64,000 nt of DNA from an uncultured delta proteobacterium. GTDB taxonomy: Bacteria; Desulfobacterota; Binatia; UBA9968. The notes beneath the pieces were generated by a model, which was not told the origin of the DNA, searched no databases, and worked only from the letters and a program-made list of their open reading frames with translations. A program made the translations under genes and the position numbers. Position 1 is the stretch's first letter; each line of letters begins with the position of its first letter. The stretch is taken from assembly GCA_963816145.1 (NCBI GenBank), contig CAWFJP010000016.1, positions 1 to 64,000 of the forward strand, written 5' to 3'. Of this stretch, positions 1 to 64,000 are shown piece after piece.

Positions 1-2
1 CG

Positions 3-134
3 GTCTTTGCGCGTTACATGAACGTATCGAAAAATCTGGTGTCGGCTTGGGAACGCGGCGAAAGAAAGCCCGGCGGACCGGCGCTGCGGCTCCTCGGCGT
101 TATTCGAAAACATGGACTTGAAACGATTATCTAG
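3..134 (+). CDS. C-terminal part of an XRE/HTH_3 regulator (HigA/YiaG-like antitoxin), truncated by the window edge
   Basis: Manual translation from base 3 gives VFARYMNVSKNLVSAWERGERKPGGPALRLLGVIRKHGLETII*, with the typical SxWExGxRxPxGPA HTH tail. Confidence 0.75.
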   Translation, partial: VFARYMNVSKNLVSAWERGERKPGGPALRLLGVIRKHGLETII

Positions 135-162
135 CTCGCAGCTCTGTTAATGATCGTTCGCC

Positions 163-803
163 TTAGACCGCCTGATTGATCAGGTTCCGTTGACGCAACT
201 CTTTGGTGGACAGCTGACGTTTTTGGTTGATGATCTCAGTCCGTTCGGGAGATATCGAGAAGCTCACGGCAAACCAAATGCCACCTAATCGTCGCAGATC
301 CGACCCAGGGGCCAAGTTTATCCTGTTGATCTTGCTCTGCGCGAGCGCAAGGCGTTGCCGTCGTTGTTCCTTGGCGCGTTTCCGCGCTTTGTCCGTTTCG
401 GCTTTTGCCCGCTTGAGGATGCCATCGTGCGGATCGACATAGAAGTCGTACCAACGCCACCAACGAGCCGCACTTATCGGCTCGCCCGCCTTGTTCAGGG
501 TCACCTTGACCGCAACGTAGTCTTTGAGATGATCGCGCACATGCTGCTGTACCGCGTTGGTTGCTTTGAGATGGGCGCTAATCTCCAGAGTAAACTTTCG
601 ACCACGGCCGACCGACCTGGCGGGCAAGATAACGCCGCAGGGGCGCAAGATTCTCGTTGAGCGACTTGGTACTCCGCCAAAAGAAACTTCATTCCTTGCT
701 TGATCGGCTGCGCTTCCCAGTTGCCGCGCAACCGGCCCTTGAGCCGACCCGAAGCTCCCCGCCTCGGCCGTTCGACGATCACTTTGGCCATATCTTCGCG
801 CAT
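163..803 (-). pseudogene. Conserved-looking hypothetical protein with two +1 frameshifts (pseudogene or sequencing error)
   Basis: AGGAG RBS then MREDMAKVIVERPRRG. Removing one base at the A-run ~679-682 and one at ~585 gives one continuous frame ...TKSLNENLAPLRRYLARQVGRPWSKVYSEISAHL... into ORF 163..648. Confidence 0.6.
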
Positions 804-1279
804 GGCGTTTCTCCTAGGAAAGTTTTTCTGTGCCGGAACGCGGTCGACCAGCCGCGCCAACAATCAGCGCTGAGGCGGCGACCTTTTTCATATCGCGGCG
901 AATATTCTTCTGACGCTCAATGAATCGCTTTATTGAACTTGGATTCTGGGCCCTGGCTACGTTCAGGACTCTACGGATTTGGCAGGCAAAAAAATGAGCG
1001 GTGTCACAATGAGAAATGGCGCTCCTGAAAACAGGATTCAGCGTTCTTAAAGAACTTGTCCTGACGCCCCGGGGTTTTTCATCCTCGCGCCCGGTATTTG
1101 GACCCGTGCTCACCGCTCGCATTGATAAATATCGCTGGCCGGCTTCGCCGTCAAGACCTGTAACGCTGCTGGGTCCCTGCCCCGCTATTATTTTCTTATT
1201 AGAACCAGATGAGCGCGGACAGTCCTGTCCGCGTCTGAAAGACGACTTGCCGCTCCGACGCGTGCTTGGCTGGGCACTC

Positions 1280-2015
1280 TGTTCAGTCGACCACCGATGG
1301 ATCGGGGACGAGCTGACCGCTGGAGCCACTGGAACATGCGCCATCCGACGGCGTCAAGGGCAAGGGTCGACGCCGCAGCCGCCGCGGCCTCGTCAGAGAT
1401 CGCTCGCCCGTTCGGCGCTTTCACGTGCACCTCGGCCACCCGCTCGGCCAACACGAACCATCCGATCGATTCTTCCACCGACCGGCCGACTGTGAGCAGG
1501 CCGTGGTTTGGCGCAGGATGCAAAACTTCTTGTTGCCGAGGCGCCGCGGCGATGCGCTTGCCGCCATCGATCGAAAGCACTTCCACTTCCTCATCGTCGA
1601 AGAGCGCCTGGTCGAACACGAAGGCACACGACTCCTGACTGATCGCGCGGAACGGCTCGACGTTGGCCGACCATGGCGTGCCGAAGGCGGTATGAGTGTG
1701 AGATGCGCTGACAACGTCGGGACGGGCAGCGAGCAGCGGATGGTGGATGTTGTAGCCGGCCGTGTTGACGGCACCGGTCGCGTTCCCATCAGCATTCTTC
1801 GGCTTCGCCACCAGACGGCCAGCACCAACTGGTGGACCGTCGCCTCGCTGAAGGGGACACCCAGTCGAGCGGCCGGAAGATCGTCGGTCGATACCGGGTC
1901 GCGCCGTTGGATCACCATCGCCGACGTGCCCCAGCGCAGCGCCCCGGATGCGGTATCAGACCGCGCGCATCCGCTTGCGGTGCGCCCATTCAGGCGGAAA
2001 TGGAACGTACATGCC
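1280..2015 (-). pseudogene. Class II aldolase/adducin family protein, heavily frameshifted; ends approximate
   Basis: IHHPLLAARPDVVSASHTHT and NHGLLTVGRSVEE metal motifs; N-terminal GALRWG...RDP...GVPFSEAT segments are scattered over several frames. Confidence 0.7.
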
Positions 2016-2295
2016 ATGCGGCTCCGACGCCGCTGGACGGTGGATAAGGAATACAGTGTCCGTCGCACATGGTATGTCGCGCAATCTCGTGTCCTGTCAC
2101 TGAAGTTCGCTGCAAGTTTCCCCGCCCATTCCACGGATCTCCCTTTGCCCCTTTTTCCCGAAGATGGGATGGTTCCCCCTTGAAAAAGGTGCAGATCCGC
2201 GCCCTCGCTCTTCCCGCCGCTGCCATCGTCGACTCATTCAACGATTTCTCTGACGTCGGACTGCTTCTGTCCAGGAATTTTTGACTCAGGTTGTT

Positions 2296-3567
2296 CTACA
2301 CCTTAGCGAGCAAGCCGCTCCCGTGGCTGGCGATCACGCCGTCGAAGTCGTCGACCGCCGTGTTCACGTCCATGGCGCGCACGCGATAGACGTCGCCGTG
2401 GGACGCGGGGAAGGGCTCGATGCCCTGCTGGAGTTCACGGGCGAGATTCAGCAGACGGCGGCGCGCGGTGATGATTGCTTGGTCGCTGGTGCCGAGGTGT
2501 TCTTTGCGGCGGTCGTAGATCGGGCCCATGCTTTCTTGTATCGCACGATCCTGGTCGTTGACGCCCCAGATGCCGGTGTAGGTTTCAGTGCGCTGGATCT
2601 CGCGATCGAGCAGGTAGTCATTTGTCATGTTGCGCTTCGGCAAGAACGTGCCGGGGATCAACTCGGGGGGAAACGCGCGTCCCGTGCGGCGCATCGCAAG
2701 GTCCTGGTCGATCAGCGGCCGATCCGGGTGGTAGGAGATGTAGAAGGTCATGGTGCGATTGTCGTCGACCGGAATCCAGGCTCGTCCGCCGGCCGGGAAG
2801 CGGATGAAGGGGATGAGGCTGTAGGTCGGGAGTAGAGCCTGGGTCACCCGCCAGTTGTAGGTTCCCTCGCCGATCGTACGACGGGCGCCGTAGCGAAAGC
2901 CGTAGTCGGTGTCGTTGACGACGATCTTGGGCGCCCTGTCCAGCGCCTTCTGCCTCGGATCGATGGCGCTGCCGTCGCCAGTGGGCGAGGCCGCCGGGTC
3001 CAGATAGGTGTGCAGGAACGAAGCGTGAGAGCTGTCGATGTCACCCTCGTACCCCTGGAGGTAGTTGGTCTCCTGGTACCACTTCGACACCGAGCGGTGG
3101 CTATCGGGAACTCGGGTCCACTCCAATTCGGGTAACTCGGCGCGGAGATGTTGCGGCCCCATGTAAACCCAGATCAGGCCGCCGTGGAGGACCGTCGGGT
3201 AAGCCGTGATGTGGATCTTGTCTTTGAAGTTACTCTCGGCCGGCTCGGATGGCATGTCGACGCAGTTGCCGGCGACGTCAAATTTCCAGCCATGGTAGAC
3301 GCAGCGAATGCCGCACTCCTCGTTGCGCCCGAAGTAGAGGGAGGCGCCACGGTGGGGGCAGTGAGCCTCGACGACGCCGATTGCGCCATTTGAGTCGCGG
3401 AAGGCGACCAGGTCCTCGCCGAGCAGGCGCAGGCGCACGGGCGGGCAATCCGCCTTGGGCAACTCTTCGGGCAGCATCGCGGGCAGCCAGAAGCGCCGAA
3501 ACAGCTCGCCCATGGGCGTTCCCGGCCCGACACGACACGCGAACTCGTTGTCTTCATTGCTTAACAC
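2296..3567 (-). CDS. Rieske non-heme iron oxygenase alpha subunit, phthalate 4,5-dioxygenase/LigXa-like group
   Basis: Rieske CPHRG...CVYHGW, mononuclear Fe motif DSSHASFLH, distal QDRAIQESMG, N-terminal RVGPGTPMGELFRRFW. Confidence 0.9.
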   Translation of the reverse strand: MLSNEDNEFACRVGPGTPMGELFRRFWLPAMLPEELPKADCPPVRLRLLGEDLVAFRDSNGAIGVVEAHCPHRGASLYFGRNEECGIRCVYHGWKFDVAGNCVDMPSEPAESNFKDKIHITAYPTVLHGGLIWVYMGPQHLRAELPELEWTRVPDSHRSVSKWYQETNYLQGYEGDIDSSHASFLHTYLDPAASPTGDGSAIDPRQKALDRAPKIVVNDTDYGFRYGARRTIGEGTYNWRVTQALLPTYSLIPFIRFPAGGRAWIPVDDNRTMTFYISYHPDRPLIDQDLAMRRTGRAFPPELIPGTFLPKRNMTNDYLLDREIQRTETYTGIWGVNDQDRAIQESMGPIYDRRKEHLGTSDQAIITARRRLLNLARELQQGIEPFPASHGDVYRVRAMDVNTAVDDFDGVIASHGSGLLAKV

Positions 3568-3740
3568 AGCGCCTCCCCTGTATCGGAATTCTTAACCACT
3601 TTTTTTCTGCTCGAAGCCATATCGCTGAACTGGCGAGCGTGTCAATCATTGGAGAGTTTCGTTTTGATAGTTTCCGCGGCTTGCGCAAATTTTTGCGACT
3701 GGTGCTCTCAAGTTGCCGCTCGTAAATGGAAAATTCAATC

Positions 3741-3821
3741 TCACCACGAAGGACACGAAGATCACGAAGTTCGGAAAATAATTTATCCCAACCCTTCGTG
3801 TCCTTCGTGCCTTCGTGGTGA
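3741..3821. repeat. Inverted REP-like element built of 9-mer (CACGAAG) units
   Basis: tcaccacgaaggacacgaagatcacgaag ... cttcgtgtccttcgtgccttcgtggtga; a left-arm-only copy lies at 50547-50580. Confidence 0.85.
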
Positions 3822-4082
3822 AAATCTCTTTCCCATTCGGTTGCGGCGGTGCTGCGCTAGGAAAATCGCGGTTTTGCTTCAAACGGAACACCGGTCCTTT
3901 TCGATATATCCAACAAGTCATCCACCACCGGTTTCAATAGCGGTATCCCTTCTTTGCTCCGGATCGCTTCCGTTCCTGAAGCCTGAAAAATTTCTTTTAG
4001 TACCGAGCAGCCGCGTAACGCTTTTTGACGCTGGCGGCGATAAGGTGCAGTTCCGGTTTGTCGATAATCGATGCCTTTTTTA

Positions 4083-4312
4083 ATGTCCCTTTCGGGGATG
4101 GTTGAAATCCCGCGCCTTCAGGCGAAGAATGGATTTGTCATGCCGGCGAAGGCCGGCATCGATCTTCGGTTTCGTTGGCAAGCCAAAGAAAACCTGGATT
4201 CCGGCCCCGGATCAGGTCCGGGGCAGGCTCTACGCCAGAATGACGAAAGGAAGAGTCGACTTCTAGTCGACGAATTCAGAACCCCTCGGCTCGGAGCCGA
4301 GGGTCATTCAGT
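4083..4312. mobile_element. Composite palindromic repeat/MITE, copy 1 (REP doublet GTCATGCCGGC...GAATGAC plus a conserved 3' hairpin)
   Basis: Colinear similarity with 26717-26915, including gagtcgactt.agtcga and ctcggct.ggagccgagg.tcattc. Confidence 0.7.
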
Positions 4313-4321
4313 TTATCGTGA

Positions 4322-5035
4322 CTAGCCTCGATAGGCGGGGACGTTATCCTGGAGGTTATAGCCCATCTCATAGTGGAGATAGATGCCATCGAAGAAAAAC
4401 CAGCGCATGCGCGCGCTCTCGCGGGCGTAATGGATGGCCAGCTGTTGCAGCTCCGGCGTGGCGGCGTAGCGGTCGAGGATATCGAAACCTTTGCCGCCAT
4501 GCTCGACATCGGCCACGGAGTGGAGCGAGAAGTGCTCGATGGCCTTTTCGTCAAAGCGGTAAATCTCGCGCAAGGCTGGCAGCACCTTGCTGTAAAGCAT
4601 CGGTGACTGGGATTCGGTGCCGATATTGGTGGCCGCGATACTAGCGATGAACGATTCTTCCTTGCAAGCCCGGTTGAACCAGGCGACCCAGGCCTCGGTT
4701 GTCGGTAGACCGCGACCGCGCTTGACCTCGTCGACATTGGCGCCGTTGGCCGCGGCAAATCTGAGGATGATATCCAGATGCGGCCGCTCGGGATCGACTT
4801 CCTCAAGGTAATTGCCGAGCAGTAGTTTTTGCGATTCGAGAGGCGTGTTGGCCGCTTTGAATAATTCGCCTCTGTAGATGTTGCTGATCCAGTGATATTG
4901 CTCGATGGCCCAGCCCGCCATGGCGTTGCGGCTGAGCTTTCCCGCCGCCCACTTTTCCGTCAAAGGATGGTTGGCGCAGTGGCGCTCCAGCACGGCAGCT
5001 TCAAGCTTTTCGCGCAGCGCACTTTTGGTTGTCAT
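4322..5035 (-). CDS. Heme-oxygenase-like diiron protein (CADD/PqqC-like)
   Basis: EEVDPERPH, GTESQ and HSVADVEH match the CADD-type E-x6-H...E...H-x3-D-x2-H ligand set; AGGAGG RBS. Confidence 0.85.
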   Translation of the reverse strand: MTTKSALREKLEAAVLERHCANHPLTEKWAAGKLSRNAMAGWAIEQYHWISNIYRGELFKAANTPLESQKLLLGNYLEEVDPERPHLDIILRFAAANGANVDEVKRGRGLPTTEAWVAWFNRACKEESFIASIAATNIGTESQSPMLYSKVLPALREIYRFDEKAIEHFSLHSVADVEHGGKGFDILDRYAATPELQQLAIHYARESARMRWFFFDGIYLHYEMGYNLQDNVPAYRG

Positions 5036-5181
5036 GTTCGCGTCCTCCTTAGGTGATCCAGCTTAATCGCTACGGGTTGATTGCCAACAGCTCGCTGCGA
5101 ACCCTCTTGGGCCGAGTCTTCGATACCCCAAAGCGGACTGCGGGGCAGTGCTTCGATGCCGCCTGACAGCTGTGCGTGCCG

Positions 5182-6216
5182 TTACTTGAGCGACTCCTTA
5201 AGTTTGCCGAGGATCGCCGGATCAAGTTTAAAAAAGCTTGCGATCAGCCGTTCCAAATCCGCTCCGGATAGCGGATCGGACTCCAACTTGGCCTTTTCTG
5301 AATCGGCCAAGAAGGCGGGATCTTTGAAGGTGTCGAGGAACGCTTGCCGCAGCACCGCCACCCGTTCTTTCGGTGTTGCCGGTGGCAATCCGTACGGACG
5401 TGTGATCGCCGCCGGCTCGTGAATGCCGAAGCGAATCAGCAGGCGCGCATCTTCGGTTTTCGCGAAATCGATGGCGTTGGGCACTTGCGCAAGTTCCGGA
5501 TGAGCTTTGGGATTGATTTGCAGCACGACCAGCGACTCGCCTGAGTCCAGGCCCTTACTCCATGTGGTCTTGATCGACTCCCATTGAAAACATGCGCCGG
5601 CCAATTCGCCGCTCTCCGCCGCCAAGCGCATCTCGGAGGTTCCTTTGTAGCCCATCACAAGCTGAATCGGCAGCCCCAATGCTTCCCTGAGAATTTTCGC
5701 GCTGACCGAGGCAGTGTCACCAGACGCGCCACCGCCCAATTTAACCGGCGTTTTTGCGGCGCGCCAGCGCTCGAAACTGGTAATCCCGCTTGCCTTGGTC
5801 ACGACGCAAGCACCCGTGTCCTTCACCGGAACGCCGATCCATTGGAAACGCCGAGCGTCGAACTCAATCCCCGCCCCGCCGATGAGTTGGTTGATGATCT
5901 GATTACCGTGAAAGTTGCCGATCGTCAGCCCGTCCGGCTTGGCGATCTTGTAAAGATAGTTGGCCGCGATCAGGCTTCCCGCGCCGGCCATGTTGTCCAC
6001 GACCACCGAAGGATTGCCCGGGATATGTTTTCCCAAGTGGCGCGCGATCGCCCGCGAGTAGGCATCGAAACCGCCTCCGGGAGCAAAGCCGACGATAACG
6101 CGAACCGTTTTGTTGCGGTAAAAATCGTTCGCCGAAGCAACCGCGACGGAGAAAACAAAGATCACGCTAAAGAGCACTAACCAATCAACCGCAGGTTTTT
6201 TATGCACGGAATTCAC
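5182..6216 (-). CDS. TctC/Bug-family tripartite tricarboxylate transporter substrate-binding protein
   Basis: Signal peptide, VGFAPGGGFDAYSR, NMAGAGS, PDGLTI, GYKGT motifs. Confidence 0.88.
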   Translation of the reverse strand: MNSVHKKPAVDWLVLFSVIFVFSVAVASANDFYRNKTVRVIVGFAPGGGFDAYSRAIARHLGKHIPGNPSVVVDNMAGAGSLIAANYLYKIAKPDGLTIGNFHGNQIINQLIGGAGIEFDARRFQWIGVPVKDTGACVVTKASGITSFERWRAAKTPVKLGGGASGDTASVSAKILREALGLPIQLVMGYKGTSEMRLAAESGELAGACFQWESIKTTWSKGLDSGESLVVLQINPKAHPELAQVPNAIDFAKTEDARLLIRFGIHEPAAITRPYGLPPATPKERVAVLRQAFLDTFKDPAFLADSEKAKLESDPLSGADLERLIASFFKLDPAILGKLKESLK

Positions 6217-6376
6217 AACTTTCTGACTCGGCCTACCGCATTGCCGTTATCCGAGACCAACGGTCTAACCGGAAATCCTTCCCGCCGAAAAGCCATTTTG
6301 TGCCTGAAGCTATCGAAGCAAACGCACCGATGTCAAACGGATATTCAGATCGAACGACAGGATGGCAGTGAAATGG

Positions 6377-7486
6377 TTACACCGCAGCGAAGTGTATGCC
6401 GGTTCGTCGCGAGATATCCAGCAAATCATCGACAACGGGTTTCAACAACGGAATTCCTTCCTTGCTGCGAATCGCTTCCGCTTCTCTTTCCGGATCACCT
6501 GGGATGAGCGGGCCGTTGGTGCCGGGGGCGGGTTTGGTGTTGCGGAATACTTGGATCCAGTCGTCGATCTGTTTTTTGAATTCGTCTTTGTCGATGAAGC
6601 CGTCGATTTGCATGGCGCCGAAGAAGTGGCCGATGCCTTTGCCGACGCTGCGCGCGGGGATTTCCTGGCGCAGGGCGAAGGGCGGGGCGAAGGGGCCCCA
6701 GTTGGCGCCGCTCAGAACACAGCACAGGATATCGACCATCGAAGCCAGGCCGTAGCCTTTGTGGCCGCCCATTTCCCGGTCCGAGCCGAGCGGCAACTGA
6801 GCGCCGCCGTCGATCATATGTTTAGGATCGGTAGTCTGCTGGCCGTGTTTATCGACAATCCATCCTTGCGGCACCGGTTCATTTTTGCGCAGGGCGATTT
6901 CGATCTTGCCGTAGGCCACGGCGCTGGTGGCCATGTCGACGACGATGGGCGGCTCCTTCAAGCCTGGGAAGGCGATGGCGATCGGATTGGTACCGAGCAT
7001 TCGCTCGGAGCCCCAGAGCGGCGCGACCAGTTTGGTCGTGTTGGTCATCGCCCAGCCGATTAAATCACGTTCCAATGCTTTCAGCGGGTAGTAGCCGGCG
7101 ATGCCGAAGTGGTTGGTGTTGCAAACGCTGACCCAGCCGGAGCCATGCTGAAGCGCTTTGTCCATGGCGATCTCGTTGGCCTTGGGGCCGACCACTAGGC
7201 CCAAGCCGTTGTCGCCGTCGACGGTGGCGACGCTGGTTTTCTCGCGGACGATTTTGATTTTCGGTTTCGGATTGATCCGTCCGAGTTCCAACATTTCAAA
7301 GTAGGTGTGCAGCCGGGCAACGCCGTGGGAGTCGATGCCGCGCAGATCGCTCTTGGCTAATACGTCGGCAGCTTGCTCGGCATCCGCGCGCGGCACGCCG
7401 AAGTACATGAACACCTGGGTCGTAAAGTTACGCAGATAGGCGTCCGGGAAACGATAGCTGGTCGGTTCGTCCGGGGTTGCGCTCAT
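6377..7486 (-). CDS. Ldh_2 family (type 2 malate/L-lactate/sulfolactate/ureidoglycolate) dehydrogenase
   Basis: DLRGIDSHG, NHFGIAGYY, GTNPIA, DMATS, GHKGYGL, IPGDPE. Confidence 0.92.
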   Translation of the reverse strand: MSATPDEPTSYRFPDAYLRNFTTQVFMYFGVPRADAEQAADVLAKSDLRGIDSHGVARLHTYFEMLELGRINPKPKIKIVREKTSVATVDGDNGLGLVVGPKANEIAMDKALQHGSGWVSVCNTNHFGIAGYYPLKALERDLIGWAMTNTTKLVAPLWGSERMLGTNPIAIAFPGLKEPPIVVDMATSAVAYGKIEIALRKNEPVPQGWIVDKHGQQTTDPKHMIDGGAQLPLGSDREMGGHKGYGLASMVDILCCVLSGANWGPFAPPFALRQEIPARSVGKGIGHFFGAMQIDGFIDKDEFKKQIDDWIQVFRNTKPAPGTNGPLIPGDPEREAEAIRSKEGIPLLKPVVDDLLDISRRTGIHFAAV

Positions 7487-7518
7487 GCCCAAGAATTAGC
7501 GTTGTCGCCCTGGCGCTG

Positions 7519-8524
7519 TCAATGATGCGAATCGCTCAGGAGAAATTGCAACAAGAGGGTTTGTTGAAAGGGGTTGTAGTTATCGTCGGAGACCAGGTAG
7601 ATCATCGCGCCCTGGGCGGTTGGCTGGACGGCGAGACCTTCGTAGTTCTCGGTGACCAGGGGCGGCTCGATGCGCAGCAATTCTCTGCCCTTAAGTTTAC
7701 TACCCGGCATGATCGTCGTGCCGTCGACCAGCGTCAAGCGTGCCGACAGGACGCCGAAGGGCACATAGCGCCGTTCGAGTACGACGACGTCACCGTTTTT
7801 GAGCGCGGCGCAGTCGGTGACACGAAAACCTTTGGCAGGCAAGTAAGAAAGCCCGGCAAACCGATTGCCGTCGAGCAGCCAGCCCTTGAAGCTGCCGTCG
7901 GGATTGGCGAATTCTTCGGTCAGTGCCAACAAGGCTGCCGTCGGGCAAAGTGGTCAAGCCTTCGATGCCGCCGTTGCGCGGCGCGCGCGATAATTCCGCC
8001 GGCACGGCGATCGGTGTCGGTGTGGATGCAAATGTGTGCGGCGGCGCATCGTAGCGCCAAATCCTATGTTTGCCTTCAAAGGCCACCAGGAACGAGCCAT
8101 CCCGGTCGCGACTGAACGCTTCGGCATCCACTAGCGAACCGGCGACAGGGCTTCTTGCCGGAGTCAGCATGGGGGCGATGTGCCAATCGACCAGATCATC
8201 GAGCGCGCCATCAGGATTCACAATCATTCGCGCCGAGATCCAGTAGCCTCGGTCTGAGACCGCGTAAATTTTGCCATCGGTACCGATCGATAATCCCGAT
8301 AGCCCGCCGAAACGCTTGTCTTTGGAATTCAATTGGAAAGCGCTCATGAACGTAAGCGCGCCGAACTGTTTCCGGTCGGGATTCTTCGCATCGAGATCGA
8401 AGCCGCTCAGCTCGACCAAGCGAGCTTTGGTTGATTGCGCGGTGCCGCGCTCCTGCCCGGACCAACAAGAACAAAGGACTGCCAAGATGACCAAGCATAA
8501 TCGGTGTTTAATCGGATGTCTCAT
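7519..8524 (-). pseudogene. Esterase-like activity of phytase family protein with a single +1 frameshift near 7933 (probably a sequencing error)
   Basis: FGGLSGL, SDRG, DAEA, NGGIEG in ORF 7790..8695 continue as LALTEE...ENYEGL...SDDNYN in ORF 7519..7932. Confidence 0.8.
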
Positions 8525-8681
8525 AGCTGCGTGAAGGATTGCATCGTAATTCGGGCCGCACAAGCCGGCTCGAGCGTCATCAGCCTTGACAGATGGAAGG
8601 TGGCCGTATACGCAGAGCGAAGACTCAATTTGTCTCGCGATTTCCCCAATTGGAAGTGTCAAGTTGGAAAGGGGTTCTGTG

Positions 8682-10946
8682 GTGAGCACTGCCAAACGTA
8701 GCTATTCCGTCGTCGGCAACTCTGTGCCGCGCGTCGACGGTGTCGACAAGGTGACAGGCCGGGCGAAGTATGTTGCCGACCTGTCAGTTCCAGGAATGAT
8801 CGAAGGCAAGTTTTTGCGCAGCCCCTGCGCGCATGCGCGCATCCGTTCGATCGACACCGCCGAGGCCGAAGCGATGCCCGGTGTCATCGCGGTGCTTACC
8901 AGCAAAGATCTGGATGACATCGGCCATTACATGGGGCGGGGAAAAAACAAGGACCAGCCGATCATCGCCACGGGACGGGTGATCTATGCCGGGCAGCCGG
9001 TGGCGGCTGTGGCGGCGCTTGACCGCGCCACCGCGGAAGAGGCTTTGAGCAAGATTCACGTCGATTATGACGAGCTGCCGGCGGTGATCACCGTTGAAGA
9101 AGCGACGGCCGACGGCGCGCCGCGGTTGCACGAGTTCGCCGAGAGAAATATTTGCGCCCGTCACGAACTGGTCAAGGGCGATGTTGAAAAGGGTTTCGCC
9201 GAGGCGGATGTGATTGTCGAGGACGAGTTCGAGTTTCCGATGATTTATCACTACTCGATGGAGCCGCATACGTCGATCGCCCAGGTCGACAGCGACGGCA
9301 TCACCATTTGGACGTCCACCGGTCATCCGTTCGGCGTGCGCGCCGACGTCGCCGAAGTTTTTCACACGCCGTTGTCCAAAGTGCGCGTGCATGTAAACTA
9401 CGTCGGCGGCGCCTACGGCAGCAAGTCGGGCGGTAAAATTGAACCGTTGGTCGCGGCGCTGGCGCGCAAAGCCAAGCGGCCGGTGCGGGTCGTCACATCG
9501 GTGGCCGAAGCGATGGTGACCTGCCGGCGCCATTCGCTCAAGTGCAAAGTCAAAACCGGCGTAAAAAACGACGGCACACTGGTGGCGAAGCAAGCGGAGA
9601 TGTATCTCAACACCGGCGCTTACGCCGAGACCGGCCCGACGGTGACGGGACGGACCTTGACGCGCATTCTCGGTCCCTATCGTTATCCGAATCTCAAGAT
9701 CAATTCCTACTGTGTTTACACCAACACCGTTTCCGCCGCGTCGTTTCGTTCCATCGGCGGGCCGCAGACTTCCTGGGCGACCGAATCGCAGATGGACATC
9801 ATCGCCCATAAGCTGGGCATCGATCCGGTGGAGCTGCGGCGCAAAAATCTTGTGAAGAAAGATGAAGAGCTGCGCCCAGGCTACAAACCGCTCGATACCG
9901 ACTTGGCCAAGGGTTTCAAGCTGGTCACCGACAAGTTGGGCTGGGACGGACCGGTGTCCAAAGAAGGCCACGGCCGTGGTTGCGGCTTTGGCACCACCGA
10001 TCCCGGCGCGCCGCTGGCGTCGACCTCGACCGTGCATATTCTCGCCGACGGCAGCGTGGTGTTCATGTGCGGCACTTCGGAGTTGGGCCAGGGCGCCAAG
10101 ACGATCATGAGCCAGATCATCGCCGAGGAGCTGCATGTGCCGCTTGACCGCGTGACGATAAGACCGATCGACACGGCGTTCACGCCCTTCGACCGCTCCA
10201 CCGGTTCGAGCCGTTCGACCACGGTGATGGGCAAGGCGGTTGAGTTGGCAGGAGGCGACGCGCGCCGGCAAATTGTCGAGCTCGCGGTCGAGCATTTTGA
10301 ATGTCCGGAAGAGGCGATTACTTTGAAAGACGGCAATGCGATCGCCGGTGGCAAGAAGGTGAGCTACGGCACGCTTATCAATCATCACTTCGCCGACCAG
10401 GGCGGCGAATTGGTCGGCACCGGCTATGCCCATAGCGGCATGGCGCCGACGCCGGCCAATCCGCTGTTCTGGGAGATCGGCATCGGCGCGGTCGAGGTGA
10501 GCGTCGATCAGGAAACCGGCAAAGTTCATGTCGAGAAATATGTCACCGCCGCCGACGCCGGCAAAGCGATCCATCCGCTGCAGTGCGAGGGACAGGACGA
10601 AGGCTCGGCGATGATGGGTTTCGGCCACACGTTTTACGAAGCCTATCAATGGGAAGGCGGGCAGATCATCAATTCGTCGCTGGTCGACTACAAGGTGCCT
10701 ACCTTCGACGACGTGCCGGACGAGTTCGAATCGATCTTGATTGAAGATGGTAACGGGCCGGGACCCTACGGCGCCAAAGGCTTGGGCGAAGGCGGCATCA
10801 TCCCGGTCGCCCCGGCGGTGGCGAATGCGGTCTTCTGGAGCACCGGGGCGCGGGTGAAGACGCTGCCGCTGACGCCGGAAAAAGTGTGGCGCGCGATCAA
10901 AGAGGCACAGGACGTAAAACAGAATGCGGAAACGAAGGGCTTGTAG
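8682..10946 (+). CDS. Xanthine dehydrogenase/CoxL family molybdopterin-binding large subunit
   Basis: RVDGVDKVTGRAKY, GGAYGSK, ELGQGA, DAGKAIHP, GPYGAKGLGE. Confidence 0.92.
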   Translation: MSTAKRSYSVVGNSVPRVDGVDKVTGRAKYVADLSVPGMIEGKFLRSPCAHARIRSIDTAEAEAMPGVIAVLTSKDLDDIGHYMGRGKNKDQPIIATGRVIYAGQPVAAVAALDRATAEEALSKIHVDYDELPAVITVEEATADGAPRLHEFAERNICARHELVKGDVEKGFAEADVIVEDEFEFPMIYHYSMEPHTSIAQVDSDGITIWTSTGHPFGVRADVAEVFHTPLSKVRVHVNYVGGAYGSKSGGKIEPLVAALARKAKRPVRVVTSVAEAMVTCRRHSLKCKVKTGVKNDGTLVAKQAEMYLNTGAYAETGPTVTGRTLTRILGPYRYPNLKINSYCVYTNTVSAASFRSIGGPQTSWATESQMDIIAHKLGIDPVELRRKNLVKKDEELRPGYKPLDTDLAKGFKLVTDKLGWDGPVSKEGHGRGCGFGTTDPGAPLASTSTVHILADGSVVFMCGTSELGQGAKTIMSQIIAEELHVPLDRVTIRPIDTAFTPFDRSTGSSRSTTVMGKAVELAGGDARRQIVELAVEHFECPEEAITLKDGNAIAGGKKVSYGTLINHHFADQGGELVGTGYAHSGMAPTPANPLFWEIGIGAVEVSVDQETGKVHVEKYVTAADAGKAIHPLQCEGQDEGSAMMGFGHTFYEAYQWEGGQIINSSLVDYKVPTFDDVPDEFESILIEDGNGPGPYGAKGLGEGGIIPVAPAVANAVFWSTGARVKTLPLTPEKVWRAIKEAQDVKQNAETKGL

Positions 10947-10980
10947 GCTTATGCTGCACGCTCGCGCACGGCATGCCAGA

Positions 10981-12063
10981 ATGGAAAACCTCGTGAATCG
11001 CTTCGTGAGAAGCAGTTGGGTGTTTCTCGTGGTGATTAGCTGGTTTTGCAGTTCGACGCTTCATGCCGCTGAAACGAACGTGGAGAGCCTGTTGGCGGAT
11101 ATCAATCGCAAGCCGCCGGAGCAGCGAGTGAAGTCTCTCATGGACGGGGCGAAGAAAGAAGGCGTGCTATACCACTATGGTTCGATCAATGCCCCCGACA
11201 ACGACGAGCTCACCAGAGGGTTCGCCAAACAGTACCCTTTCATCGAGATGCGCTATACGCGGTTGGGAGCCGAGCAGGTCGTCAACCGCGCGGTGACGGA
11301 ATCGCGCTCGGGGGTCCCCAGCGCCGACGTGATTTCATTGCGCGGAACGTTCATGCCTGAGCTCCTGGATAAGAAAATCGTTGCTCGATACAAGAGCCCG
11401 ATGGTGGCTTTTCTGCGACCTGGCTTCACCGACCCTGAAGGGTTCCTGGCGACTACCTTCGCGACCGGATACGCGATGATCTTTAACGTCACGAGGGTGA
11501 AGCCCGGGGAGGCACCCAAGTCGTACGAGGATTTGCTGCAGCCGCGCTGGAAGGGAAGATTGGTGCTGGATCAAGACGCCCATGACTGGTTCGCCGGCAT
11601 GATCGATCTCATGGGCGAGAACAAGGCCGCAGCTTTCTTAAGAAGGCTCGTGACCGAGCAGGGTTTGAAGCTCAAAAGAAACCATTCTCTGATCACGCAG
11701 TTGACCGCGGCCGGCGAGCACGATCTGTTCATCGACGGTTATATTCACAACGCTGTGGAATTCAAAACCAAAGGCGCACCGGTCGATTATGTCTTCACCA
11801 ATCCTACCATCGTGAAACCTCCATCGGTGATTGCGATCACGTCGAAGACCGCGCGTCCCCACGCGGCGGCATTGCTGCTCGACTATTATCTTTCGAAACC
11901 GGCTCAAGAAATCATGGCGCACAAACAGTCTCGCTGGACCACTCGCGCCGACGTCAAGTGGCTGACCGAACCCGGAACGGAGACTCATGTCGTTTCGCCG
12001 CTCAAATGGGGTCGCCGTTACAACGAGGTTGTCGAGTTGTTTCGAAAAACCACGGCGCAATAG
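10981..12063 (+). CDS. ABC-type extracellular solute-binding protein (Fe3+/thiamine-binding-like)
   Basis: Signal peptide, GAKKEG, PKSYEDLLQPRWKG, PHAAALLLDY. Confidence 0.8.
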   Translation: MENLVNRFVRSSWVFLVVISWFCSSTLHAAETNVESLLADINRKPPEQRVKSLMDGAKKEGVLYHYGSINAPDNDELTRGFAKQYPFIEMRYTRLGAEQVVNRAVTESRSGVPSADVISLRGTFMPELLDKKIVARYKSPMVAFLRPGFTDPEGFLATTFATGYAMIFNVTRVKPGEAPKSYEDLLQPRWKGRLVLDQDAHDWFAGMIDLMGENKAAAFLRRLVTEQGLKLKRNHSLITQLTAAGEHDLFIDGYIHNAVEFKTKGAPVDYVFTNPTIVKPPSVIAITSKTARPHAAALLLDYYLSKPAQEIMAHKQSRWTTRADVKWLTEPGTETHVVSPLKWGRRYNEVVELFRKTTAQ

Positions 12064-12184
12064 GAGTGGAGAGAGGGCTTTTGGATAGCTCGCAAAATTC
12101 ACTTAAAGTATCGCGCCTAATCCTGGCGGTCAGCCTGGTCGAAGGGCGCGGAACACGTTTTAAATGATAACCAACGGAGCCGAC

Positions 12185-13159
12185 ATGATCCGATCATCTA
12201 TCTCGCTTCAGATTTGCGCATTGTTGGTAGCGTTCTCTTCGGCCTGGGCGACGCGCGCCGGGGCTCAAACCAAGATGACCGTAGCATACTCGTCGATCGG
12301 CCCAATGGCGGCGGGCGTGTGGATGGCGAAGGATAGCGGCGCGTTCGAAAAATACGGGTTGCAAAGCGACATTCTGCTGATTACCTCGGGACCTTTATCC
12401 GTGCAGGCGCTTCTCGGCGGCGATCTGCAGGTGGTGAGCGCGGCGAGCAACGCGGTCGTCAACGCGGTCTTGAACGGCGCGCCGATCGTCGCGGTCGGCG
12501 GCACGGCCAACCGGCCGTATCACCGGTTGTTCGTACAGCCGGACATCAACCGTCTGGAGGATTTGCGCGGTAAATCGCTCGGGGTAACGCGCTTCGGTTC
12601 GATCACTGATAACTTGACCCGTATCCTGTTGCGCAAAAATGGTTTGGAAGGAGCGGTCAATGTTCGGCAGATGGGCGGCACCATTGAAGTGGCGGCGGCG
12701 TTTCAAAATCGCCTGATCGCCGGAGCGGTCACCTCGGAACTGCGCGTGTCGCCGCCAAGCCAGCCGAAAATCCTCGTGCGTTTGGTCGACATGGGCATTC
12801 CGTATTCCATGAACATGATCGCGGTCCAACGCGACTACTTGCGGCGCAACCCCGAGGCGGTTGAAAACATGGTGCGCGCTTATATTGACGGATTGGCGTT
12901 CATGCATCGGGAAAAGGAGCGGGCGCTGAAGATCATCGCCAAATACGCGCGTCTTAATGATGCCAAACTTATCGATCAATTTTATGACGATGCGATGACC
13001 TATTTGGACCGGGTTCCTCGAGCCGAACCCGAAGCCGTGCAGACGATCCTTGAGTTCATGGGCAAGAAGGGCGTTTCGTTGGATACGTTTCAGGACAATT
13101 CGATCGTCGACAAGCTGTCGCGCGAAGGCTTCTTCGATAAAGTCTTCAAGAAGCCGTAA
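12185..13159 (+). CDS. SsuA/TauA/NMT1(THI5)-like substrate-binding protein
   Basis: Signal peptide, GAFEKYGL, QALLGGD, DLRGKSLGVTRFGS, C-terminal DNSIVDKL..EGFFD. Confidence 0.85.
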   Translation: MIRSSISLQICALLVAFSSAWATRAGAQTKMTVAYSSIGPMAAGVWMAKDSGAFEKYGLQSDILLITSGPLSVQALLGGDLQVVSAASNAVVNAVLNGAPIVAVGGTANRPYHRLFVQPDINRLEDLRGKSLGVTRFGSITDNLTRILLRKNGLEGAVNVRQMGGTIEVAAAFQNRLIAGAVTSELRVSPPSQPKILVRLVDMGIPYSMNMIAVQRDYLRRNPEAVENMVRAYIDGLAFMHREKERALKIIAKYARLNDAKLIDQFYDDAMTYLDRVPRAEPEAVQTILEFMGKKGVSLDTFQDNSIVDKLSREGFFDKVFKKP

Positions 13160-13205
13160 TTGCGGTCGAGTTATCTCCCAAGGTCGGAGCGAGGAGGGGA
13201 AAAAC

Positions 13206-13940
13206 ATGAATAGGGTCGTTACCAGCGGTCTGAAAGAAGCGAAGGATGGCATCGAAGGCTACATCGCCCATCCCGAGCGCGCCGATAAAGGGCCGGCGAT
13301 TCTGATGATCCATCAACATTCGGGCTTGACCGGCTATTTGAAAACCGCCGCGTATAAATTCGCCCAGTTGGGTTACACCGCGGTGGTGCCCAATCTGTAT
13401 CATATGCTGGGTTATCCGGCGGAGACGCATATCGACAAAGGCACGGAGATTCAGAATAAGACGCCCGATCCGGATTTTGTCCGGGTCATCGACCGTGGCT
13501 GGCGCTATTGTTTATCGCGCAGCGACGTCGACGGCGCGCGGGTCGGGGTTGTCGGTTACTGCATGGGCGGGCGGCTGGGCATCCACTTCGTCGCGGCGAC
13601 GCCGACGGCGCGCGCCTTCGTCGCCTACTATCCGTCGGTGCGCGACGAACAGCCGACCAAAATCCGGCCGCGCCATCCCTGCGATGCCGCACGCGAGATC
13701 CAATGTCCGTCGATGATTCTCTACGGCGGCCATGACCAGCACAGCACCTTTCCAGTGCAGCAGCGGGTCATGGAAAGTTTTCATGCCAACGGCCAATCTT
13801 TAGAATGGCACTATTTCCACTTCGGCCACCATGGCTTCGCATCCACCGAGTCGGATGGTTACAATCCTTATCTCGCCGATCTGACTTGGCCGCTGGTTAC
13901 CGAGTTCCTCGGACGCGAGTTGAACGGCCCCGCTCGGTAG
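13206..13940 (+). CDS. Dienelactone hydrolase family protein
   Basis: GYCMGG nucleophile elbow, YGGHD, HHGF. Confidence 0.88.
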   Translation: MNRVVTSGLKEAKDGIEGYIAHPERADKGPAILMIHQHSGLTGYLKTAAYKFAQLGYTAVVPNLYHMLGYPAETHIDKGTEIQNKTPDPDFVRVIDRGWRYCLSRSDVDGARVGVVGYCMGGRLGIHFVAATPTARAFVAYYPSVRDEQPTKIRPRHPCDAAREIQCPSMILYGGHDQHSTFPVQQRVMESFHANGQSLEWHYFHFGHHGFASTESDGYNPYLADLTWPLVTEFLGRELNGPAR

Positions 13941-14129
13941 TCCGCGACGTAGCCAACGTGAACGCGGCGACGCCGCCGCTGATGCTCGGACGGATCGCTT
14001 ACGAGCCGTTGAACGACCGTTGTCCGGAGTTGGCGAATTCTTGGGCAAGGGCTGACGCTTCCCTGTGCAGTGACGGCGCATAATAGTCGATCGAACCTCT
14101 TATTGTGCGCTATTGTCGGATCATCCCGG

Positions 14130-14145
14130 TGGCACAGGGGTTGCT
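14130..14145 (+). promoter_or_regulatory. Sigma-54 (-24/-12) promoter
   Basis: TGGCAC-AGGGG-TTGCT is an exact consensus match, ~100 bp upstream of the SBP at 14242. Confidence 0.7.
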
Positions 14146-14241
14146 TTTGTTAATACGCCTGAACGCTCTGCCCTGTAGAAAGTTTGGGTTGCTCATAACG
14201 CTAACGACGGTACGTTTGCCGTGATCGGAACGGAGGTATCG

Positions 14242-15219
14242 ATGCGAGTGGTGCCGCGATTTTTCATCCTCACGTTTATCCAAGTGCTTTATTTAAGCAT
14301 GCCGATGCCCGGTGCTTCGGCGGAGCTTCGCAAATTCGTCATGGGCTACTCCACGGTCGGTGCCATGGCCGCGGGGATGTGGATGGCGAAGGAAATCGGC
14401 GCTTATGAAAAATACGGCATCGATGCCGAGCTGATCTACATTTCTTCCGGGCCGACGGTGGTTCAGGCCTTGCTGGGTGGCGATGTGGTCGGCGGCATCG
14501 CCGCAACCAATGCCGTGATCGCCGCCGTATTGCGCGGCGCGCCATTGGTCTCGGTGTTGAGCACTGCCAATCGCCCCTATCATCGCCTTTTCGTCCAACC
14601 TGAAATGACTCGCATCGAAGAGCTCAAAGGTAAAACCCTCGGCGTCACCCGTTTCGGATCGGTAACCGACAATCTCACCCGGATGATTCTTAAAAAATAC
14701 GGCTTGGAGAGCACGGTCAACGTTCGACAGATGGGCGGCACCATGGAAGTCAGTTCGGCGTTTCAGAACAAGCAGATCGCCGGCGCGGTGACATCGAGCC
14801 TGCGGGTCGACGGCACGGCGCAGCCGCGGGTGTTGCTCAAGCTCGAAGACCTCGGCTTCTTCTATTCGATGGATGTGATTGCTTACTCCCGCGAGGACCT
14901 TAAAAAATTCCCTCAAGTGGTCGACCGCATGACGCGGGCGTACACGGAAGGAGTGGCGGCGATTCACTTTCAGAAGGAGCGGGCCAACAAGACGATCGCC
15001 AAATACGCTCGGCTGCGCGATCAAAAAAAGATCGATGAAATTTATCAGGATTCGATTACCTACCTGGAGAGAACTCCACGAGTCGAGCCGGAAGCGATAA
15101 ACTCAATATTGGAATTCATGGGCAAGTCGGGAGTGCCGCTCGAGACTTTTGCCGATAACTCCATGGTCGACAGGATGGTGCGCGAAGGATTCATCGACAA
15201 GCTCTACAAAAAACCATAA
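14242..15219 (+). CDS. SsuA/NMT1-like substrate-binding protein, close paralog of 12185..13159
   Basis: GGAGG RBS, signal peptide, shared NRPYHRLFVQP, GVTRFGS.TDNLTR, VNVRQMGGT. Confidence 0.85.
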   Translation: MRVVPRFFILTFIQVLYLSMPMPGASAELRKFVMGYSTVGAMAAGMWMAKEIGAYEKYGIDAELIYISSGPTVVQALLGGDVVGGIAATNAVIAAVLRGAPLVSVLSTANRPYHRLFVQPEMTRIEELKGKTLGVTRFGSVTDNLTRMILKKYGLESTVNVRQMGGTMEVSSAFQNKQIAGAVTSSLRVDGTAQPRVLLKLEDLGFFYSMDVIAYSREDLKKFPQVVDRMTRAYTEGVAAIHFQKERANKTIAKYARLRDQKKIDEIYQDSITYLERTPRVEPEAINSILEFMGKSGVPLETFADNSMVDRMVREGFIDKLYKKP

Positions 15220-15239
15220 CCCAGCGGCGAGGGGGAAGC

Positions 15240-16184
15240 ATGAAAAAAATCATTTTCCCGGTCCTTGTGTTTTATGGGCTAACGCTTTCGACCCTGTGGG
15301 CGGCGACGCCGCAGCTGCCGCGGGTGCGAATCGCCTACTCTTCGATCAGTTCGATTTTTGCCGGGTTATGGGTCGCCAAGGACACCGGTGCTTTCGAAAA
15401 ATACGGCGTGCGCGGCGAGCTGCTTTACATCGGCGCTGGCAGCGTCGCAGTGCAGGCGATGATGGGCGGCGAGGTCGAAGTCGTCGCCGGCGCTGGCAAC
15501 GCGGTGATCGCCGCGACGTTGCAAGGCGCGCCGTTGGTTTCAGTGGGTTCCGTAGCGAACCTGGCGGCGATGACGTTGTGGGTGCAGCCTGAGATCAAAC
15601 GGCCGGAACAGCTGCAAGGCAAGACGCTCGGCATCTCGCGCCATGGCTCGACGACGCACTACTTGACGCTGGTCGCGCTTGAGAAAATCGGCTTGAAGGA
15701 CAAGGTCAAGCTGCAAGCCCTGGGCGGCGCGCCCGAGACCGACGCGTCGTTTCGCGCCGGGATGATCGCCGGCGCCGTGCGCTCGGTGAAGCCCGACCCA
15801 AAGGCCTACGGATTGGCGGACTTGGCGGAGCTCAAGATCCCCTTTCCAATGGATTTGTTCGCGGTGAACCGCGAGTATTACAAAAACTCGCAAAAACTGG
15901 TCGAGGGTATGCTCAGAGCCTACAGCGAAGGCGTCGCAACCATCAAGCGGCGCAAGCCGATCGCGGTCGAGATTATCAGAAAGTATCTGCGCAAGTCCGA
16001 CGTGGAGGATTCCTATGATTACGCGGCCAAATATCTCGAACGGGTGCCGAAAGTGGACCCAGCGGGCATTCAAACCGTGTTGGCATGGGAGGGTAAATCG
16101 GATATAGCTCCGAGCAGATTCTACGACAACGCTATTATAGACCGTCTGGTGCACGAAGGGTTTTTCGACGGTCTGTACAAGTAG
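15240..16184 (+). CDS. SsuA/NMT1-like substrate-binding protein
   Basis: Signal peptide, GAFEKYGV, LQGKTLGISRHGS. Confidence 0.85.
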   Translation: MKKIIFPVLVFYGLTLSTLWAATPQLPRVRIAYSSISSIFAGLWVAKDTGAFEKYGVRGELLYIGAGSVAVQAMMGGEVEVVAGAGNAVIAATLQGAPLVSVGSVANLAAMTLWVQPEIKRPEQLQGKTLGISRHGSTTHYLTLVALEKIGLKDKVKLQALGGAPETDASFRAGMIAGAVRSVKPDPKAYGLADLAELKIPFPMDLFAVNREYYKNSQKLVEGMLRAYSEGVATIKRRKPIAVEIIRKYLRKSDVEDSYDYAAKYLERVPKVDPAGIQTVLAWEGKSDIAPSRFYDNAIIDRLVHEGFFDGLYK

Positions 16185-16196
16185 CTGGGGGAGTTT

Positions 16197-16904
16197 ATGC
16201 AGGTAGCTGACTGGCGTAAGACAATCGGCGAAATGGTGCGCGACCATATGCGCTCGCCGGAGCTGGAGCATTACTTTTCGGTGAAAATGACCAGGCCGCG
16301 GGCGCAGTTGATGATCACGCAGTTGGGGCTTTACATCCGCCACCGGCGCGATTGCTGGGCGCATGTGTCCGCCAACTGTCCGGTCATGGGAGTGAAGCAG
16401 GCGATCCTGCAACATGAATACGGCGAGGTGATCAAAGACCAGTTCTCCGACTTCGGCCATCTGCAATTGATCATCAAGCAGGCCGAGAAGCTTGGCCTGA
16501 CGCCGCAGCAGGTCATCGACACCAAACCGATCGCGACGACCACCGCGACGCTCTATGCTTGGGCCTGGCTGACCCACGCCAAGAATTGGATAGAAGGGGT
16601 GTCGGCGTTGACCGTGACCGAATGGACCAACGACGACCGGCTGCTCAGGGATATCGGCGGAGGCCACTCGACGCGCATGGGCAGGCGCTGGACCGAAGAC
16701 ATGGGCATCCCCTGGCGCGATATGCCCAACTTTGTGGTTCATTCACAAGCGGATGAAGAGCATAGCGATATGTTTCTGCCGTTTCTGGAAAAGTATGCGA
16801 CCGGCGAGAAGGAAGAAATGGCCTTGAACGCGGTCAAGGAGTCGTTGGATTTGTTTGCGCTGTATCGTGAGGGCGTGGCGCGGGCGATGGAGAAAATTAA
16901 TTGA
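16197..16904 (+). CDS. Heme-oxygenase-like diiron protein, RRDCW class
   Basis: HEYGE...GH, VTEW, HSQADEEH ligand motifs. Confidence 0.8.
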   Translation: MQVADWRKTIGEMVRDHMRSPELEHYFSVKMTRPRAQLMITQLGLYIRHRRDCWAHVSANCPVMGVKQAILQHEYGEVIKDQFSDFGHLQLIIKQAEKLGLTPQQVIDTKPIATTTATLYAWAWLTHAKNWIEGVSALTVTEWTNDDRLLRDIGGGHSTRMGRRWTEDMGIPWRDMPNFVVHSQADEEHSDMFLPFLEKYATGEKEEMALNAVKESLDLFALYREGVARAMEKIN

Positions 16905-17007
16905 TTATGGATAATGGAGAATGGAAAAGGGTTGGCGATGGGCGCGATCTATCCTCAAGCTTTGATTCGGTGCGCCTTATGTGACCGTGATGTCCCTTCC
17001 CCCGTCT

Positions 17008-17139
17008 GAGGCTGTGTCGTAATGCGCAAACGCCCCACATCTGTCATCCCGAGCGCAGCGAGGGATCTCGTGTTTTCAGCCACATACGAAGAAGAGATTT
17101 CTCGGCTTCACCTCGAAATGACAATTGCGACACAGTCTG
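17008..17139 (+). mobile_element. 132-bp MITE copy 1, TSD TCT
   Basis: TIR gaggctgtgtcgtaa...ttgcgacacagtctg; tct at 17005-17007 and 17140-17142; near-identical to 23168-23299 and 37589-37720. Confidence 0.88.
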
Positions 17140-17168
17140 TCTCGGGGGAAGGCTAGGATGGGGGCCAG

Positions 17169-17561
17169 GTGCAAGCGGCACTGAAAAGGGCGAGGAAGCT
17201 ACGCAGCCATCTCACCGATGCTGAACAGATTTTTTGGCGCAATCTGCGCATGCGTCAAGTGGGTGGTTGTAAATTTCGCCGCCAGCGACCGATAGGCTCG
17301 TACATAGTGGATTTTGTCTGTTTGGAGAAAAAATTAATCGTGGAGTTGGATGGCGGGCAGCACGCCGAACGACATCGCTATGATACATCGCGAGACCGTT
17401 GGCTGAATATTCAAGGATACGAAGTGCTCCGTTTCTGGAATGATCAAGTGCTGACAAAGATAGAGGATGTTAAAGAAGCGATATATCGCGCGCTGACTGA
17501 GCCCCCACCTTCGTCCTCCCCCGGGGCGGGGGAGGATAGTATGAGTTCGGAGCCGTGCTAG
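17169..17561 (+). CDS. DUF559 / very-short-patch-repair-like endonuclease
   Basis: ARKLR..TDAE, KFRRQRPIGSYIVDFVC, ELDGGQH, RD, VLRFWN. Confidence 0.9.
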   Translation: MQAALKRARKLRSHLTDAEQIFWRNLRMRQVGGCKFRRQRPIGSYIVDFVCLEKKLIVELDGGQHAERHRYDTSRDRWLNIQGYEVLRFWNDQVLTKIEDVKEAIYRALTEPPPSSSPGAGEDSMSSEPC

Positions 17562-17609
17562 GTGCTAGATCTGCTATTGAATCGACTCAAGACACTTTAA
17601 GGAGGACCT

Positions 17610-17948
17610 ATGGAAAAACCACGTATCAGACATATCGCGATCAACGTCGAGGATCTCGACAAAACCGCGGAGTACTACAAGAGAGTCTTCGGCATGGAAG
17701 AGAAGCATCGGCGGCCTGGAGGGACGATTTATTTATCCGACGGCCATATGGATTTGGCGCTGATTCACAGCGACAAATATCCTTGGGGCATTCATCACTT
17801 CGGTTTCAAGGTCGAAAGTGTTGAAGAGATCGAGAGAATCGCCAACACGACCGCCGAAGAAAATACTTACGGAGCGATTGCCGAGAGCTGGATTAAAGAC
17901 GTCGAAGGCAATCGCGTCGATGTCTCGAAACATGGTTGGCCGGTCTGA
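17610..17948 (+). CDS. VOC/glyoxalase family protein
   Basis: IRHIAINV, GIHHFGFKV, DVEGNRVDVS; AGGAGG RBS. Confidence 0.88.
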   Translation: MEKPRIRHIAINVEDLDKTAEYYKRVFGMEEKHRRPGGTIYLSDGHMDLALIHSDKYPWGIHHFGFKVESVEEIERIANTTAEENTYGAIAESWIKDVEGNRVDVSKHGWPV

Positions 17949-17991
17949 TTTTTTGTTCAAGGTTCAAGGGTTCGAAAGTTCAAGGTTTCGG

Positions 17992-18960
17992 ATGACGTCA
18001 TTCCCTCTTCGTTCACTGCTGCTGGCAATTGTCTTCCTTGTTGCCGCCGAGTCCTTTGCCGGGCAGGCGGCGCCGGAGAATATCAAGATCGGCACCAGCG
18101 CGTTGAGTCCGACCATGGCCGGGGTTTGGATGGCCAAGGAGAGCGGTGCCTTCGAGCGGCGCGGCATCAATGCCGAGTTGGTTTACATCAGTTCCGGCGC
18201 CGTGGTCGTGCAAGCGTTGGTCGGCGGCAGTCTGCATGCGGCGTTGGGGGCGAGCAATGCGGTGATCGCGGCGATCCTCAAGGGCGCGCCGATCATCGCG
18301 ATCGGCAGCAACACCAACCGGCCCGGGATGCAGCTGTGGGTTCATCCCGATATTCAGCGGCCGGAGCAGTTGGCCGGTAAGACTCTTGGCATCACCCGGT
18401 TCGGCTCGACCAGCGAGTTCGTCACACGCTTGGTGCTGCGCAAACTCAATCTCGAAGGCAAGACCGAGCTGCGCCAATTCGGCGGCGTCATCGAAGCCGA
18501 TATCGGTTATCGCAGCGGCCAGTCGGTGGGGCGATTGTCGTCACAATCGCCCGGCGGCGATGCGCGAAAATTGCTCGACGCTGCCGAGCTGGGGATTCCA
18601 TTCTCGATGAATTTGCTGGCGGTGAGCAACGATTTTTACCGCCGGGCGCCAAAGATGGTCGAGGGAATCATCGCCGCTTATATCGAAGGCATCGCGACGT
18701 TGAAGCAGCGCAAGCAGCAAGCCTACGCCGTGTTGGCAAAGTATATGGGACAGCGCGGCGGCTCGGCGGACGTGCACTACGAATTCGTCATGAAGTATCT
18801 GGAAGCGGTGCCGCGAGTCGAGCCGGCGGCGGTCGATACGGTGCTTGAGATGGTCGGGAGCAAAGAAGCGGCGAAGAGCAGGCTCTACGACAACAGCATC
18901 GTCGACCGTTTGGTTCAGGAAGGGTTGATTGACCGACTCTACAAAGAGGCGAAGCCGTGA
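17992..18960 (+). CDS. SsuA/NMT1-like substrate-binding protein
   Basis: Signal peptide, GAFERRGI, LAGKTLGITRFGS; the stop overlaps the next start (GTGA). Confidence 0.85.
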   Translation: MTSFPLRSLLLAIVFLVAAESFAGQAAPENIKIGTSALSPTMAGVWMAKESGAFERRGINAELVYISSGAVVVQALVGGSLHAALGASNAVIAAILKGAPIIAIGSNTNRPGMQLWVHPDIQRPEQLAGKTLGITRFGSTSEFVTRLVLRKLNLEGKTELRQFGGVIEADIGYRSGQSVGRLSSQSPGGDARKLLDAAELGIPFSMNLLAVSNDFYRRAPKMVEGIIAAYIEGIATLKQRKQQAYAVLAKYMGQRGGSADVHYEFVMKYLEAVPRVEPAAVDTVLEMVGSKEAAKSRLYDNSIVDRLVQEGLIDRLYKEAKP

Positions 18961-19670
18961 CCGAAAAACAGTGGCGCAAGTGCTTGGGAGAGCTGGTGCG
19001 CGATTACATTCGCTCGCCGGAGTTGGAGCACTACTTTTCCATCCGCATGACCAAGCCGCGGGCGGCGATCATGGTGACGCAGCAGAGCCATTATGTGCGG
19101 CACCGGCGTGATTGCTGGTCTTACGTCTCGGCCAATTGTCCGGTGATGGCGGTGAAGCAGAAGATTCTCGCCCATGAGTATGAAGAGATCATCAAGGACG
19201 ATTTCTCCGACTACGGCCATTTGCATTTGATCATTCGCCAAGGCGCGTCAGTGGGACTGACTGCGGAGGAAATCATTCACTCCAAACCGCTGCCGACCAC
19301 CATGACCGTGCTCTATGCCTGGGGCTGGATGACGCGGATTAAGCCTTGGACCGAGAGTTTGGCGGCAATGACCATTACCGAGTGGTGCAACGACGACCGG
19401 CTGCTCGGCGCTCTCGGCGGCGGCCAGTCGACGCGCATGGCGAAAAAATGGATGGACGAGATGGGTTTTACCTGGAAGCAGATTCCCAATCTGCAGGCGC
19501 ACAGCCAGGCCGACGAGAAGCATAGCGACATGTTTTTGCCGTTTCTCGCTGAGTACGCCACCGGCGAGAAGGAAGCCGCGGCGATTCAAGCGGCAAAGGA
19601 GTCTCTGGATTTGAATGTGATCTTCCGTGAAGGGATTGCCCGGGCGCAGGAGAAGGTTGCACTGGAGTAA
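18957..19670 (+). CDS. Heme-oxygenase-like diiron protein, RRDCW class, close paralog of 16197..16904
   Basis: RSPELEHYFS, RHRRDCW, SANCPVM, HSQADEKH. Confidence 0.8.
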   Translation: MTEKQWRKCLGELVRDYIRSPELEHYFSIRMTKPRAAIMVTQQSHYVRHRRDCWSYVSANCPVMAVKQKILAHEYEEIIKDDFSDYGHLHLIIRQGASVGLTAEEIIHSKPLPTTMTVLYAWGWMTRIKPWTESLAAMTITEWCNDDRLLGALGGGQSTRMAKKWMDEMGFTWKQIPNLQAHSQADEKHSDMFLPFLAEYATGEKEAAAIQAAKESLDLNVIFREGIARAQEKVALE

Positions 19671-19692
19671 TGGAGTGCTGGAGTGATGGGAA

Positions 19693-19754
19693 AGATCTCT
19701 CACTCCGTTCGAGATGACAGAACCGAGCGTCATTTCGAGCGAGGCGAGAAATCT
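19693..19754. repeat. REP doublet (AGATCTCTC...GAGATGAC / GTCATTTCGAGCG...AGAAATCT), preceded by 8-mer GGAGTRMT repeats
   Basis: Read directly; same family as the internal palindromes of the 132-bp MITE. Confidence 0.65.
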
Positions 19755-19809
19755 GTGACTGGAAGGTAGCGAAGGTTTTTGGGGAAGCTATTATTCAGGA
19801 GGTAGGCAC

Positions 19810-20508
19810 ATGAGTCTTTGGCCGAAAGTTCGTGAAGAATTGAACAGTATCGTCAACAAACATTTCGAAACGCCGGAGTATATACAGCTGTTTTCCGTCA
19901 AGCTGACGCCGGCGCGGCAGAAAGTGTGGGACCTTCACTATCCGCATTACATCAAGAGCCGGCGCGATTGCTGGGGCGCGGCGGCGGTGAAGGCGCCGCT
20001 CGATGTCAAGCGGGCGATCTGGGAGCACGAGAAGGACGAATTGATTTTCGACAAGCGCATGGGTTCGGCGCACTTGACCGACGAGCAGATGGCGGCTGCC
20101 ACGGCGGAGGCGAATCTGCTCCCCGGCGTGCGCGCGGCGCTGATGGCGTGGATGTATCTGGCGACCACCCGGCCGTGGATCGAAGCGTTGACGGTCAATC
20201 ACATCACCGAGAGAAAAAACAATCCGGCCATCGTCAAAGGCGGCGGCTTCACGGCGCGCTTTGCGCACAAGCGTGTCGCCGATCAGGGCGGCAGCATCGA
20301 AAAACTCGACATCAACACCAAGGTTCACATGGTGGCCGACGAAGATCACTCGGACATGTTCGAGCCGATCTACGATCGCCACATCAACGACGAGCGCACC
20401 GCCCAAGCGGTGATCCGTTCGGCTCTGGACAGCCTCGCTATCGACCGCGCGTACAGGAGCGCGCTGGCCGTCGGCATGGCGGCCATCGCGGAATCGGCGG
20501 CGGCGTAG
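19810..20508 (+). CDS. Heme-oxygenase-like diiron protein, divergent RRDCW class
   Basis: SRRDCW, HEKDE...H, ITER, HMVADEDH; AGGAGG RBS. Confidence 0.78.
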   Translation: MSLWPKVREELNSIVNKHFETPEYIQLFSVKLTPARQKVWDLHYPHYIKSRRDCWGAAAVKAPLDVKRAIWEHEKDELIFDKRMGSAHLTDEQMAAATAEANLLPGVRAALMAWMYLATTRPWIEALTVNHITERKNNPAIVKGGGFTARFAHKRVADQGGSIEKLDINTKVHMVADEDHSDMFEPIYDRHINDERTAQAVIRSALDSLAIDRAYRSALAVGMAAIAESAAA

Positions 20509-20773
20509 CACGCGGACGCGGCTGCGACTTTTTGCATTGCGGATTTCGCGCGAAAAGGGCGCGATGAATCGCACCCCCTACAGCGGTGAAGTCTTTCGTA
20601 GGCAATAAATGGATTCAAGGGAACACGGTTTTCCAACCCGCCGAATTCGCGGACACGAATTTCAGCGCTCTATTGCTTGAGAGCGTGAGAATTGTCCAAT
20701 CAAGCGTTGTAGCGTTCGCTAACGCCACGTACAGTGGCTTAAACAATTCACTTTATTTCGATTACTTCTGAAC

Positions 20774-22897
20774 ATGACTGATCGAGGTTACATTATTGCC
20801 GTCATAGTGTGGCCGTTTATTTTTCTCGCTCCTTACACGTTGAACAGCATCGGCATCGGTAACGACTTTGGGTATCTTTACTATATTTATAAAGTCTACC
20901 TGCTATCGATTTGGAACAGCGGCCATTTCCCGTTGTGGTCGCCGACAGAGGGCGCCGGATATCCTTTCTTTTCCAATCCCTTTGCCCAACCCTTTTATCC
21001 GCTGAACCTGCTGTATTTTGCTTACTTCAAGCTCTTTGGCCACTTTTCACCCTGGGACTATCAAATCTTTACGATGCTTGGAATCAGCATTTTCGGTGTA
21101 GGCTTGTTTTGTTGGCTGCGTCGTTTGACCGTCACCGCGCCCGTAGCGCTAGTGACCGTGGTGATCTCGGTCATCAGCCTGAAGGTGACCGAGTTGCTGC
21201 GCTTGCCCAATGCGTTGCATTGCGCGGCGTGGATCCCTTGGCTTCTATATGGCGCGACTATCGCGACGGATTCAAGAAAAATAAAATCTGGCTCCATGTT
21301 ATTTGGCGCCGCGCTCGTTATGCTTCTTACCGCGGGTTATCCCTATTACATTATTTACGCTTTGTTTTTGATCCCCGCTTACGTCGCTGCGATGGCTTTT
21401 AATCCGTCGCGTAATCTATTCGTTGGCGCTTCCTACGAGAGCCCAAGCTGTTTTTCTCGCTACGCAATTCATCTCGGCGGCGCCACGGTTTGCGCCGGTA
21501 TTCTCACATCTCCTTGGCTTTTCCATATGCAAAAGTTGATGGCGCAAACCGTGGATAGGGACACGCCCAACTTCCAATATGCGACGTCGTATAAGTTCGG
21601 CCCGTTGCAGACCCTTGGATCGTGGATATTTCCACCTTCGTCCAACATGGAAGGCTGGTACTACTTTGGCATCGCAGCGACGCTGCTCATTGGCTTCTTC
21701 GCCATTTCAATCCAAGCCAATTTCGCGGTTGCGTTACGGCAGCGCCGTCTTTTCATCACGATCGCGGCCTGGCTCGTGTTCATAAACTATTTATCCTGGA
21801 GCGGCGAGTCGGCGTTGTTCACCTGGGCCTGGCATCATCTCCCTGTGCTTAATCAAATGCGTGCGTGGGGCCGCATGAACATCATTCAGGTGCCGATCCT
21901 CGCGTTGCTATTAGCCATGGCGATAGGCCATTTCGCGCATATTGTTTCGAATCTTCAACTCATGAGCAGCCGCAAGGGCGCTTGGATGATCGTTGCGCTA
22001 TTGGGTTTGGTGCTGACGATCCTCTACATTCAGTGGGACCTGATTGCGCACGGCGCGTTCGATGAATATTGGACCGATCGTTTCAAGCGGGCGGAGCCGC
22101 TTTTCGTCGATCGCGACAACCTTGAGGTGACTTTAAAAGAAAAGTTTGACGAGCGATTTTTTCTCGTGACTTGTGTTGCGACTGGCACGGTTCTGGTCGG
22201 CTTCCTGCTGGCGGCTCGTCGGCAATTTTCGGCGGAATTGGCACCGACTTTCCTAAGGTACATGGTGATATTATCGGTAGCGGAAATGTTTGTCATCAGT
22301 AATTATCAGTGGACTACGCCCAGTGCTCACCATGCGGAAGGCATTCTTGACATCCCTAAGCTTCTGGCGAGTGAGTTCTCCAGTCCGAGAGCGTTGTCAT
22401 CGCCTTTAATCATGGCGAGCGGCGCGACCAACTACAACGTTGGACTGTATCGCAATTGGGGCTTTAAGCGGCACACCGACAACTATCTCCGTTACCTGAA
22501 ATACAATGGCGAATGGCAGCCAGAGGTCTCGCTCAGCGAACGGGCCGCGGTTGAGCGCTTCTACGGTGCGGACCAGAAAGCGCAACGGATTTTCTTTAGC
22601 GCGCGCGTCGATCATGGTTCCGTGATAGAGTTCTTACAGGATGTCGACGCCACTGAGCCGTTGGCAAGGGCGTCGGTGAGGATCGAACATTACAACGGCG
22701 ACGAGCTGCGTCTGAGCGTCAATCTACGCCGGTCGTGCTGGCTTACGTTCGTCGACAATTGGGATCCCAACTGGCGCGCTAGGGTCAACAATGTGCCGGC
22801 GCCGATAGCGTTAACGCTCGGCAGCTACAAGGCGGTGTTGCTACCGGTGGGACAGGCCGAGGTGGAGTTTCAGTATCGCCCGCCGATAATCCCGTGA
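20774..22897 (+). CDS. YfhO-like polytopic membrane protein (GT-C glycosyltransferase-like)
   Basis: NDF, GHFPLWSP..GAGYPF..P....FYPLN, many TM helices, C-terminal NWDPNWRA.VN...VEFQYRP. Confidence 0.75.
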   Translation: MTDRGYIIAVIVWPFIFLAPYTLNSIGIGNDFGYLYYIYKVYLLSIWNSGHFPLWSPTEGAGYPFFSNPFAQPFYPLNLLYFAYFKLFGHFSPWDYQIFTMLGISIFGVGLFCWLRRLTVTAPVALVTVVISVISLKVTELLRLPNALHCAAWIPWLLYGATIATDSRKIKSGSMLFGAALVMLLTAGYPYYIIYALFLIPAYVAAMAFNPSRNLFVGASYESPSCFSRYAIHLGGATVCAGILTSPWLFHMQKLMAQTVDRDTPNFQYATSYKFGPLQTLGSWIFPPSSNMEGWYYFGIAATLLIGFFAISIQANFAVALRQRRLFITIAAWLVFINYLSWSGESALFTWAWHHLPVLNQMRAWGRMNIIQVPILALLLAMAIGHFAHIVSNLQLMSSRKGAWMIVALLGLVLTILYIQWDLIAHGAFDEYWTDRFKRAEPLFVDRDNLEVTLKEKFDERFFLVTCVATGTVLVGFLLAARRQFSAELAPTFLRYMVILSVAEMFVISNYQWTTPSAHHAEGILDIPKLLASEFSSPRALSSPLIMASGATNYNVGLYRNWGFKRHTDNYLRYLKYNGEWQPEVSLSERAAVERFYGADQKAQRIFFSARVDHGSVIEFLQDVDATEPLARASVRIEHYNGDELRLSVNLRRSCWLTFVDNWDPNWRARVNNVPAPIALTLGSYKAVLLPVGQAEVEFQYRPPIIP

Positions 22898-23082
22898 GTT
22901 CAATGAGGCGATTGGCGCGATCAGGAGCGCGCTGGCGGTTGGCCTGGCAGGTATCGAGGAGTCTGTGGCAGCGTAGGCGCGCGAAGCGCGCGTGGTTCAC
23001 GGTTCAAAAGGTCAAGGTCGGACGAAGAATGTTCGCAGGGTCGGTGCAGCGCGTATGTCGGCTCTGACTGAACGGATCCGGC

Positions 23083-23312
23083 CTCGTCCCCATTTGACGG
23101 GGCAAGATTGAGATGGGGGTGCCGGGAAAATTTAAGGATCATCCCTTCCTTTATCCTTCCCCGTCAACAGAGTGTGTCGCAATGCGCAAATGTGGCACAT
23201 CTGTCATCCCGAGCGAAGCGAGGGATCTCGTATTTTCAGCCACATACGAAGAAGAGATTTCTCGGCTTCACCTCGAAATGACAGTTGCGACACAGCCTCC
23301 AAGAGGAAGGGA
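23083..23312. repeat. Empty doublet of the CCC..GGG hairpin repeat family, hosting MITE copy 2
   Basis: cgtccccatttgacggggcaagattgagatggggg ... cccttcctttatccttccccg[MITE]aagaggaaggg; same architecture as the DUF559 flanks. Confidence 0.6.
23168..23299 (+). mobile_element. 132-bp MITE copy 2, TSD CAA
   Basis: cagagtgtgtcgcaa...ttgcgacacagcctc; caa at 23165-23167 and 23300-23302. Confidence 0.88.
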
Positions 23313-23364
23313 GTTAAGACTGCGTCACTGTAACTACTGCATTTTCTCCAATTAGGTTAATTCC

Positions 23365-24939
23365 ATGGCACAACAATTTTCTGTTATCGCCAAAAACGGC
23401 ATGGTCGCTTCAAGTCAGCCGCTGGCGACGCTGGCCGGGCTTGAAATCCTTATCAACGGCGGAAACGCCATCGACGCGGCGATTGCCACTGCGGCGGTGC
23501 TTGGCGTCGTCGAGCCGTCGTCCATCGGTATCGGCAGCGATGCCTTTTGTCTTTTCTATTCTGCTAAGGACAAAGCGATCAAAGCTCTCGACGCCAGCGG
23601 GCGTTCGCCCTACGCGGCGAGTTTGGACTTCTGCCGTAAGAGTGGCTTTAAAGAAATGCCGCAGCGCGGAATTCATTCGGTTACCGTGCCCGGCGCGGTG
23701 CATGGCTGGGCGATGCTGTTGGGTTCTCACGGCACGAAGAAGCTGTCGGAGGTTTTGCAAGCGGCGATTCGCCATGCAGACGAAGGATTTCCGGTGGCGG
23801 AGCTGACCGCGGAGCAGTGGAAGGAGTCCGAGGCACGGCTAAAGGCCGATGAGGGCGGCGCGATCAACTACTTGATCGGCGGGCGGGCGCCGAAGGCCGG
23901 CGAGATTTTTCGCAATCCGCGCATGGCGGCGACTTTGACTCGGATCGCGATGGAAGGCGGGGATTATTATTACCAAGGCAAGATCGCAGAAAAACTCGTG
24001 CGCTGCTCGGAAAAACTCGGCGGACTTTTTACGTTAAAAGACTTCGCCGATCATCGCTCCGATTGGGTCGAGCCGATTACCGCCAACTATCGCGGCTACG
24101 ATGTTTATGAAATGCCGCCTACGACGCAAGGATTCGCCGCGTTGGAGATGCTGATAATTCTCGAAGGTTTCGATCTCACGGCGATGGGGGCGAATTCCGC
24201 TGACGCGCTGCACGTGATGATCGAGGCGAAGAAGTTGGCGTTCACCGACCGCGACCGGCATCTGGCCGACCGTGACTTCATGAAAGTCGATGTGCGTGAT
24301 TTGTTTGCAGCTGAGCGGGCAGAGCGGTTGCGCGGACTGATTCGCATGAACAAAGTTGCCGACGGCTACCCGAACGTTCCCGGCGGCACGGATACCGAAT
24401 ATGTCGCCGCGGCGGATCGTGACGGTAATCTCGTTTCGTTCATTCAGAGCAATTTTATGGGTTTCGGTTCCGGCGTCGTCGAGCCTGAGACCGGTATCAT
24501 TTTGCAGAACCGCGGCCATCTGTTTTCCCTCGATGACGATCATCCGAACTGCATCGGTCCGCACAAGCGCTGCGCGCACACGCTGGCGCCTGGCATGATT
24601 TTAAAAGACGGCAAACCTTACGCTACGCTTGGGTTGAAAGGCGGCCATGTGCAGCCGCAGGTGCAGGTGCAATTGATTGCCAATTTAATCGATCACGGCA
24701 TGACGCCGCAGCAAGCGATCTCGGCGCCGCGTTTCAATCACATCGACGGCTTGAAAGTCGGATTGGAGCCGGAGATTACGCGGGATGTAAAGGATGAATT
24801 AAGCCGCAGAGGCCACCAAGTCGTCGGCGGCAATCCCGAGAGCTTCGGTGGTGCTCACATAATTCTTATCGACGCCGAGTCCGGTGCTTTTGTCGGCGGC
24901 TCCGACCCGCGCAAAGGCGGGTGTGCGCTGGGATACTAG
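23365..24939 (+). CDS. ggt: Gamma-glutamyltransferase family Ntn hydrolase (cytoplasmic)
   Basis: GGNAIDAAIA, VTVPGAV, autocleavage DT, GNLVSFIQSNFMGFGSG, LQNRG, SDPRKGG. Confidence 0.88.
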   Translation: MAQQFSVIAKNGMVASSQPLATLAGLEILINGGNAIDAAIATAAVLGVVEPSSIGIGSDAFCLFYSAKDKAIKALDASGRSPYAASLDFCRKSGFKEMPQRGIHSVTVPGAVHGWAMLLGSHGTKKLSEVLQAAIRHADEGFPVAELTAEQWKESEARLKADEGGAINYLIGGRAPKAGEIFRNPRMAATLTRIAMEGGDYYYQGKIAEKLVRCSEKLGGLFTLKDFADHRSDWVEPITANYRGYDVYEMPPTTQGFAALEMLIILEGFDLTAMGANSADALHVMIEAKKLAFTDRDRHLADRDFMKVDVRDLFAAERAERLRGLIRMNKVADGYPNVPGGTDTEYVAAADRDGNLVSFIQSNFMGFGSGVVEPETGIILQNRGHLFSLDDDHPNCIGPHKRCAHTLAPGMILKDGKPYATLGLKGGHVQPQVQVQLIANLIDHGMTPQQAISAPRFNHIDGLKVGLEPEITRDVKDELSRRGHQVVGGNPESFGGAHIILIDAESGAFVGGSDPRKGGCALGY

Positions 24940-25077
24940 AAAAACTCGTTCCAGCCGTTCCAGTCGTTCAAAACGTTCCAATCGTTTCGGATTATCGGCC
25001 ATCCTCCCACTTGTTGGCAATCTCGGGCAAAATCAAATATCACCACGGACAGGAGATTCACTCAAGGAGATTCGGTC

Positions 25078-26676
25078 ATGGGTTATTTCAAGGATTTGAG
25101 AGAGCATATCGCCGCTCTCGACAATGCCGGCTTGTTGGTCAAGATCGACGAGCAGATCAACAAAGACACCGAGCTGATGCCGCTGGTGCGCTGGCAATTT
25201 CGCGGCTTGCCGGAAGAAGAGCGGCGCGCTTTCATGTTTACCAATGTCGTCGATGCCAAGGGACGCAAGTACGACATTCCGGTGGTCGTCGGCACGCTGG
25301 CGGCGACCCGGCAAATCTACGGCTTCGGTTTGCAATGCGCGCCGGAAGAAATCGTCGATCGTTGGAATCACGCGCAGAGCAATCCGATCGCGCCAAAGGT
25401 TGTCGACAAGGCGCCGGTACATGACGAGGTGCATATGGGTTCATCACTCATGGAGCATGGCGCCCTCGGTGAGTTCCCGGTACCGATCTCCACTCCTGGT
25501 TACGATTGCGGTCCATTTACCACGGCGTCGCACTGGTTCACTCGGGATCCCGAGACCGGTCTGATCAATGTCGGCAACTATCGCGGTCATATCAAAAGCC
25601 CGACGCGCACCGGCGTGTTTTTGAGCTCTAGCAATCACGGCGGCTATCACTGGCGCAAATGCAAAGAGCGCGGCATTCCGTTGCAAGCCGCGCTAGTCAT
25701 CGGCGCGCCGCCCTGCGTCGCCTATACCGCGCCGTCACGAATTCCCTTCAGCGTCAGCGAGCTCGACGTCGCCGGCGGCTTGGCCGGCGCCGCGATTGAA
25801 GTCGTCAAATGCAAAACTAACGACGTGCTGGTTCCCGCCAACGCGGAGATCGTCATCGAAGGGGAAATCTCGACGGAGTTTCTCGAACCGGAAGCGCCCT
25901 TCGGCGAATCGACCGGCTACATCGCCGAAAAACTTTTGAACCCCTACTTCGAAGTGAAATGCATCACGCACCGCAAGAATCCGATCCTGGCGACGATCAT
26001 CAGCCAGATGCCGCCGAGCGAATCGAGCGTCATGCGCCAAGTGGCCGCCGAAGGAAACTATCTGCGTTTCCTGCGCGATCAGTGCAACATTCCCGGCATC
26101 ATCGAAGTCGCGTTTCACAGCATCGCGGTGCGGCAGATCTGTGTCATCAAGATGAAGAAGATCAACCAGGCCCATGTCTGGCAGGCGCTGCACAGCATGG
26201 TCGGCTACAACCCGGCGACCGGCAAAATGGTCATCGCCGTCGACGAGGACATCAACCCGCGCAATCTCGATTCGCTGTTTTGGGCGATGGCGTTTCGCAT
26301 GCAGCCGCACCGCGACGTTTTGATCATTCGAAACCGCACACCGCAAATGGACCCGTCGGTATTTCCTCCGGGACATGAGCAGGGATTATCGGTCGACGAA
26401 ATTGCCGGGTCGTCGGCGATGCTGATGGACGCGACACGCAAGTGGGCCTATCCGCCGGTGTCGTTGCCCAAGAAAGAATACATGGAGCGGGCCAAGCAGC
26501 TGTGGGAGCGCTTGGAATTGCCCAAACTCAAACCACAGGATCCCTGGCACGGCTACGATTTGGGTTTATGGTCAGAGGAAGACGAAGCCGATGCGCAGGC
26601 GGCGGTGAAGGGCGATCATTATGAGACAGGGGAGAAGCGGGCGAAACAGCGGGTAAAGGTGAATAAGTTGGGCTAA
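25078..26676 (+). CDS. UbiD family prFMN-dependent (de)carboxylase
   Basis: NVGNYR, EIVIEG, EAPFGE, VDEDI, DAT. Confidence 0.92.
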   Translation: MGYFKDLREHIAALDNAGLLVKIDEQINKDTELMPLVRWQFRGLPEEERRAFMFTNVVDAKGRKYDIPVVVGTLAATRQIYGFGLQCAPEEIVDRWNHAQSNPIAPKVVDKAPVHDEVHMGSSLMEHGALGEFPVPISTPGYDCGPFTTASHWFTRDPETGLINVGNYRGHIKSPTRTGVFLSSSNHGGYHWRKCKERGIPLQAALVIGAPPCVAYTAPSRIPFSVSELDVAGGLAGAAIEVVKCKTNDVLVPANAEIVIEGEISTEFLEPEAPFGESTGYIAEKLLNPYFEVKCITHRKNPILATIISQMPPSESSVMRQVAAEGNYLRFLRDQCNIPGIIEVAFHSIAVRQICVIKMKKINQAHVWQALHSMVGYNPATGKMVIAVDEDINPRNLDSLFWAMAFRMQPHRDVLIIRNRTPQMDPSVFPPGHEQGLSVDEIAGSSAMLMDATRKWAYPPVSLPKKEYMERAKQLWERLELPKLKPQDPWHGYDLGLWSEEDEADAQAAVKGDHYETGEKRAKQRVKVNKLG

Positions 26677-26716
26677 GTCCATCCGTCGAATCGCGACACG
26701 GAACCTGGCGTCTTTC

Positions 26717-26915
26717 ATGTTTCTCTCGGGGTTGTAACCCCCTCCCTGTTAGTCGACGAGAAGATCTGTCATGCCGGCGCAGGCCGGCATCCAGGTTGAT
26801 TTCGGTTCGATTGCAAAAGGCTGGATTCCGGCCTACGCCGGAATGACGAAAGGGAGAGTCGACTTCCAGTCGAGAAACTCGGAAGCACTCGGCTTGGAGC
26901 CGAGGATCATTCCGT
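26717..26915. mobile_element. Composite palindromic repeat/MITE, copy 2
   Basis: gtcatgccggcgcaggccggcatccag...ctggattccggcctacgccggaatgac plus a 3' segment shared with 4083-4312. Confidence 0.7.
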
Positions 26916-27023
26916 TCCTTGTTTGCGAGGAGACCTGCGCTATTTACGAGCTCAATGATTACCATTCAGATGGTGAATAATCAGCCCGAACCCCTGCAAT
27001 TAAACCTAACCTGGCCTTCACAG

Positions 27024-28013
27024 TTATCGACTTCCCAACTCCTTCAACGCTTCTTCCACCAACGACGGGTCAACGATCATTTGCGGCGTGACGGTCGCGG
27101 GAATCACCTTGGCGTCTTTTTCGATTTGCAGGAGAATATCCACGCCGTCGAGGGGGACGCGGCCGTCGCGGCTGAAGGAGTTCACCACGGCGTCGTAGGA
27201 TTCGCGGGCGAGTTTTTCGTCCATGTTAAACCGTTTGCGGATCACTTCGGTGGTGCCGGCGGCGTTGGCATGAATGAAGCGCAGCGCTTCGATCTCGGCC
27301 TTGAGCATGCGTTTTATCTGCGCGCGGTTGGTTTTGATCTTCTCGAGTGTTGCGCCGAGACCGGAGAACGGGATCACGACGTAGTCCGAGGTCTGGGCCA
27401 GGACCGGATATCCCTCGCGTTTGAGTTGCACGGAAAACGGCGGCGCGACCGCGACCGCGTCAACCCGCCCGAGTTTAAACGTGTCGTATACTAATCTTTC
27501 GTCGCCAATAGCGAGGATCTTAACATCCTTGTCGATGTCGAGACCGAACTGTTTTAACGTCATGCGCACGCTGATGTGGTTGGTGCCGGCAATGGAGGTG
27601 AGGCCGATGACCGCGCCTTTTAGGTCTTTGATGCTCTTGAATTTATTCTGGCCGATGACGCTGAAAAACGGCGCTTTAATGCCGGTCGAAATCGCTCGCA
27701 CCGGCAGATTGCGCGCCGCCGAGCGGATGATCGAGCCGATCAGCTCGGCGTAGTCGATGTCGCCGCCGAGCAGGGCGGCCATCGCGATGTTGGGACGCAT
27801 GACGATCAGCTCGACGTCCGAGCCATACTTGAGATAAAGGCCGCGGTCCTTGGCGACGAACGGCACTAGAAAGGCCAAGGAGCTGGTGGCGATGGCGGCG
27901 CGGACTTTCTCCGGCGCGGGTTTCTCCTGGGACCGCGCCGGTACGGGTAGCAGCAGCACCATTAAGGCTAGCACAACCACAGTGAGTGAAATTTTCTTCG
28001 TCGACTCGATCAT
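27024..28013 (-). CDS. SsuA/NMT1-like substrate-binding protein
   Basis: Signal peptide, ALLGGDIDY, DLKGAVIG, DKDVKILAIG. Confidence 0.85.
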   Translation of the reverse strand: MIESTKKISLTVVVLALMVLLLPVPARSQEKPAPEKVRAAIATSSLAFLVPFVAKDRGLYLKYGSDVELIVMRPNIAMAALLGGDIDYAELIGSIIRSAARNLPVRAISTGIKAPFFSVIGQNKFKSIKDLKGAVIGLTSIAGTNHISVRMTLKQFGLDIDKDVKILAIGDERLVYDTFKLGRVDAVAVAPPFSVQLKREGYPVLAQTSDYVVIPFSGLGATLEKIKTNRAQIKRMLKAEIEALRFIHANAAGTTEVIRKRFNMDEKLARESYDAVVNSFSRDGRVPLDGVDILLQIEKDAKVIPATVTPQMIVDPSLVEEALKELGSR

Positions 28014-28113
28014 TGAAGTTTTTACTCCTTGTCTCGGCTCCGGGCGCCTTGTGCGTGTGCGACCAAATATGGCCGAAAGAGTTTGCCAACTCAACTTCTC
28101 GTTGGCTAGTTGA

Positions 28114-28142
28114 TTGACAGCGTTCTAAGCTTCGCATAGTTT
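28114..28142 (+). promoter_or_regulatory. Putative sigma-70 promoter for the LLM gene
   Basis: TTGACA-17 bp-TAGTTT. Confidence 0.45.
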
Positions 28143-28207
28143 CGCGGCAATTCGCGAACTAGAGAATAACCAATGTTGGATTGGTTTAGTATTCGATATC
28201 ATCTTTG

Positions 28208-28246
28208 CCCTCACCCCAGCCCTCTCCCACATGCGTGGGCGAGGGA
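28208..28246. repeat. CCCTCACCCC.GCCCTCTCCC..GGG.GAGGG hairpin repeat
   Basis: Same family as the MITE target hairpins and DUF559 flanks. Confidence 0.7.
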
Positions 28247-28320
28247 GCCGGAGAAAGCGCGGCAAGGTTAGACACTGCATCAGTTTGACCTCGCCGCGAT
28301 GATTGAATTGAATGGCGACC

Positions 28321-29337
28321 ATGAAATTTGACGTTAGTCTGCTGGTTCATGATCTCAGCCAGATGCCCGCGTTGGCGCGCTTTGTCGATGAGTTGGGTTT
28401 CGATGGCATCTGGACCTTTGAGACCTCCCATGATCCCTATTTGCCCCTGGTGCTCGCGGCGGAACATAGCGCGCGTTTGAGTTTGGGTACGAGCATCGCC
28501 GTCGCTTTCCCGCGCAGTCCGACGATTACGGCGCAGATCGCTTGGGATCTGGCGCACTATTCCAAGGGACGATTCATTCTCGGTCTCGGTACTCAGGTCA
28601 AAGGGCACAACGAGCGCCGCTTCGGTATCAAATGGGAGCGGCCGGTGGCGAAGATGCGCGACTACATTCTCGCAGTGCGCGCTGTTTGGGATAGCTGGCA
28701 GCATCAGGCAGGCCTCAATTACCAGGGCGAGTTTTACAAGCTGACGTTGATGACGCCGTTCTTCAGCCCGGCGCCGCATGAATATTCACGTATTCCGATT
28801 TTTGTCGCCGGCGTCAATCAGCGCATGTGCGAGCTTGCCGGCGAGCTATGTGATGGCTTTCACGTTCATCCGCTGCACACGACGCGCTATATCGAGGAGC
28901 GGATCTTGGCGAATATCGAGATCGGCTTGGCGAAATCGGGCCGGACGCGATCGGCGATCGAGTTGTCGAGCAGTATTTTCGTAATTCCCACCGACGACGT
29001 AGAGCAGGCGGTCAAGTATGAAGCCGACTTGCGCCAGCAGATCGCTTTCTATGCCAGTACGCCGCCGTACCGGCCGGTCTTCGAAGTTGAAGGATGGAGT
29101 GATGTCGCGGATCAGCTAAGGGCGCTCGCGGCGCGTGGCCAATGGTCGGCGATGCCATTGTTGATCACCGATGAGATGCTTGACCGCTTCGTGCTGCGAG
29201 GCGGTTGGGCGGATTTGCCAGCGCTGCTGCGGCAAAAATATTCAGGACTGCTCGACCGCGTGAGCTACTATTTCCCGCTGGTTCTCGGCGAAAACGAAGC
29301 CGGCTGGCGCGCCACCGCTGCCGGTTTCAAACGATAG
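28321..29337 (+). CDS. Luciferase-like (LLM) oxidoreductase, probable F420-dependent TIGR03617-like
   Basis: ETSHDPYLPL, TSIAVAFPRSP, GRFILGLGTQVKGHNERRFG, LMTPFF, HPLHT, AFYASTP. Confidence 0.85.
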   Translation: MKFDVSLLVHDLSQMPALARFVDELGFDGIWTFETSHDPYLPLVLAAEHSARLSLGTSIAVAFPRSPTITAQIAWDLAHYSKGRFILGLGTQVKGHNERRFGIKWERPVAKMRDYILAVRAVWDSWQHQAGLNYQGEFYKLTLMTPFFSPAPHEYSRIPIFVAGVNQRMCELAGELCDGFHVHPLHTTRYIEERILANIEIGLAKSGRTRSAIELSSSIFVIPTDDVEQAVKYEADLRQQIAFYASTPPYRPVFEVEGWSDVADQLRALAARGQWSAMPLLITDEMLDRFVLRGGWADLPALLRQKYSGLLDRVSYYFPLVLGENEAGWRATAAGFKR

Positions 29338-29340
29338 TCA

Positions 29341-30351
29341 TTATCGTTCGTTTTTCGGCGCGCGGCCGTAGAGCTTGTCGATAAAACCCGACTTTCTCAC
29401 TTCTTCGATCACCGAGGTATCCATCAACTGCGCCGGCTTGAAGTTGCGCGCGTTGGGATGGCCGAGCGAATCTAGAGCGTTCTGAACGCCGGCGGCTTCC
29501 GGGATTGGATACTCACGCATGCTGAAGGTGAGCCGGGTGTAAATATCCTTGGCCACGGCGGGATCTTTGATGCCTTCTTCCGCGAGAATCGAATACACCA
29601 ACTTGGGTTTGGTCTTGAAAGCGTAAATGCCTTCGACATAGGCTATGACGATGCGTCGCGCCAGGTCGCGCTGGTTTTTTATCATCGCGGCCGGAACGGT
29701 GACGCCGAAGCGAGCAAAATCGAGAGGTAGTTCGGCAAGATCGGCGAGGGCGAGGCAACAGCCGCTGGCGAGGACCTTATGGACGCCTTCGGGACTGACC
29801 AGCGCGCCATCGACATGGCCGGCAAGCAAGGCGCCCATGCGCGTCGGCGTGTTGCCGGACTGCAGCAGCATCACATCTTTCTCCGGGTCGAGCTTCCAAG
29901 AGCGCAGCACCATGCGCGTGGTCAAGTCCGATGCTGAGCCAAAGCGGCTGACGGCGATCTTCTTACCTTTCAGGTCGTCAGTCTTAGCAACGTTTTTCCG
30001 GGTGATGAAGATATGTTCGAGGCGGTTGATGTTGACGGTGATGACCTTGGTGTCCATCGCCCCGGATACCGGCAGCGACATCATTTCCGGCACGCCGGAA
30101 TCCGAGACGACGATGTTGCCGCCGAGCAACGCCTGGGTCAAGATGCTGCCGCTATTGAAATAAATCGATTTGACGTTAAGGCCGTGTTTCTCCCAGATGC
30201 GCTCCTTTTCCATCACCCGGCGTAGATCTGAACTTATGCCCGAGCCGCTGTAGCCGAGCATGAGATTCTGCGGTTGCGCCAGCGCGACGGTCGCGCCCAA
30301 AAAGAAAGAAAGAAGTCCACAAAGCAAGTATTTCACTGATTTTGTATTCAC
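29341..30351 (-). CDS. SsuA/NMT1-like substrate-binding protein
   Basis: GGAGG RBS, signal peptide, DLKGKKIAVSRFGSASD, DPEKDV. Confidence 0.85.
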   Translation of the reverse strand: MNTKSVKYLLCGLLSFFLGATVALAQPQNLMLGYSGSGISSDLRRVMEKERIWEKHGLNVKSIYFNSGSILTQALLGGNIVVSDSGVPEMMSLPVSGAMDTKVITVNINRLEHIFITRKNVAKTDDLKGKKIAVSRFGSASDLTTRMVLRSWKLDPEKDVMLLQSGNTPTRMGALLAGHVDGALVSPEGVHKVLASGCCLALADLAELPLDFARFGVTVPAAMIKNQRDLARRIVIAYVEGIYAFKTKPKLVYSILAEEGIKDPAVAKDIYTRLTFSMREYPIPEAAGVQNALDSLGHPNARNFKPAQLMDTSVIEEVRKSGFIDKLYGRAPKNER

Positions 30352-30376
30352 GTTCGTCCTCCGCAATGGTTTGAGT

Positions 30377-31378
30377 TTAACTCGCCCGACCGTAAAGTTT
30401 GTCGATAAAGCCAGATTTTTTGATTTCTTCCATAAGACTGGTGTCCATGATGCTTGCCGGTTTCACGTTGCGGGCGTTGGGATTGGTCAGCGAATCGAGC
30501 ACATTTTGGATGCCGTTGGGTTCGGGCACGGGATATTCCCGCATATTTTTGAGCATCCGTTCATAGATATCTTTTTGAATCGCCGGGTCTTTGATCCCTT
30601 CTTCTTCAAAGCCGGCATATACCGCCTTGGGACGGGTCCGGAAAATTGCAATGCCTTCCAGATAGGCCATCAGCAGTCGGCGCAGGACATCACGATTTGC
30701 CTTAATCCAAGCCGTGGGAAAGACGTAACCGTAGCGCGCATAATCCATCGGCAGCTCGGAGAGGTCGGCGAGAATGCGGCAGCAGCCCGACGCCATGACT
30801 TTGTGTACGCTTTCCGGACTCACCAGCGCGCCATCGACATGACCGGCGGCCAGCGCCGTCATGCGCGTCGGCGTGTTACCTGATTGCAATAAAGTCACTT
30901 CTTTGTCCGGGTCGATTTTCCATGACTTTAACGCCATTCGGGTCACGGTATCGGAGGCCGAGCCGATGCGGCTGACCGCGAGACGTTTGCCTTTGAGATC
31001 TTCAGGCTTGGCGACGTTCTTACGGACGACAAAGACATGTTCGATCTTATTGATCGTGACGGTGACGAGCTTTAGGTCGAGAACTCCCGAAACCGCTAGA
31101 TTCAACATGCCTGGGACTTCCGACTCCGAACCGGCGATGTTACCTCCGGCCATAGCCTGAGTCAGCACGCTGCCGCTACTGAAATAAACGCTCTTGACGC
31201 TGAGACCGTGCTTCTCCCAAATCTTGTCGCGTTCGATGATCCGGCGCAGGTTGCCCAATGATCCGGCGCCGCCGCTGTGGCCGAGAATGACGTTTTGGAG
31301 CGGCGCCTGGGCCGTGGTGAGAGACGACAACGAAATGAACGACAATATTCCGGAGACAACTGCAAAGACTTGCCTCAT
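30377..31378 (-). CDS. SsuA/NMT1-like substrate-binding protein, tandem paralog of 29341..30351
   Basis: Shared LQSGNTPTRM, GHVDGALVSPE, ASGCC, MREYP. Confidence 0.85.
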   Translation of the reverse strand: MRQVFAVVSGILSFISLSSLTTAQAPLQNVILGHSGGAGSLGNLRRIIERDKIWEKHGLSVKSVYFSSGSVLTQAMAGGNIAGSESEVPGMLNLAVSGVLDLKLVTVTINKIEHVFVVRKNVAKPEDLKGKRLAVSRIGSASDTVTRMALKSWKIDPDKEVTLLQSGNTPTRMTALAAGHVDGALVSPESVHKVMASGCCRILADLSELPMDYARYGYVFPTAWIKANRDVLRRLLMAYLEGIAIFRTRPKAVYAGFEEEGIKDPAIQKDIYERMLKNMREYPVPEPNGIQNVLDSLTNPNARNVKPASIMDTSLMEEIKKSGFIDKLYGRAS

Positions 31379-31460
31379 AACGCCTCCTCGCAAAAACCGT
31401 TTTCGTAGTGGCCTAGGCTGTCAATCGCAAAACTTCCAATTCTCATCCGATGATCCCTGC

Positions 31461-31544
31461 CGTCATTCCCGCGCACGCGGGAATCCAGGTTGAGACTGAT
31501 GGTGAACGTGAAGAGTCTGGATTCCCGTTTGCACGGGAATTACG
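31461..31544. repeat. dRS3/RPE-like REP doublet (ATTCCC-N8-GGGAAT)
   Basis: cgtcattcccgcgcacgcgggaatccag...ctggattcccgtttgcacgggaattacg. Confidence 0.8.
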
Positions 31545-31596
31545 GTTTTTCAGTTCCTCGCTATTCGACGCTTTGCAACAATTCGTTAGGGAAGCT

Positions 31597-33039
31597 TTAA
31601 CGTGCTCGGCCGATCATATCTTTCAGCAGCGCTGGATACTTCTTGTCCAATTCCGCTTTCAGCGCGTCGGTGACGGCATTGACCGGCGGAAATTTATCTT
31701 TCCATTCGTAGGGCCGGGTGGCGTCGATGATGGCGCGCGAGTTGAAGCCTTTGCGTTCGCGCGGGATCGCCGGATCAAGTGGGCCGCTCCAGCAGCGGTG
31801 CAAAATATCGATGTTCTCCGGTTCCGAGCGCGTGCCGATGGCCCAGATGACGTCGTTGGGATTGTAGATATCGACGTCGTCATCGACGACGACCACGTAG
31901 CGGCCGAGATAGGCGCCGGGGCGGCATTGGCTGGCGATCAGCGCCGCTTGCTTGGCGTGGCCGGGATAGCGCTGCTTAATTTTTAGAATTGAAAAAAAAC
32001 GATAGGCGGCTGGGTGAAGCCACACGCCTTGAACGTCAGGCACGCCGGCGTCTTCGAGAGCGTTCCAGATCAATGCCGAGCGTTGGATCGAGCGGTGAAA
32101 GCCCTGTCCCGCCGACGGGCGCAGCGGCGGCTCGCCGCAGAGAATCGGATTGTTTCTGTAATAGAGCGCTTTGATACGCACCACCGGCTCGGGCCGCGTC
32201 GCGCTGGCGTAGTAGCCCGGCCATTCGCCGAAAGGTCCTTCGGGCAGGTCGTCGCCGGGAATCATCTCGCCTTCGATGGCAATCTCTGAATAGGCTGGAA
32301 TCGGCAATCCGGTCAGCGGTCCCAGCACCAGTTGAATCGGTTCGCCGATGACGCCGCCGGCGTAATCGAACTCGCTCATCTTGTTGGGTACATCCGTGCA
32401 GCCAGCGAGAAATAGAATCGGATGATGGCCGAAAGACATGACCACGGGGCAGGGTTTGCCTGCTTCGAAATACTTTTGCCGCTGCACGCGGCCATGCTTG
32501 CCCGGCGAGATATACAGCGCGACGGCGTCTTTGCCTTGGAGCATGACGCGGTAGGTGCCGGCGTTGATCCAATGCTCTTCGGGATCTTCGGTGATGACCA
32601 GATCGTCGGTGCCGATGTAGCGGCCGCCGTCTTCTTCATGCCAGCGCGGAATCGGGAAGACTTCGAGGTCGATATTCTTGTCGACGCGGTTTTCAAAGAT
32701 CGGCGCGTCTTTAACGAACTCGGCCGGCACCGGCTCGAAATTGCGAATCTTGCGGCGCCACGCCTGAATGAAATCGGTCAGGCCGAGTTTCGGATCGGTG
32801 CCCATGGCGATGGCCAACCGCGGCAGGGTGTCGATCTGGCTGCAGAGAATCTCCATGTCCTGGCGCGCGCTGGGAATCTTTTCGAACAGCATCGCCGGCG
32901 GATGGGCGCTGCGTTCGAGAATCATCTCGACCAAGCCGCCGATGTCTTTGTCCCAGGGGATATTTGCGATGCGACGCAGTTCGCCGATTTTGTCGACTTC
33001 GGTTAGGAATGCCCGCAGGTCGTGGTTGGAGGGGGTCAT
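31597..33039 (-). CDS. UbiD family prFMN-dependent (de)carboxylase
   Basis: DGGRYIGT, NAGTYR, EGPFGEWPGYY, VVVDDDVD, IDAT. Confidence 0.92.
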   Translation of the reverse strand: MTPSNHDLRAFLTEVDKIGELRRIANIPWDKDIGGLVEMILERSAHPPAMLFEKIPSARQDMEILCSQIDTLPRLAIAMGTDPKLGLTDFIQAWRRKIRNFEPVPAEFVKDAPIFENRVDKNIDLEVFPIPRWHEEDGGRYIGTDDLVITEDPEEHWINAGTYRVMLQGKDAVALYISPGKHGRVQRQKYFEAGKPCPVVMSFGHHPILFLAGCTDVPNKMSEFDYAGGVIGEPIQLVLGPLTGLPIPAYSEIAIEGEMIPGDDLPEGPFGEWPGYYASATRPEPVVRIKALYYRNNPILCGEPPLRPSAGQGFHRSIQRSALIWNALEDAGVPDVQGVWLHPAAYRFFSILKIKQRYPGHAKQAALIASQCRPGAYLGRYVVVVDDDVDIYNPNDVIWAIGTRSEPENIDILHRCWSGPLDPAIPRERKGFNSRAIIDATRPYEWKDKFPPVNAVTDALKAELDKKYPALLKDMIGRAR

Positions 33040-33142
33040 ACTAAGCCTCAAAGGATGAATCATGAAGGCGGAAAGATGAAGGAAAGAGTCTACGATCGAA
33101 TGGGCGAAACTTCATCCTTCATCCCTCATCCTTTCGCCTTAT

Positions 33143-33916
33143 TTAGACTGCCAATTCAACCGCTGCGCGGTGCATGACGCCGTAGAGATCGACGGCGGCG
33201 GTGGCGCAGTATTCCAGATTGTAGCCTTCGCGACAGTCGGCGTAGCCGTCTTCTAAAATGCGCTGCATGACCAGTTTGTTAAAACTGCCATGGCCCATGA
33301 CGCCGTCTTCATGTTCTTTCAAGTCGGCCTCTTCGTGGGTCGAGAAGTAAACCGCCTGCTGTTTGGTGAAGCCGTATTTTTGCGTCAAAGTCTTGAACCA
33401 CAAGGCGGACCAGTGGCCGATGGGCTCTTCGGTGAGCATGGAGAACCACCATTCGGCGACGGTTCCTTCCCACATGAGTTGGCGCTTGAAGTCGAGAATC
33501 GCGCGGCACTCGGGAAGCATCGGTTCGCGCAGAATTTGATCTTTGGTCAGCCCAAGCGCTTCGGCGGTCTGCAGCATGACCAGCACATGGCCGGGCGGTT
33601 TGGGATGAATGAATTCATCGGCGATCTTGACGCCGAGGGGGCCCATCAAGTCGGGATGGCGCTTAAAGAAGCCGATATGCTTGTGATAGGAGACCGAGAC
33701 CAGCGTGTTGATTTCGACGGTGAAGTTGCCCCAGTTTTTGAAAAACAACTTGATCGCCGGCAGCGGCAACGTGCCTTCGAGAAACGGCCTCATGAATGGG
33801 CCGTCGGTGACGCGCTCTCTCCAGCGTTGAACGACTTTCTTGTTCACTTCGCCAATGTAAACTTTGGCGTCGTCGGGACTCATCTTGACGCCAAGTTGGG
33901 GAGTTAGCTGACTCAT
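33143..33916 (-). CDS. Heme-oxygenase-like diiron protein, NWG/HPxPPGH class
   Basis: DEFIHPKPPGH, TEEP, HEEAD...H. Confidence 0.75.
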   Translation of the reverse strand: MSQLTPQLGVKMSPDDAKVYIGEVNKKVVQRWRERVTDGPFMRPFLEGTLPLPAIKLFFKNWGNFTVEINTLVSVSYHKHIGFFKRHPDLMGPLGVKIADEFIHPKPPGHVLVMLQTAEALGLTKDQILREPMLPECRAILDFKRQLMWEGTVAEWWFSMLTEEPIGHWSALWFKTLTQKYGFTKQQAVYFSTHEEADLKEHEDGVMGHGSFNKLVMQRILEDGYADCREGYNLEYCATAAVDLYGVMHRAAVELAV

Positions 33917-34001
33917 GACTGTTTACTGAGGTGTTGGGTCTGGCGTCTAGCGCTTCCGCGTGGAACCCTAGATGCCAGACGCTGGACCTTGGGTGGTTTT
34001 T

Positions 34002-34913
34002 CTAAGTTCGATAGAGATTGTCGATGAAGCCGCTGTCGTCGATTTTTCTTAGATGGTGGAAGTCCCACAGCGCCATCGGGTCGCATTTCTCGGCGGCTTT
34101 GTCTTGCTCGATGGCGATTTCATAAACATTGGAGATCGCCGGGATGGTGGCGTAGGGCTTGGCTTGCAGGATCAGCTTCAGATCGTCGTAGAGATGCGCC
34201 GCCGTCTCTTCGTCGAGCTCGCCTTCGGCTTTGTATTTGTCCTTGATGATCTTGATGCATTCGGCGCGATGGGTCTTGAAATAGGCGATGCCTTCGCAAA
34301 TGCCGCGTAGCATCTTGTCGACGATGTCGGGATGTTTTTCGACGAAAGCCAAACCGCTGGAAACCGTGGTGAACCACACCATCGGCAGGAACGACACGTC
34401 GATGACCTTCAAACCGGCGCGCTTGGAAAGAATATCCGCCGGCGGCGTGACGAAGGCAGCGTCGGCTTCGCCGTCGCGCACCGCTTCCCAGTGAAACTTG
34501 GTGCCCTTGGCTTTCTCGACATGGCAGTCGTTGAGCAAGCCGGCCTGTTTGATGAATAGCCAGGTGTTCAGGCCCGGATGCTTGCCCTTGGTCGCGACGG
34601 TCTTGTCTTTGAGATCGCTCACCTTGTTGATGCCGGAGTCGGCACGCACGACCAGACGGTGGTTCAACAGGCTGACGGTTTGGCCCAGGTAGACCCATTT
34701 GTCGCCGACTGGGCGGCGGATATACGGCGAAAGATGATTGCCGCCGACGAACTCGACACTGCCGTTGGCGACGTTTTTGTGCGAATCTTCCGAGGTGATC
34801 TCGTAATCGTAATTGACTTCCAGTCCATGTTTGGCCCAGGAGCCCGATTCGTGCACGACATGCAGGAACGGCAAATGGCTATCCGAACGATAGGGGAAGT
34901 TTACTTTATCCAT
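34002..34913 (-). CDS. SsuA/NMT1-fold protein without a signal peptide
   Basis: GAGGAGG RBS before MDKVNFPYR; WAKHGLEV, DLKDKTVA, GEADAAF, DDSGFIDNLY. Confidence 0.75.
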   Translation of the reverse strand: MDKVNFPYRSDSHLPFLHVVHESGSWAKHGLEVNYDYEITSEDSHKNVANGSVEFVGGNHLSPYIRRPVGDKWVYLGQTVSLLNHRLVVRADSGINKVSDLKDKTVATKGKHPGLNTWLFIKQAGLLNDCHVEKAKGTKFHWEAVRDGEADAAFVTPPADILSKRAGLKVIDVSFLPMVWFTTVSSGLAFVEKHPDIVDKMLRGICEGIAYFKTHRAECIKIIKDKYKAEGELDEETAAHLYDDLKLILQAKPYATIPAISNVYEIAIEQDKAAEKCDPMALWDFHHLRKIDDSGFIDNLYRT

Positions 34914-35012
34914 GGTGTGGCCCTCCTCAAATTCTTCGTTGGCTTCCGACGATGGCCGCAACCTACAAGGAAAGCGCCGGGGCTTCAACCTCAAATTTGC
35001 CGGGCGAATCGG

Positions 35013-36002
35013 TTAGCGCAGCACGCCTTCTTTGCGCAACTCCTGCTGCGCTTCCAAGAGCAAACGGTTGTCGAAGATCGCCGACAGCGGCGCGGTGAAT
35101 TTCGTTTTTGCCAACTCCGACTCCAGTTGGATCGAAGCGCGCAAGGCGCTTTCCGTCATGCTGCCGTCGCTGCTGAAAATAGCGCCGAGATTTTTGTAAA
35201 GATTTTCCGCTGTACCGGCATCGACGCTCATCCACTCGCCAATCAATTTGGCGGCCTCGTCTTTCTGGGTGCGGATGAAGCGCTGGCTCTCGATCAAAGC
35301 TTTGATCATGCGCTTGACCTGGTCGGGCGATTTTTGCAGCTTTTGCTCGCTCACATCCAAGCCGGAGATCGGAATGTCGACGTGATCTTTATCCCAGAGC
35401 AAGATCTTGTACCCCATCGACGTGCCGAGCGTGTCCAACGGCGGGCCATGGGAGGCGGCGTCGATTCTGCCGGCTTGCATGGCCGCGAGTTGGCTGCGCA
35501 CATCGCCGGCGGGCAAGATTTTCACGTCTTTAACCGGATCGATGCGAAATTGATTCAAAATCGTCAGCAGACTCAAGTGGATGGTGCTGCCGGCGGAGCT
35601 GACGCCGATGGTTTTGCCTTTCAAATCATTCAGCGATTTGACCTCGGGTTTGACCAAGATCATGAAAATGACCTTCTCGGCGCCCATCATCACCAACTTA
35701 ATCGGGATGCCGCGCAGGGCCGCCGACACCGCCGGTTGAAAGCCGTTGTAGTAATCGAGGTCGCCGCTCAGGAGTGCCGGCACGGCGACTGAGGAGCGCA
35801 GCAAAATGATCTCCGGGCGAAAACCATACTTGGCGTAGAAGCTTTTTTTCTCGGCGACGAAGAGCGGCAGCGAGCCGAAGCCGCGGCTGGACACGCCGAT
35901 ACGCACGCGTTCTTGGGCGATAGCTGGGAATGAAGCTGGAAGGGCGAAAGTAGCCAGCAAGAGAAATTGGACTGCCAAGTTTCTTAAGCTACGGCGGTTC
36001 AC
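35013..36002 (-). CDS. SsuA/NMT1-like substrate-binding protein (start uncertain)
   Basis: Signal peptide, ALLSGDLDY, DLKGKTIGVSS.GS, DPVKDV. Confidence 0.85.
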   Translation of the reverse strand: MNRRSLRNLAVQFLLLATFALPASFPAIAQERVRIGVSSRGFGSLPLFVAEKKSFYAKYGFRPEIILLRSSVAVPALLSGDLDYYNGFQPAVSAALRGIPIKLVMMGAEKVIFMILVKPEVKSLNDLKGKTIGVSSAGSTIHLSLLTILNQFRIDPVKDVKILPAGDVRSQLAAMQAGRIDAASHGPPLDTLGTSMGYKILLWDKDHVDIPISGLDVSEQKLQKSPDQVKRMIKALIESQRFIRTQKDEAAKLIGEWMSVDAGTAENLYKNLGAIFSSDGSMTESALRASIQLESELAKTKFTAPLSAIFDNRLLLEAQQELRKEGVLR

Positions 36003-36010
36003 GAATTCGT

Positions 36011-36089
36011 GTAGCGGCAACCCCCTGTGGTTGCCCGCGGATCGCTCCATCGTCGTATCGGAAGGGCAGGCACGGAGGCCTGCCCCTAC
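36011..36089. repeat. GTAG-family REP doublet
   Basis: gtagcggcaaccccctgtggttgccc...gggcaggcacggaggcctgcccctac. Confidence 0.8.
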
Positions 36090-36106
36090 ACGATCATTTC
36101 GCACAA

Positions 36107-37528
36107 TTATTTTAGACCCAGCTTTGGCGCCCACTTTTCCCATACCTCTTCGCGTTTGTCGGCGCTGAATTTATTGGCGACGGCGAACTTGTCGCGCCAG
36201 TGGAAAGGTTTGCAGGCGTCGATCAGCATGCGCCCCATGGTAAAGTCGCCGCGCTCGCGCTTTTCCGGCGGCAGGCGCGGGTCCAAATCGGAGGTCCAGG
36301 ATTTTAGAATCTGCACCGACTCCGCCGGATCGACGCGGGTGCACATGGCCCAGACGACCTGTTTCAAATCCACCGGATCTATGTCGTCGTCGACCGCGAT
36401 GTAGTAACGGTACATGCTCGCGCCGGTCATCATGCCGGCGATGGCGGTGAGCGCTTGCTGTGCCTGACCGGCGAAGCGTTGCTTGAGTGAGATCACGACC
36501 ATCAAGGTGTGGCAATGACACCAGACCCCTTGGACGTCCGAAACGCCGGATTGTTCGAGATGGTCCCAGATGCGCGCGGCGAACAGCGGGATGCCGTAGC
36601 GTTCGGTGATCGGCAAGAGCGGCGGGTTGCCGAGCAGGATCGGATCGTTGCGATGCAGGATTCGTTTTACCCGCACGACGCACTCTTCGCCGCTATGGGT
36701 GTAATAGCCCGGCCATTCGCCGAAGGGGCCTTCGCTATGGCTTTCTTCCTCCGGCGGCGGCATCGCGCCTTCGATGACGATTTCCGAGGTCGCCGGGACG
36801 GGCAGTCCGGTATAGGGAGCGCGGATCACTTCGAGCGGCGCGCCGCGTAAAGCGCCGGCGTATTCATATTCGCTCACTCCGGCTTTGGCCGCCGACGGCG
36901 CGGCCATCCAAGTGGCCGGCTCGCATCCGAGCACGATGGCGACGGGGCAGGGCTTGCCGGCTTGCCAATATTTGCGGGCGATCTGTTTGCCGTGTTTCTG
37001 CTCGATTATCCAGAGCGTGACGCGGTCTTTGCCGACGATGCAGGATCGATAGGTGCCGACGTTGACCCAGCCGCTGTCGGGATCTTTGATCACCACCATG
37101 TCGCCGGTGCCGATGTAGCGGCCGCCGTCATGCTCGTGCCATTTCGGCGTCGGGAAAATTCCCAAATCGATTTTGTCACCTTCGAAAATGTTTTCCAGGA
37201 TCGGTCCTGAGGAAACTTCGATGGGCGCGAAGGGTTTCAAATCGCGAATCTTGTTGCGCCAGGTTTTTAAAATTTCCAGCTTCGGCGCGTCGGTATCCAG
37301 TCCCAGCGCCAGCGCGAAGCGGCGCGCGCTGGCGAGCACGTTGGCGGCGATGCGAAATCCTTTGGGATATCCCGTGATGTTATCGAAGAGCAGCAACGGA
37401 CCGTCCTGCTCCGCCATCAGCTCGGTCAAGCAGCCGATCTCCAGATTCCAATCGGCGCCGTCGATTTGTTTCAGTTCGCCGATGCGCGCGGCGCCGTCGA
37501 TGAAAGTGCGCAGGTCGGGAAAAGCCAT
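36107..37528 (-). CDS. UbiD family prFMN-dependent (de)carboxylase
   Basis: DGGRYIGT, NVGTYR, EGPFGEWPGYY, VDDDID, IDAC. Confidence 0.92.
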   Translation of the reverse strand: MAFPDLRTFIDGAARIGELKQIDGADWNLEIGCLTELMAEQDGPLLLFDNITGYPKGFRIAANVLASARRFALALGLDTDAPKLEILKTWRNKIRDLKPFAPIEVSSGPILENIFEGDKIDLGIFPTPKWHEHDGGRYIGTGDMVVIKDPDSGWVNVGTYRSCIVGKDRVTLWIIEQKHGKQIARKYWQAGKPCPVAIVLGCEPATWMAAPSAAKAGVSEYEYAGALRGAPLEVIRAPYTGLPVPATSEIVIEGAMPPPEEESHSEGPFGEWPGYYTHSGEECVVRVKRILHRNDPILLGNPPLLPITERYGIPLFAARIWDHLEQSGVSDVQGVWCHCHTLMVVISLKQRFAGQAQQALTAIAGMMTGASMYRYYIAVDDDIDPVDLKQVVWAMCTRVDPAESVQILKSWTSDLDPRLPPEKRERGDFTMGRMLIDACKPFHWRDKFAVANKFSADKREEVWEKWAPKLGLK

Positions 37529-37588
37529 TCAATCACACTCCATACCCAATTTTTTCGACGCGGTCCTAAATCCGACTTCCTCTCCCAA

Positions 37589-37720
37589 GAGACTGTGTCG
37601 CAACTGTCATTCCGAGGTGAAGCCGAGGAATCTCTTCTTCGTATGTGGCTGAAAATACGAGATCCCTCGCTTCGCTCGGGATGACAGATGTGGGGCATTT
37701 GCGCATTACGACACAGCCTC
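37589..37720 (-). mobile_element. 132-bp MITE copy 3 (inverted), TSD CAA
   Basis: gagactgtgtcgcaa...ttacgacacagcctc; caa at 37586-37588 and 37721-37723, inside cctctccc..gggagagg. Confidence 0.88.
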
Positions 37721-37744
37721 CAAAGGGAGAGGGAATCAGTATTA

Positions 37745-38764
37745 TTACGATTGTGTTTCTTCGCGGAAAAATCCCAACGCTTCGATCGCTGGGCGATCGT
37801 TGATCGAGAACAAGATCGCCGGCTCCCGGGCATTGTTTTCGTGGGCGTGCCAGTTCCATAGCGGCAGGACGAAGGAGTCGCCTTGTTGCCATTTGAATTC
37901 GACATCGCCAATCTTGGTTACGCCGCTGCCGCGGAAGGCATGGTAGACCACGGTGTGCGTGTGGCGGTGCGTGCGGCTTTTCTCACCGGGACGGAGCATT
38001 TGGATCTCGCAGTTCATCGTCGGCAAGGTCGCGCCGCCGCCGACCGGGTCGGAGTAGCGCAGCAAGATGCCGTCGAAGGGATCGCCAGGCGATTCGGCCA
38101 TCCCCTCGAAAGCCTTCTCGGTGTCTTTCCAAGCGTAGCGGTACGGCGGGCGAAAATTCGCCGAAGTTGGAGTCGGTGCAGGTTGTGGGCGGAGGACGTT
38201 GAAGGTCTTCTGCGACCAACCGATCGGCTTGCTGACCGGCTGTTGCCGTTCGTGGAACGGGTTGGCGAAACCCGCCTGATAATAGTGCAGCATCGGCCCG
38301 TCGGCGCCGTCGAGCCAGACGATCGGCGTGTCGCCGCTGTTGACATGATCATGCCAAGTCCAGCTCGGTGTGGTGATCAAATCGCCGGGCTCCATCGGCA
38401 ACGGCTCGCCTTCGACAACGGTCGCCGCGCCGCAGCCTTCGACCACGAAGCGGATCGCGCCCATGGTGTGGCGATGCGCCGGGGCGAACTCGCCGGGCCG
38501 GACCATTTGCGCGCCCATGAGCAGAGTATGCGCCGTGCCGAGCTTCAATTCCGGATGCTGATAGCCGATGAAGCGGCGAAACGCTTCCTCGGGCCGGATG
38601 AATTTGGCGGCGTTGTCGAGGGCGGGGCGAATCTCTTTCCACTTCCACAGAAACGGCCGGAAATTCGCCTCCGGCTCGCGAAAGCCGGTACTGGTATTGG
38701 GAATCGTCCAGTACCCGATCAGATTCTGCTCTTTGAGTTTACGGTTGAGTTCGTCCAGCGACAT
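37745..38764 (-). CDS. Bicupin ring-cleaving dioxygenase, gentisate 1,2-dioxygenase family
   Basis: APAHRHT..AIRF..EG, GDLITTPSWTWHDH, WLDGAD, HRHT, GDSFVLP.W.WH.H. Confidence 0.88.
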   Translation of the reverse strand: MSLDELNRKLKEQNLIGYWTIPNTSTGFREPEANFRPFLWKWKEIRPALDNAAKFIRPEEAFRRFIGYQHPELKLGTAHTLLMGAQMVRPGEFAPAHRHTMGAIRFVVEGCGAATVVEGEPLPMEPGDLITTPSWTWHDHVNSGDTPIVWLDGADGPMLHYYQAGFANPFHERQQPVSKPIGWSQKTFNVLRPQPAPTPTSANFRPPYRYAWKDTEKAFEGMAESPGDPFDGILLRYSDPVGGGATLPTMNCEIQMLRPGEKSRTHRHTHTVVYHAFRGSGVTKIGDVEFKWQQGDSFVLPLWNWHAHENNAREPAILFSINDRPAIEALGFFREETQS

Positions 38765-38863
38765 GGCATCCTCGCTTCGCTCGGAATTTCAAATTACAAA
38801 TTTCAGATCCCACATTCTGAAAATCCGGGAATACGGAATCTGTAATTTTGAATATAAATTTTC

Positions 38864-39607
38864 CTAATGTGTCGCTTTATAGCAGCCATCCATGAACATT
38901 CTGTTCAGATCCGCCGGCGTGACCGCGCAATACTCCGCCGAGTATCCCGGCCGCTCGTTGACGCCTTCTTGGAGCAGGCGCACCAGAACATGCTGGGTCA
39001 CCGCGCCATGGGCCATGCGGTCGAGATGGTCCATGGTGTCGGCTTCATGGTGCTTGGAAAAATAACTCGCCTCGGCGGTGGTGAGACCGTAATGCAGGGT
39101 CAGCGCTTTGAAGAAGTCTAAACAGGAGTCGCCGAAGGGCTTTTCCCAGAGCACCGAAAACCAGTATTCCTGAATCTGGCCGTCGTTGATCAACGTGCGG
39201 TGGAAGTCCGGCAGGGCGCGGCATTCCGGCAACATCGGGGTGAGCAGCACTTCTTCTTTGGTTAATCCGAGCGCCTTGCCGGTGCTCATCAAGATTTGAA
39301 TATGGCCCGGAGGGGAGGGGTGGCCGAATTCGTCCAAGACTTTCTGAGTATAAACCTCCATCAGATCGACGTTCTTTACGAAAAACCACAGGTGTTTGTA
39401 AAATGCCGAAGTGTAAACCGAATTGATCACCGGCACGAAGGCGCCCCAGTTTTTGTAGAATAGCTGGAGGGTTTCCTTTTTTAGCTTGCCTTCGCGCAGC
39501 TCGTCCATGAACTTCGTCTTGTCGACGGTTTGCTTCCAATGCTTGTCGCACTGCGCCGCCAGCTCGGCGATATACTCTATGGCTTGGCTCTCATTGAGTT
39601 TTAACAT
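38864..39607 (-). CDS. Heme-oxygenase-like diiron protein, NWG/HPxPPGH class, paralog of 33143..33916
   Basis: FYKNWG, DEFGHPSPPGH, PMLPECRA, WEKP, HHEAD...H. Confidence 0.75.
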   Translation of the reverse strand: MLKLNESQAIEYIAELAAQCDKHWKQTVDKTKFMDELREGKLKKETLQLFYKNWGAFVPVINSVYTSAFYKHLWFFVKNVDLMEVYTQKVLDEFGHPSPPGHIQILMSTGKALGLTKEEVLLTPMLPECRALPDFHRTLINDGQIQEYWFSVLWEKPFGDSCLDFFKALTLHYGLTTAEASYFSKHHEADTMDHLDRMAHGAVTQHVLVRLLQEGVNERPGYSAEYCAVTPADLNRMFMDGCYKATH

Positions 39608-39750
39608 CACCGCGTCCTCCGAAATTGCCGGTTCCTCATCCATCATGTGAATATGGCACAGCCGTGGAGCTGTCAAGGCAGCGGGATCGCGCGCTTGCTG
39701 AAGCAACAGTGACTAGGATAAAGTAGGGCGAATTCACAGGAGGACAATTT

Positions 39751-40116
39751 ATGGAATGTGTTAACCTCAAAGAGGAAATGGACAAGGCGAAGCGCAAGAT
39801 CGACCTTTTCGGCACGGATAATTTCCGCTCCTGGCTGCTTTATTTCGTGCCCGGTGACGGTACCGACATGCATTATCACGCCAGTCCTGAAACGTTTTTG
39901 GTATTTTCCGGTAACGGCGTCGTCAAGGGGCTCAAAGGCGAGGAGCGCGCGATCAAGAAGGACGACGTGCTCTGCCTGGCGGCCAAGGACTATTACCAGA
40001 TCGTCAATACCGGCAGCGAGCCGTTGGTGCTGTTCGGCAACCGCTCGGAAGCCTTCGGCGGTCCCCATATCCTGGCCGATGGCAGCGACCGGCAGCAAGC
40101 ACAAAAGGGCGCGTAA
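39751..40116 (+). CDS. Cupin domain protein
   Basis: PGDGTDMHYH..PE.F....G, INTGSEPL-like strand; AGGAGG RBS. Confidence 0.8.
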   Translation: MECVNLKEEMDKAKRKIDLFGTDNFRSWLLYFVPGDGTDMHYHASPETFLVFSGNGVVKGLKGEERAIKKDDVLCLAAKDYYQIVNTGSEPLVLFGNRSEAFGGPHILADGSDRQQAQKGA

Positions 40117-40196
40117 TCGCGGCTTCGGCACAATTGACAAGTTGCGGGGTGAGTGATTAAGTTTTCCAACAATTGATTCTTTATCGAGGTTGCTAA

Positions 40197-40526
40197 ATGC
40201 CGATTTACGAGTACCAATGCCAGAAATGCGGCGTCATCGAGGTGACCCAGCGAATCACCGAAAAACCGCTCGGTAAGTGTCCGACTTGTAAGAGTAAAAT
40301 CAAGAAGTTGATCTCCAACACGTCGTTCCAGCTGAAAGGCACCGGTTGGTATATCACCGACTATGCGCGAAAGGGGCAGAGCAACGGCGAGTCGAAGAGC
40401 GAGAGCAGTTCCAAGCCCGCTTCGACTGCTGCGTCGGAGTCGAAGAGCGAAACCAAAAAGAGCGAGAGCTCGAGCAGCAGCGATAAAGCATCGTCGAGCA
40501 GCAGTTCGACCGCGACATCTGCATAA
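40197..40526 (+). CDS. FmdB family zinc-ribbon regulatory protein
   Basis: [12 protein letters not shown]...CPTC...[13 protein letters not shown], Ser/Lys-rich tail. Confidence 0.92.
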
Positions 40527-40691
40527 CTTCACCGTGCGATTCTTTTCACTGAAAGGGCGGCGCCTCAGGGCGCCGTTGTCGTTTGTTGATAGCCTTCCGG
40601 CCCTGTGAAATTAGCGTTTGCGCCTCTGGACGGGTAAGTGGATTTTAGCTATAGGTTAAGCAGCAAAATAACCTGAGGGAGGATTTGATCA

Positions 40692-41414
40692 ATGGCACAG
40701 ACGATTGAAAATATTGTAGATCCCAATGATGCCGCCTTATCATCGGAAATGGTGAGGATCGGCGACTTGAACGCGTATGTTTCGCGCCCCAAGGACGGGA
40801 AAAATTTGGGCACAGTTGTCGTGATTCATGAGAACCGCGGTTTGGTCGGGCATATTAAGGACGTGACACGCCGGTTTGCCAAGGACGGTTTCGCTGCGAT
40901 CGGGGTCGACCTGATGAGCCGCATCGGCGGCAGCGACAAGTGGAATGGCAGCGACGAGGCCACCAAAGAAATCCAGAAAATCACCGGCGCCATGGCTGTC
41001 GAAGATTTGACCGCGGCGGTGGCGTACATGAAAAAACAGAGCTACGTGAATGGCAAAGTCGGGGTAGTCGGCTACTGCTGGGGCGGCGGCCAGTCGCTCA
41101 ACTTCGCGACCAAGTGCAAAGATCTCAACGCTGCGGTGGTTTACTACGGCAGGAACCCCGACCCGCTCGATTCCGTCGCGAATATTCCCTGTCCGGTCAT
41201 GGGTAACTACGCGGCCGACGATGCCAACATCATGCCCGGTGTCGAGCCGCTGAAAGCCGCCCTCGCCAAGGCCGGTAAGAGCTTCGACTGCAAGGTGTTC
41301 GATGGCGCCAAACACGCCTTCAACAACAACACCAACGCCGACCGCTATCATCCGGAAGCGGCAAAAGCGGCTTGGGCGAGAACGACCAGTTTCTTCAAAG
41401 CGAATTTGGCCTAA
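40692..41414 (+). CDS. Dienelactone hydrolase family protein (YghX-like)
   Basis: IHENRGL, GYCWGG, YYG, HAFNN. Confidence 0.9.
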   Translation: MAQTIENIVDPNDAALSSEMVRIGDLNAYVSRPKDGKNLGTVVVIHENRGLVGHIKDVTRRFAKDGFAAIGVDLMSRIGGSDKWNGSDEATKEIQKITGAMAVEDLTAAVAYMKKQSYVNGKVGVVGYCWGGGQSLNFATKCKDLNAAVVYYGRNPDPLDSVANIPCPVMGNYAADDANIMPGVEPLKAALAKAGKSFDCKVFDGAKHAFNNNTNADRYHPEAAKAAWARTTSFFKANLA

Positions 41415-41439
41415 CTACAGACAGGTTTTAGTTGTACAA

Positions 41440-41481
41440 CAGCGGCATGCGGCTTCATTATTTGGAAGCCGCATGCCGCTG
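41440..41481. terminator. Strong hairpin between convergent genes
   Basis: cagcggcatgcggcttc-loop-gaagccgcatgccgctg. Confidence 0.6.
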
Positions 41482-41634
41482 TTGGTTTACCGGGACTATT
41501 TGCAAATTGACGCAGCAAGGCAGCGATTGGCCCAATGCTGCGGCGATTAGTGGATTCGCTACGTCATTCCCTGCATACTTTTAGCGGGAGTCCGGGTGTG
41601 GCCGAATCCCCAACTAAAGACATCGGTGGTGATG

Positions 41635-42009
41635 CTATTGAACTGACTGTGGCGCTGTAGTGGTTGTTTGGGGTGCCACTGGGTCGTTTTTTTTCTCTTC
41701 AAGCTCGGGACGCTTGCCCACGCCCATGCGGGCGACCTCAGTGTCGATGACGTAGGGGCCTTGGAAGTTGTCCTGCCAAATTTGCTTGGTCAACTCGCTG
41801 TTGCCACCGGTGACGACGTACGACACGGCGCCGAAAAAGGCTTCGACGGGCATGACGATAAGATACTTGATCGGCAAAAACCACATATTTCCGGCGCTGA
41901 CGCCGACGGCGACGCCGGCTTTTTCGATGTTGTCTTCCGCGCGCAACATTTGCGGCAGCGCGGTAGTCAATGAGAGGGCGATCAGTCCTGCCAGCATTTG
42001 GGTTTTCAT
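41635..42009 (-). CDS. Hypothetical exported/membrane protein
   Basis: Signal-like N-terminus MKTQMLAGLIAL; GAGG RBS. Confidence 0.6.
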   Translation of the reverse strand: MKTQMLAGLIALSLTTALPQMLRAEDNIEKAGVAVGVSAGNMWFLPIKYLIVMPVEAFFGAVSYVVTGGNSELTKQIWQDNFQGPYVIDTEVARMGVGKRPELEEKKNDPVAPQTTTTAPQSVQ

Positions 42010-42011
42010 AT

Positions 42012-42464
42012 TTACCCTCGACCGAAAAATCTTTCGCGGATGGCGTCGACGCCGTGGCTTGGGTTCCAATAGCGGCGAACGCCGAAATAATAACAACAGG
42101 CCTCGTTATCGAGGTCGTTGTTGAAGCACCTGAGTTGTCCATCTTGAAAACGCACTCGAACCAGGCAGGTGCCGCCGGGAACCGATGAGGTCATGCATTC
42201 CATGACCACGCCAATCCCCCATTCTTCGTAACGCCGGTGGTTGACCTCATCGCCGACTCGCAAGTAAATACGCTTTCCCTCGTTATGGCTTGGGCTGTTT
42301 TCACGGCGGCGTTGGAAATGTTTAAGAGTAAGATCAACATTGGGGGTGGCAGGCTTAGTAAGCGAAGTTGCGCTCGGCGCAGCGGGCTCGGCCTGCACGG
42401 TCGCAGCCGTCTGGTGTTTGCGCGGCGTGGCGCGCCTTCTTTGCGGTGACTTGAGTTTGCCCAC
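42012..42464 (-). CDS. DUF3553-like small beta-barrel protein (start uncertain)
   Basis: VGDEVNH....WGIGVV...VRVRF.DG motif. Confidence 0.55.
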   Translation of the reverse strand: MGKLKSPQRRRATPRKHQTAATVQAEPAAPSATSLTKPATPNVDLTLKHFQRRRENSPSHNEGKRIYLRVGDEVNHRRYEEWGIGVVMECMTSSVPGGTCLVRVRFQDGQLRCFNNDLDNEACCYYFGVRRYWNPSHGVDAIRERFFGRG

Positions 42465-42648
42465 GACGGATCCTTCGATTCACAGGCCCCTTTTTCGTTG
42501 TCCGGCTGCCGCCCGGAATTTCGCTAAACCCATAATCCCAAAAATCCGGTTCACTAGTCAAGTTCTCCAATACCTGGGACTGGAATTATTTCGTGCCCGG
42601 ATCTTCCTAGGAGGGGTCATCAGCCGTGATTTCTCAGCTTCGCTGACA

Positions 42649-43518
42649 TCACTGTAAGAAGGCTAGAAGTGCGTCCGCCAATGCCGTTGGATTGTCCTGA
42701 TGCACCATGTGGCCGGCACCGTCGATAACGATCTGGCGGCGATCGCCAATTGCGTCGTAGCGCGGTTGTTTGTCGGTTCGCCTGGTCTGATGACTTTGTT
42801 TGCCATCGACGATGACCACTGGGCATTCGATATGGCGGAGAAATTCCACAGCCTGGGCGGTGTAAAAGGGTTGGGGTGATGCGGTTCGGTGCAGTGGATC
42901 GAACTTCCAAACCCATTTACCGCCGGCGGTTTGCCGCATTGCGGCTAGCGCCAGGGATCTGGCAAACACGTCTTGTAATCTTGGATTGGTCTGACGCAAC
43001 TGATTGGCTCCCGCTTCTACGCTGGAATATTCGCGAAAGTGGTTGCGGCCGCGTTGGCGGATCTCGCCGATCCATTGGGCCATACGCAGCGGTGCGTCGG
43101 CAAAATTCATCCCCACTGGGCCGACGCCTTCGATGAGCACGAGTTTCGTGACGCGATCCGGAAACGATCCGGCATAGAGCAGCGAAATCGTGCCACCCAT
43201 GGAATGGCCGATGAGTTTGAAAAACTTAACGCCGAGAGTTTGGACGACGCAGTCGATGTCGAGAACATAGTCGGGAAAATGGTAATAGCCGCCAGCCCCC
43301 ACCCAGCCGCTATCGCCATGGCCGCGGCAGTCCGGAGCGACGATCCAAAGGGGCCGTGCCGCGCGCTGTTGTAACTCGGCGACGAAGGGTGTCCAGCTGA
43401 ACGCCAAATCGAGAAAACCGTGAACCAGCAGCAGCGGATCGCCGTTGGGCTCGCCCCATTCGAGGCAATGAATCGGCAAGCCGAGTGAGTCGACAGTTTT
43501 ATGGCGGGGTTCGGACAT
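42649..43518 (-). CDS. Alpha/beta fold hydrolase
   Basis: HGFLD, D.RGHGDS, GHSMGG, GHMVH. Confidence 0.92.
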   Translation of the reverse strand: MSEPRHKTVDSLGLPIHCLEWGEPNGDPLLLVHGFLDLAFSWTPFVAELQQRAARPLWIVAPDCRGHGDSGWVGAGGYYHFPDYVLDIDCVVQTLGVKFFKLIGHSMGGTISLLYAGSFPDRVTKLVLIEGVGPVGMNFADAPLRMAQWIGEIRQRGRNHFREYSSVEAGANQLRQTNPRLQDVFARSLALAAMRQTAGGKWVWKFDPLHRTASPQPFYTAQAVEFLRHIECPVVIVDGKQSHQTRRTDKQPRYDAIGDRRQIVIDGAGHMVHQDNPTALADALLAFLQ

Positions 43519-43530
43519 GGCGCGGGCGGG

Positions 43531-44004
43531 TTAGACGCGTTGGATCGGCACTTCGATGAAGTCGGTTTTCTCACTCGACCAAGCGAAGGCTTTGATAGCT
43601 TTCACGTCGCGGTCGTAGACCGATGCGACAACTTGAGCCGCCTCGGGATGAGTCGGTTCTCCAAAAGGAGTCGCAGCATCACGGTCCTCGGGCGAAAAGT
43701 AGGCTGGATGATTTGGGTGCGAGTGATAAAAAGCCTTGAGCGTGTAGCCGATTTTTCTCGCTTCAAGCAATAGCGAGTCTAAGACTCTAACGTCCATGTT
43801 GTAAGCGATGGCTGCCGTGCGCGGATGGGTCTTGGGATCGCGAGCGTGAAGTTCGTTCTGGAGATTCCTAAGGCGTTGAGCGCGATCGGTTATTCCGTTT
43901 GAAAGCACGACACCGCAGCACTCTTCAGGAAACTCGTCTTCGGCATGGCGTGAGATTTCGTTCAACGCTTCTTCAGTTAGGACCAGTTCGGTTTGGTTGC
44001 CCAT
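43531..44004 (-). CDS. JAB/MPN+ (Mec/M67) metalloprotease
   Basis: PEECCG and the JAMM motif YHSHPNHPAYFSPED. Confidence 0.9.
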   Translation of the reverse strand: MGNQTELVLTEEALNEISRHAEDEFPEECCGVVLSNGITDRAQRLRNLQNELHARDPKTHPRTAAIAYNMDVRVLDSLLLEARKIGYTLKAFYHSHPNHPAYFSPEDRDAATPFGEPTHPEAAQVVASVYDRDVKAIKAFAWSSEKTDFIEVPIQRV

Positions 44005-44160
44005 TGTATCTCATGCTCCTCCACGATGACTGGAATCCTTTAGCACAAGAAACCCCGCAGTGCCATTGTCGCGCGCCGACCACCGAAGCGATGGCACCGC
44101 AGCCAGCGACCAACACTCGGAGAGGCTCTGACATCGAAAAAGGGACGCAGAAAGCTTGAA

Positions 44161-44856
44161 CTAGAAAGTCGGCGCTTTGCGGTTGGTGTAGCGCTTGTAG
44201 GCGTCGAGCACCAGGGTGGCATATTCTTGGGGAAACTCTTGGTTGTTCTCCAGGCGGTTCTGCAATTCCGCCGGGCCGGCGTTGTACGCGATCAAGGCGA
44301 GATTGAGATTGCGAAATTGTTTTCTGAGATCATGCAGATAATAGACACCCATGCGGATATTCAAGATCGGATCGTCGAGAGATTCCGGCCGGTAGGCGAT
44401 CGGATGCAAGCCGAGTTCGCGTCCCACGGCATCTGTCAAAAACTTGCCGGTGTCGGGCATGATTTGCATAATGCCACGTGCGCCCACCGGCGAGATCATC
44501 GAGTATTGAAAGCGGCTTTCTATTTCGATCACCGCCAGCACGAGCATTGGGTCGAGATTGCGCTTGAGACTTTCTTCGAGGATAACCTCGGAGACTCGCC
44601 AGGCTTCAGAATCGGTAATGTCGGGGCGATGGGATTTGACGATGTTATAGACTTTGACCAGCTCTTTGGGACGTGGCTTTTCGACGACTTCGACGATCTT
44701 GACGATTTCCGTCACTTTGCGCGCTTTGCCGCTCTCTGGAAAGCCACGGAAAGCGATTAGTGCCGGCATAAACAACGCGACGGCGAGACTCAGTTTCGCG
44801 CATATACTGCCGCAGCTTAAAGTACGAGTGTGCGTGTTTTTATTACGTATCTCCAT
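44161..44856 (-). CDS. Lytic transglycosylase (SLT domain)
   Basis: IESRF, SPVGARGIMQIMP, ALIAYNAGP. Confidence 0.9.
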   Translation of the reverse strand: MEIRNKNTHTRTLSCGSICAKLSLAVALFMPALIAFRGFPESGKARKVTEIVKIVEVVEKPRPKELVKVYNIVKSHRPDITDSEAWRVSEVILEESLKRNLDPMLVLAVIEIESRFQYSMISPVGARGIMQIMPDTGKFLTDAVGRELGLHPIAYRPESLDDPILNIRMGVYYLHDLRKQFRNLNLALIAYNAGPAELQNRLENNQEFPQEYATLVLDAYKRYTNRKAPTF

Positions 44857-45161
44857 ACTCTAGTCCTTGATTTTGAAATTATTGAAACCGACGACGCGTT
44901 TCGAAAGTTCGAAAGCTACCGGTTGACTATCAAACGGAGTCGCTCAAGTCAATCGACCGATTGGTAAAAATTTCACTTGCCAAATCGGCAAATCGTCGGC
45001 GGAACTGAGGAATTATTTCTCACGGAGACTTTTTTTCTGCGTGACGACGTTGCTCCGTCAATTCGAGCCATCGAATCACGGCAAGAATTCACGGCAAAAA
45101 AGCAAAGGGGCAAGGAAAGTATCCTTGCCCCTTGTTCATGAAGTTGATCTTAACGGCAAAA

Positions 45162-46733
45162 TTACCGGCCAGTTCGCGCCAGGGAGTGGACCCAGCCCTG
45201 CATGCGGCTCTTGGCATTCTGAATGTCTTTGTCGCTGAACCAGTTTTTGAGATCGACCCTGTCGACCGGGTAAACCGGCCGCATAAAATCGCTCTCATAG
45301 CCGAACGGCACGGTTGCATCGATGCCCATGCCGCCTTCGAAGTTGGTGTTTGACGCGGTCCATTCTCTCTCGCCGGCGGTCATGCGCTCGGCAGGCATGA
45401 AGGTCTGGCCCCGGCCGCCGGGAAGCGGATTGATGATGTCGGTTTTAGGATTGACGCGGGTGGTCAAGTTCCACATGATGTCGTCCATGTCGTAGGGATC
45501 GGAGTCTTCGCTCACCGCGACCACCAAGCGCGAGCCTTGCGAGGTCGCGAGGATCGCCGCCATGAAATTGCGCTGCCAACCTTCTTCGATGCGGTTGCGT
45601 TTCTTCACCTGGATGATCGCGCCACCCCAATCGGTCATGCAGTAGGGGATGTTGACGTCCATGATGATGCCGGGCTGCATTCTCTCGCAGAGCTCGAACA
45701 TCGCCGCTTCGCGCACCGTGGTATCGATGTTGTGATCGTCGAGCGTGTGCACGCCGAGCGGAAAGATAATCGGTTTGCCTTCGCGCTTGCGCGTGGTGAC
45801 GGCGGTGACATGGAACGTCGGCGCTTTGTAGGCTTTGCCCATGTAACCGGCCCATTCGGGATGGAAATGGAAACGGCCTTGGATGCCGGCTTTTTCCGAT
45901 TCCGCGGTTTCGAAACGGCGATCGCGCGGGTTGACGTAGCCTTCGAGGATGACTTCCGCGTCTGCCAGTGCGTAGGCGTCAACCGTACGCGCTTTGACCA
46001 AACGCATGGGCGCGCCTTGCACGGCGCCGGCGATGCCGACTTCATCACAGCCTTGCGGCAAGATGACGTAATCGAATCCGGCGCCGGCAAGCAGCGAGCC
46101 CGCCACTGGCAAGCCGAAGTTCATGGTGATCGGCACCATCTTGTTGTCTTTGTAATACTTGCTGACGACCTGCCACATGTGCGAGCCGGGAGAGATCTGG
46201 AAGGTTCCGACATTGCCCCAACGGAAGTTCATGCGGTTGTAACCGAGATCCGTTCCGCCGTTGAAATATTCGCCGGAGATCAAACGGTTACCGGAACCGA
46301 CGGTCAATTCGGGTTCGACATTGGTGTGGCGGATCGGCACGACGTAGTCGTTGGCTTCCGCCGGTTTTTCGTAAACTTCCTCCTGTACCGGCGCGTCCTT
46401 TTGATCGACGACGATGGGCGGAATCGGATGGGTGATGGCGTAGGCGAGTTTTCGCGTGCGATCCGCGTGGTCTTTCCAGCCGAACATTTTGTTGATGACG
46501 TTCATGTCGCCAAACAAGTTGGTGATGCAGCGATGCTGGGGTTTGCCCTTAACGTTGTTGAAAAGAATAGGGCAGCCGCCGTCGAGCTTTTTCTGAATGC
46601 CGGTGAGCTCCAGGTTGGGGTCCACCTCTTTGTCGGTGACGATGATGTCCCCTTCTTTTTTCATCCACTCGATCGCGCTGCGTAGATCTCTAGCTTCCTC
46701 CGGCGATGCGCCGTCTCGCTTAGCTTGTGCCAT
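45162..46733 (-). CDS. UbiD family decarboxylase, phthaloyl-CoA decarboxylase (PhtDa/Pcd)-like
   Basis: GYNRMNFRWGNVGTFQISPGSHMW, GRFHFHPEWAGYMGKAYKAP, PGGRGQTFMPAERMT and the C-terminal LARTGR match my recollection of PhtDa; not verified by search. Confidence 0.8.
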   Translation of the reverse strand: MAQAKRDGASPEEARDLRSAIEWMKKEGDIIVTDKEVDPNLELTGIQKKLDGGCPILFNNVKGKPQHRCITNLFGDMNVINKMFGWKDHADRTRKLAYAITHPIPPIVVDQKDAPVQEEVYEKPAEANDYVVPIRHTNVEPELTVGSGNRLISGEYFNGGTDLGYNRMNFRWGNVGTFQISPGSHMWQVVSKYYKDNKMVPITMNFGLPVAGSLLAGAGFDYVILPQGCDEVGIAGAVQGAPMRLVKARTVDAYALADAEVILEGYVNPRDRRFETAESEKAGIQGRFHFHPEWAGYMGKAYKAPTFHVTAVTTRKREGKPIIFPLGVHTLDDHNIDTTVREAAMFELCERMQPGIIMDVNIPYCMTDWGGAIIQVKKRNRIEEGWQRNFMAAILATSQGSRLVVAVSEDSDPYDMDDIMWNLTTRVNPKTDIINPLPGGRGQTFMPAERMTAGEREWTASNTNFEGGMGIDATVPFGYESDFMRPVYPVDRVDLKNWFSDKDIQNAKSRMQGWVHSLARTGR

Positions 46734-47081
46734 TCTTCCCTCCGAATTAATTACGTTACTGCTCTAAATATTCAACGCGGCATTTTCCTAAAGACAGTTT
46801 AATCGATCGCTTTAAAAACTTCTTCGGCTAACAAAATTGACGGGGAATTAATCCGAATCCGCGTGCTGAATGGTCCTTAGGGATATACAGAATTTTACCC
46901 AAAGTCAACGAACGCTGGGGGTGCGCGCGCAGCGACCCTTCATTGGCCGACGGGCGAAATTCAGCTCCGGGATCATCGGTGCGCGGAAACTTTGCAGCGT
47001 AACTGTGACTTTACAGTTAACTAGCGGCCTGCTATCTGTGCTTGATTATCCGTGCGCCGCTTTAATTCATGAGGAGAGGCT

Positions 47082-50000
47082 ATGGCCGTAGGCGTTTCGC
47101 GTTCTAAACAAGATTGGCTCTTGCTGGTCGGGATGTTTTGTTTCTTTTTCTCGGGCGCGGCCGGCCTGATTTACCAGGTAGTCTGGACCCGGATGTTGTC
47201 GCAGATCTTCGGCCATACCACTTATGCGATCGCCACGGTGCTATCCGCCTTCATGGCAGGATTGGCCATCGGTAGCTACTGGTTCGGCAAAATCGCCGAC
47301 CGCGGCAAGAACGATTTTTTACTTTACGGCTTGTTGGAAGCCGGCGTGGGTGTCTACGGATTTCTCGTGCCGTGGTTTTTTGCCGGTGCGCAAGTAGTTT
47401 ATCGACCGATTTTTTCTCTCAATGAGAGCTACCCCTTTCTTTTCAACCTCTTCTTATTCTTTCTCTCATTTGTTTTGCTGGTGTTTCCAACCTTATTGAT
47501 GGGCGCGACATTGCCGGTGCTGAGCCGCTTTTTCGTGCGCAGCTTCGCGCAGTTTGGCCGCCGCGTCGGCGATCTGTACGCGACCAATACCTTGGGCGCG
47601 GTCATCGGCTGCGCCGCCGGCGGATTTTTCTTGATTCCGGTGTACGGCATGCGTGCCACCGTGTACGTGGCCGCCAGCGTCAACATGCTTATCGCCATCG
47701 TCATATTGATTGTCGATCGTCTGCGCGATCGAGAACCAGTGGTGGCGGAGGCTGCCGTAGAGACGGCAGCCGTAAGCCAGGAGGACAGCGCCAACGCGCC
47801 GGCGCAAGGCTCGACATATCTCGATTGGGTGCTGCTCGGTTCTTTTGCGCTTTCCGGATTTGCCTCGCTGGTCTATGAGAACGCCTGGACGCGCTCGTTG
47901 ACTATGGTCATCGGTAGCTCGATCTATTCGTTTAGCACCATGCTGGTGACTTTTCTTATCGGTTTGGCGCTCGGCGGCTTTATCTACGCGCGGGTTCTCG
48001 GCAACAAGGAGATGCGCCTGAGCACCTTCGGTCTGATCGAGCTTTGGATCGGCTTGTCGGCGCTGGCGACCATCCCGTTGTTCGAGCGGCTGCCGTTGAT
48101 CTTCGTTCGATTGCTGCAAGGCTTCGGCGATACCTTTACGGTTTTTCTTTATTTGCAAATCTTTCTGTCGGCGCTAGTGATGTTCGTTCCGACCATTCTA
48201 TTGGGCATGACATTTCCGCTGGTGGCGCGACTCTTCACTCAAAGCTTATACCGCGTCGGCAGCGGCGTCGGCAGTTCCTATGCGGCCAACACGGTGGGTG
48301 CGGTACTCGGCGCCTTCGCCGGCGGTTTCATTCTGATTCCCAATTTCGGTGTGCAGAATGCGATCATCTTCGGCGTGGTACTGAACTTGGTTGTTGGTTG
48401 CTGGCTGATTGTGAGCGACGCCCGGCTATCGTTCGTGCCGCGTTACGCTCTTGGGCTCGCGGTCTTGGTTCTGGCGGCGATCGTGCCGTTCAAGGTCAAG
48501 CGCTGGGATCCCAACGTATTGACCAGCGGCGTGACGATTTACAACGATCGCTACGAAGCGCTGCCGAGCGACTCCTTGCGGATCGAAGAGATGAAGCGCG
48601 ACGATGTGCTGTTTTACCGCGAGGGACTGACGACCACAGTCAGTGTCCACAAGATCCTCGGCAGCGATTACCTGTACTTTAAATCCAACGGCAAGATCGA
48701 CGGTTCCTACGGCGATGCGCTGAGCCAGTTGATGACCAGCTACATCGCCATGATGTTGCATCCGAAGGCCGAGACCGCGCTGACGATTGGCTTGGGCAGC
48801 GGCATGTCAGCCAAGGCGTTGGCAACCTTCAAGTCTCTCAAATCCATCGAAGTCATCGAGATCGAGCCGGCGATGATCCAGGCGAGTAAGTTTTTTGACC
48901 GGCAGTCGGTGCGCGTCGACAAATTCCCGGCGGGGGTAAGTTTTCCCGCCGACGATAGCAAAGGGCGGGTGTGGTACAACGCGGCGGAAAAGCGCCTCTA
49001 TTATAAAGGCGTCATGACCGATGCCGAGCGCACCGAGTTGATGAATCGCTCGGAGGACAAAGACTATCGCGGCATGATCGACCGGCTCTACCGCAACGCC
49101 CGCCACTCGCGCCACTCGAGCGTGTTGGAAGACAAGCGGGTACGAGTGATCCCCACCGACGGCCGCAACTATATATTGGCGACGCCGGAATACTACGACG
49201 TTATCACCGCCGAGCCGTCCAATCCGTGGATCGCCGGCATCGCCAATCTTTATACCCGCGAGTTTTACCAAGTTGTCAAATCCAAGATCAAAGAGGATGG
49301 TATATTCGCCCAGTGGTTCCACAACTATTCGATGTCGCCGGACGATTTCCGCATGGTTTTTCGCACCTTCGCTGAAGCGTTTCCCCATGTCTCGTTGTGG
49401 AGTATGAAGGAAAGCGACTTCCTGCTGGTCGGCAGCAAAAAAGAGCAGAAGTTTGACTATCCTGCCGTCAAAGCGATTTTCGACAGCAATGAAATGTTGC
49501 GCTCGGATTTCCAATATTTGGGACTGTCGGATGTTTATGCCGTCCAGGGTTTCTACCGCATGGGCAAGGACGGCTTTTTGGCATTTTCAAAAGGCGCGCG
49601 GATCAATACCGACGACGGCGCGCAATTGGAGTTTTCTGCGCCCAAGAACTTGCGCCGTGCGACCACCGAACTCAACCGCCGGATCATGACGCCGTTTCTC
49701 GTGGATAGTCCGCCCTGGCTGAAAAACGGGCCCTTGCCGGTTTCTCAAGCGATGCATCATTTTTATCTGGCGCAATCCTACGCGGCAAGCGTGGCGCGTA
49801 ACCGCGCTTTGACCGAGCTCGAAGAGGCGATCCGTTTGGAACCGAAGAACGCCAAGTTTCAATTGCTGAAAATGAAGATCCTGCTGGAGCAGGACAAGAG
49901 CTCCGAGGGCGCGCAGGCGGCGTTCAAGGCGCTGGAACAAGGCGCCGAATATATTCCCGACGTGCTGGCCATGAGCGATGAGTTTTATCTGCCCGACGCT

Positions 50001-50528
50001 AAAGTGGTTTATAAAAAAATTATCGACATGGGTACTAAAGAGGTATTGCCGTACTTGGGGCTCGGTAATATCGCGTTGCACTCGGGGGATCTCGCCGAAG
50101 CCGAGAAATGGTTTATCCCGGCGCGTGAGTTGCAGCCGGAACATCCGGCAGTCTTGTTGGCCTGGGGCCGGCTTTCTGCCGCCAAGGGCAATCGCATCAC
50201 TGACTCAGCGCAAGCGAAGAAGGAGTTTCAGGAAGCGCGACAGCTGCTCGAGTCGGCGAAAACCAAGGGCGAAGAATCGGCAACCATCTTTACCGAGCTG
50301 GGCGGCGTTTACACTAAGCTCTCCATGTGGGACAAGGCCGCGGAGAATTATGAAGTCGCCCTGCGCATGCGCCGGCGCCGCAACGATTTGCGCATGGAGC
50401 TTGGTAAGTCCTATGCCAAGCTCGGCAGGACCGCTGAGGCTGAGCGCAAATTCCGCGAGGTGTTAGCGTTCAGCCCCGACGACGCCGAGGCTTGGCGCGA
50501 GTTGCAGATGCTTGGTAAATCTTATTGA
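47082..50528 (+). CDS. Fused multi-TM / spermidine synthase-like SAM domain / TPR protein
   Basis: Duplicated SG...L.Y...W.R TM units, YATNTLGA, IGLGSG, IEIEP, DGRN, EPSNPW, C-terminal TPRs. Confidence 0.88.
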   Translation: MAVGVSRSKQDWLLLVGMFCFFFSGAAGLIYQVVWTRMLSQIFGHTTYAIATVLSAFMAGLAIGSYWFGKIADRGKNDFLLYGLLEAGVGVYGFLVPWFFAGAQVVYRPIFSLNESYPFLFNLFLFFLSFVLLVFPTLLMGATLPVLSRFFVRSFAQFGRRVGDLYATNTLGAVIGCAAGGFFLIPVYGMRATVYVAASVNMLIAIVILIVDRLRDREPVVAEAAVETAAVSQEDSANAPAQGSTYLDWVLLGSFALSGFASLVYENAWTRSLTMVIGSSIYSFSTMLVTFLIGLALGGFIYARVLGNKEMRLSTFGLIELWIGLSALATIPLFERLPLIFVRLLQGFGDTFTVFLYLQIFLSALVMFVPTILLGMTFPLVARLFTQSLYRVGSGVGSSYAANTVGAVLGAFAGGFILIPNFGVQNAIIFGVVLNLVVGCWLIVSDARLSFVPRYALGLAVLVLAAIVPFKVKRWDPNVLTSGVTIYNDRYEALPSDSLRIEEMKRDDVLFYREGLTTTVSVHKILGSDYLYFKSNGKIDGSYGDALSQLMTSYIAMMLHPKAETALTIGLGSGMSAKALATFKSLKSIEVIEIEPAMIQASKFFDRQSVRVDKFPAGVSFPADDSKGRVWYNAAEKRLYYKGVMTDAERTELMNRSEDKDYRGMIDRLYRNARHSRHSSVLEDKRVRVIPTDGRNYILATPEYYDVITAEPSNPWIAGIANLYTREFYQVVKSKIKEDGIFAQWFHNYSMSPDDFRMVFRTFAEAFPHVSLWSMKESDFLLVGSKKEQKFDYPAVKAIFDSNEMLRSDFQYLGLSDVYAVQGFYRMGKDGFLAFSKGARINTDDGAQLEFSAPKNLRRATTELNRRIMTPFLVDSPPWLKNGPLPVSQAMHHFYLAQSYAASVARNRALTELEEAIRLEPKNAKFQLLKMKILLEQDKSSEGAQAAFKALEQGAEYIPDVLAMSDEFYLPDAKVVYKKIIDMGTKEVLPYLGLGNIALHSGDLAEAEKWFIPARELQPEHPAVLLAWGRLSAAKGNRITDSAQAKKEFQEARQLLESAKTKGEESATIFTELGGVYTKLSMWDKAAENYEVALRMRRRRNDLRMELGKSYAKLGRTAEAERKFREVLAFSPDDAEAWRELQMLGKSY

Positions 50529-50661
50529 GTGTCTGACGAGCGCGAATCACCACGAAGGACACGAAGAGCACGAAGTTCGGAGACTTAGCCGCAAAGAACG
50601 CGACCTTGGGCGGGTAGGGCGCCGCCCCGTTGGTTGCCCTCTTTCCGTCAGTTATTATTCT

Positions 50662-50701
50662 ACGCAAGGCCGCCGCACTAATGCGGCGGCCTTGCGTTTT
50701 T
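50662..50701 (+). terminator. Rho-independent terminator
   Basis: acgcaaggccgccgca-ctaa-tgcggcggccttgcgt followed by a T-run. Confidence 0.75.
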
Positions 50702-50779
50702 CGTCGCCGGCGCGCCTTTGAAGTTCCTGCTCTGAGCGTTTATGCTGCGGCCACGTCTTATGAACCCAGGAGGCTGCCA

Positions 50780-51592
50780 GTGTTGAAGGAAAAAATCGGC
50801 GTAATTGGCGCAGGAAAGATCGGCGCGGCAATCATGCGTGGTATCGTCCGGTCCGGCTTGGCCGGCAAAGACCAAGTGATGGCTAGCGATGTCAGCGAGC
50901 AACTGCGCGATGCCGTCGTGAAAGAACTCGCCATCAATGCCACGCCTGACAATGGCGTGCTCTGCAATTTCGCCGACATTGTCATCCTTGCGGTTAAGCC
51001 GCAGATCGTCGACCCGGTCGCGAAAGAGATCGCTAAGAAGCTCGGCAGCAAAAAGCTCTTGGTTTCCGTGGCTGCGGGCGTGCCGATTGCGCGTATCGAG
51101 GCTAGTTTGGAAGAAGGCGCGCGGGTGGTGCGCGTGATGCCGAACATCGCTTGTGTCGCCGGCGCCGGCGCGGCGGGATTCGCCGGTGGCTCGAGCACCG
51201 CTGCGGACGATCTGGAAAAGGTCGGCGCAATCCTCAACAGCTTTGGCGTCGGTATGCTGGTTGAAGAGAAGTATTTGGATGCAGTTACCGGGCTCAGTGG
51301 CAGCGGTCCGGCTTACGTTTTACTTTTCATGGAAGCGCTGGCTGACGGCGGCGTCCAGGTCGGCTTGGCTCGTGATGTCGCGCTCAAGCTCGCCATGCAG
51401 ACGGTCTACGGCGCCGCCAAGATGGCGTTGGAAAGCAATAAACATCTGGGCGAACTCAAAGACGAAGTCACTTCACCCGGCGGCACCACCATCGCCGGAC
51501 TCTACGCCATGGAGCAAAAGGGCTTCCACGGCATTGTCATGGATGCGGTGGTCAGTGCCACAAGAAGGTCGCAGGAGTTGGGAAAAGGTTAG
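50780..51592 (+). CDS. proC: Pyrroline-5-carboxylate reductase
   Basis: IGAG, LAVKPQ, RVMPN, LSGSGPAY, VTSPGGTT; AGGAGG RBS. Confidence 0.96.
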   Translation: MLKEKIGVIGAGKIGAAIMRGIVRSGLAGKDQVMASDVSEQLRDAVVKELAINATPDNGVLCNFADIVILAVKPQIVDPVAKEIAKKLGSKKLLVSVAAGVPIARIEASLEEGARVVRVMPNIACVAGAGAAGFAGGSSTAADDLEKVGAILNSFGVGMLVEEKYLDAVTGLSGSGPAYVLLFMEALADGGVQVGLARDVALKLAMQTVYGAAKMALESNKHLGELKDEVTSPGGTTIAGLYAMEQKGFHGIVMDAVVSATRRSQELGKG

Positions 51593-51682
51593 GAGTTAAA
51601 AAGGCAAAAGGAAAAAGGCAAAACTTAGGTTTGGCCGTTCCGCCCATTGGTGGATAATCGATCTTTTTTTGATGGTTTTTCT

Positions 51683-52234
51683 TTAGCGATCCTTCCAGCG
51701 TTCGACATCGCGCTTGTCGACGTAGCCCGGCTTGCCGCCTTTAATCGATTCGACTCTCAACCAATCGCCCTCGGAGCGGATGACATTGACTTTGATGTCC
51801 GCTGGGAGCCGGGTTACGACCTGTGAATTGGCACTGGGTGTTTCACGCAGGTCGATCTCGCGCAACGTGCGATAGGCGCCGGCGACCGAGGCGTATGGGG
51901 GGGTGGCTGCGGGAGCGGCGGCTGGCGCTGTCGCCGAGGCGGCTGCGGGGCGGGCGAACTGCTCGTCGACATAGCCCGGTTTGCCGCCATGTTTCGACTC
52001 GACTTTTAGCCAGTACCCTTCTTTGCCAACTACGTTGATCTGAATCCCCTTGGGCAGCGTGGTAACAACCTTGTGAAAGTTTCCTGGGCCTTCGCGCAGC
52101 GGCACGTCTGCCGTGGTTTCATAGGTGCCTTTGATTTGCTGCGCATTAGCCTGGGGGCAAATCATCATTCCGCTCAGCGCAGCGACAAGAGCAATTAAGG
52201 CAGTACCGACGCGGCCGCCAAATCTGATAGTCAT
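51683..52234 (-). CDS. Exported protein with two bacterial SH3 domains
   Basis: Two LRE.P...VVT.LP..I..NV...EG.WL.VES..GGKPGYVD repeats, Ala/Pro linker. Confidence 0.85.
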   Translation of the reverse strand: MTIRFGGRVGTALIALVAALSGMMICPQANAQQIKGTYETTADVPLREGPGNFHKVVTTLPKGIQINVVGKEGYWLKVESKHGGKPGYVDEQFARPAAASATAPAAAPAATPPYASVAGAYRTLREIDLRETPSANSQVVTRLPADIKVNVIRSEGDWLRVESIKGGKPGYVDKRDVERWKDR

Positions 52235-52277
52235 AGCCACCCTTCGAATTCCCTTAGACTTTCCAAGAGCCGATACG

Positions 52278-52856
52278 TTACTTTTTCTTCCAGTTGCGCT
52301 CGCCGTCCTGGATCCACCAGCCCGGGCGGGCTTGATCGAGCCAGCTTCTGGCGAAAATACTTTTGATCTTTGGGACGTTATCAGCGGGAATATTGTTCGC
52401 CTTGGCGATCTCGACGTAGAGATTCTCGCGATCGCGGTTCTCGGCATCGACCAATTGTTTAATTTCAGCCCGTTCTTTTAAATTAAGCCCATCGGTGTTG
52501 CGGATCGCCAGCAGGCCGTCCGCGGCGATGCCTATGTTGCCGCGATCCATGAACGGTTTGATCGCTTCGCTGCGCGCCTTGATCGAGTCTTTGATCGCGC
52601 GGATCGCCGGATTGGACACGTTAATGTCGGCTTCTTGGGCGTGGGCTTCGCTGACAAGACTCAGGCTTACCAACTGCCAAGGCGAAAATCGATTGTGACC
52701 TTGCGGTGCCGGCGGCGCTGATTTTGACGGTTCGCCCCAAGTTTCTTTGACGATCTGATCGGCGGCGCGCTCGACCGCGGCGGCGGGAAAGTAAATGTTT
52801 ACCGTCACGCAAGCGCTGACGAAAAAGGCTAGGACAAAAGTGGTGCGTTTTAGCAT
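52278..52856 (-). CDS. YdbL/DUF1318 family lipoprotein
   Basis: Lipobox VSAC, VTVNIYFP, AEN.DR..LY.EIA, W...A.PGWWIQ. Confidence 0.8.
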   Translation of the reverse strand: MLKRTTFVLAFFVSACVTVNIYFPAAAVERAADQIVKETWGEPSKSAPPAPQGHNRFSPWQLVSLSLVSEAHAQEADINVSNPAIRAIKDSIKARSEAIKPFMDRGNIGIAADGLLAIRNTDGLNLKERAEIKQLVDAENRDRENLYVEIAKANNIPADNVPKIKSIFARSWLDQARPGWWIQDGERNWKKK

Positions 52857-52868
52857 GATTCCTCCAGG

Positions 52869-55772
52869 TTATTTGATTGCGGGCTTGTCGGTACTGATCC
52901 GTTGCAAGCGGCGCAGAAGTTCCGAGAAGGCGATTTCTTGAGTGTGGCTGACGATGTTCACCGTCGGCGGCAAAAAGCTGCCCACGACAAGCAATTCCTT
53001 GTCGCCTTGGGACTCCACTCCGCGTAGGGTTAGACGATCATTTCTCAAAGTTGCTTTGAATCCCAGCTTGCTGTAGCGAAAACTATCGAAGAAGCCGGCG
53101 AGTCCGCCGTACAATGCTCCGGCGTCCTGGCCGGAGCTGAGCACCGTTATCTTATTCAACGCGTCGACGCTGATGCGTTGATCAATTCCGCTGCGCTCCA
53201 CCGAATGCAAGTCGGCGCGCAATTGCGCCGGCTGGCCGTCGGTGATGACAAGATCGTCGATACTCCCTTCCAAAATGCCTGAGATTCGGCCGAATGCAAA
53301 GGTTTTGGACAGTTGTTCGAGTTGGATCGATTCCAGCTTGGCGCTCATCTTGATCGATGCCAGAGCGGAAAATGGATTCTCAATCTCCAGTTTGCTGAGA
53401 CGCAGCCGTCCGCCAAATAGTTCTGCCTGGATCTCGCCGTGGGTGCGTAGAATGTTGCCGGTGGACTCGACTTCGGGGATGGCGCCGTTCAATTGGCCGC
53501 TAAAGCGCGGCCAATTGAACGCCTCGGTCAGATCTTGCAGCTGCAACCGCTTGGTGTCGGCGGAAAACGTTAAGGCCTTGGGATTGCGGATGACATCGGG
53601 CCAGGCGAGGTCACGCAGCTCGATCTCGCCGCCAAATAGAGAGAGACGCAGCGGCTGATGCAGTCGCAGAGCGTTGTTGGTCAGCGAAACGGTCGTTGTC
53701 ATCGGCGCGAGGTGTTGATTGCCAAAACGCGCGCGTTCGATGGACAGCGAGCCGAGCGCGGCTGGGGCCGCGTTCCGACCGAGGCGATCGTCGAGGCTGA
53801 TGTGAAACGGCAACTCTAGGTTGATGGCGCCGATCTGCCAATCATTGGATTTCGCGGCGATCGCGCCATTTTTTACCGCGAGATTACCGCTCAGAACCAG
53901 CTGATCGGGGGCGCCATCGAGCTGCAATTGCATCGCCATCTGGCCGCTCACTGCGAGCTTGTCGAGCAGTGGATACTGCCGGTTGTAAGTCTCCCGCAGG
54001 AAGAAATCGAAAAAACCCGCCGGCGACAGGTTGTCGCTGCGCGCTTGCAGACGGAGCTGCGGCGTTTGAGTGATCTTCTCGATGCTGCCGGCAAGGTTTA
54101 CCTGGCCGACGGTGGCGAGGGCGAGGTCGCATCGGCGGCACTGTAGGCGGTCATTGTCGCGCGTGTACTCGGCGTCGATCAGCAATGCCGGTTTTTGTGC
54201 CTTGAGGTCGCCAAAGAACTTGCCCCACAACAGCTCGCCGCTGGTGACGGTTAGCTTGGCGACCATCACCGTGGCTTGCCGTTGGGTTTGGGCAGTTATT
54301 TCCACGGTGCCATCGAGCTCCAAGCCTTCGGCAACTTTGGTGCTGTCGGCCGAAGCATATTGGCCGCCGGTCAACTTGACCTGCGCCGTAACCATGCGCG
54401 GCTTATTTGAGTCGTAGCTGATGGCGCCGATTTCAGCCTGCGCGACAGCGCTTTTGAGTTTGTCAGTTCCTTCAAATGAGAACTTCTTCCCGTCGATCCG
54501 GCCGCTTTGAATCACCAGTTGGCCATTGGCCCAGCGAAACGGCGCTCTAAGCGCAAGACTTGCCAGGGCGAAATTCGCACCGCGCACTTGGGCATCGTCG
54601 CTACGCGCGAGGCCGTCGATTTCCACGGCCTTCCATGGGCCGCGCAGTTTCATTTCCAACTCGCCTTGGCCTTGAAAGGTCCACTCATTGAGCGGCGTCG
54701 GCAGGAGCTTTATCACCGTCTGCCAATCGAGATTGCGCGCGACGATGCGGCCATCGTTGATGCTCGCCACGGGTGTGAACGCTAGGTTGGCAATAGCTTC
54801 GGCGCTGCCCAGATGCGAGCGCAGAGTCAGCGCCTTGATCGCGACGGATTTATCAGTAACGGAAAATGCGCCGTTTGCCTTTGCCACCGCCTGACCATCG
54901 CTTACTTGCAGCACCACTGGACTGATGCTGTTGGGAAAGCCGTTAAGGCCAAGCTCGCTTGAGAAGCTCCCGGCAGTGAAATTTTTCTCCAGCGCGGCAG
55001 TGGTTTTTAGTTGGCCGGTGATTTTCTTGGCGCCTAATTTGAGCTGGTTGAATTCTAGGTCGACCTCGAGCGTCGGCTCTTGCCCGGGCGGAATGCGCAG
55101 CGCCGCATCGGCTTTCACAATTGGCTGGGCATTCGTGACGACGCTTCGGCCAAGCAGCCCGGCGGTTGTTTTCGCATTCACTATTGCGTGCAGCGAGAAC
55201 TCGCTGTTTCGACGTTCGATCGCGATATCGGCGATACCATCGAGCGGAGGGATTTCCGCGCGCAATGCGACGCCGGTTTGGCCGCCCAAGTTGATATTTT
55301 GCGCCTCGAGATTGATCGCTGGAATTTCGATTCTATTACCATCTTCGGTTGTGATCATCGCCCGGCCGTCGGTTACATTCAGATTGCGCAGGGAAAGGGT
55401 GATTTCGCTCTTAGGTTGGGATTTTAGAAGCTCGGCCAAATCGAGTTCTAATACCGGCTGCTCGACGTCAAGCCGATGGATGGTTTTTGAAAAGATATCC
55501 AACGGTGTGACGGTAACGCTGAATTTGGCCGCGGACAAAATTCGTTTGCCATCTTTAGCGGCGCTAACGCCGCTAGCAACCAGTCGGAGCGGCAGGCTCA
55601 ACCTCAGGTTGTCCATGCCGATGGCGTACCCCGTACGTTGTGAAAGTTCGGTCTCCAACCACCGGCGAAAGCCGTCGGAGTTCACGCCGACATAAAGCGC
55701 AGTGGCGCCGACGAATAAGCCAGCAGCAAGAACTGAGAATATCATAACGATTCTGCGGGCTGGCCTTGCCAT
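52869..55772 (-). CDS. YdbH/AsmA-like intermembrane lipid-transport protein
   Basis: N-terminal TM anchor, long beta-rich body, C-terminal F.YSKLGF...LRND; directly upstream of the ydbL-like gene. Confidence 0.72.
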   Translation of the reverse strand: MARPARRIVMIFSVLAAGLFVGATALYVGVNSDGFRRWLETELSQRTGYAIGMDNLRLSLPLRLVASGVSAAKDGKRILSAAKFSVTVTPLDIFSKTIHRLDVEQPVLELDLAELLKSQPKSEITLSLRNLNVTDGRAMITTEDGNRIEIPAINLEAQNINLGGQTGVALRAEIPPLDGIADIAIERRNSEFSLHAIVNAKTTAGLLGRSVVTNAQPIVKADAALRIPPGQEPTLEVDLEFNQLKLGAKKITGQLKTTAALEKNFTAGSFSSELGLNGFPNSISPVVLQVSDGQAVAKANGAFSVTDKSVAIKALTLRSHLGSAEAIANLAFTPVASINDGRIVARNLDWQTVIKLLPTPLNEWTFQGQGELEMKLRGPWKAVEIDGLARSDDAQVRGANFALASLALRAPFRWANGQLVIQSGRIDGKKFSFEGTDKLKSAVAQAEIGAISYDSNKPRMVTAQVKLTGGQYASADSTKVAEGLELDGTVEITAQTQRQATVMVAKLTVTSGELLWGKFFGDLKAQKPALLIDAEYTRDNDRLQCRRCDLALATVGQVNLAGSIEKITQTPQLRLQARSDNLSPAGFFDFFLRETYNRQYPLLDKLAVSGQMAMQLQLDGAPDQLVLSGNLAVKNGAIAAKSNDWQIGAINLELPFHISLDDRLGRNAAPAALGSLSIERARFGNQHLAPMTTTVSLTNNALRLHQPLRLSLFGGEIELRDLAWPDVIRNPKALTFSADTKRLQLQDLTEAFNWPRFSGQLNGAIPEVESTGNILRTHGEIQAELFGGRLRLSKLEIENPFSALASIKMSAKLESIQLEQLSKTFAFGRISGILEGSIDDLVITDGQPAQLRADLHSVERSGIDQRISVDALNKITVLSSGQDAGALYGGLAGFFDSFRYSKLGFKATLRNDRLTLRGVESQGDKELLVVGSFLPPTVNIVSHTQEIAFSELLRRLQRISTDKPAIK

Positions 55773-56057
55773 GTTTATTGGTACACTCATCGACGAACCG
55801 CGGTTCCCGGCGGCTAAATCTCAGTTCGTCGGGGGATCGCGCTGGGTTCGCATGAGAACGAGCGGCTAGTTTAGATTGTCCACGACAGAATAGTGTTTTG
55901 CAATTTGACGGGAGGTTTTTCTTTGGCATATAAGCGACTTCGTCCGGCAGGCGGTAGGTTTGGATGGTCGATTGTCGGTTGGTAATTTTAACGCCGGGAC
56001 GGAGCAACGAAGGGAGAATGGCGCATCGTTGCGGTTCAACTTTTCGAGGAGGCGAGC

Positions 56058-56225
56058 ATGATTCAAGAATTTAAAGATTTCATTCAAAGAGGGAACGTCG
56101 TGGACCTTGCCGTCGGTGTCGTAATCGGCGGCGCCTTCGGCAAGATCGTCGCGTCGTTTGTCGAGGATGTGCTGATGCCGCCCATCGGCTTGATGCTTGG
56201 CGGCGGGGATTTCTCGAATCGGTAA
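56058..56225 (+). pseudogene. mscL: Truncated 5' copy of mscL (55 codons)
   Basis: Near-identical to 58534-58695, then diverges and stops. Confidence 0.88.
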
Positions 56226-56335
56226 GGAAAGTCTGGAAGTAAAGGTCTAACTCTATTTCCTGCTATTTTTTGTTTCTTCGCCCTCTTGACTCCCGACCCT
56301 TGTTTTTGCCTCGATTGGAAATCGCCTAGATCTAT

Positions 56336-57334
56336 TCATTTCTTCAATAGAAATCGCCGTTCGGGAGGTGTTCCAGCCCCGTAACTAATCCGTTCCAAAG
56401 GAGGAACTGTAACAGCACTGCAAACTTTGTGAACATGATATATCTCAACGGGTGGTTTCCAGTCCGTTCGTAATTCGCAACTAACTTCCACACAACTAAT
56501 ACTTTTAAGCCAGGAGCAAACCTTTACTTCGGAACCATCGGCAGTTGTGATTTCAGTCAGGTAGGGTGAGTTCTCGTAGTACGGTTTATTCGTTCCACCT
56601 TCCGACTTTACATCTTGTAAAAGTGTATAAAAGCTACCTTTCAAATCCAAAAGCTGAAGGACTTTGTCCATAAATGAGGAAAGTTGGTCAGTGTATGAAA
56701 ACCCGCCGAGTAAATCGGTGATGACCTGAAATTTTCCTAGAACATCTATCGAATAGTCTCGCATGCGTTTGTTGAAAAAATATTGTATTTGATTCGTTTC
56801 AAGGCCTGCGGCTGTTGAGTACCATAGGGGTTGCCTACGGTCCTCTACGGAGACCGCGACTGCTCGTGCTTTTGTGCCGCGTCGCTCCGGGATCTGCGAG
56901 TTCCCTAGAACGTCGCTTCGATTGTAATAGTCCAATATAGCTTGGCCTTCTCCTGCTCCAATATCCAGCCATCGGTCGTTCGGACCAAGTTTTGCCAGCG
57001 CGCGACCGAACCCCGGCGGCAGCGCGTCTATATAGTCTGAAAGAGTTCTACTGATGACATAACCCTCAGGTCTTTTTTCTCCCTCGCTCTTTAAAATCCC
57101 TTCTTGTTTTAACATCTCTTCATCAATTTTGGGGCCGCTTATATCTGCGGAACAGGATGTCCCCAACCACAGGGTCTGTAATAGGAGTAGGACAAACATG
57201 CGTATTCCAGGAGTTTTCATTCCAGCCTCTTTTTCCGGATCAACAAGCGGGTGCGCAAGGCGGCGTCCGGGTTTCTTGCCGCACAGTAAAATAAGTATTA
57301 GGTCAGGTAAACGAATGTTGGTCAATAATTGCAA
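56336..57334 (-). CDS. Exported class I SAM-methyltransferase-like protein (start probably nearer 57220)
   Basis: WLDIGAGEG motif, hydrophobic signal ending LGTSC, visibly AT-richer DNA. Confidence 0.65.
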   Translation of the reverse strand: MQLLTNIRLPDLILILLCGKKPGRRLAHPLVDPEKEAGMKTPGIRMFVLLLLQTLWLGTSCSADISGPKIDEEMLKQEGILKSEGEKRPEGYVISRTLSDYIDALPPGFGRALAKLGPNDRWLDIGAGEGQAILDYYNRSDVLGNSQIPERRGTKARAVAVSVEDRRQPLWYSTAAGLETNQIQYFFNKRMRDYSIDVLGKFQVITDLLGGFSYTDQLSSFMDKVLQLLDLKGSFYTLLQDVKSEGGTNKPYYENSPYLTEITTADGSEVKVCSWLKSISCVEVSCELRTDWKPPVEIYHVHKVCSAVTVPPLERISYGAGTPPERRFLLKK

Positions 57335-57408
57335 GATGACAAGGCCTATGAGCGAATCGTCGTCAGATGAGCAGTCAATTGTCGTTGCGAAAATAGTGGG
57401 TTTCTAAC

Positions 57409-57891
57409 TCACTTTTTCTTTGCGCTAAAGAATTTGCCATTCTTAAGAACATCGCCAAAACTTGCCCAAGCATAGTCGAATTTTCCGGTAGAGGAAATAC
57501 GCAATGCGGCCGAAGTCAGTGTTCTCATAAAGGTGACTTGCAACTCCTCGGTGGCCTGCGTGGATCCGGAAGGAAACTGGGCATCTTCGTGGATTGCGTC
57601 CTTAATTGAGACTTCGCCGATGCCACTGCGAACATTTCGATAAAAGTAGTCGCGGTTGCGTGCCGGAGAGACATGCTCGTCAGCCCCAAGTATCAGCACA
57701 GGCTTTTTGATTCGGCTCAAATATCCGGGCAACTCCCTACTGATTGCAGCGGGATCAAGCAAAATGGCGCCCGTGGCGGGCGCTCCGTCGGCCAGTGCGA
57801 CGGCCACTAAGGTTTTGCCATTACTAACCCATGGACCTTTATTGGGTAGCTGCAAGGATAGACTATGCATACCCCAGGATGCCAAATGCAT
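57409..57891 (-). pseudogene. C-terminal fragment of an alpha/beta hydrolase-like protein
   Basis: GAILLDPA, PVLILGAD, A.HEDAQ; the nucleophile elbow and N-terminus are not intact. Confidence 0.5.
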
Positions 57892-57951
57892 GGCCTGATA
57901 GGTATGGTCTTCCTTTTTTTCAGAGATGGGTAGCCCAAATGGATCGGACTT

Positions 57952-58128
57952 TTACGTCACAACAATCGAAAAGAAAAGACTAGAAGTGAAAGGGCGACTC
58001 CGATCGTGTTCCGATCCGGATCGAAAGCCGTCGGAATTGACCCCAAAATAGAGCGCAACGGCGCCGTTCCCGACGGCAACCACGATGATCAACAGTGCTT
58101 TGACTATTCTTCGGCCTGGGGCTGTCAT
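57952..58128 (-). pseudogene. Diverged duplicate of the 5' end of the ydbH-like gene
   Basis: MTAPGRRIVKALLII...ALYFGVNSDGFR versus MARPARRIVMIFSVL...ALYVGVNSDGFR. Confidence 0.75.
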
Positions 58129-58533
58129 GTTTATTGAAAAACTCTTTGACGGATATGGCGCTCGTTAACGTTTACGTCTCAGCTCACTGACGAGTTGGCG
58201 CCAAGTTGCCGCTTAAATCGTTCAGTACGATTGATTGTCCATGACAGAATGGTGTTTTGCAATTTGACAGTAGGTTTTTCTTTGGCATATAAACGACTTC
58301 GTCCTAAGGACGATCGGTTGGATGATCGATTTTCAGTTCGTAATTTCGTGCCGAGATGGAGTAACAAAGGGTCTGAAGGCGTCTCGTTTACCGGAACGGT
58401 GGGCAATTGAGCGCCGGTAATCCCGGCGAAGAACTAGGGGAGAAATTCAACTAAGCGCAAATCGTTGTTTAACGATACTCCAATTATCGACAAGGCCGCG
58501 ATCCAAGCGGTTCAACTTTTCGAGGAGGCGAGC

Positions 58534-58941
58534 ATGATTCAAGAATTTAAAGAATTCATTCAGAGAGGGAATGTCGTGGACCTTGCCGTCGGTGTCGTAA
58601 TCGGCGGCGCCTTCGGCAAGATCGTCGCGTCGTTTGTCGAGGATGTGCTGATGCCGCCCATCGGCTTGATGCTTGGCGGCGGGGATTTCTCGAATTTGTT
58701 TATCAATCTATCGGGGAAGGATTTTCCCAGCGTCGCCGCGGCCAAGGCGGCGGGCGCGCCGACTTTGAACTACGGCATCTTTATCAACAACATCATATTT
58801 TTCTTGATCGTCGCGTTTGCGATTTTCATGATGGTCAAAGCGGTTAATAGATTGCAGAAGCCGGCGGCTGCACCACCTCCGGCGGGTCCGACAAAAGATC
58901 AGCAGTTGCTGACGGAGATCCGCGACCTATTGAAGAAGTAA
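58534..58941 (+). CDS. mscL: Large-conductance mechanosensitive channel
   Basis: [27 protein letters not shown]...[10 protein letters not shown]. Confidence 0.97.
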
Positions 58942-59008
58942 CCTTAGTGTCGGTAGTTTCACTCAGTAACCGGTGCACCTGCTCGTTTTCTAACCCGCGC
59001 CACGCCGG

Positions 59009-60304
59009 TTGCGGCAGTCGATTATGTATACATTGCATCGACCAAAGTTAGGAGTTCTTTGCGCGACGATGGTTGCGCTTACGCTTTTTGGTGATGCCCA
59101 GTTGGGCGCCAACGAAGCGGCCAAAGCCAAAGAAATGCAGCTCGCCGCGCTGGCGTTGCCATCCACGGCCCGGGCTGACTGGCAGCAGTGGGATTCATTT
59201 TTTACCTTCGCCGTTAAGCGGTTGGCTCAGGAACTGCGCCCAGCGCAGCGGGATCAAATGGCGGAAGTGTTTCTCGATGCGCGTTATCAACTCACCGAAG
59301 TGGTGAATTCCGGGGCATCGGACCCGGTGCCGCGTTTGTTTCTCGATAGCTGGGAGCGCGTTTCGCCAATTCTGAAACAATCTTTGACGAGCTTGCCGCC
59401 GCAAACTGCCAGTCAATTTACCGGGTTCATCGGTTCGATGGACACGCTCAAGAACCTGGCGAATCTAGGTGGGCAGTTCGGTTTTTTTCGCATTACGCCT
59501 GATGCATTGCGCGGCGCGGCGCGCTTTCTCGGCACCGGCAACGGCGACCCGCTCGCCTACACCCTCGACATCGATAGCGCCCTGCGGACTTTGCTGGGGT
59601 TTACCGAAGAACTTCCGCCGGCCCGGCCATCGTCAGCCATCGAGCACGGCAGGCTGGAGCGGCTACGCGATAAAGCTGCGGCCAGTCTGCGCAGGTTGTC
59701 GGTGCGGTCGGCTCATGCCGCGGAAGATGAATTCGATCGGTTAAACAATTGGGTTCCGGAGAGTCGTGAATTGCCAGAGTACCTTTTGATTGTGCAAAAA
59801 CTTTTCAGTGAAACCAGCGACCATGTGCTGGCGAAATCTTCGCTTGGCGCCGAACATCAAAAACTATACCGCCAGACCGTGCTTGCCACCGGCTGGCAGG
59901 AGAGTTGTTGGCGCCAGTTCGTCAAAAAAGGGGACAAGCTGACACCGCTCGCTTCGAGCACCGGCGATGTCGGCTTGATGCAGGTCAACCGCACCACTTG
60001 GCGCAGCCTCTACGACATCAAGGGACTCTCGGGCGATATGAGTTATAATGGCCACGCCGGTGCCGAGATCCTGTATCAATATCTGACTCGATACGCGATT
60101 GGTAAGGGGGAGGACAAACAACCCGGCGGCCATCTCGCGAGGGCGACCTATTCGGCTTACAACGCCGGCCCCGGCGGTCTGGCGCGCTATCGTGGCGTGC
60201 GCCAGAGCGCAACTTGGAAAAAGGTCGACGAAGCCTTCTGGGCGAAGTTCAAAGCGGTGAGCGCCGGCCAGGAACTGGCGATAAAGAGCTGCTACGGCGC
60301 TTGA
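59009..60304 (+). CDS. Exported protein with a C-terminal SLT-like lysozyme domain
   Basis: WQESCW, GDVGLMQVN, YSAYNAGP. Confidence 0.8.
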   Translation: MRQSIMYTLHRPKLGVLCATMVALTLFGDAQLGANEAAKAKEMQLAALALPSTARADWQQWDSFFTFAVKRLAQELRPAQRDQMAEVFLDARYQLTEVVNSGASDPVPRLFLDSWERVSPILKQSLTSLPPQTASQFTGFIGSMDTLKNLANLGGQFGFFRITPDALRGAARFLGTGNGDPLAYTLDIDSALRTLLGFTEELPPARPSSAIEHGRLERLRDKAAASLRRLSVRSAHAAEDEFDRLNNWVPESRELPEYLLIVQKLFSETSDHVLAKSSLGAEHQKLYRQTVLATGWQESCWRQFVKKGDKLTPLASSTGDVGLMQVNRTTWRSLYDIKGLSGDMSYNGHAGAEILYQYLTRYAIGKGEDKQPGGHLARATYSAYNAGPGGLARYRGVRQSATWKKVDEAFWAKFKAVSAGQELAIKSCYGA

Positions 60305-60322
60305 CCGGGGCCGGCTCGAAAG

Positions 60323-61087
60323 CTACCTACCACGAAAATTCGCTCGCGCCTCCGGCAACCACTCCTTAATTTGATTGATTCTCGTGGCGTCGCTTGGATG
60401 AGTCGAGAGAAATTCAGGCGGCTTGTCTCCGGGAAGCTTCGACATCCTCTCCCAAAAGGTAACCGCACCGGTAGGATCGTAGCCCGCTTTGGCCATTAAC
60501 GTTAAGCCGATGCGGTCCGCTTCCGACTCTTGGGTGCGCCCCCAAGGGAGCAATACGCCGATGGTAGCGCCGAGGCCGTAGGCCTTGAGTACATCAGCCT
60601 GCATAGCGGGACTGACTTTGCCGACCCCGACAGCGAGCACTTGGCCAAGGGCCTCAGCGCCCAATTCTTGACTCATCCGTTCGGCGCCGTGGCGGGCGAG
60701 CGCATGAGCTACCTCATGCCCCATGATCACGGCAATTCCATTGTCGTCCTGGGCGATTGGCATGATGCCTTCCCAGAAGGCGACCTTGCCTCCGGGCAGG
60801 GCAAACGCGTTAACTTCCTTGCCTTGAAGGACGCTAAACTCCCATTTGTAATCCGGCTTCTCCGCTGCCGCTGCGATCCGCTGGCCAACTCGGCGTAGTT
60901 GGGCCTGCCAATCTTTTCGCGTCGATAAGCGTTCCTTGCTTAGAGTTTCTTTATAAGCATCATCGCCGAGCTTAAGTTCCTGTGACTCGGATACGACGAT
61001 GAATTGGGAGCGCCCGGTCTGCTGGACCGTTTGACATGCGACAATTAGAAATAAACCGACGGCACCACTTAGTAAGACTTTTATCAT
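60323..61087 (-). CDS. M48 family Zn metallopeptidase lipoprotein
   Basis: Lipobox IVAC, NAFALPGG, HEVAH, ESEAD, AGYDP, FLSTHP. Confidence 0.93.
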   Translation of the reverse strand: MIKVLLSGAVGLFLIVACQTVQQTGRSQFIVVSESQELKLGDDAYKETLSKERLSTRKDWQAQLRRVGQRIAAAAEKPDYKWEFSVLQGKEVNAFALPGGKVAFWEGIMPIAQDDNGIAVIMGHEVAHALARHGAERMSQELGAEALGQVLAVGVGKVSPAMQADVLKAYGLGATIGVLLPWGRTQESEADRIGLTLMAKAGYDPTGAVTFWERMSKLPGDKPPEFLSTHPSDATRINQIKEWLPEARANFRGR

Positions 61088-61467
61088 CGTTGCCTCAACC
61101 CTTATTCTGAGAGGATTTCCCCGCGCGGCCATAATACCGAGACCGTAAAAGCTTTAAAAGCCGTTCTGGGTTGCTAGCGGAATCGCGCCTGGCGAATGCT
61201 CTCCCGGCTCCACAGCACGTGGGGGGGGGTAACCAGCAGCGAGTGTAGCGGCACGCGGCGAGAATCTTCGGTGTGCCAAGCCATCATTTGCTATAGCAGG
61301 GTTTGATTACTTGCGATCGATCTTTGTCCCGCGTTTGTTTCATTACCAGTGATGTAGCATACCGCCAAGTTCTTCCATGGACTGCCACGGTCTGCCTTAC
61401 CTCTATGGGGAGATTTCTGGCCCTTTTTGAGCCAAAGGCAGCGTTTGGAAGAATTCTACATTTTTGC

Positions 61468-61496
61468 TTGACAAGCTACGAGCCTTATACTAATTT
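61468..61496 (+). promoter_or_regulatory. Putative sigma-70 promoter of the OmpA-family gene
   Basis: TTGACA-17 bp-TAATTT upstream of a GGAGG RBS. Confidence 0.5.
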
Positions 61497-61532
61497 GGCC
61501 AAAAATTTGTATTTTTCATATGGGAGGCAGAA

Positions 61533-62246
61533 ATGACGAATAGCAACAAGTATCTAGCGTTAACCGCGCTAGGATTCTTCATGACCGGATGTACCGGTAT
61601 GACGAAGACCCAAGCCGGGCTCGTGGGTGCTGCGGTCTGCGGTGCAGCTGGTGCCGGTGGCGGCGCGGCCGCTGCGCATAACGGCGTAAACGGCAAGCAT
61701 AGAAACGAAGCGCTCGGCGCCGCGGTTGTTGGAGTCAGCAGCGCGCTCATTTGCGGCGGTCTAGCCTATTTATTCACGGAGAATCCCAAGCCGCCGCCTC
61801 CACCGCCTCCACCGCCGCCTCCACCGCCGCCACCGCCGCCTCCGCCAAAACCAAAACCGGAAGCAAAACCGGAAGCGAAACCAGCGCCAAAACCGGCGCC
61901 CAAGGTTGAGCGGACGATCATCCTCGATGACGTGCTCTTCGACTTCGATAAGAGCAATGTCAAGCCGGAAGCTGCGGCGATCTTGGATCGTTTGGTTGCT
62001 TTCATGAAAGAGAACTCGGACAAGAAGGCTAACCTTTCCGGTCACACCGATAACGTCGGTACTGAGGCCTACAACCAGGCGCTTTCTGAACGGCGCGTAT
62101 CTTCGGTCAAGGACTACGTTGTCGGCAAAGGTGTTGACGGCGGTCGTATCTCAGGACAGGGCTTCGGCGAGAGCAAGCCAATCGCGGATAACAAAACCGC
62201 GGAAGGCCGGTCTAAGAACCGTCGCGTTGAGATCAAAGTCAACTAA
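61533..62246 (+). CDS. OmpA-family lipoprotein with glycine zipper and poly-Pro linker
   Basis: Lipobox MTGC, FDFDKS, GHTD..G...YN..LS.RR, NRRVEI. Confidence 0.93.
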   Translation: MTNSNKYLALTALGFFMTGCTGMTKTQAGLVGAAVCGAAGAGGGAAAAHNGVNGKHRNEALGAAVVGVSSALICGGLAYLFTENPKPPPPPPPPPPPPPPPPPPPKPKPEAKPEAKPAPKPAPKVERTIILDDVLFDFDKSNVKPEAAAILDRLVAFMKENSDKKANLSGHTDNVGTEAYNQALSERRVSSVKDYVVGKGVDGGRISGQGFGESKPIADNKTAEGRSKNRRVEIKVN

Positions 62247-62262
62247 GCCTATCTAACGAGAC

Positions 62263-62652
62263 ATGACTATGCGGATGCCAGGAAAGATACTGACTGCTCT
62301 CTTCCTGGCATCCGCACTTTTGTTTCCTGCCTTCGCCGGCGCTCAGGTTGCCAACTTCAAAGAGATCGATGCCAAGGTCCGCGAGTTCCGTAGCGTGCTG
62401 GATCAAGCTGGGGTCAACGGTACTCGTTTCTGGACCAGACTCGATAGCAGCAAGCGGCCCCATCGGCTGTTTGTCGGCGAAGCGTTCATGAACGCCGGCG
62501 ACGACGCCAAGGAAAGCTTCATAGAAGTGTTTTCTCGCTTTCTCGCTGGTCATCCGGACAAAAACATGCTCATCGATATCTACGATGCGAACACGAGTAA
62601 GCTCATCGGCGAGTATGGTTTCGGCGGTTTTCGCCTCTTTCCACCAAAATAG
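62263..62652 (+). CDS. Hypothetical exported protein
   Basis: Signal peptide ending AGA, operon-like position after the OmpA-family gene. Confidence 0.6.
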   Translation: MTMRMPGKILTALFLASALLFPAFAGAQVANFKEIDAKVREFRSVLDQAGVNGTRFWTRLDSSKRPHRLFVGEAFMNAGDDAKESFIEVFSRFLAGHPDKNMLIDIYDANTSKLIGEYGFGGFRLFPPK

Positions 62653-62774
62653 ATTTGTCGCCGGCGCTCTCGTGGCAACGGACGGTTCGAACTTTTCTCA
62701 CGACAAATTCTGGATCCTCCCTTAGCTTAGCGGCTTGAGTCGCCCGGTCTGTATCCATCGCCGGTTTGCAACCT

Positions 62775-64000
62775 ATGGAACGGTCTTTGGCACGACTTCG
62801 CACGGAGGCGGTGGCGATCTTTAACGCTGCGGTTAAAGCCGTTGACGCGGCCCATGCTGTCAGACGTTATGTGCGAGTGAATGGTACAGCCATCGAAGTT
62901 GCCGATAGAATTTATTCGCTCGCCGACTTCCGTAGAATTTTTATCATCGGTGCCGGCAAAGCTGCAGTGCCGATGGCGCAAGTGATGGAAACGCTGCTTG
63001 GCGAGCGCCTTAGCGGCGGAATCGTCGTAACCAAGTATGGCCAAGCTCTGCCGTTACGGAAAGTTCGTGTCATCGAAGCTGCCCACCCGATCCCCGATGA
63101 TGCCGGTGTGGAAGGCGCGCGCCAGATCGCGGCCATTGCCCAGCAAGCAACCTGGCATGATCTAATTTTTGTTCTGGTATCAGGCGGCGGTTCAGCTCTG
63201 TTGCCGTACCCGATCGACGGGCTGAAATTGGAGGATACGCAGACCGTTGCGCACTTGATGCTGCGGAGCGGCGCAACCATTCGGGAAACCAACACGCTGC
63301 GGCGCCATCTGTCGCAGATCAAAGGTGGAAAGCTCGCGCGGTTGGCCTATCCCGCACAGGTGGTCACTCTCATTGTCTCCGATGTCGTCGGCGACACTCT
63401 CGAAGATATCGCTTCGGGGCCAACTGCGCCGGACCCGAGTCGCTACACCGACTGTTGGGAGATCATTCGCAAGTATCGGCTCCAAGAGTCGATTCCCCCC
63501 GTTGTACGCGCGATCCTCGATCAGGGTATCAGAGGTGAGATCGCCGAGACCGTCAAGGCGGTCGATATCGCTTTCACTAAAGTTCAGAATGTCATTATCG
63601 CCAGCAACCGACTCGCGACCGAGGCTGCAGGATCATATGCAGAAAGTTTGGGGTATCGGGTCACGATTCTGTCTAACGCCATCGAAGGCGAAAGCCGCGA
63701 GGTCGCCAAACGACACGCGGCAAGGTTGAAAAATATTTTGACTGGTTCGAGGCCCGAATCGATTTGTTTTATTTCCGGCGGTGAAACCACAGTGACCGTC
63801 CGCGCTGACGGCATGGGCGGCCGCAACCAAGAGTTTGCACTTGCCGCGGCTGTCGAGCTTGCAGGTGCAACAGGGGTGGTCGTGCTCAGCGCCGGCACCG
63901 ACGGTATCGATGGTCCGACGGACGCCGCCGGTGCGATCGTCGACGGCGCTACTTTGTCGCGCGGACGTTTGCAAGGTCACGACGCGGCGGATTTTTTGGC
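62775..64000 (+). CDS. Glycerate kinase type 2 (DUF4147/MOFRL), runs off the window end
   Basis: Manual translation from ATG 62775: GAGKAA, HPIPD, SGGGSAL, KGG, SDVVGD, IASGPT, GGETTV, GGRNQE, GTDGIDG. Confidence 0.92.
   Translation, partial: MERSLARLRTEAVAIFNAAVKAVDAAHAVRRYVRVNGTAIEVADRIYSLADFRRIFIIGAGKAAVPMAQVMETLLGERLSGGIVVTKYGQALPLRKVRVIEAAHPIPDDAGVEGARQIAAIAQQATWHDLIFVLVSGGGSALLPYPIDGLKLEDTQTVAHLMLRSGATIRETNTLRRHLSQIKGGKLARLAYPAQVVTLIVSDVVGDTLEDIASGPTAPDPSRYTDCWEIIRKYRLQESIPPVVRAILDQGIRGEIAETVKAVDIAFTKVQNVIIASNRLATEAAGSYAESLGYRVTILSNAIEGESREVAKRHAARLKNILTGSRPESICFISGGETTVTVRADGMGGRNQEFALAAAVELAGATGVVVLSAGTDGIDGPTDAAGAIVDGATLSRGRLQGHDAADFL

Follow-up and report, generated by a model that had tools for sequence, protein, structure and literature searches.

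A conserved catabolic-type gene cluster of one Candidatus Binatia order joins HDOX-subfamily heme-oxygenase-like proteins with UbiD decarboxylases

Pairs of NMT1-type SBP-fold and heme-oxygenase-fold proteins that recognise one N-heterocycle are represented by ThiY/THI5 with TenA and by PqqT with PqqC. In gentisate clusters, gentisate 1,2-dioxygenase is accompanied by a hydroxylase, maleylpyruvate isomerase and an FAH hydrolase. Among heme-oxygenase-like dimetal proteins (HDOs), CADD (CT610) is a 4-aminobenzoate synthase, and a 2026 paper describes the HDOs characterised to date as biosynthetic specialists that act on amino acids. PhdA of M. fortuitum (PDB 7PDA) is a UbiD-family phenazine-1-carboxylate decarboxylase, for which many aromatic acids are reported as substrates, anthracene-1-carboxylate among them; Rieske and extradiol dioxygenases are reported to act onward from phenazine in this organism. 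In the literature searched, no paper joined "heme oxygenase-like" and "UbiD", which agrees with the preliminary description of the present DNA, where no described HDO-UbiD pathway was known.

The locus considered here is a minus-strand cluster at 29341-40116 of a 64,000-nt window, that is, the whole stretch of DNA that was analysed and to which all positions refer, from an uncultured soil Binatia lineage. It comprises nine minus-strand genes, all in one direction, together with a small cupin diverging on the plus strand. All ten genes of the preliminary description were recovered as open reading frames at the expected positions, and their families, including the PF14518/PF03070 heme-oxygenase-like family of both HDO genes and four NMT1/SsuA-type SBP-fold genes, were confirmed by Pfam and NCBIfam. 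The extent first given contains these genes, but conserved neighbours widen the cluster to about 25078-41414, as follows.

25078..26676, plus strand: third UbiD decarboxylase, conserved neighbour; UbiD domains, best PDB match HmfF 6h6x (163.8 bits)
27024..28094, minus strand: NMT1-type SBP, conserved neighbour; PF13379 58.4 bits, orthologue in 11/17 loci
28312..29337, plus strand: F420-dependent LLM-class oxidoreductase, conserved neighbour; TIGR03617 419.2 bits (cut-off 278.15)
29341..30366, minus strand: SBP1, exported NMT1/SsuA-type SBP; PF13379 35.6 and PF09084 35 bits, signal-peptide-like N-terminus by eye
30377..31393, minus strand: SBP2, exported NMT1/SsuA-type SBP; PF09084 47.4 bits, signal-peptide-like N-terminus by eye
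31597..33063, minus strand: UbiD_B, second UbiD decarboxylase, optional; three UbiD domains, TIGR00148 257.5 bits, above cut-off
33143..33916, minus strand: HDO_B, second HDOX-subfamily protein, 257 aa; PF14518 29.3 bits (cut-off 28.9)
34002..34913, minus strand: SBP3, signal-less NMT1/THI5-fold protein, core, 303 aa; PF09084 37.1 bits
35013..36050, minus strand: SBP4, exported NMT1/SsuA-type SBP, optional; PF13379 61.5 and PF09084 55.9 bits
36107..37528, minus strand: UbiD_A, PhdA-like prFMN-dependent decarboxylase; three UbiD Pfam domains, TIGR00148 283.8 bits (cut-off 244.85)
37745..38764, minus strand: gentisate-type bicupin, ring-cleavage dioxygenase homologue, optional; two Cupin_2 domains
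38864..39607, minus strand: HDO_A, HDOX-subfamily heme-oxygenase-like dimetal protein, 247 aa from M34; PF14518 27.8 bits (just below the 28.9 cut-off), PF03070 23.2 bits
39650..39676, minus strand: promoter-like element upstream of HDO_A; TTGACA (39676-39671), 15-nt spacer, CATATT (39655-39650)
39751..40116, plus strand: divergent small cupin, 121 aa; Cupin_2 PF07883 38 bits
40197..40526, plus strand: FmdB-type zinc-ribbon protein, divergent operon; PF09723 53.2 and TIGR02605 66.5 bits (cut-off 31.3), 15/17 loci
40692..41414, plus strand: dienelactone-hydrolase-family (DLH) protein, divergent operon; PF01738 160.4 bits, orthologue in 15/17 loci

An alpha/beta hydrolase gene also lies near the cluster. 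The start of HDO_A, formerly placed at 39706, was corrected to 39607 because homologues begin at M34 and the RBS and ATG there are conserved; the longer reading frame contains a conserved promoter-like box and an RBS. The TTGACA upstream of HDO_A is invariant in 9/9 aligned relatives, and T.C..TA columns downstream are conserved as well; the core appears to be transcribed from this promoter-like site, although the TTGACA/CATATT element was absent from the output of a consensus promoter scan. Intergenic gaps of 216 and 203 nt within the cluster may leave room for further promoters. Short contigs from four RNA libraries, each from a different study, match parts of eight cluster genes, and one spans the bicupin/UbiD_A junction; since such libraries can contain DNA, these matches give a weak hint of expression.

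HDO_A and HDO_B are 42.6% identical, share the KNWG, DEF..PPGH and PMLPECRA motifs noted previously, and belong to a small HDOX subfamily that is restricted to one order of the class. CADD is their best match by both fold and sequence. In Foldseek searches with the HDO_A AF2 model (pLDDT 95.7), the top match was CADD 8vag (TMq 0.73, TMt 0.83; TMq 0.70-0.73 over 8vag and 1rcw), followed by PqqC, FlcD, TenA, BesC and UndA, and CADD was also the best match of the HDOX profile (E 2e-16), with each of the six CADD metal-ligand positions conserved (E/H/E/H/D/H). For HDO_B, residues E101, H110, E163, H194, D198, H202 and H209 are invariant across seven paralogues. The HDOs nevertheless differ from CADD in several respects: identity is just 14-16%, TIGR04305 gives 18.9 bits against a cut-off of 200, and HDOX proteins carry a 7-8-residue insertion ahead of the last histidine. 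The residue that we take to be the sacrificial tyrosine of CADD is Met in the HDOX consensus. The HDOX gene context, furthermore, is of catabolic type and has no folate link. HDOX paralogues are surrounded by FAH, GST, molybdenum hydroxylase, LigB, DLH, DHDPS, DAO and OCD genes, which supports the catabolic setting proposed earlier, although the amino-acid-type neighbours of some paralogues (DAO, DHDPS, OCD, asparaginase) speak against it.

UbiD_A aligns with PhdA over its full length (residues 2-470, E 9.6e-177, 591.7 bits; about 55-60% identity as estimated by eye), has the same motifs, and is closer to it than to its nearest paralogue in its own genome, which is just 53% identical. UbiD_B, 40.9% identical to UbiD_A, also has 7PDA as its top PDB match (335 bits). 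The GTYR motif is common to both proteins, as are the DGGRYIGT and EGPFGEWPGYY motifs quoted in the preliminary description. Unlike the PhdA locus, whose Rieske and extradiol dioxygenases have no counterpart in this cluster, the UbiD genes here are accompanied by HDOs and an SBP-fold protein, in some cases also by a bicupin, and no UbiX-like gene adjoins them; the genome's only one lies on contig C4.

The bicupin resembles gentisate dioxygenases in its HRH...H metal motif, which aligns with PDB 2d40 (E 1.8e-70), but it falls below both NCBIfam equivalog cut-offs (TIGR02272 gentisate 1,2-dioxygenase, 280.8 bits against 442.1; NF049978 5-aminosalicylate dioxygenase, 299.8 against 650). A bicupin together with FAH or GST also occurs at related HDOX loci; in contrast to gentisate clusters, HDOX stands where a flavin hydroxylase or isomerase is usual, and in this window UbiDs are attached.

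The SBP-fold proteins recall the ThiY/THI5-TenA and PqqT-PqqC pairs. SBP3 lacks a hydrophobic N-terminus (by eye) and, being signal-less, is predicted to be cytoplasmic; this N-terminus and the length of its best 120 homologues (74-94% identical, nearly all 303 aa) support a start at 34913. Its AF2 model (pLDDT 93.6) matches 3qsl, ThiY, Thi5, SsuA, PqqT and DszB, which include both N-heterocycle binders (ThiY, PqqT) and SBP-fold enzymes (Thi5, DszB), while HDO matches TenA and PqqC. SBP3-type and HDO_B genes adjoin in 21/26 HDO_B loci. The likeness is nevertheless one of fold alone (12-18% identity); HDOX retains its metal ligands, and the part of the window that was annotated showed no genes for thiamin or PQQ. 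SBP4 has an RR-containing, signal-peptide-like N-terminus and probably starts near 36050 (both by eye), and SBP2 is 62.5% identical to SBP1. None of the genome's 99 matches to the ABC permease family PF00528 lies on the entire 115-kb contig.

Of 307 confirmed stretches, the 80 that ranked best by similarity to HDO_B were used to assess synteny. Among 17 orthologous loci, a constant core of HDO_A, UbiD_A, SBP3 and HDO_B is kept together with short spacers in 16; the single locus without HDO_B ends at a contig end. Orthologues of UbiD_A and SBP3, the latter between UbiD_A and HDO_B, occur in all 17 loci, and the small cupin diverges upstream of HDO_A in 16. By contrast, bicupin and UbiD_B orthologues were each found in eight and SBP4 (at ≥55% identity) in one. 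These three are thus optional members, and the core is narrower than first described. Beyond it, the third UbiD has orthologues in 9/17 loci (89-97% identity), and the LLM-class oxidoreductase in five, many loci stopping short of its position. The preliminary description had an HDO-(cupin)-UbiD-SBP order occurring twice; this holds here, but not in relatives, where the bicupin, second UbiD and exported SBPs vary. Since bicupin and UbiD_B are each absent from 9/17 relatives, the data do not support one invariable linear route that uses all nine genes.

The HDO-UbiD link, on the other hand, extends beyond chance neighbours in this window. A UbiD lies no more than two genes downstream of HDO_A orthologues in 18/19 loci and within three genes of HDO_B orthologues in 24/26, whereas 2/53 HDOX genes outside the two clades have one within three genes (0/10 in the HDO_B sister clade, 70-75% identical, and 2/43 among more distant ones). 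The shuffled order in relatives that would have told against such a link was not found; genomes of related Binatia maintain the order, and the proposal therefore withstands this comparison, although the conservation may partly reflect shared descent, as every syntenic locus belongs to one order. The best 120 HDO_B homologues are 79-93% identical, and those with names are all Candidatus Binatia.

Within the genome, chance was gauged by 300 label shuffles over rough gene calls, three of 29 PF14518 places being left out as they had no called gene; the neighbour counts are approximate because genes were called as longest ORFs. An HDO lies directly next to a gentisate-type bicupin in 5/28 cases (shuffle mean 0.15, maximum 1) and has a UbiD within three genes in 6/28 (mean 0.92, maximum 4), so the enrichment anticipated earlier is present for both partners. 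UbiD-SBP adjacency, in contrast, is at chance level (7/44 against 5.2 expected), because NMT1-type SBPs make up about 6% of called genes. Two more HDO-bicupin-UbiD triads, with an HDO of another subfamily, occur on contigs C1 and C2, and their UbiDs are the closest paralogues of UbiD_B (57.7% and 52.9%). In a midpoint-rooted tree of 40 UbiD sequences, read without support values, 5/5 with an HDO neighbour and 4/4 with a bicupin neighbour group in one subclade.

Altogether, the locus is best explained as a conserved, lineage-specific catabolic-type cluster of one Candidatus Binatia order, and the chances are about even that its enzymes degrade a carboxylated acid that is probably N-heteroaromatic, the HDOs acting as oxygenases. 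The HDO-UbiD link and the catabolic-type context of the preliminary interpretation are supported; the repeated order that it noted is special to this genome, and SBPs are not enriched beside UbiDs. Several other explanations were weighed. It is unlikely, though conceivable, that independent modules simply stand side by side in an inherited order, with HDO_A-UbiD_A, HDO_B-UbiD_B and the bicupin each acting on a different substrate. Such an arrangement would suit a genome crowded with 45 UbiD and 29 PF14518 matches, 15 bicupins and about 420 SBP ORFs, the chance-level UbiD-SBP adjacency, the variation of bicupin, UbiD_B and SBP4 among relatives, the two long gaps, and a second TTGACAGCC ahead of SBP2, at 31416; moreover, every gene's partner within the cluster is less close to it than paralogues elsewhere in the genome. 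Against it stand the tightly spaced four-gene core in 16/17 loci, the presence of both HDO clades in 16 loci, and the position of two of just eight HDOX genes (among about 6950 called genes) only five genes apart. A helper role of the HDOs for the UbiDs, such as oxidative maturation or repair of prFMN, was the alternative raised earlier and is now highly improbable: the HDO_A and HDO_B clades nearly always stand beside a UbiD, and about 44 UbiD genes share one UbiX-like gene, but only 6/44 UbiDs have an HDO of any kind no more than three genes away, UbiDs are scarce beside the other HDOX genes, sister clade included, and the link of HDO to bicupin is stronger and more widespread.

Two further readings concern what the HDOs do, and both appear distinctly improbable. 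In a biosynthetic cluster, the HDOs would tailor an amino-acid-derived or aromatic cofactor, pigment or signal, with the UbiDs as biosynthetic decarboxylases, in keeping with the specialisation reported for HDOs in the 2026 source, with BagN/FevL and menaquinone decarboxylase among the weaker NCBIfam UbiD matches, and with one HDOX paralogue that neighbours a radical-SAM enzyme, an SDR, an FAD oxidase and an O-methyltransferase. However, no ligase, NRPS, PKS or ATP-grasp gene was found across 25-44 kb of the window, the setting includes three exported SBPs, a ring-cleavage-type bicupin, a dienelactone hydrolase and an alpha/beta hydrolase, and FAH, GST and molybdenum hydroxylases stand beside related HDOX genes. 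Alternatively, HDOX proteins may not be oxygenases but TenA-like hydrolases, PqqC-like cofactor-independent oxidases or post-cleavage isomerases; an isomerase could, for example, fill the maleylpyruvate isomerase slot between bicupin and FAH. For several paralogues the TENA/THI-4/PQQC Pfam match equals PF14518 in strength, PqqC and TenA are among the top fold matches, at locus L051 HDOX is flanked by a bicupin on one side and an FAH-family hydrolase on the other, and at L075 an aminotransferase gene stands between HDOX and an FAH hydrolase. The retention of all six CADD-aligned metal ligand positions, invariant in paralogues, and a metal enzyme, CADD, as best match by sequence and fold argue against this reading.

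For the catabolic reading with HDOs as oxygenases, we infer the substrate class, step order and catalytic roles as follows. Exported NMT1-type SBPs would capture an aromatic acid that bears a carboxyl group and is most likely polycyclic or N-heteroaromatic, with phenazine-1-carboxylate and similar acids as concrete candidates. UbiD_A, joined by UbiD_B where present, would strip ring carboxyl groups using prFMN supplied by the sole UbiX-like gene. The HDO pair, standing in for the usual flavin or Rieske oxygenases, would activate O2 at a two-metal site (Fe/Fe or Fe/Mn) and oxidise the aromatic ring by hydroxylation or oxidative decarboxylation, and the bicupin, if present, would open a salicylate- or gentisate-type intermediate. 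SBP3, putatively cytoplasmic, may bind the same ligand as a carrier, sensor or enzyme. The cluster thus points to an undescribed breakdown route for ring-shaped organic acids, possibly phenazine-type antibiotics.

The nine minus-strand open reading frames at 29341-39706 and the divergent 121-aa frame at 39751-40116 outlined in the preliminary description were recovered by ORF calling, and its family calls were borne out by Pfam and NCBIfam: two heme-oxygenase-like dimetal-type proteins (HDOs) with PF14518/PF03070 matches, a bicupin, two UbiD decarboxylases, four SBP-fold proteins and a Cupin_2 protein. Every motif that it quoted was found in both paralogues of each pair, with identities of 42.6% between HDO_A and HDO_B and 40.9% between UbiD_A and UbiD_B. 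The start of HDO_A was corrected to 39607, where a conserved RBS and ATG are found and homologues begin (residue 34), and that of SBP3 to 34913, giving 303 aa, the length of almost every one of the 120 homologues that match it best. The start of SBP4 probably lies near 36050.

Genes of the cluster and its divergent neighbors
38864-39607, minus strand, HDO_A
37745-38764, minus strand, gentisate-type bicupin
36107-37528, minus strand, UbiD_A
35013-36050, minus strand, SBP4 (NMT1/SsuA-type SBP fold)
34002-34913, minus strand, SBP3 (same type)
33143-33916, minus strand, HDO_B
31597-33063, minus strand, UbiD_B
30377-31393, minus strand, SBP2 (same type)
29341-30366, minus strand, SBP1 (same type)
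39751-40116, plus strand, small cupin
40197-40526, plus strand, zinc ribbon (FmdB-type)
40692-41414, plus strand, dienelactone-hydrolase family protein (DLH)

Both HDOs fall into one subfamily, named HDOX here. An AF2 model of HDO_A is all-helical (pLDDT 95.7) and forms a seven-helix heme-oxygenase-like bundle, for which Foldseek placed CADD closest (TMq 0.73), followed by PqqC, FlcD, TenA, BesC and UndA, with a probability of 1.00 for CADD, PqqC, FlcD, BesC, UndA and HmuO. HDO_B scored 29.3 against PF14518 (gathering cut-off 28.9) and HDO_A slightly below it at 27.8; an Atlas search with HDO_B gave PF14518/PF03070 clusters, all of them unnamed. When 37 HDOX sequences were combined into a profile, it matched CADD at E 2e-16, and in this alignment its E, H, E, H, D and H fall on what we take to be the CADD metal-ligand positions, with an insertion of 7-8 residues in HDOX ahead of the last ligand His. 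The HDOX consensus has Met where CADD carries its presumed sacrificial Tyr. The E/H/E/H/D/H residues are invariant in seven HDOX paralogues, and H, H, D and H in seven HDOs from three subfamilies. Three His and three Glu/Asp thus appear, from sequence, to be kept as ligands in the HDOs. The canonical HDO ligand set is described for MboA, and in several HDOs the substrate carboxylate is reportedly bound at Fe1.

Two known identities were rejected for these proteins. A CADD-type 4-aminobenzoate synthase fits neither the Met at the presumed Tyr position nor the TIGR04305 score of HDO_B (18.9 bits, cut-off 200), and HDO_A gave no match. No PqqC model was found among the NCBIfam matches at E <= 0.01, metal ligands are kept, and "PQQ biosynthesis protein C" is an automatic source label on these proteins. 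Furthermore, fused double-HDOX proteins of about 510 aa (507-519) were found (P0135, P0137, P0143 and P0152); in P0135 the ligand motifs are retained in domain 1 and lost in domain 2, and this protein would make a pseudo-dimer within one chain.

HDOX is restricted in its distribution. When 1.84 billion cluster representatives were searched exhaustively, 156 matched at E <= 0.001, and just 20 of them reached E <= 1e-30. Within the window's order, three families had the subfamily in 6/6, 2/2 and 2/6 of their reference genomes; it was found in none of 106 reference genomes from other families of the class, and in none of 150 further genomes of the phylum. The own genome holds eight copies, one of them probably broken.

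Conservation of the cluster was assessed by a reference-genome scan combining pattern search and tblastn, which gave 307 confirmed stretches; the counts below come from the best 80 of these (77 loci), nearly all of them labelled Binatia or "delta proteobacterium" MAGs. For the neighbor counts, HDOX genes were sorted on their percent identity to HDO_A or HDO_B. Furthermore, orthologues (best hit with at least 55% identity over at least 60% of the query) were counted in the 17 loci that hold an HDO_A orthologue.

Neighbors of HDOX genes by clade
HDO_A clade (72-95% identical, n=19): UbiD within two genes downstream 18; bicupin next 9; divergent cupin upstream 16
HDO_B clade (79-94%, n=26): UbiD as next gene 15, within three genes 24; SBP directly upstream 21
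HDO_B sister clade (70-75%, n=10): UbiD within three genes 0
More distant HDOX (n=43): UbiD within three genes 2; bicupin adjacent 18

Orthologues in the 17 loci with HDO_A
UbiD_A 17, SBP3 17
HDO_B 16 (the 17th locus ends at a contig edge)
Small cupin 16, zinc ribbon 15, DLH 15
SBP at 27 kb 11, UbiD at 25 kb 9
Bicupin 8, UbiD_B 8
F420-dependent LLM oxidoreductase 5, SBP4 1

From these counts, the constant unit is therefore HDO_A-UbiD_A-SBP3-HDO_B; gaps in the edge genes are no evidence of absence, since loci stop at contig ends or 10-kb flanks. The order HDO, optional cupin, UbiD, SBP, which had been described as occurring twice, is indeed present here and represents only one variant of that unit.

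The association was also seen within the own genome, a bin of 7.8 Mb in 31 contigs (99.47% complete, 6.72% contamination) whose proteins have close homologues that, where named, are labelled Candidatus Binatia. Same-family relatives measure 3.9-5.1 Mb, and the family counts of the bin (45 UbiD, 29 PF14518, 15 gentisate-type bicupins and about 420 NMT1-type SBP ORFs) may be somewhat inflated by mixed strains. Family labels were shuffled 300 times over about 6950 rough gene calls, after dropping three PF14518 places without a called gene. HDOs directly adjoined a bicupin in 5 of 28 cases (shuffle mean 0.15, maximum 1) and had a UbiD within three genes in 6 of 28 (mean 0.92, maximum 4). Since these values exceed the shuffles, both links are taken as real, and the suspected enrichment of HDOs near UbiD and bicupin genes is upheld in this genome. 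The proposed UbiD-SBP link fared differently, as direct adjacency alone (7 of 44, shuffle mean 5.2, maximum 12) fails to show it. In addition, two more co-oriented HDO-bicupin-UbiD triads, with HDOs of a different, more canonical PF14518 subfamily, were found. On contig C1 (L084, minus strand) the HDO lies at 414199-415185, the bicupin at 412948-414105 and the UbiD at 411347-412780; on contig C2 (L085) the HDO lies at 73574-74326 and the bicupin at 74351-75349, followed by an SBP-like gene and the UbiD at 76426-77919. A mandelate-racemase/MLE-family gene adjoins the HDO of the C1 triad.

UbiD_A and UbiD_B each carry PF20695, PF01977 and PF20696 and exceed the TIGR00148 cut-off of 244.85 (283.8 and 257.5, respectively). 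Both contain GTYR and EGPFGEWPGYY, motifs to which we assign, as presumed from Fdc1 work, the catalytic Arg and Glu...Glu roles. The sole UbiX-like gene of the genome is a 230-aa open frame with PF02441 on contig C4. By far the best PDB match of UbiD_A is 7PDA (E 9.6e-177, 591.7 bits, query residues 2-470), identified in a paper as the M. fortuitum phenazine-1-carboxylate decarboxylase PhdA. Identity to 7PDA, judged by eye, is roughly 55-60%, against 53% for the closest own-genome paralogue, and UbiD_A thus shares close full-length similarity with PhdA. The best match of UbiD_B is also 7PDA, at only 335 bits, and a third UbiD (25078-26676) best matched HmfF at 164 bits. In M. fortuitum, the post-phenazine steps are carried out by Rieske and extradiol dioxygenases; the cluster has neither. 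The closest paralogues of UbiD_B are the UbiDs of the C1 and C2 triads, and in the topology of a midpoint-rooted tree of 40 UbiD sequences all five HDO-neighbored and all four bicupin-neighbored UbiDs fell into one subclade holding UbiD_A and UbiD_B.

UbiD genes are massively expanded across this order. Besides the 45 PF01977 matches of the own genome, seven same-order genomes (G152, G157, G166, G175, G184, G193 and G202) hold from 27 to at least 41 each, first-look candidates reaching 72; the remaining families of the class were represented by 53 genomes, of which 52 lack a match and one has a single match. No paper containing both "Binatota" and "UbiD" was found in the literature searched, in which this UbiD-rich order (27 to at least 41 genes per genome) is thus an undescribed reservoir of prFMN decarboxylases.

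The bicupin has two Cupin_2 stretches, and its HRH and H align with 2d40; the metal-binding histidines are presumably those of the N-terminal cupin. It is nearest to gentisate (280.8, cut-off 442.1) and 5-aminosalicylate (299.8, cut-off 650) 1,2-dioxygenases, and, falling below both equivalog cut-offs, is a divergent member. A 15-nt word with four occurrences in the genome flanks the bicupin as direct copies (37665-37679 and 38770-38784, minus) and also occurs at 23209 (plus). An insertion footprint is unsupported, the core of the word being found once, in L017 only, among eight bicupin-bearing relatives. A palindromic REP-like element was also found between bicupin and UbiD_A; in the relatives L014, L022 and L024, which lack the bicupin, it is seen again between HDO_A and UbiD_A.

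Among the SBP-fold proteins, signal-peptide-like N-termini were recognized by eye in SBP1, SBP2 and SBP4; SBP3 lacks one. The AF2 model of SBP3 (pLDDT 93.6) has a type-II SBP fold, with 3qsl (an exported Bordetella protein), ThiY, Thi5, SsuA, TauA, PqqT and DszB as nearest structures, and a profile search also linked it to NrtC and CmpC, through their cytoplasmic SBP-like regulatory domains. ThiY is a pyrimidine binder, PqqT a PQQ binder, Thi5 an enzyme and DszB a desulfinase, so that, by analogy, roles of SBP3 as carrier, sensor or enzyme would all have precedents. As a single sequence SBP3 matched nothing in the PDB at E <= 0.01, and an Atlas search returned NMT1 clusters only. 4,5-Dihydroxyphthalate decarboxylase, presumably an NMT1-fold enzyme, was dropped as a lead for SBP3, the literature search giving nothing relevant. 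The roughly 420 NMT1/SsuA-type ORFs make up roughly 6% of the gene calls, with further examples in the window at 12164-13159, 14221-15219, 17818-18960 and 27024-28094. PF00528 permease domains matched 99 times genome-wide and never on contig C16, which carries the window, and from this most of these SBPs look like orphans.

Spacers within the cluster measure 10-99 nt, except for bicupin/UbiD_A (216 nt) and UbiD_B/SBP2 (203 nt). Upstream of HDO_A, a TTGACA box (39676-39671) is invariant in 9/9 aligned relatives and is followed by a conserved -10-like element, the RBS and the ATG at 39607. The nine letters of this conserved box, TTGACAGCC, occur 59 times in the genome, and a second copy at 31416 (minus), in the UbiD_B/SBP2 spacer before SBP2, may be an internal promoter. 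Between 28 and 42 kb, a consensus promoter scan gave three promoter-like sites, fewer than shuffles and none on the minus strand, and a terminator scan gave nothing convincing between genes on that strand; no RNA family of Rfam reached its gathering threshold anywhere in the 64-kb window. Four RNA libraries, from four studies, yielded short contigs that match parts of eight genes (SBP1, UbiD_B, HDO_B, SBP4, UbiD_A, bicupin, HDO_A and cupin) with 0-7 differences, and one contig spans the bicupin end to the UbiD_A start with a spacer 136 nt shorter than the window's; such contigs prove neither transcription nor a single transcript, and the uncovered parts are uninformative.

Taken as a whole, the window looks like a larger island for degrading aromatic or heteroaromatic compounds. 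Three further PF14518 genes bring the HDO-like genes to five in 64 kb.

Further genes in the window
4322-5035, minus strand, PF14518 HDO-like gene
About 16329-16853, plus strand, PF14518 HDO-like gene, masked in gene calls by a longer family-less opposite-strand ORF
18957-19670, plus strand, PF14518 HDO-like gene
2296-3567, minus strand, LigXa-like Rieske oxygenase
8586-10946, plus strand, xanthine-dehydrogenase-family molybdenum hydroxylase subunit
45162-46733, minus strand, fourth UbiD, divergent
28312-29337, plus strand, TIGR03617 F420-dependent LLM oxidoreductase, flanking the cluster and conserved in relatives

At another HDOX locus, an F420H2-dependent quinone-reductase-family gene (L035:9551-9928) adjoins the HDO, and together with the LLM oxidoreductase flank this points to F420 use in the lineage. 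Other HDOX paralogues neighbor FAH hydrolases, GST, xanthine-dehydrogenase-family molybdenum hydroxylases, LigB, an RraA-like aldolase, TPP enzymes, DLH, DHDPS, DAO and OCD, which is a degradative repertoire with several families that typically take part in breaking down N-heterocycles.

Altogether, the reading with the best support, at about even odds, takes the cluster to be of catabolic type and to act on a carboxylated aromatic acid that is probably polycyclic or N-heteroaromatic. In such a route decarboxylation would fall to the UbiDs and O2 activation to the HDOs as dimetal oxidases, and the bicupin would provide an optional ring-cleaving step. More tentatively, HDOX may represent the first catabolic HDO oxygenases, which would replace flavin or Rieske enzymes in oxidizing (N-hetero)aromatic carboxylic acids and would work with a PhdA-like UbiD and an SBP-fold partner in the cytoplasm. 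That the substrate is phenazine-1-carboxylate itself seems unlikely.

Several other explanations have to be weighed. Independent modules merely lying side by side would sit well with the chance-level UbiD-SBP adjacency and with the variable presence of bicupin, UbiD_B and SBP4, and poorly with a unit kept together in 16 of the 17 loci, and are rather unlikely. HDO enzymology has so far concerned biosynthesis, mostly from amino acids; a biosynthetic cluster, set against the degradative neighbors of the other paralogues, is nevertheless quite doubtful. A role of HDOX other than that of an oxygenase is equally doubtful: the fold matches to PqqC and TenA could accommodate it, and the invariant ligand residues speak against it. 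Finally, the preliminary description had offered the HDO as a helper of UbiD; the two families do keep close company in the HDO_A and HDO_B clades, the more distant HDOX genes rarely do, and this role is very improbable.

What is new is an uncharacterized HDO subfamily that is confined to one lineage and set in a conserved context of degradative type; the protein superfamilies themselves are known. No paper with both "heme oxygenase-like" and "UbiD" was found in the literature searched, and among papers on "UbiD", "gentisate" and "gene cluster" no title concerned such a cluster. An expanded, conserved HDO subfamily in degradative-type contexts would open reaction space and a source of oxygenases for aromatic acids, and the cluster offers a small, defined protein set of two HDOs, a PhdA-like UbiD, a cytoplasmic SBP-fold protein and exported SBPs. 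If the proposal of catabolic HDO oxygenases is true, a soil lineage that is widespread and uncultured would have a Rieske-independent way to degrade phenazine-1-carboxylate or similar heteroaromatic acids. Should the substrate be a phenazine, the breakdown of this key antibiotic of soils would extend from mycobacteria to uncultured Binatia.
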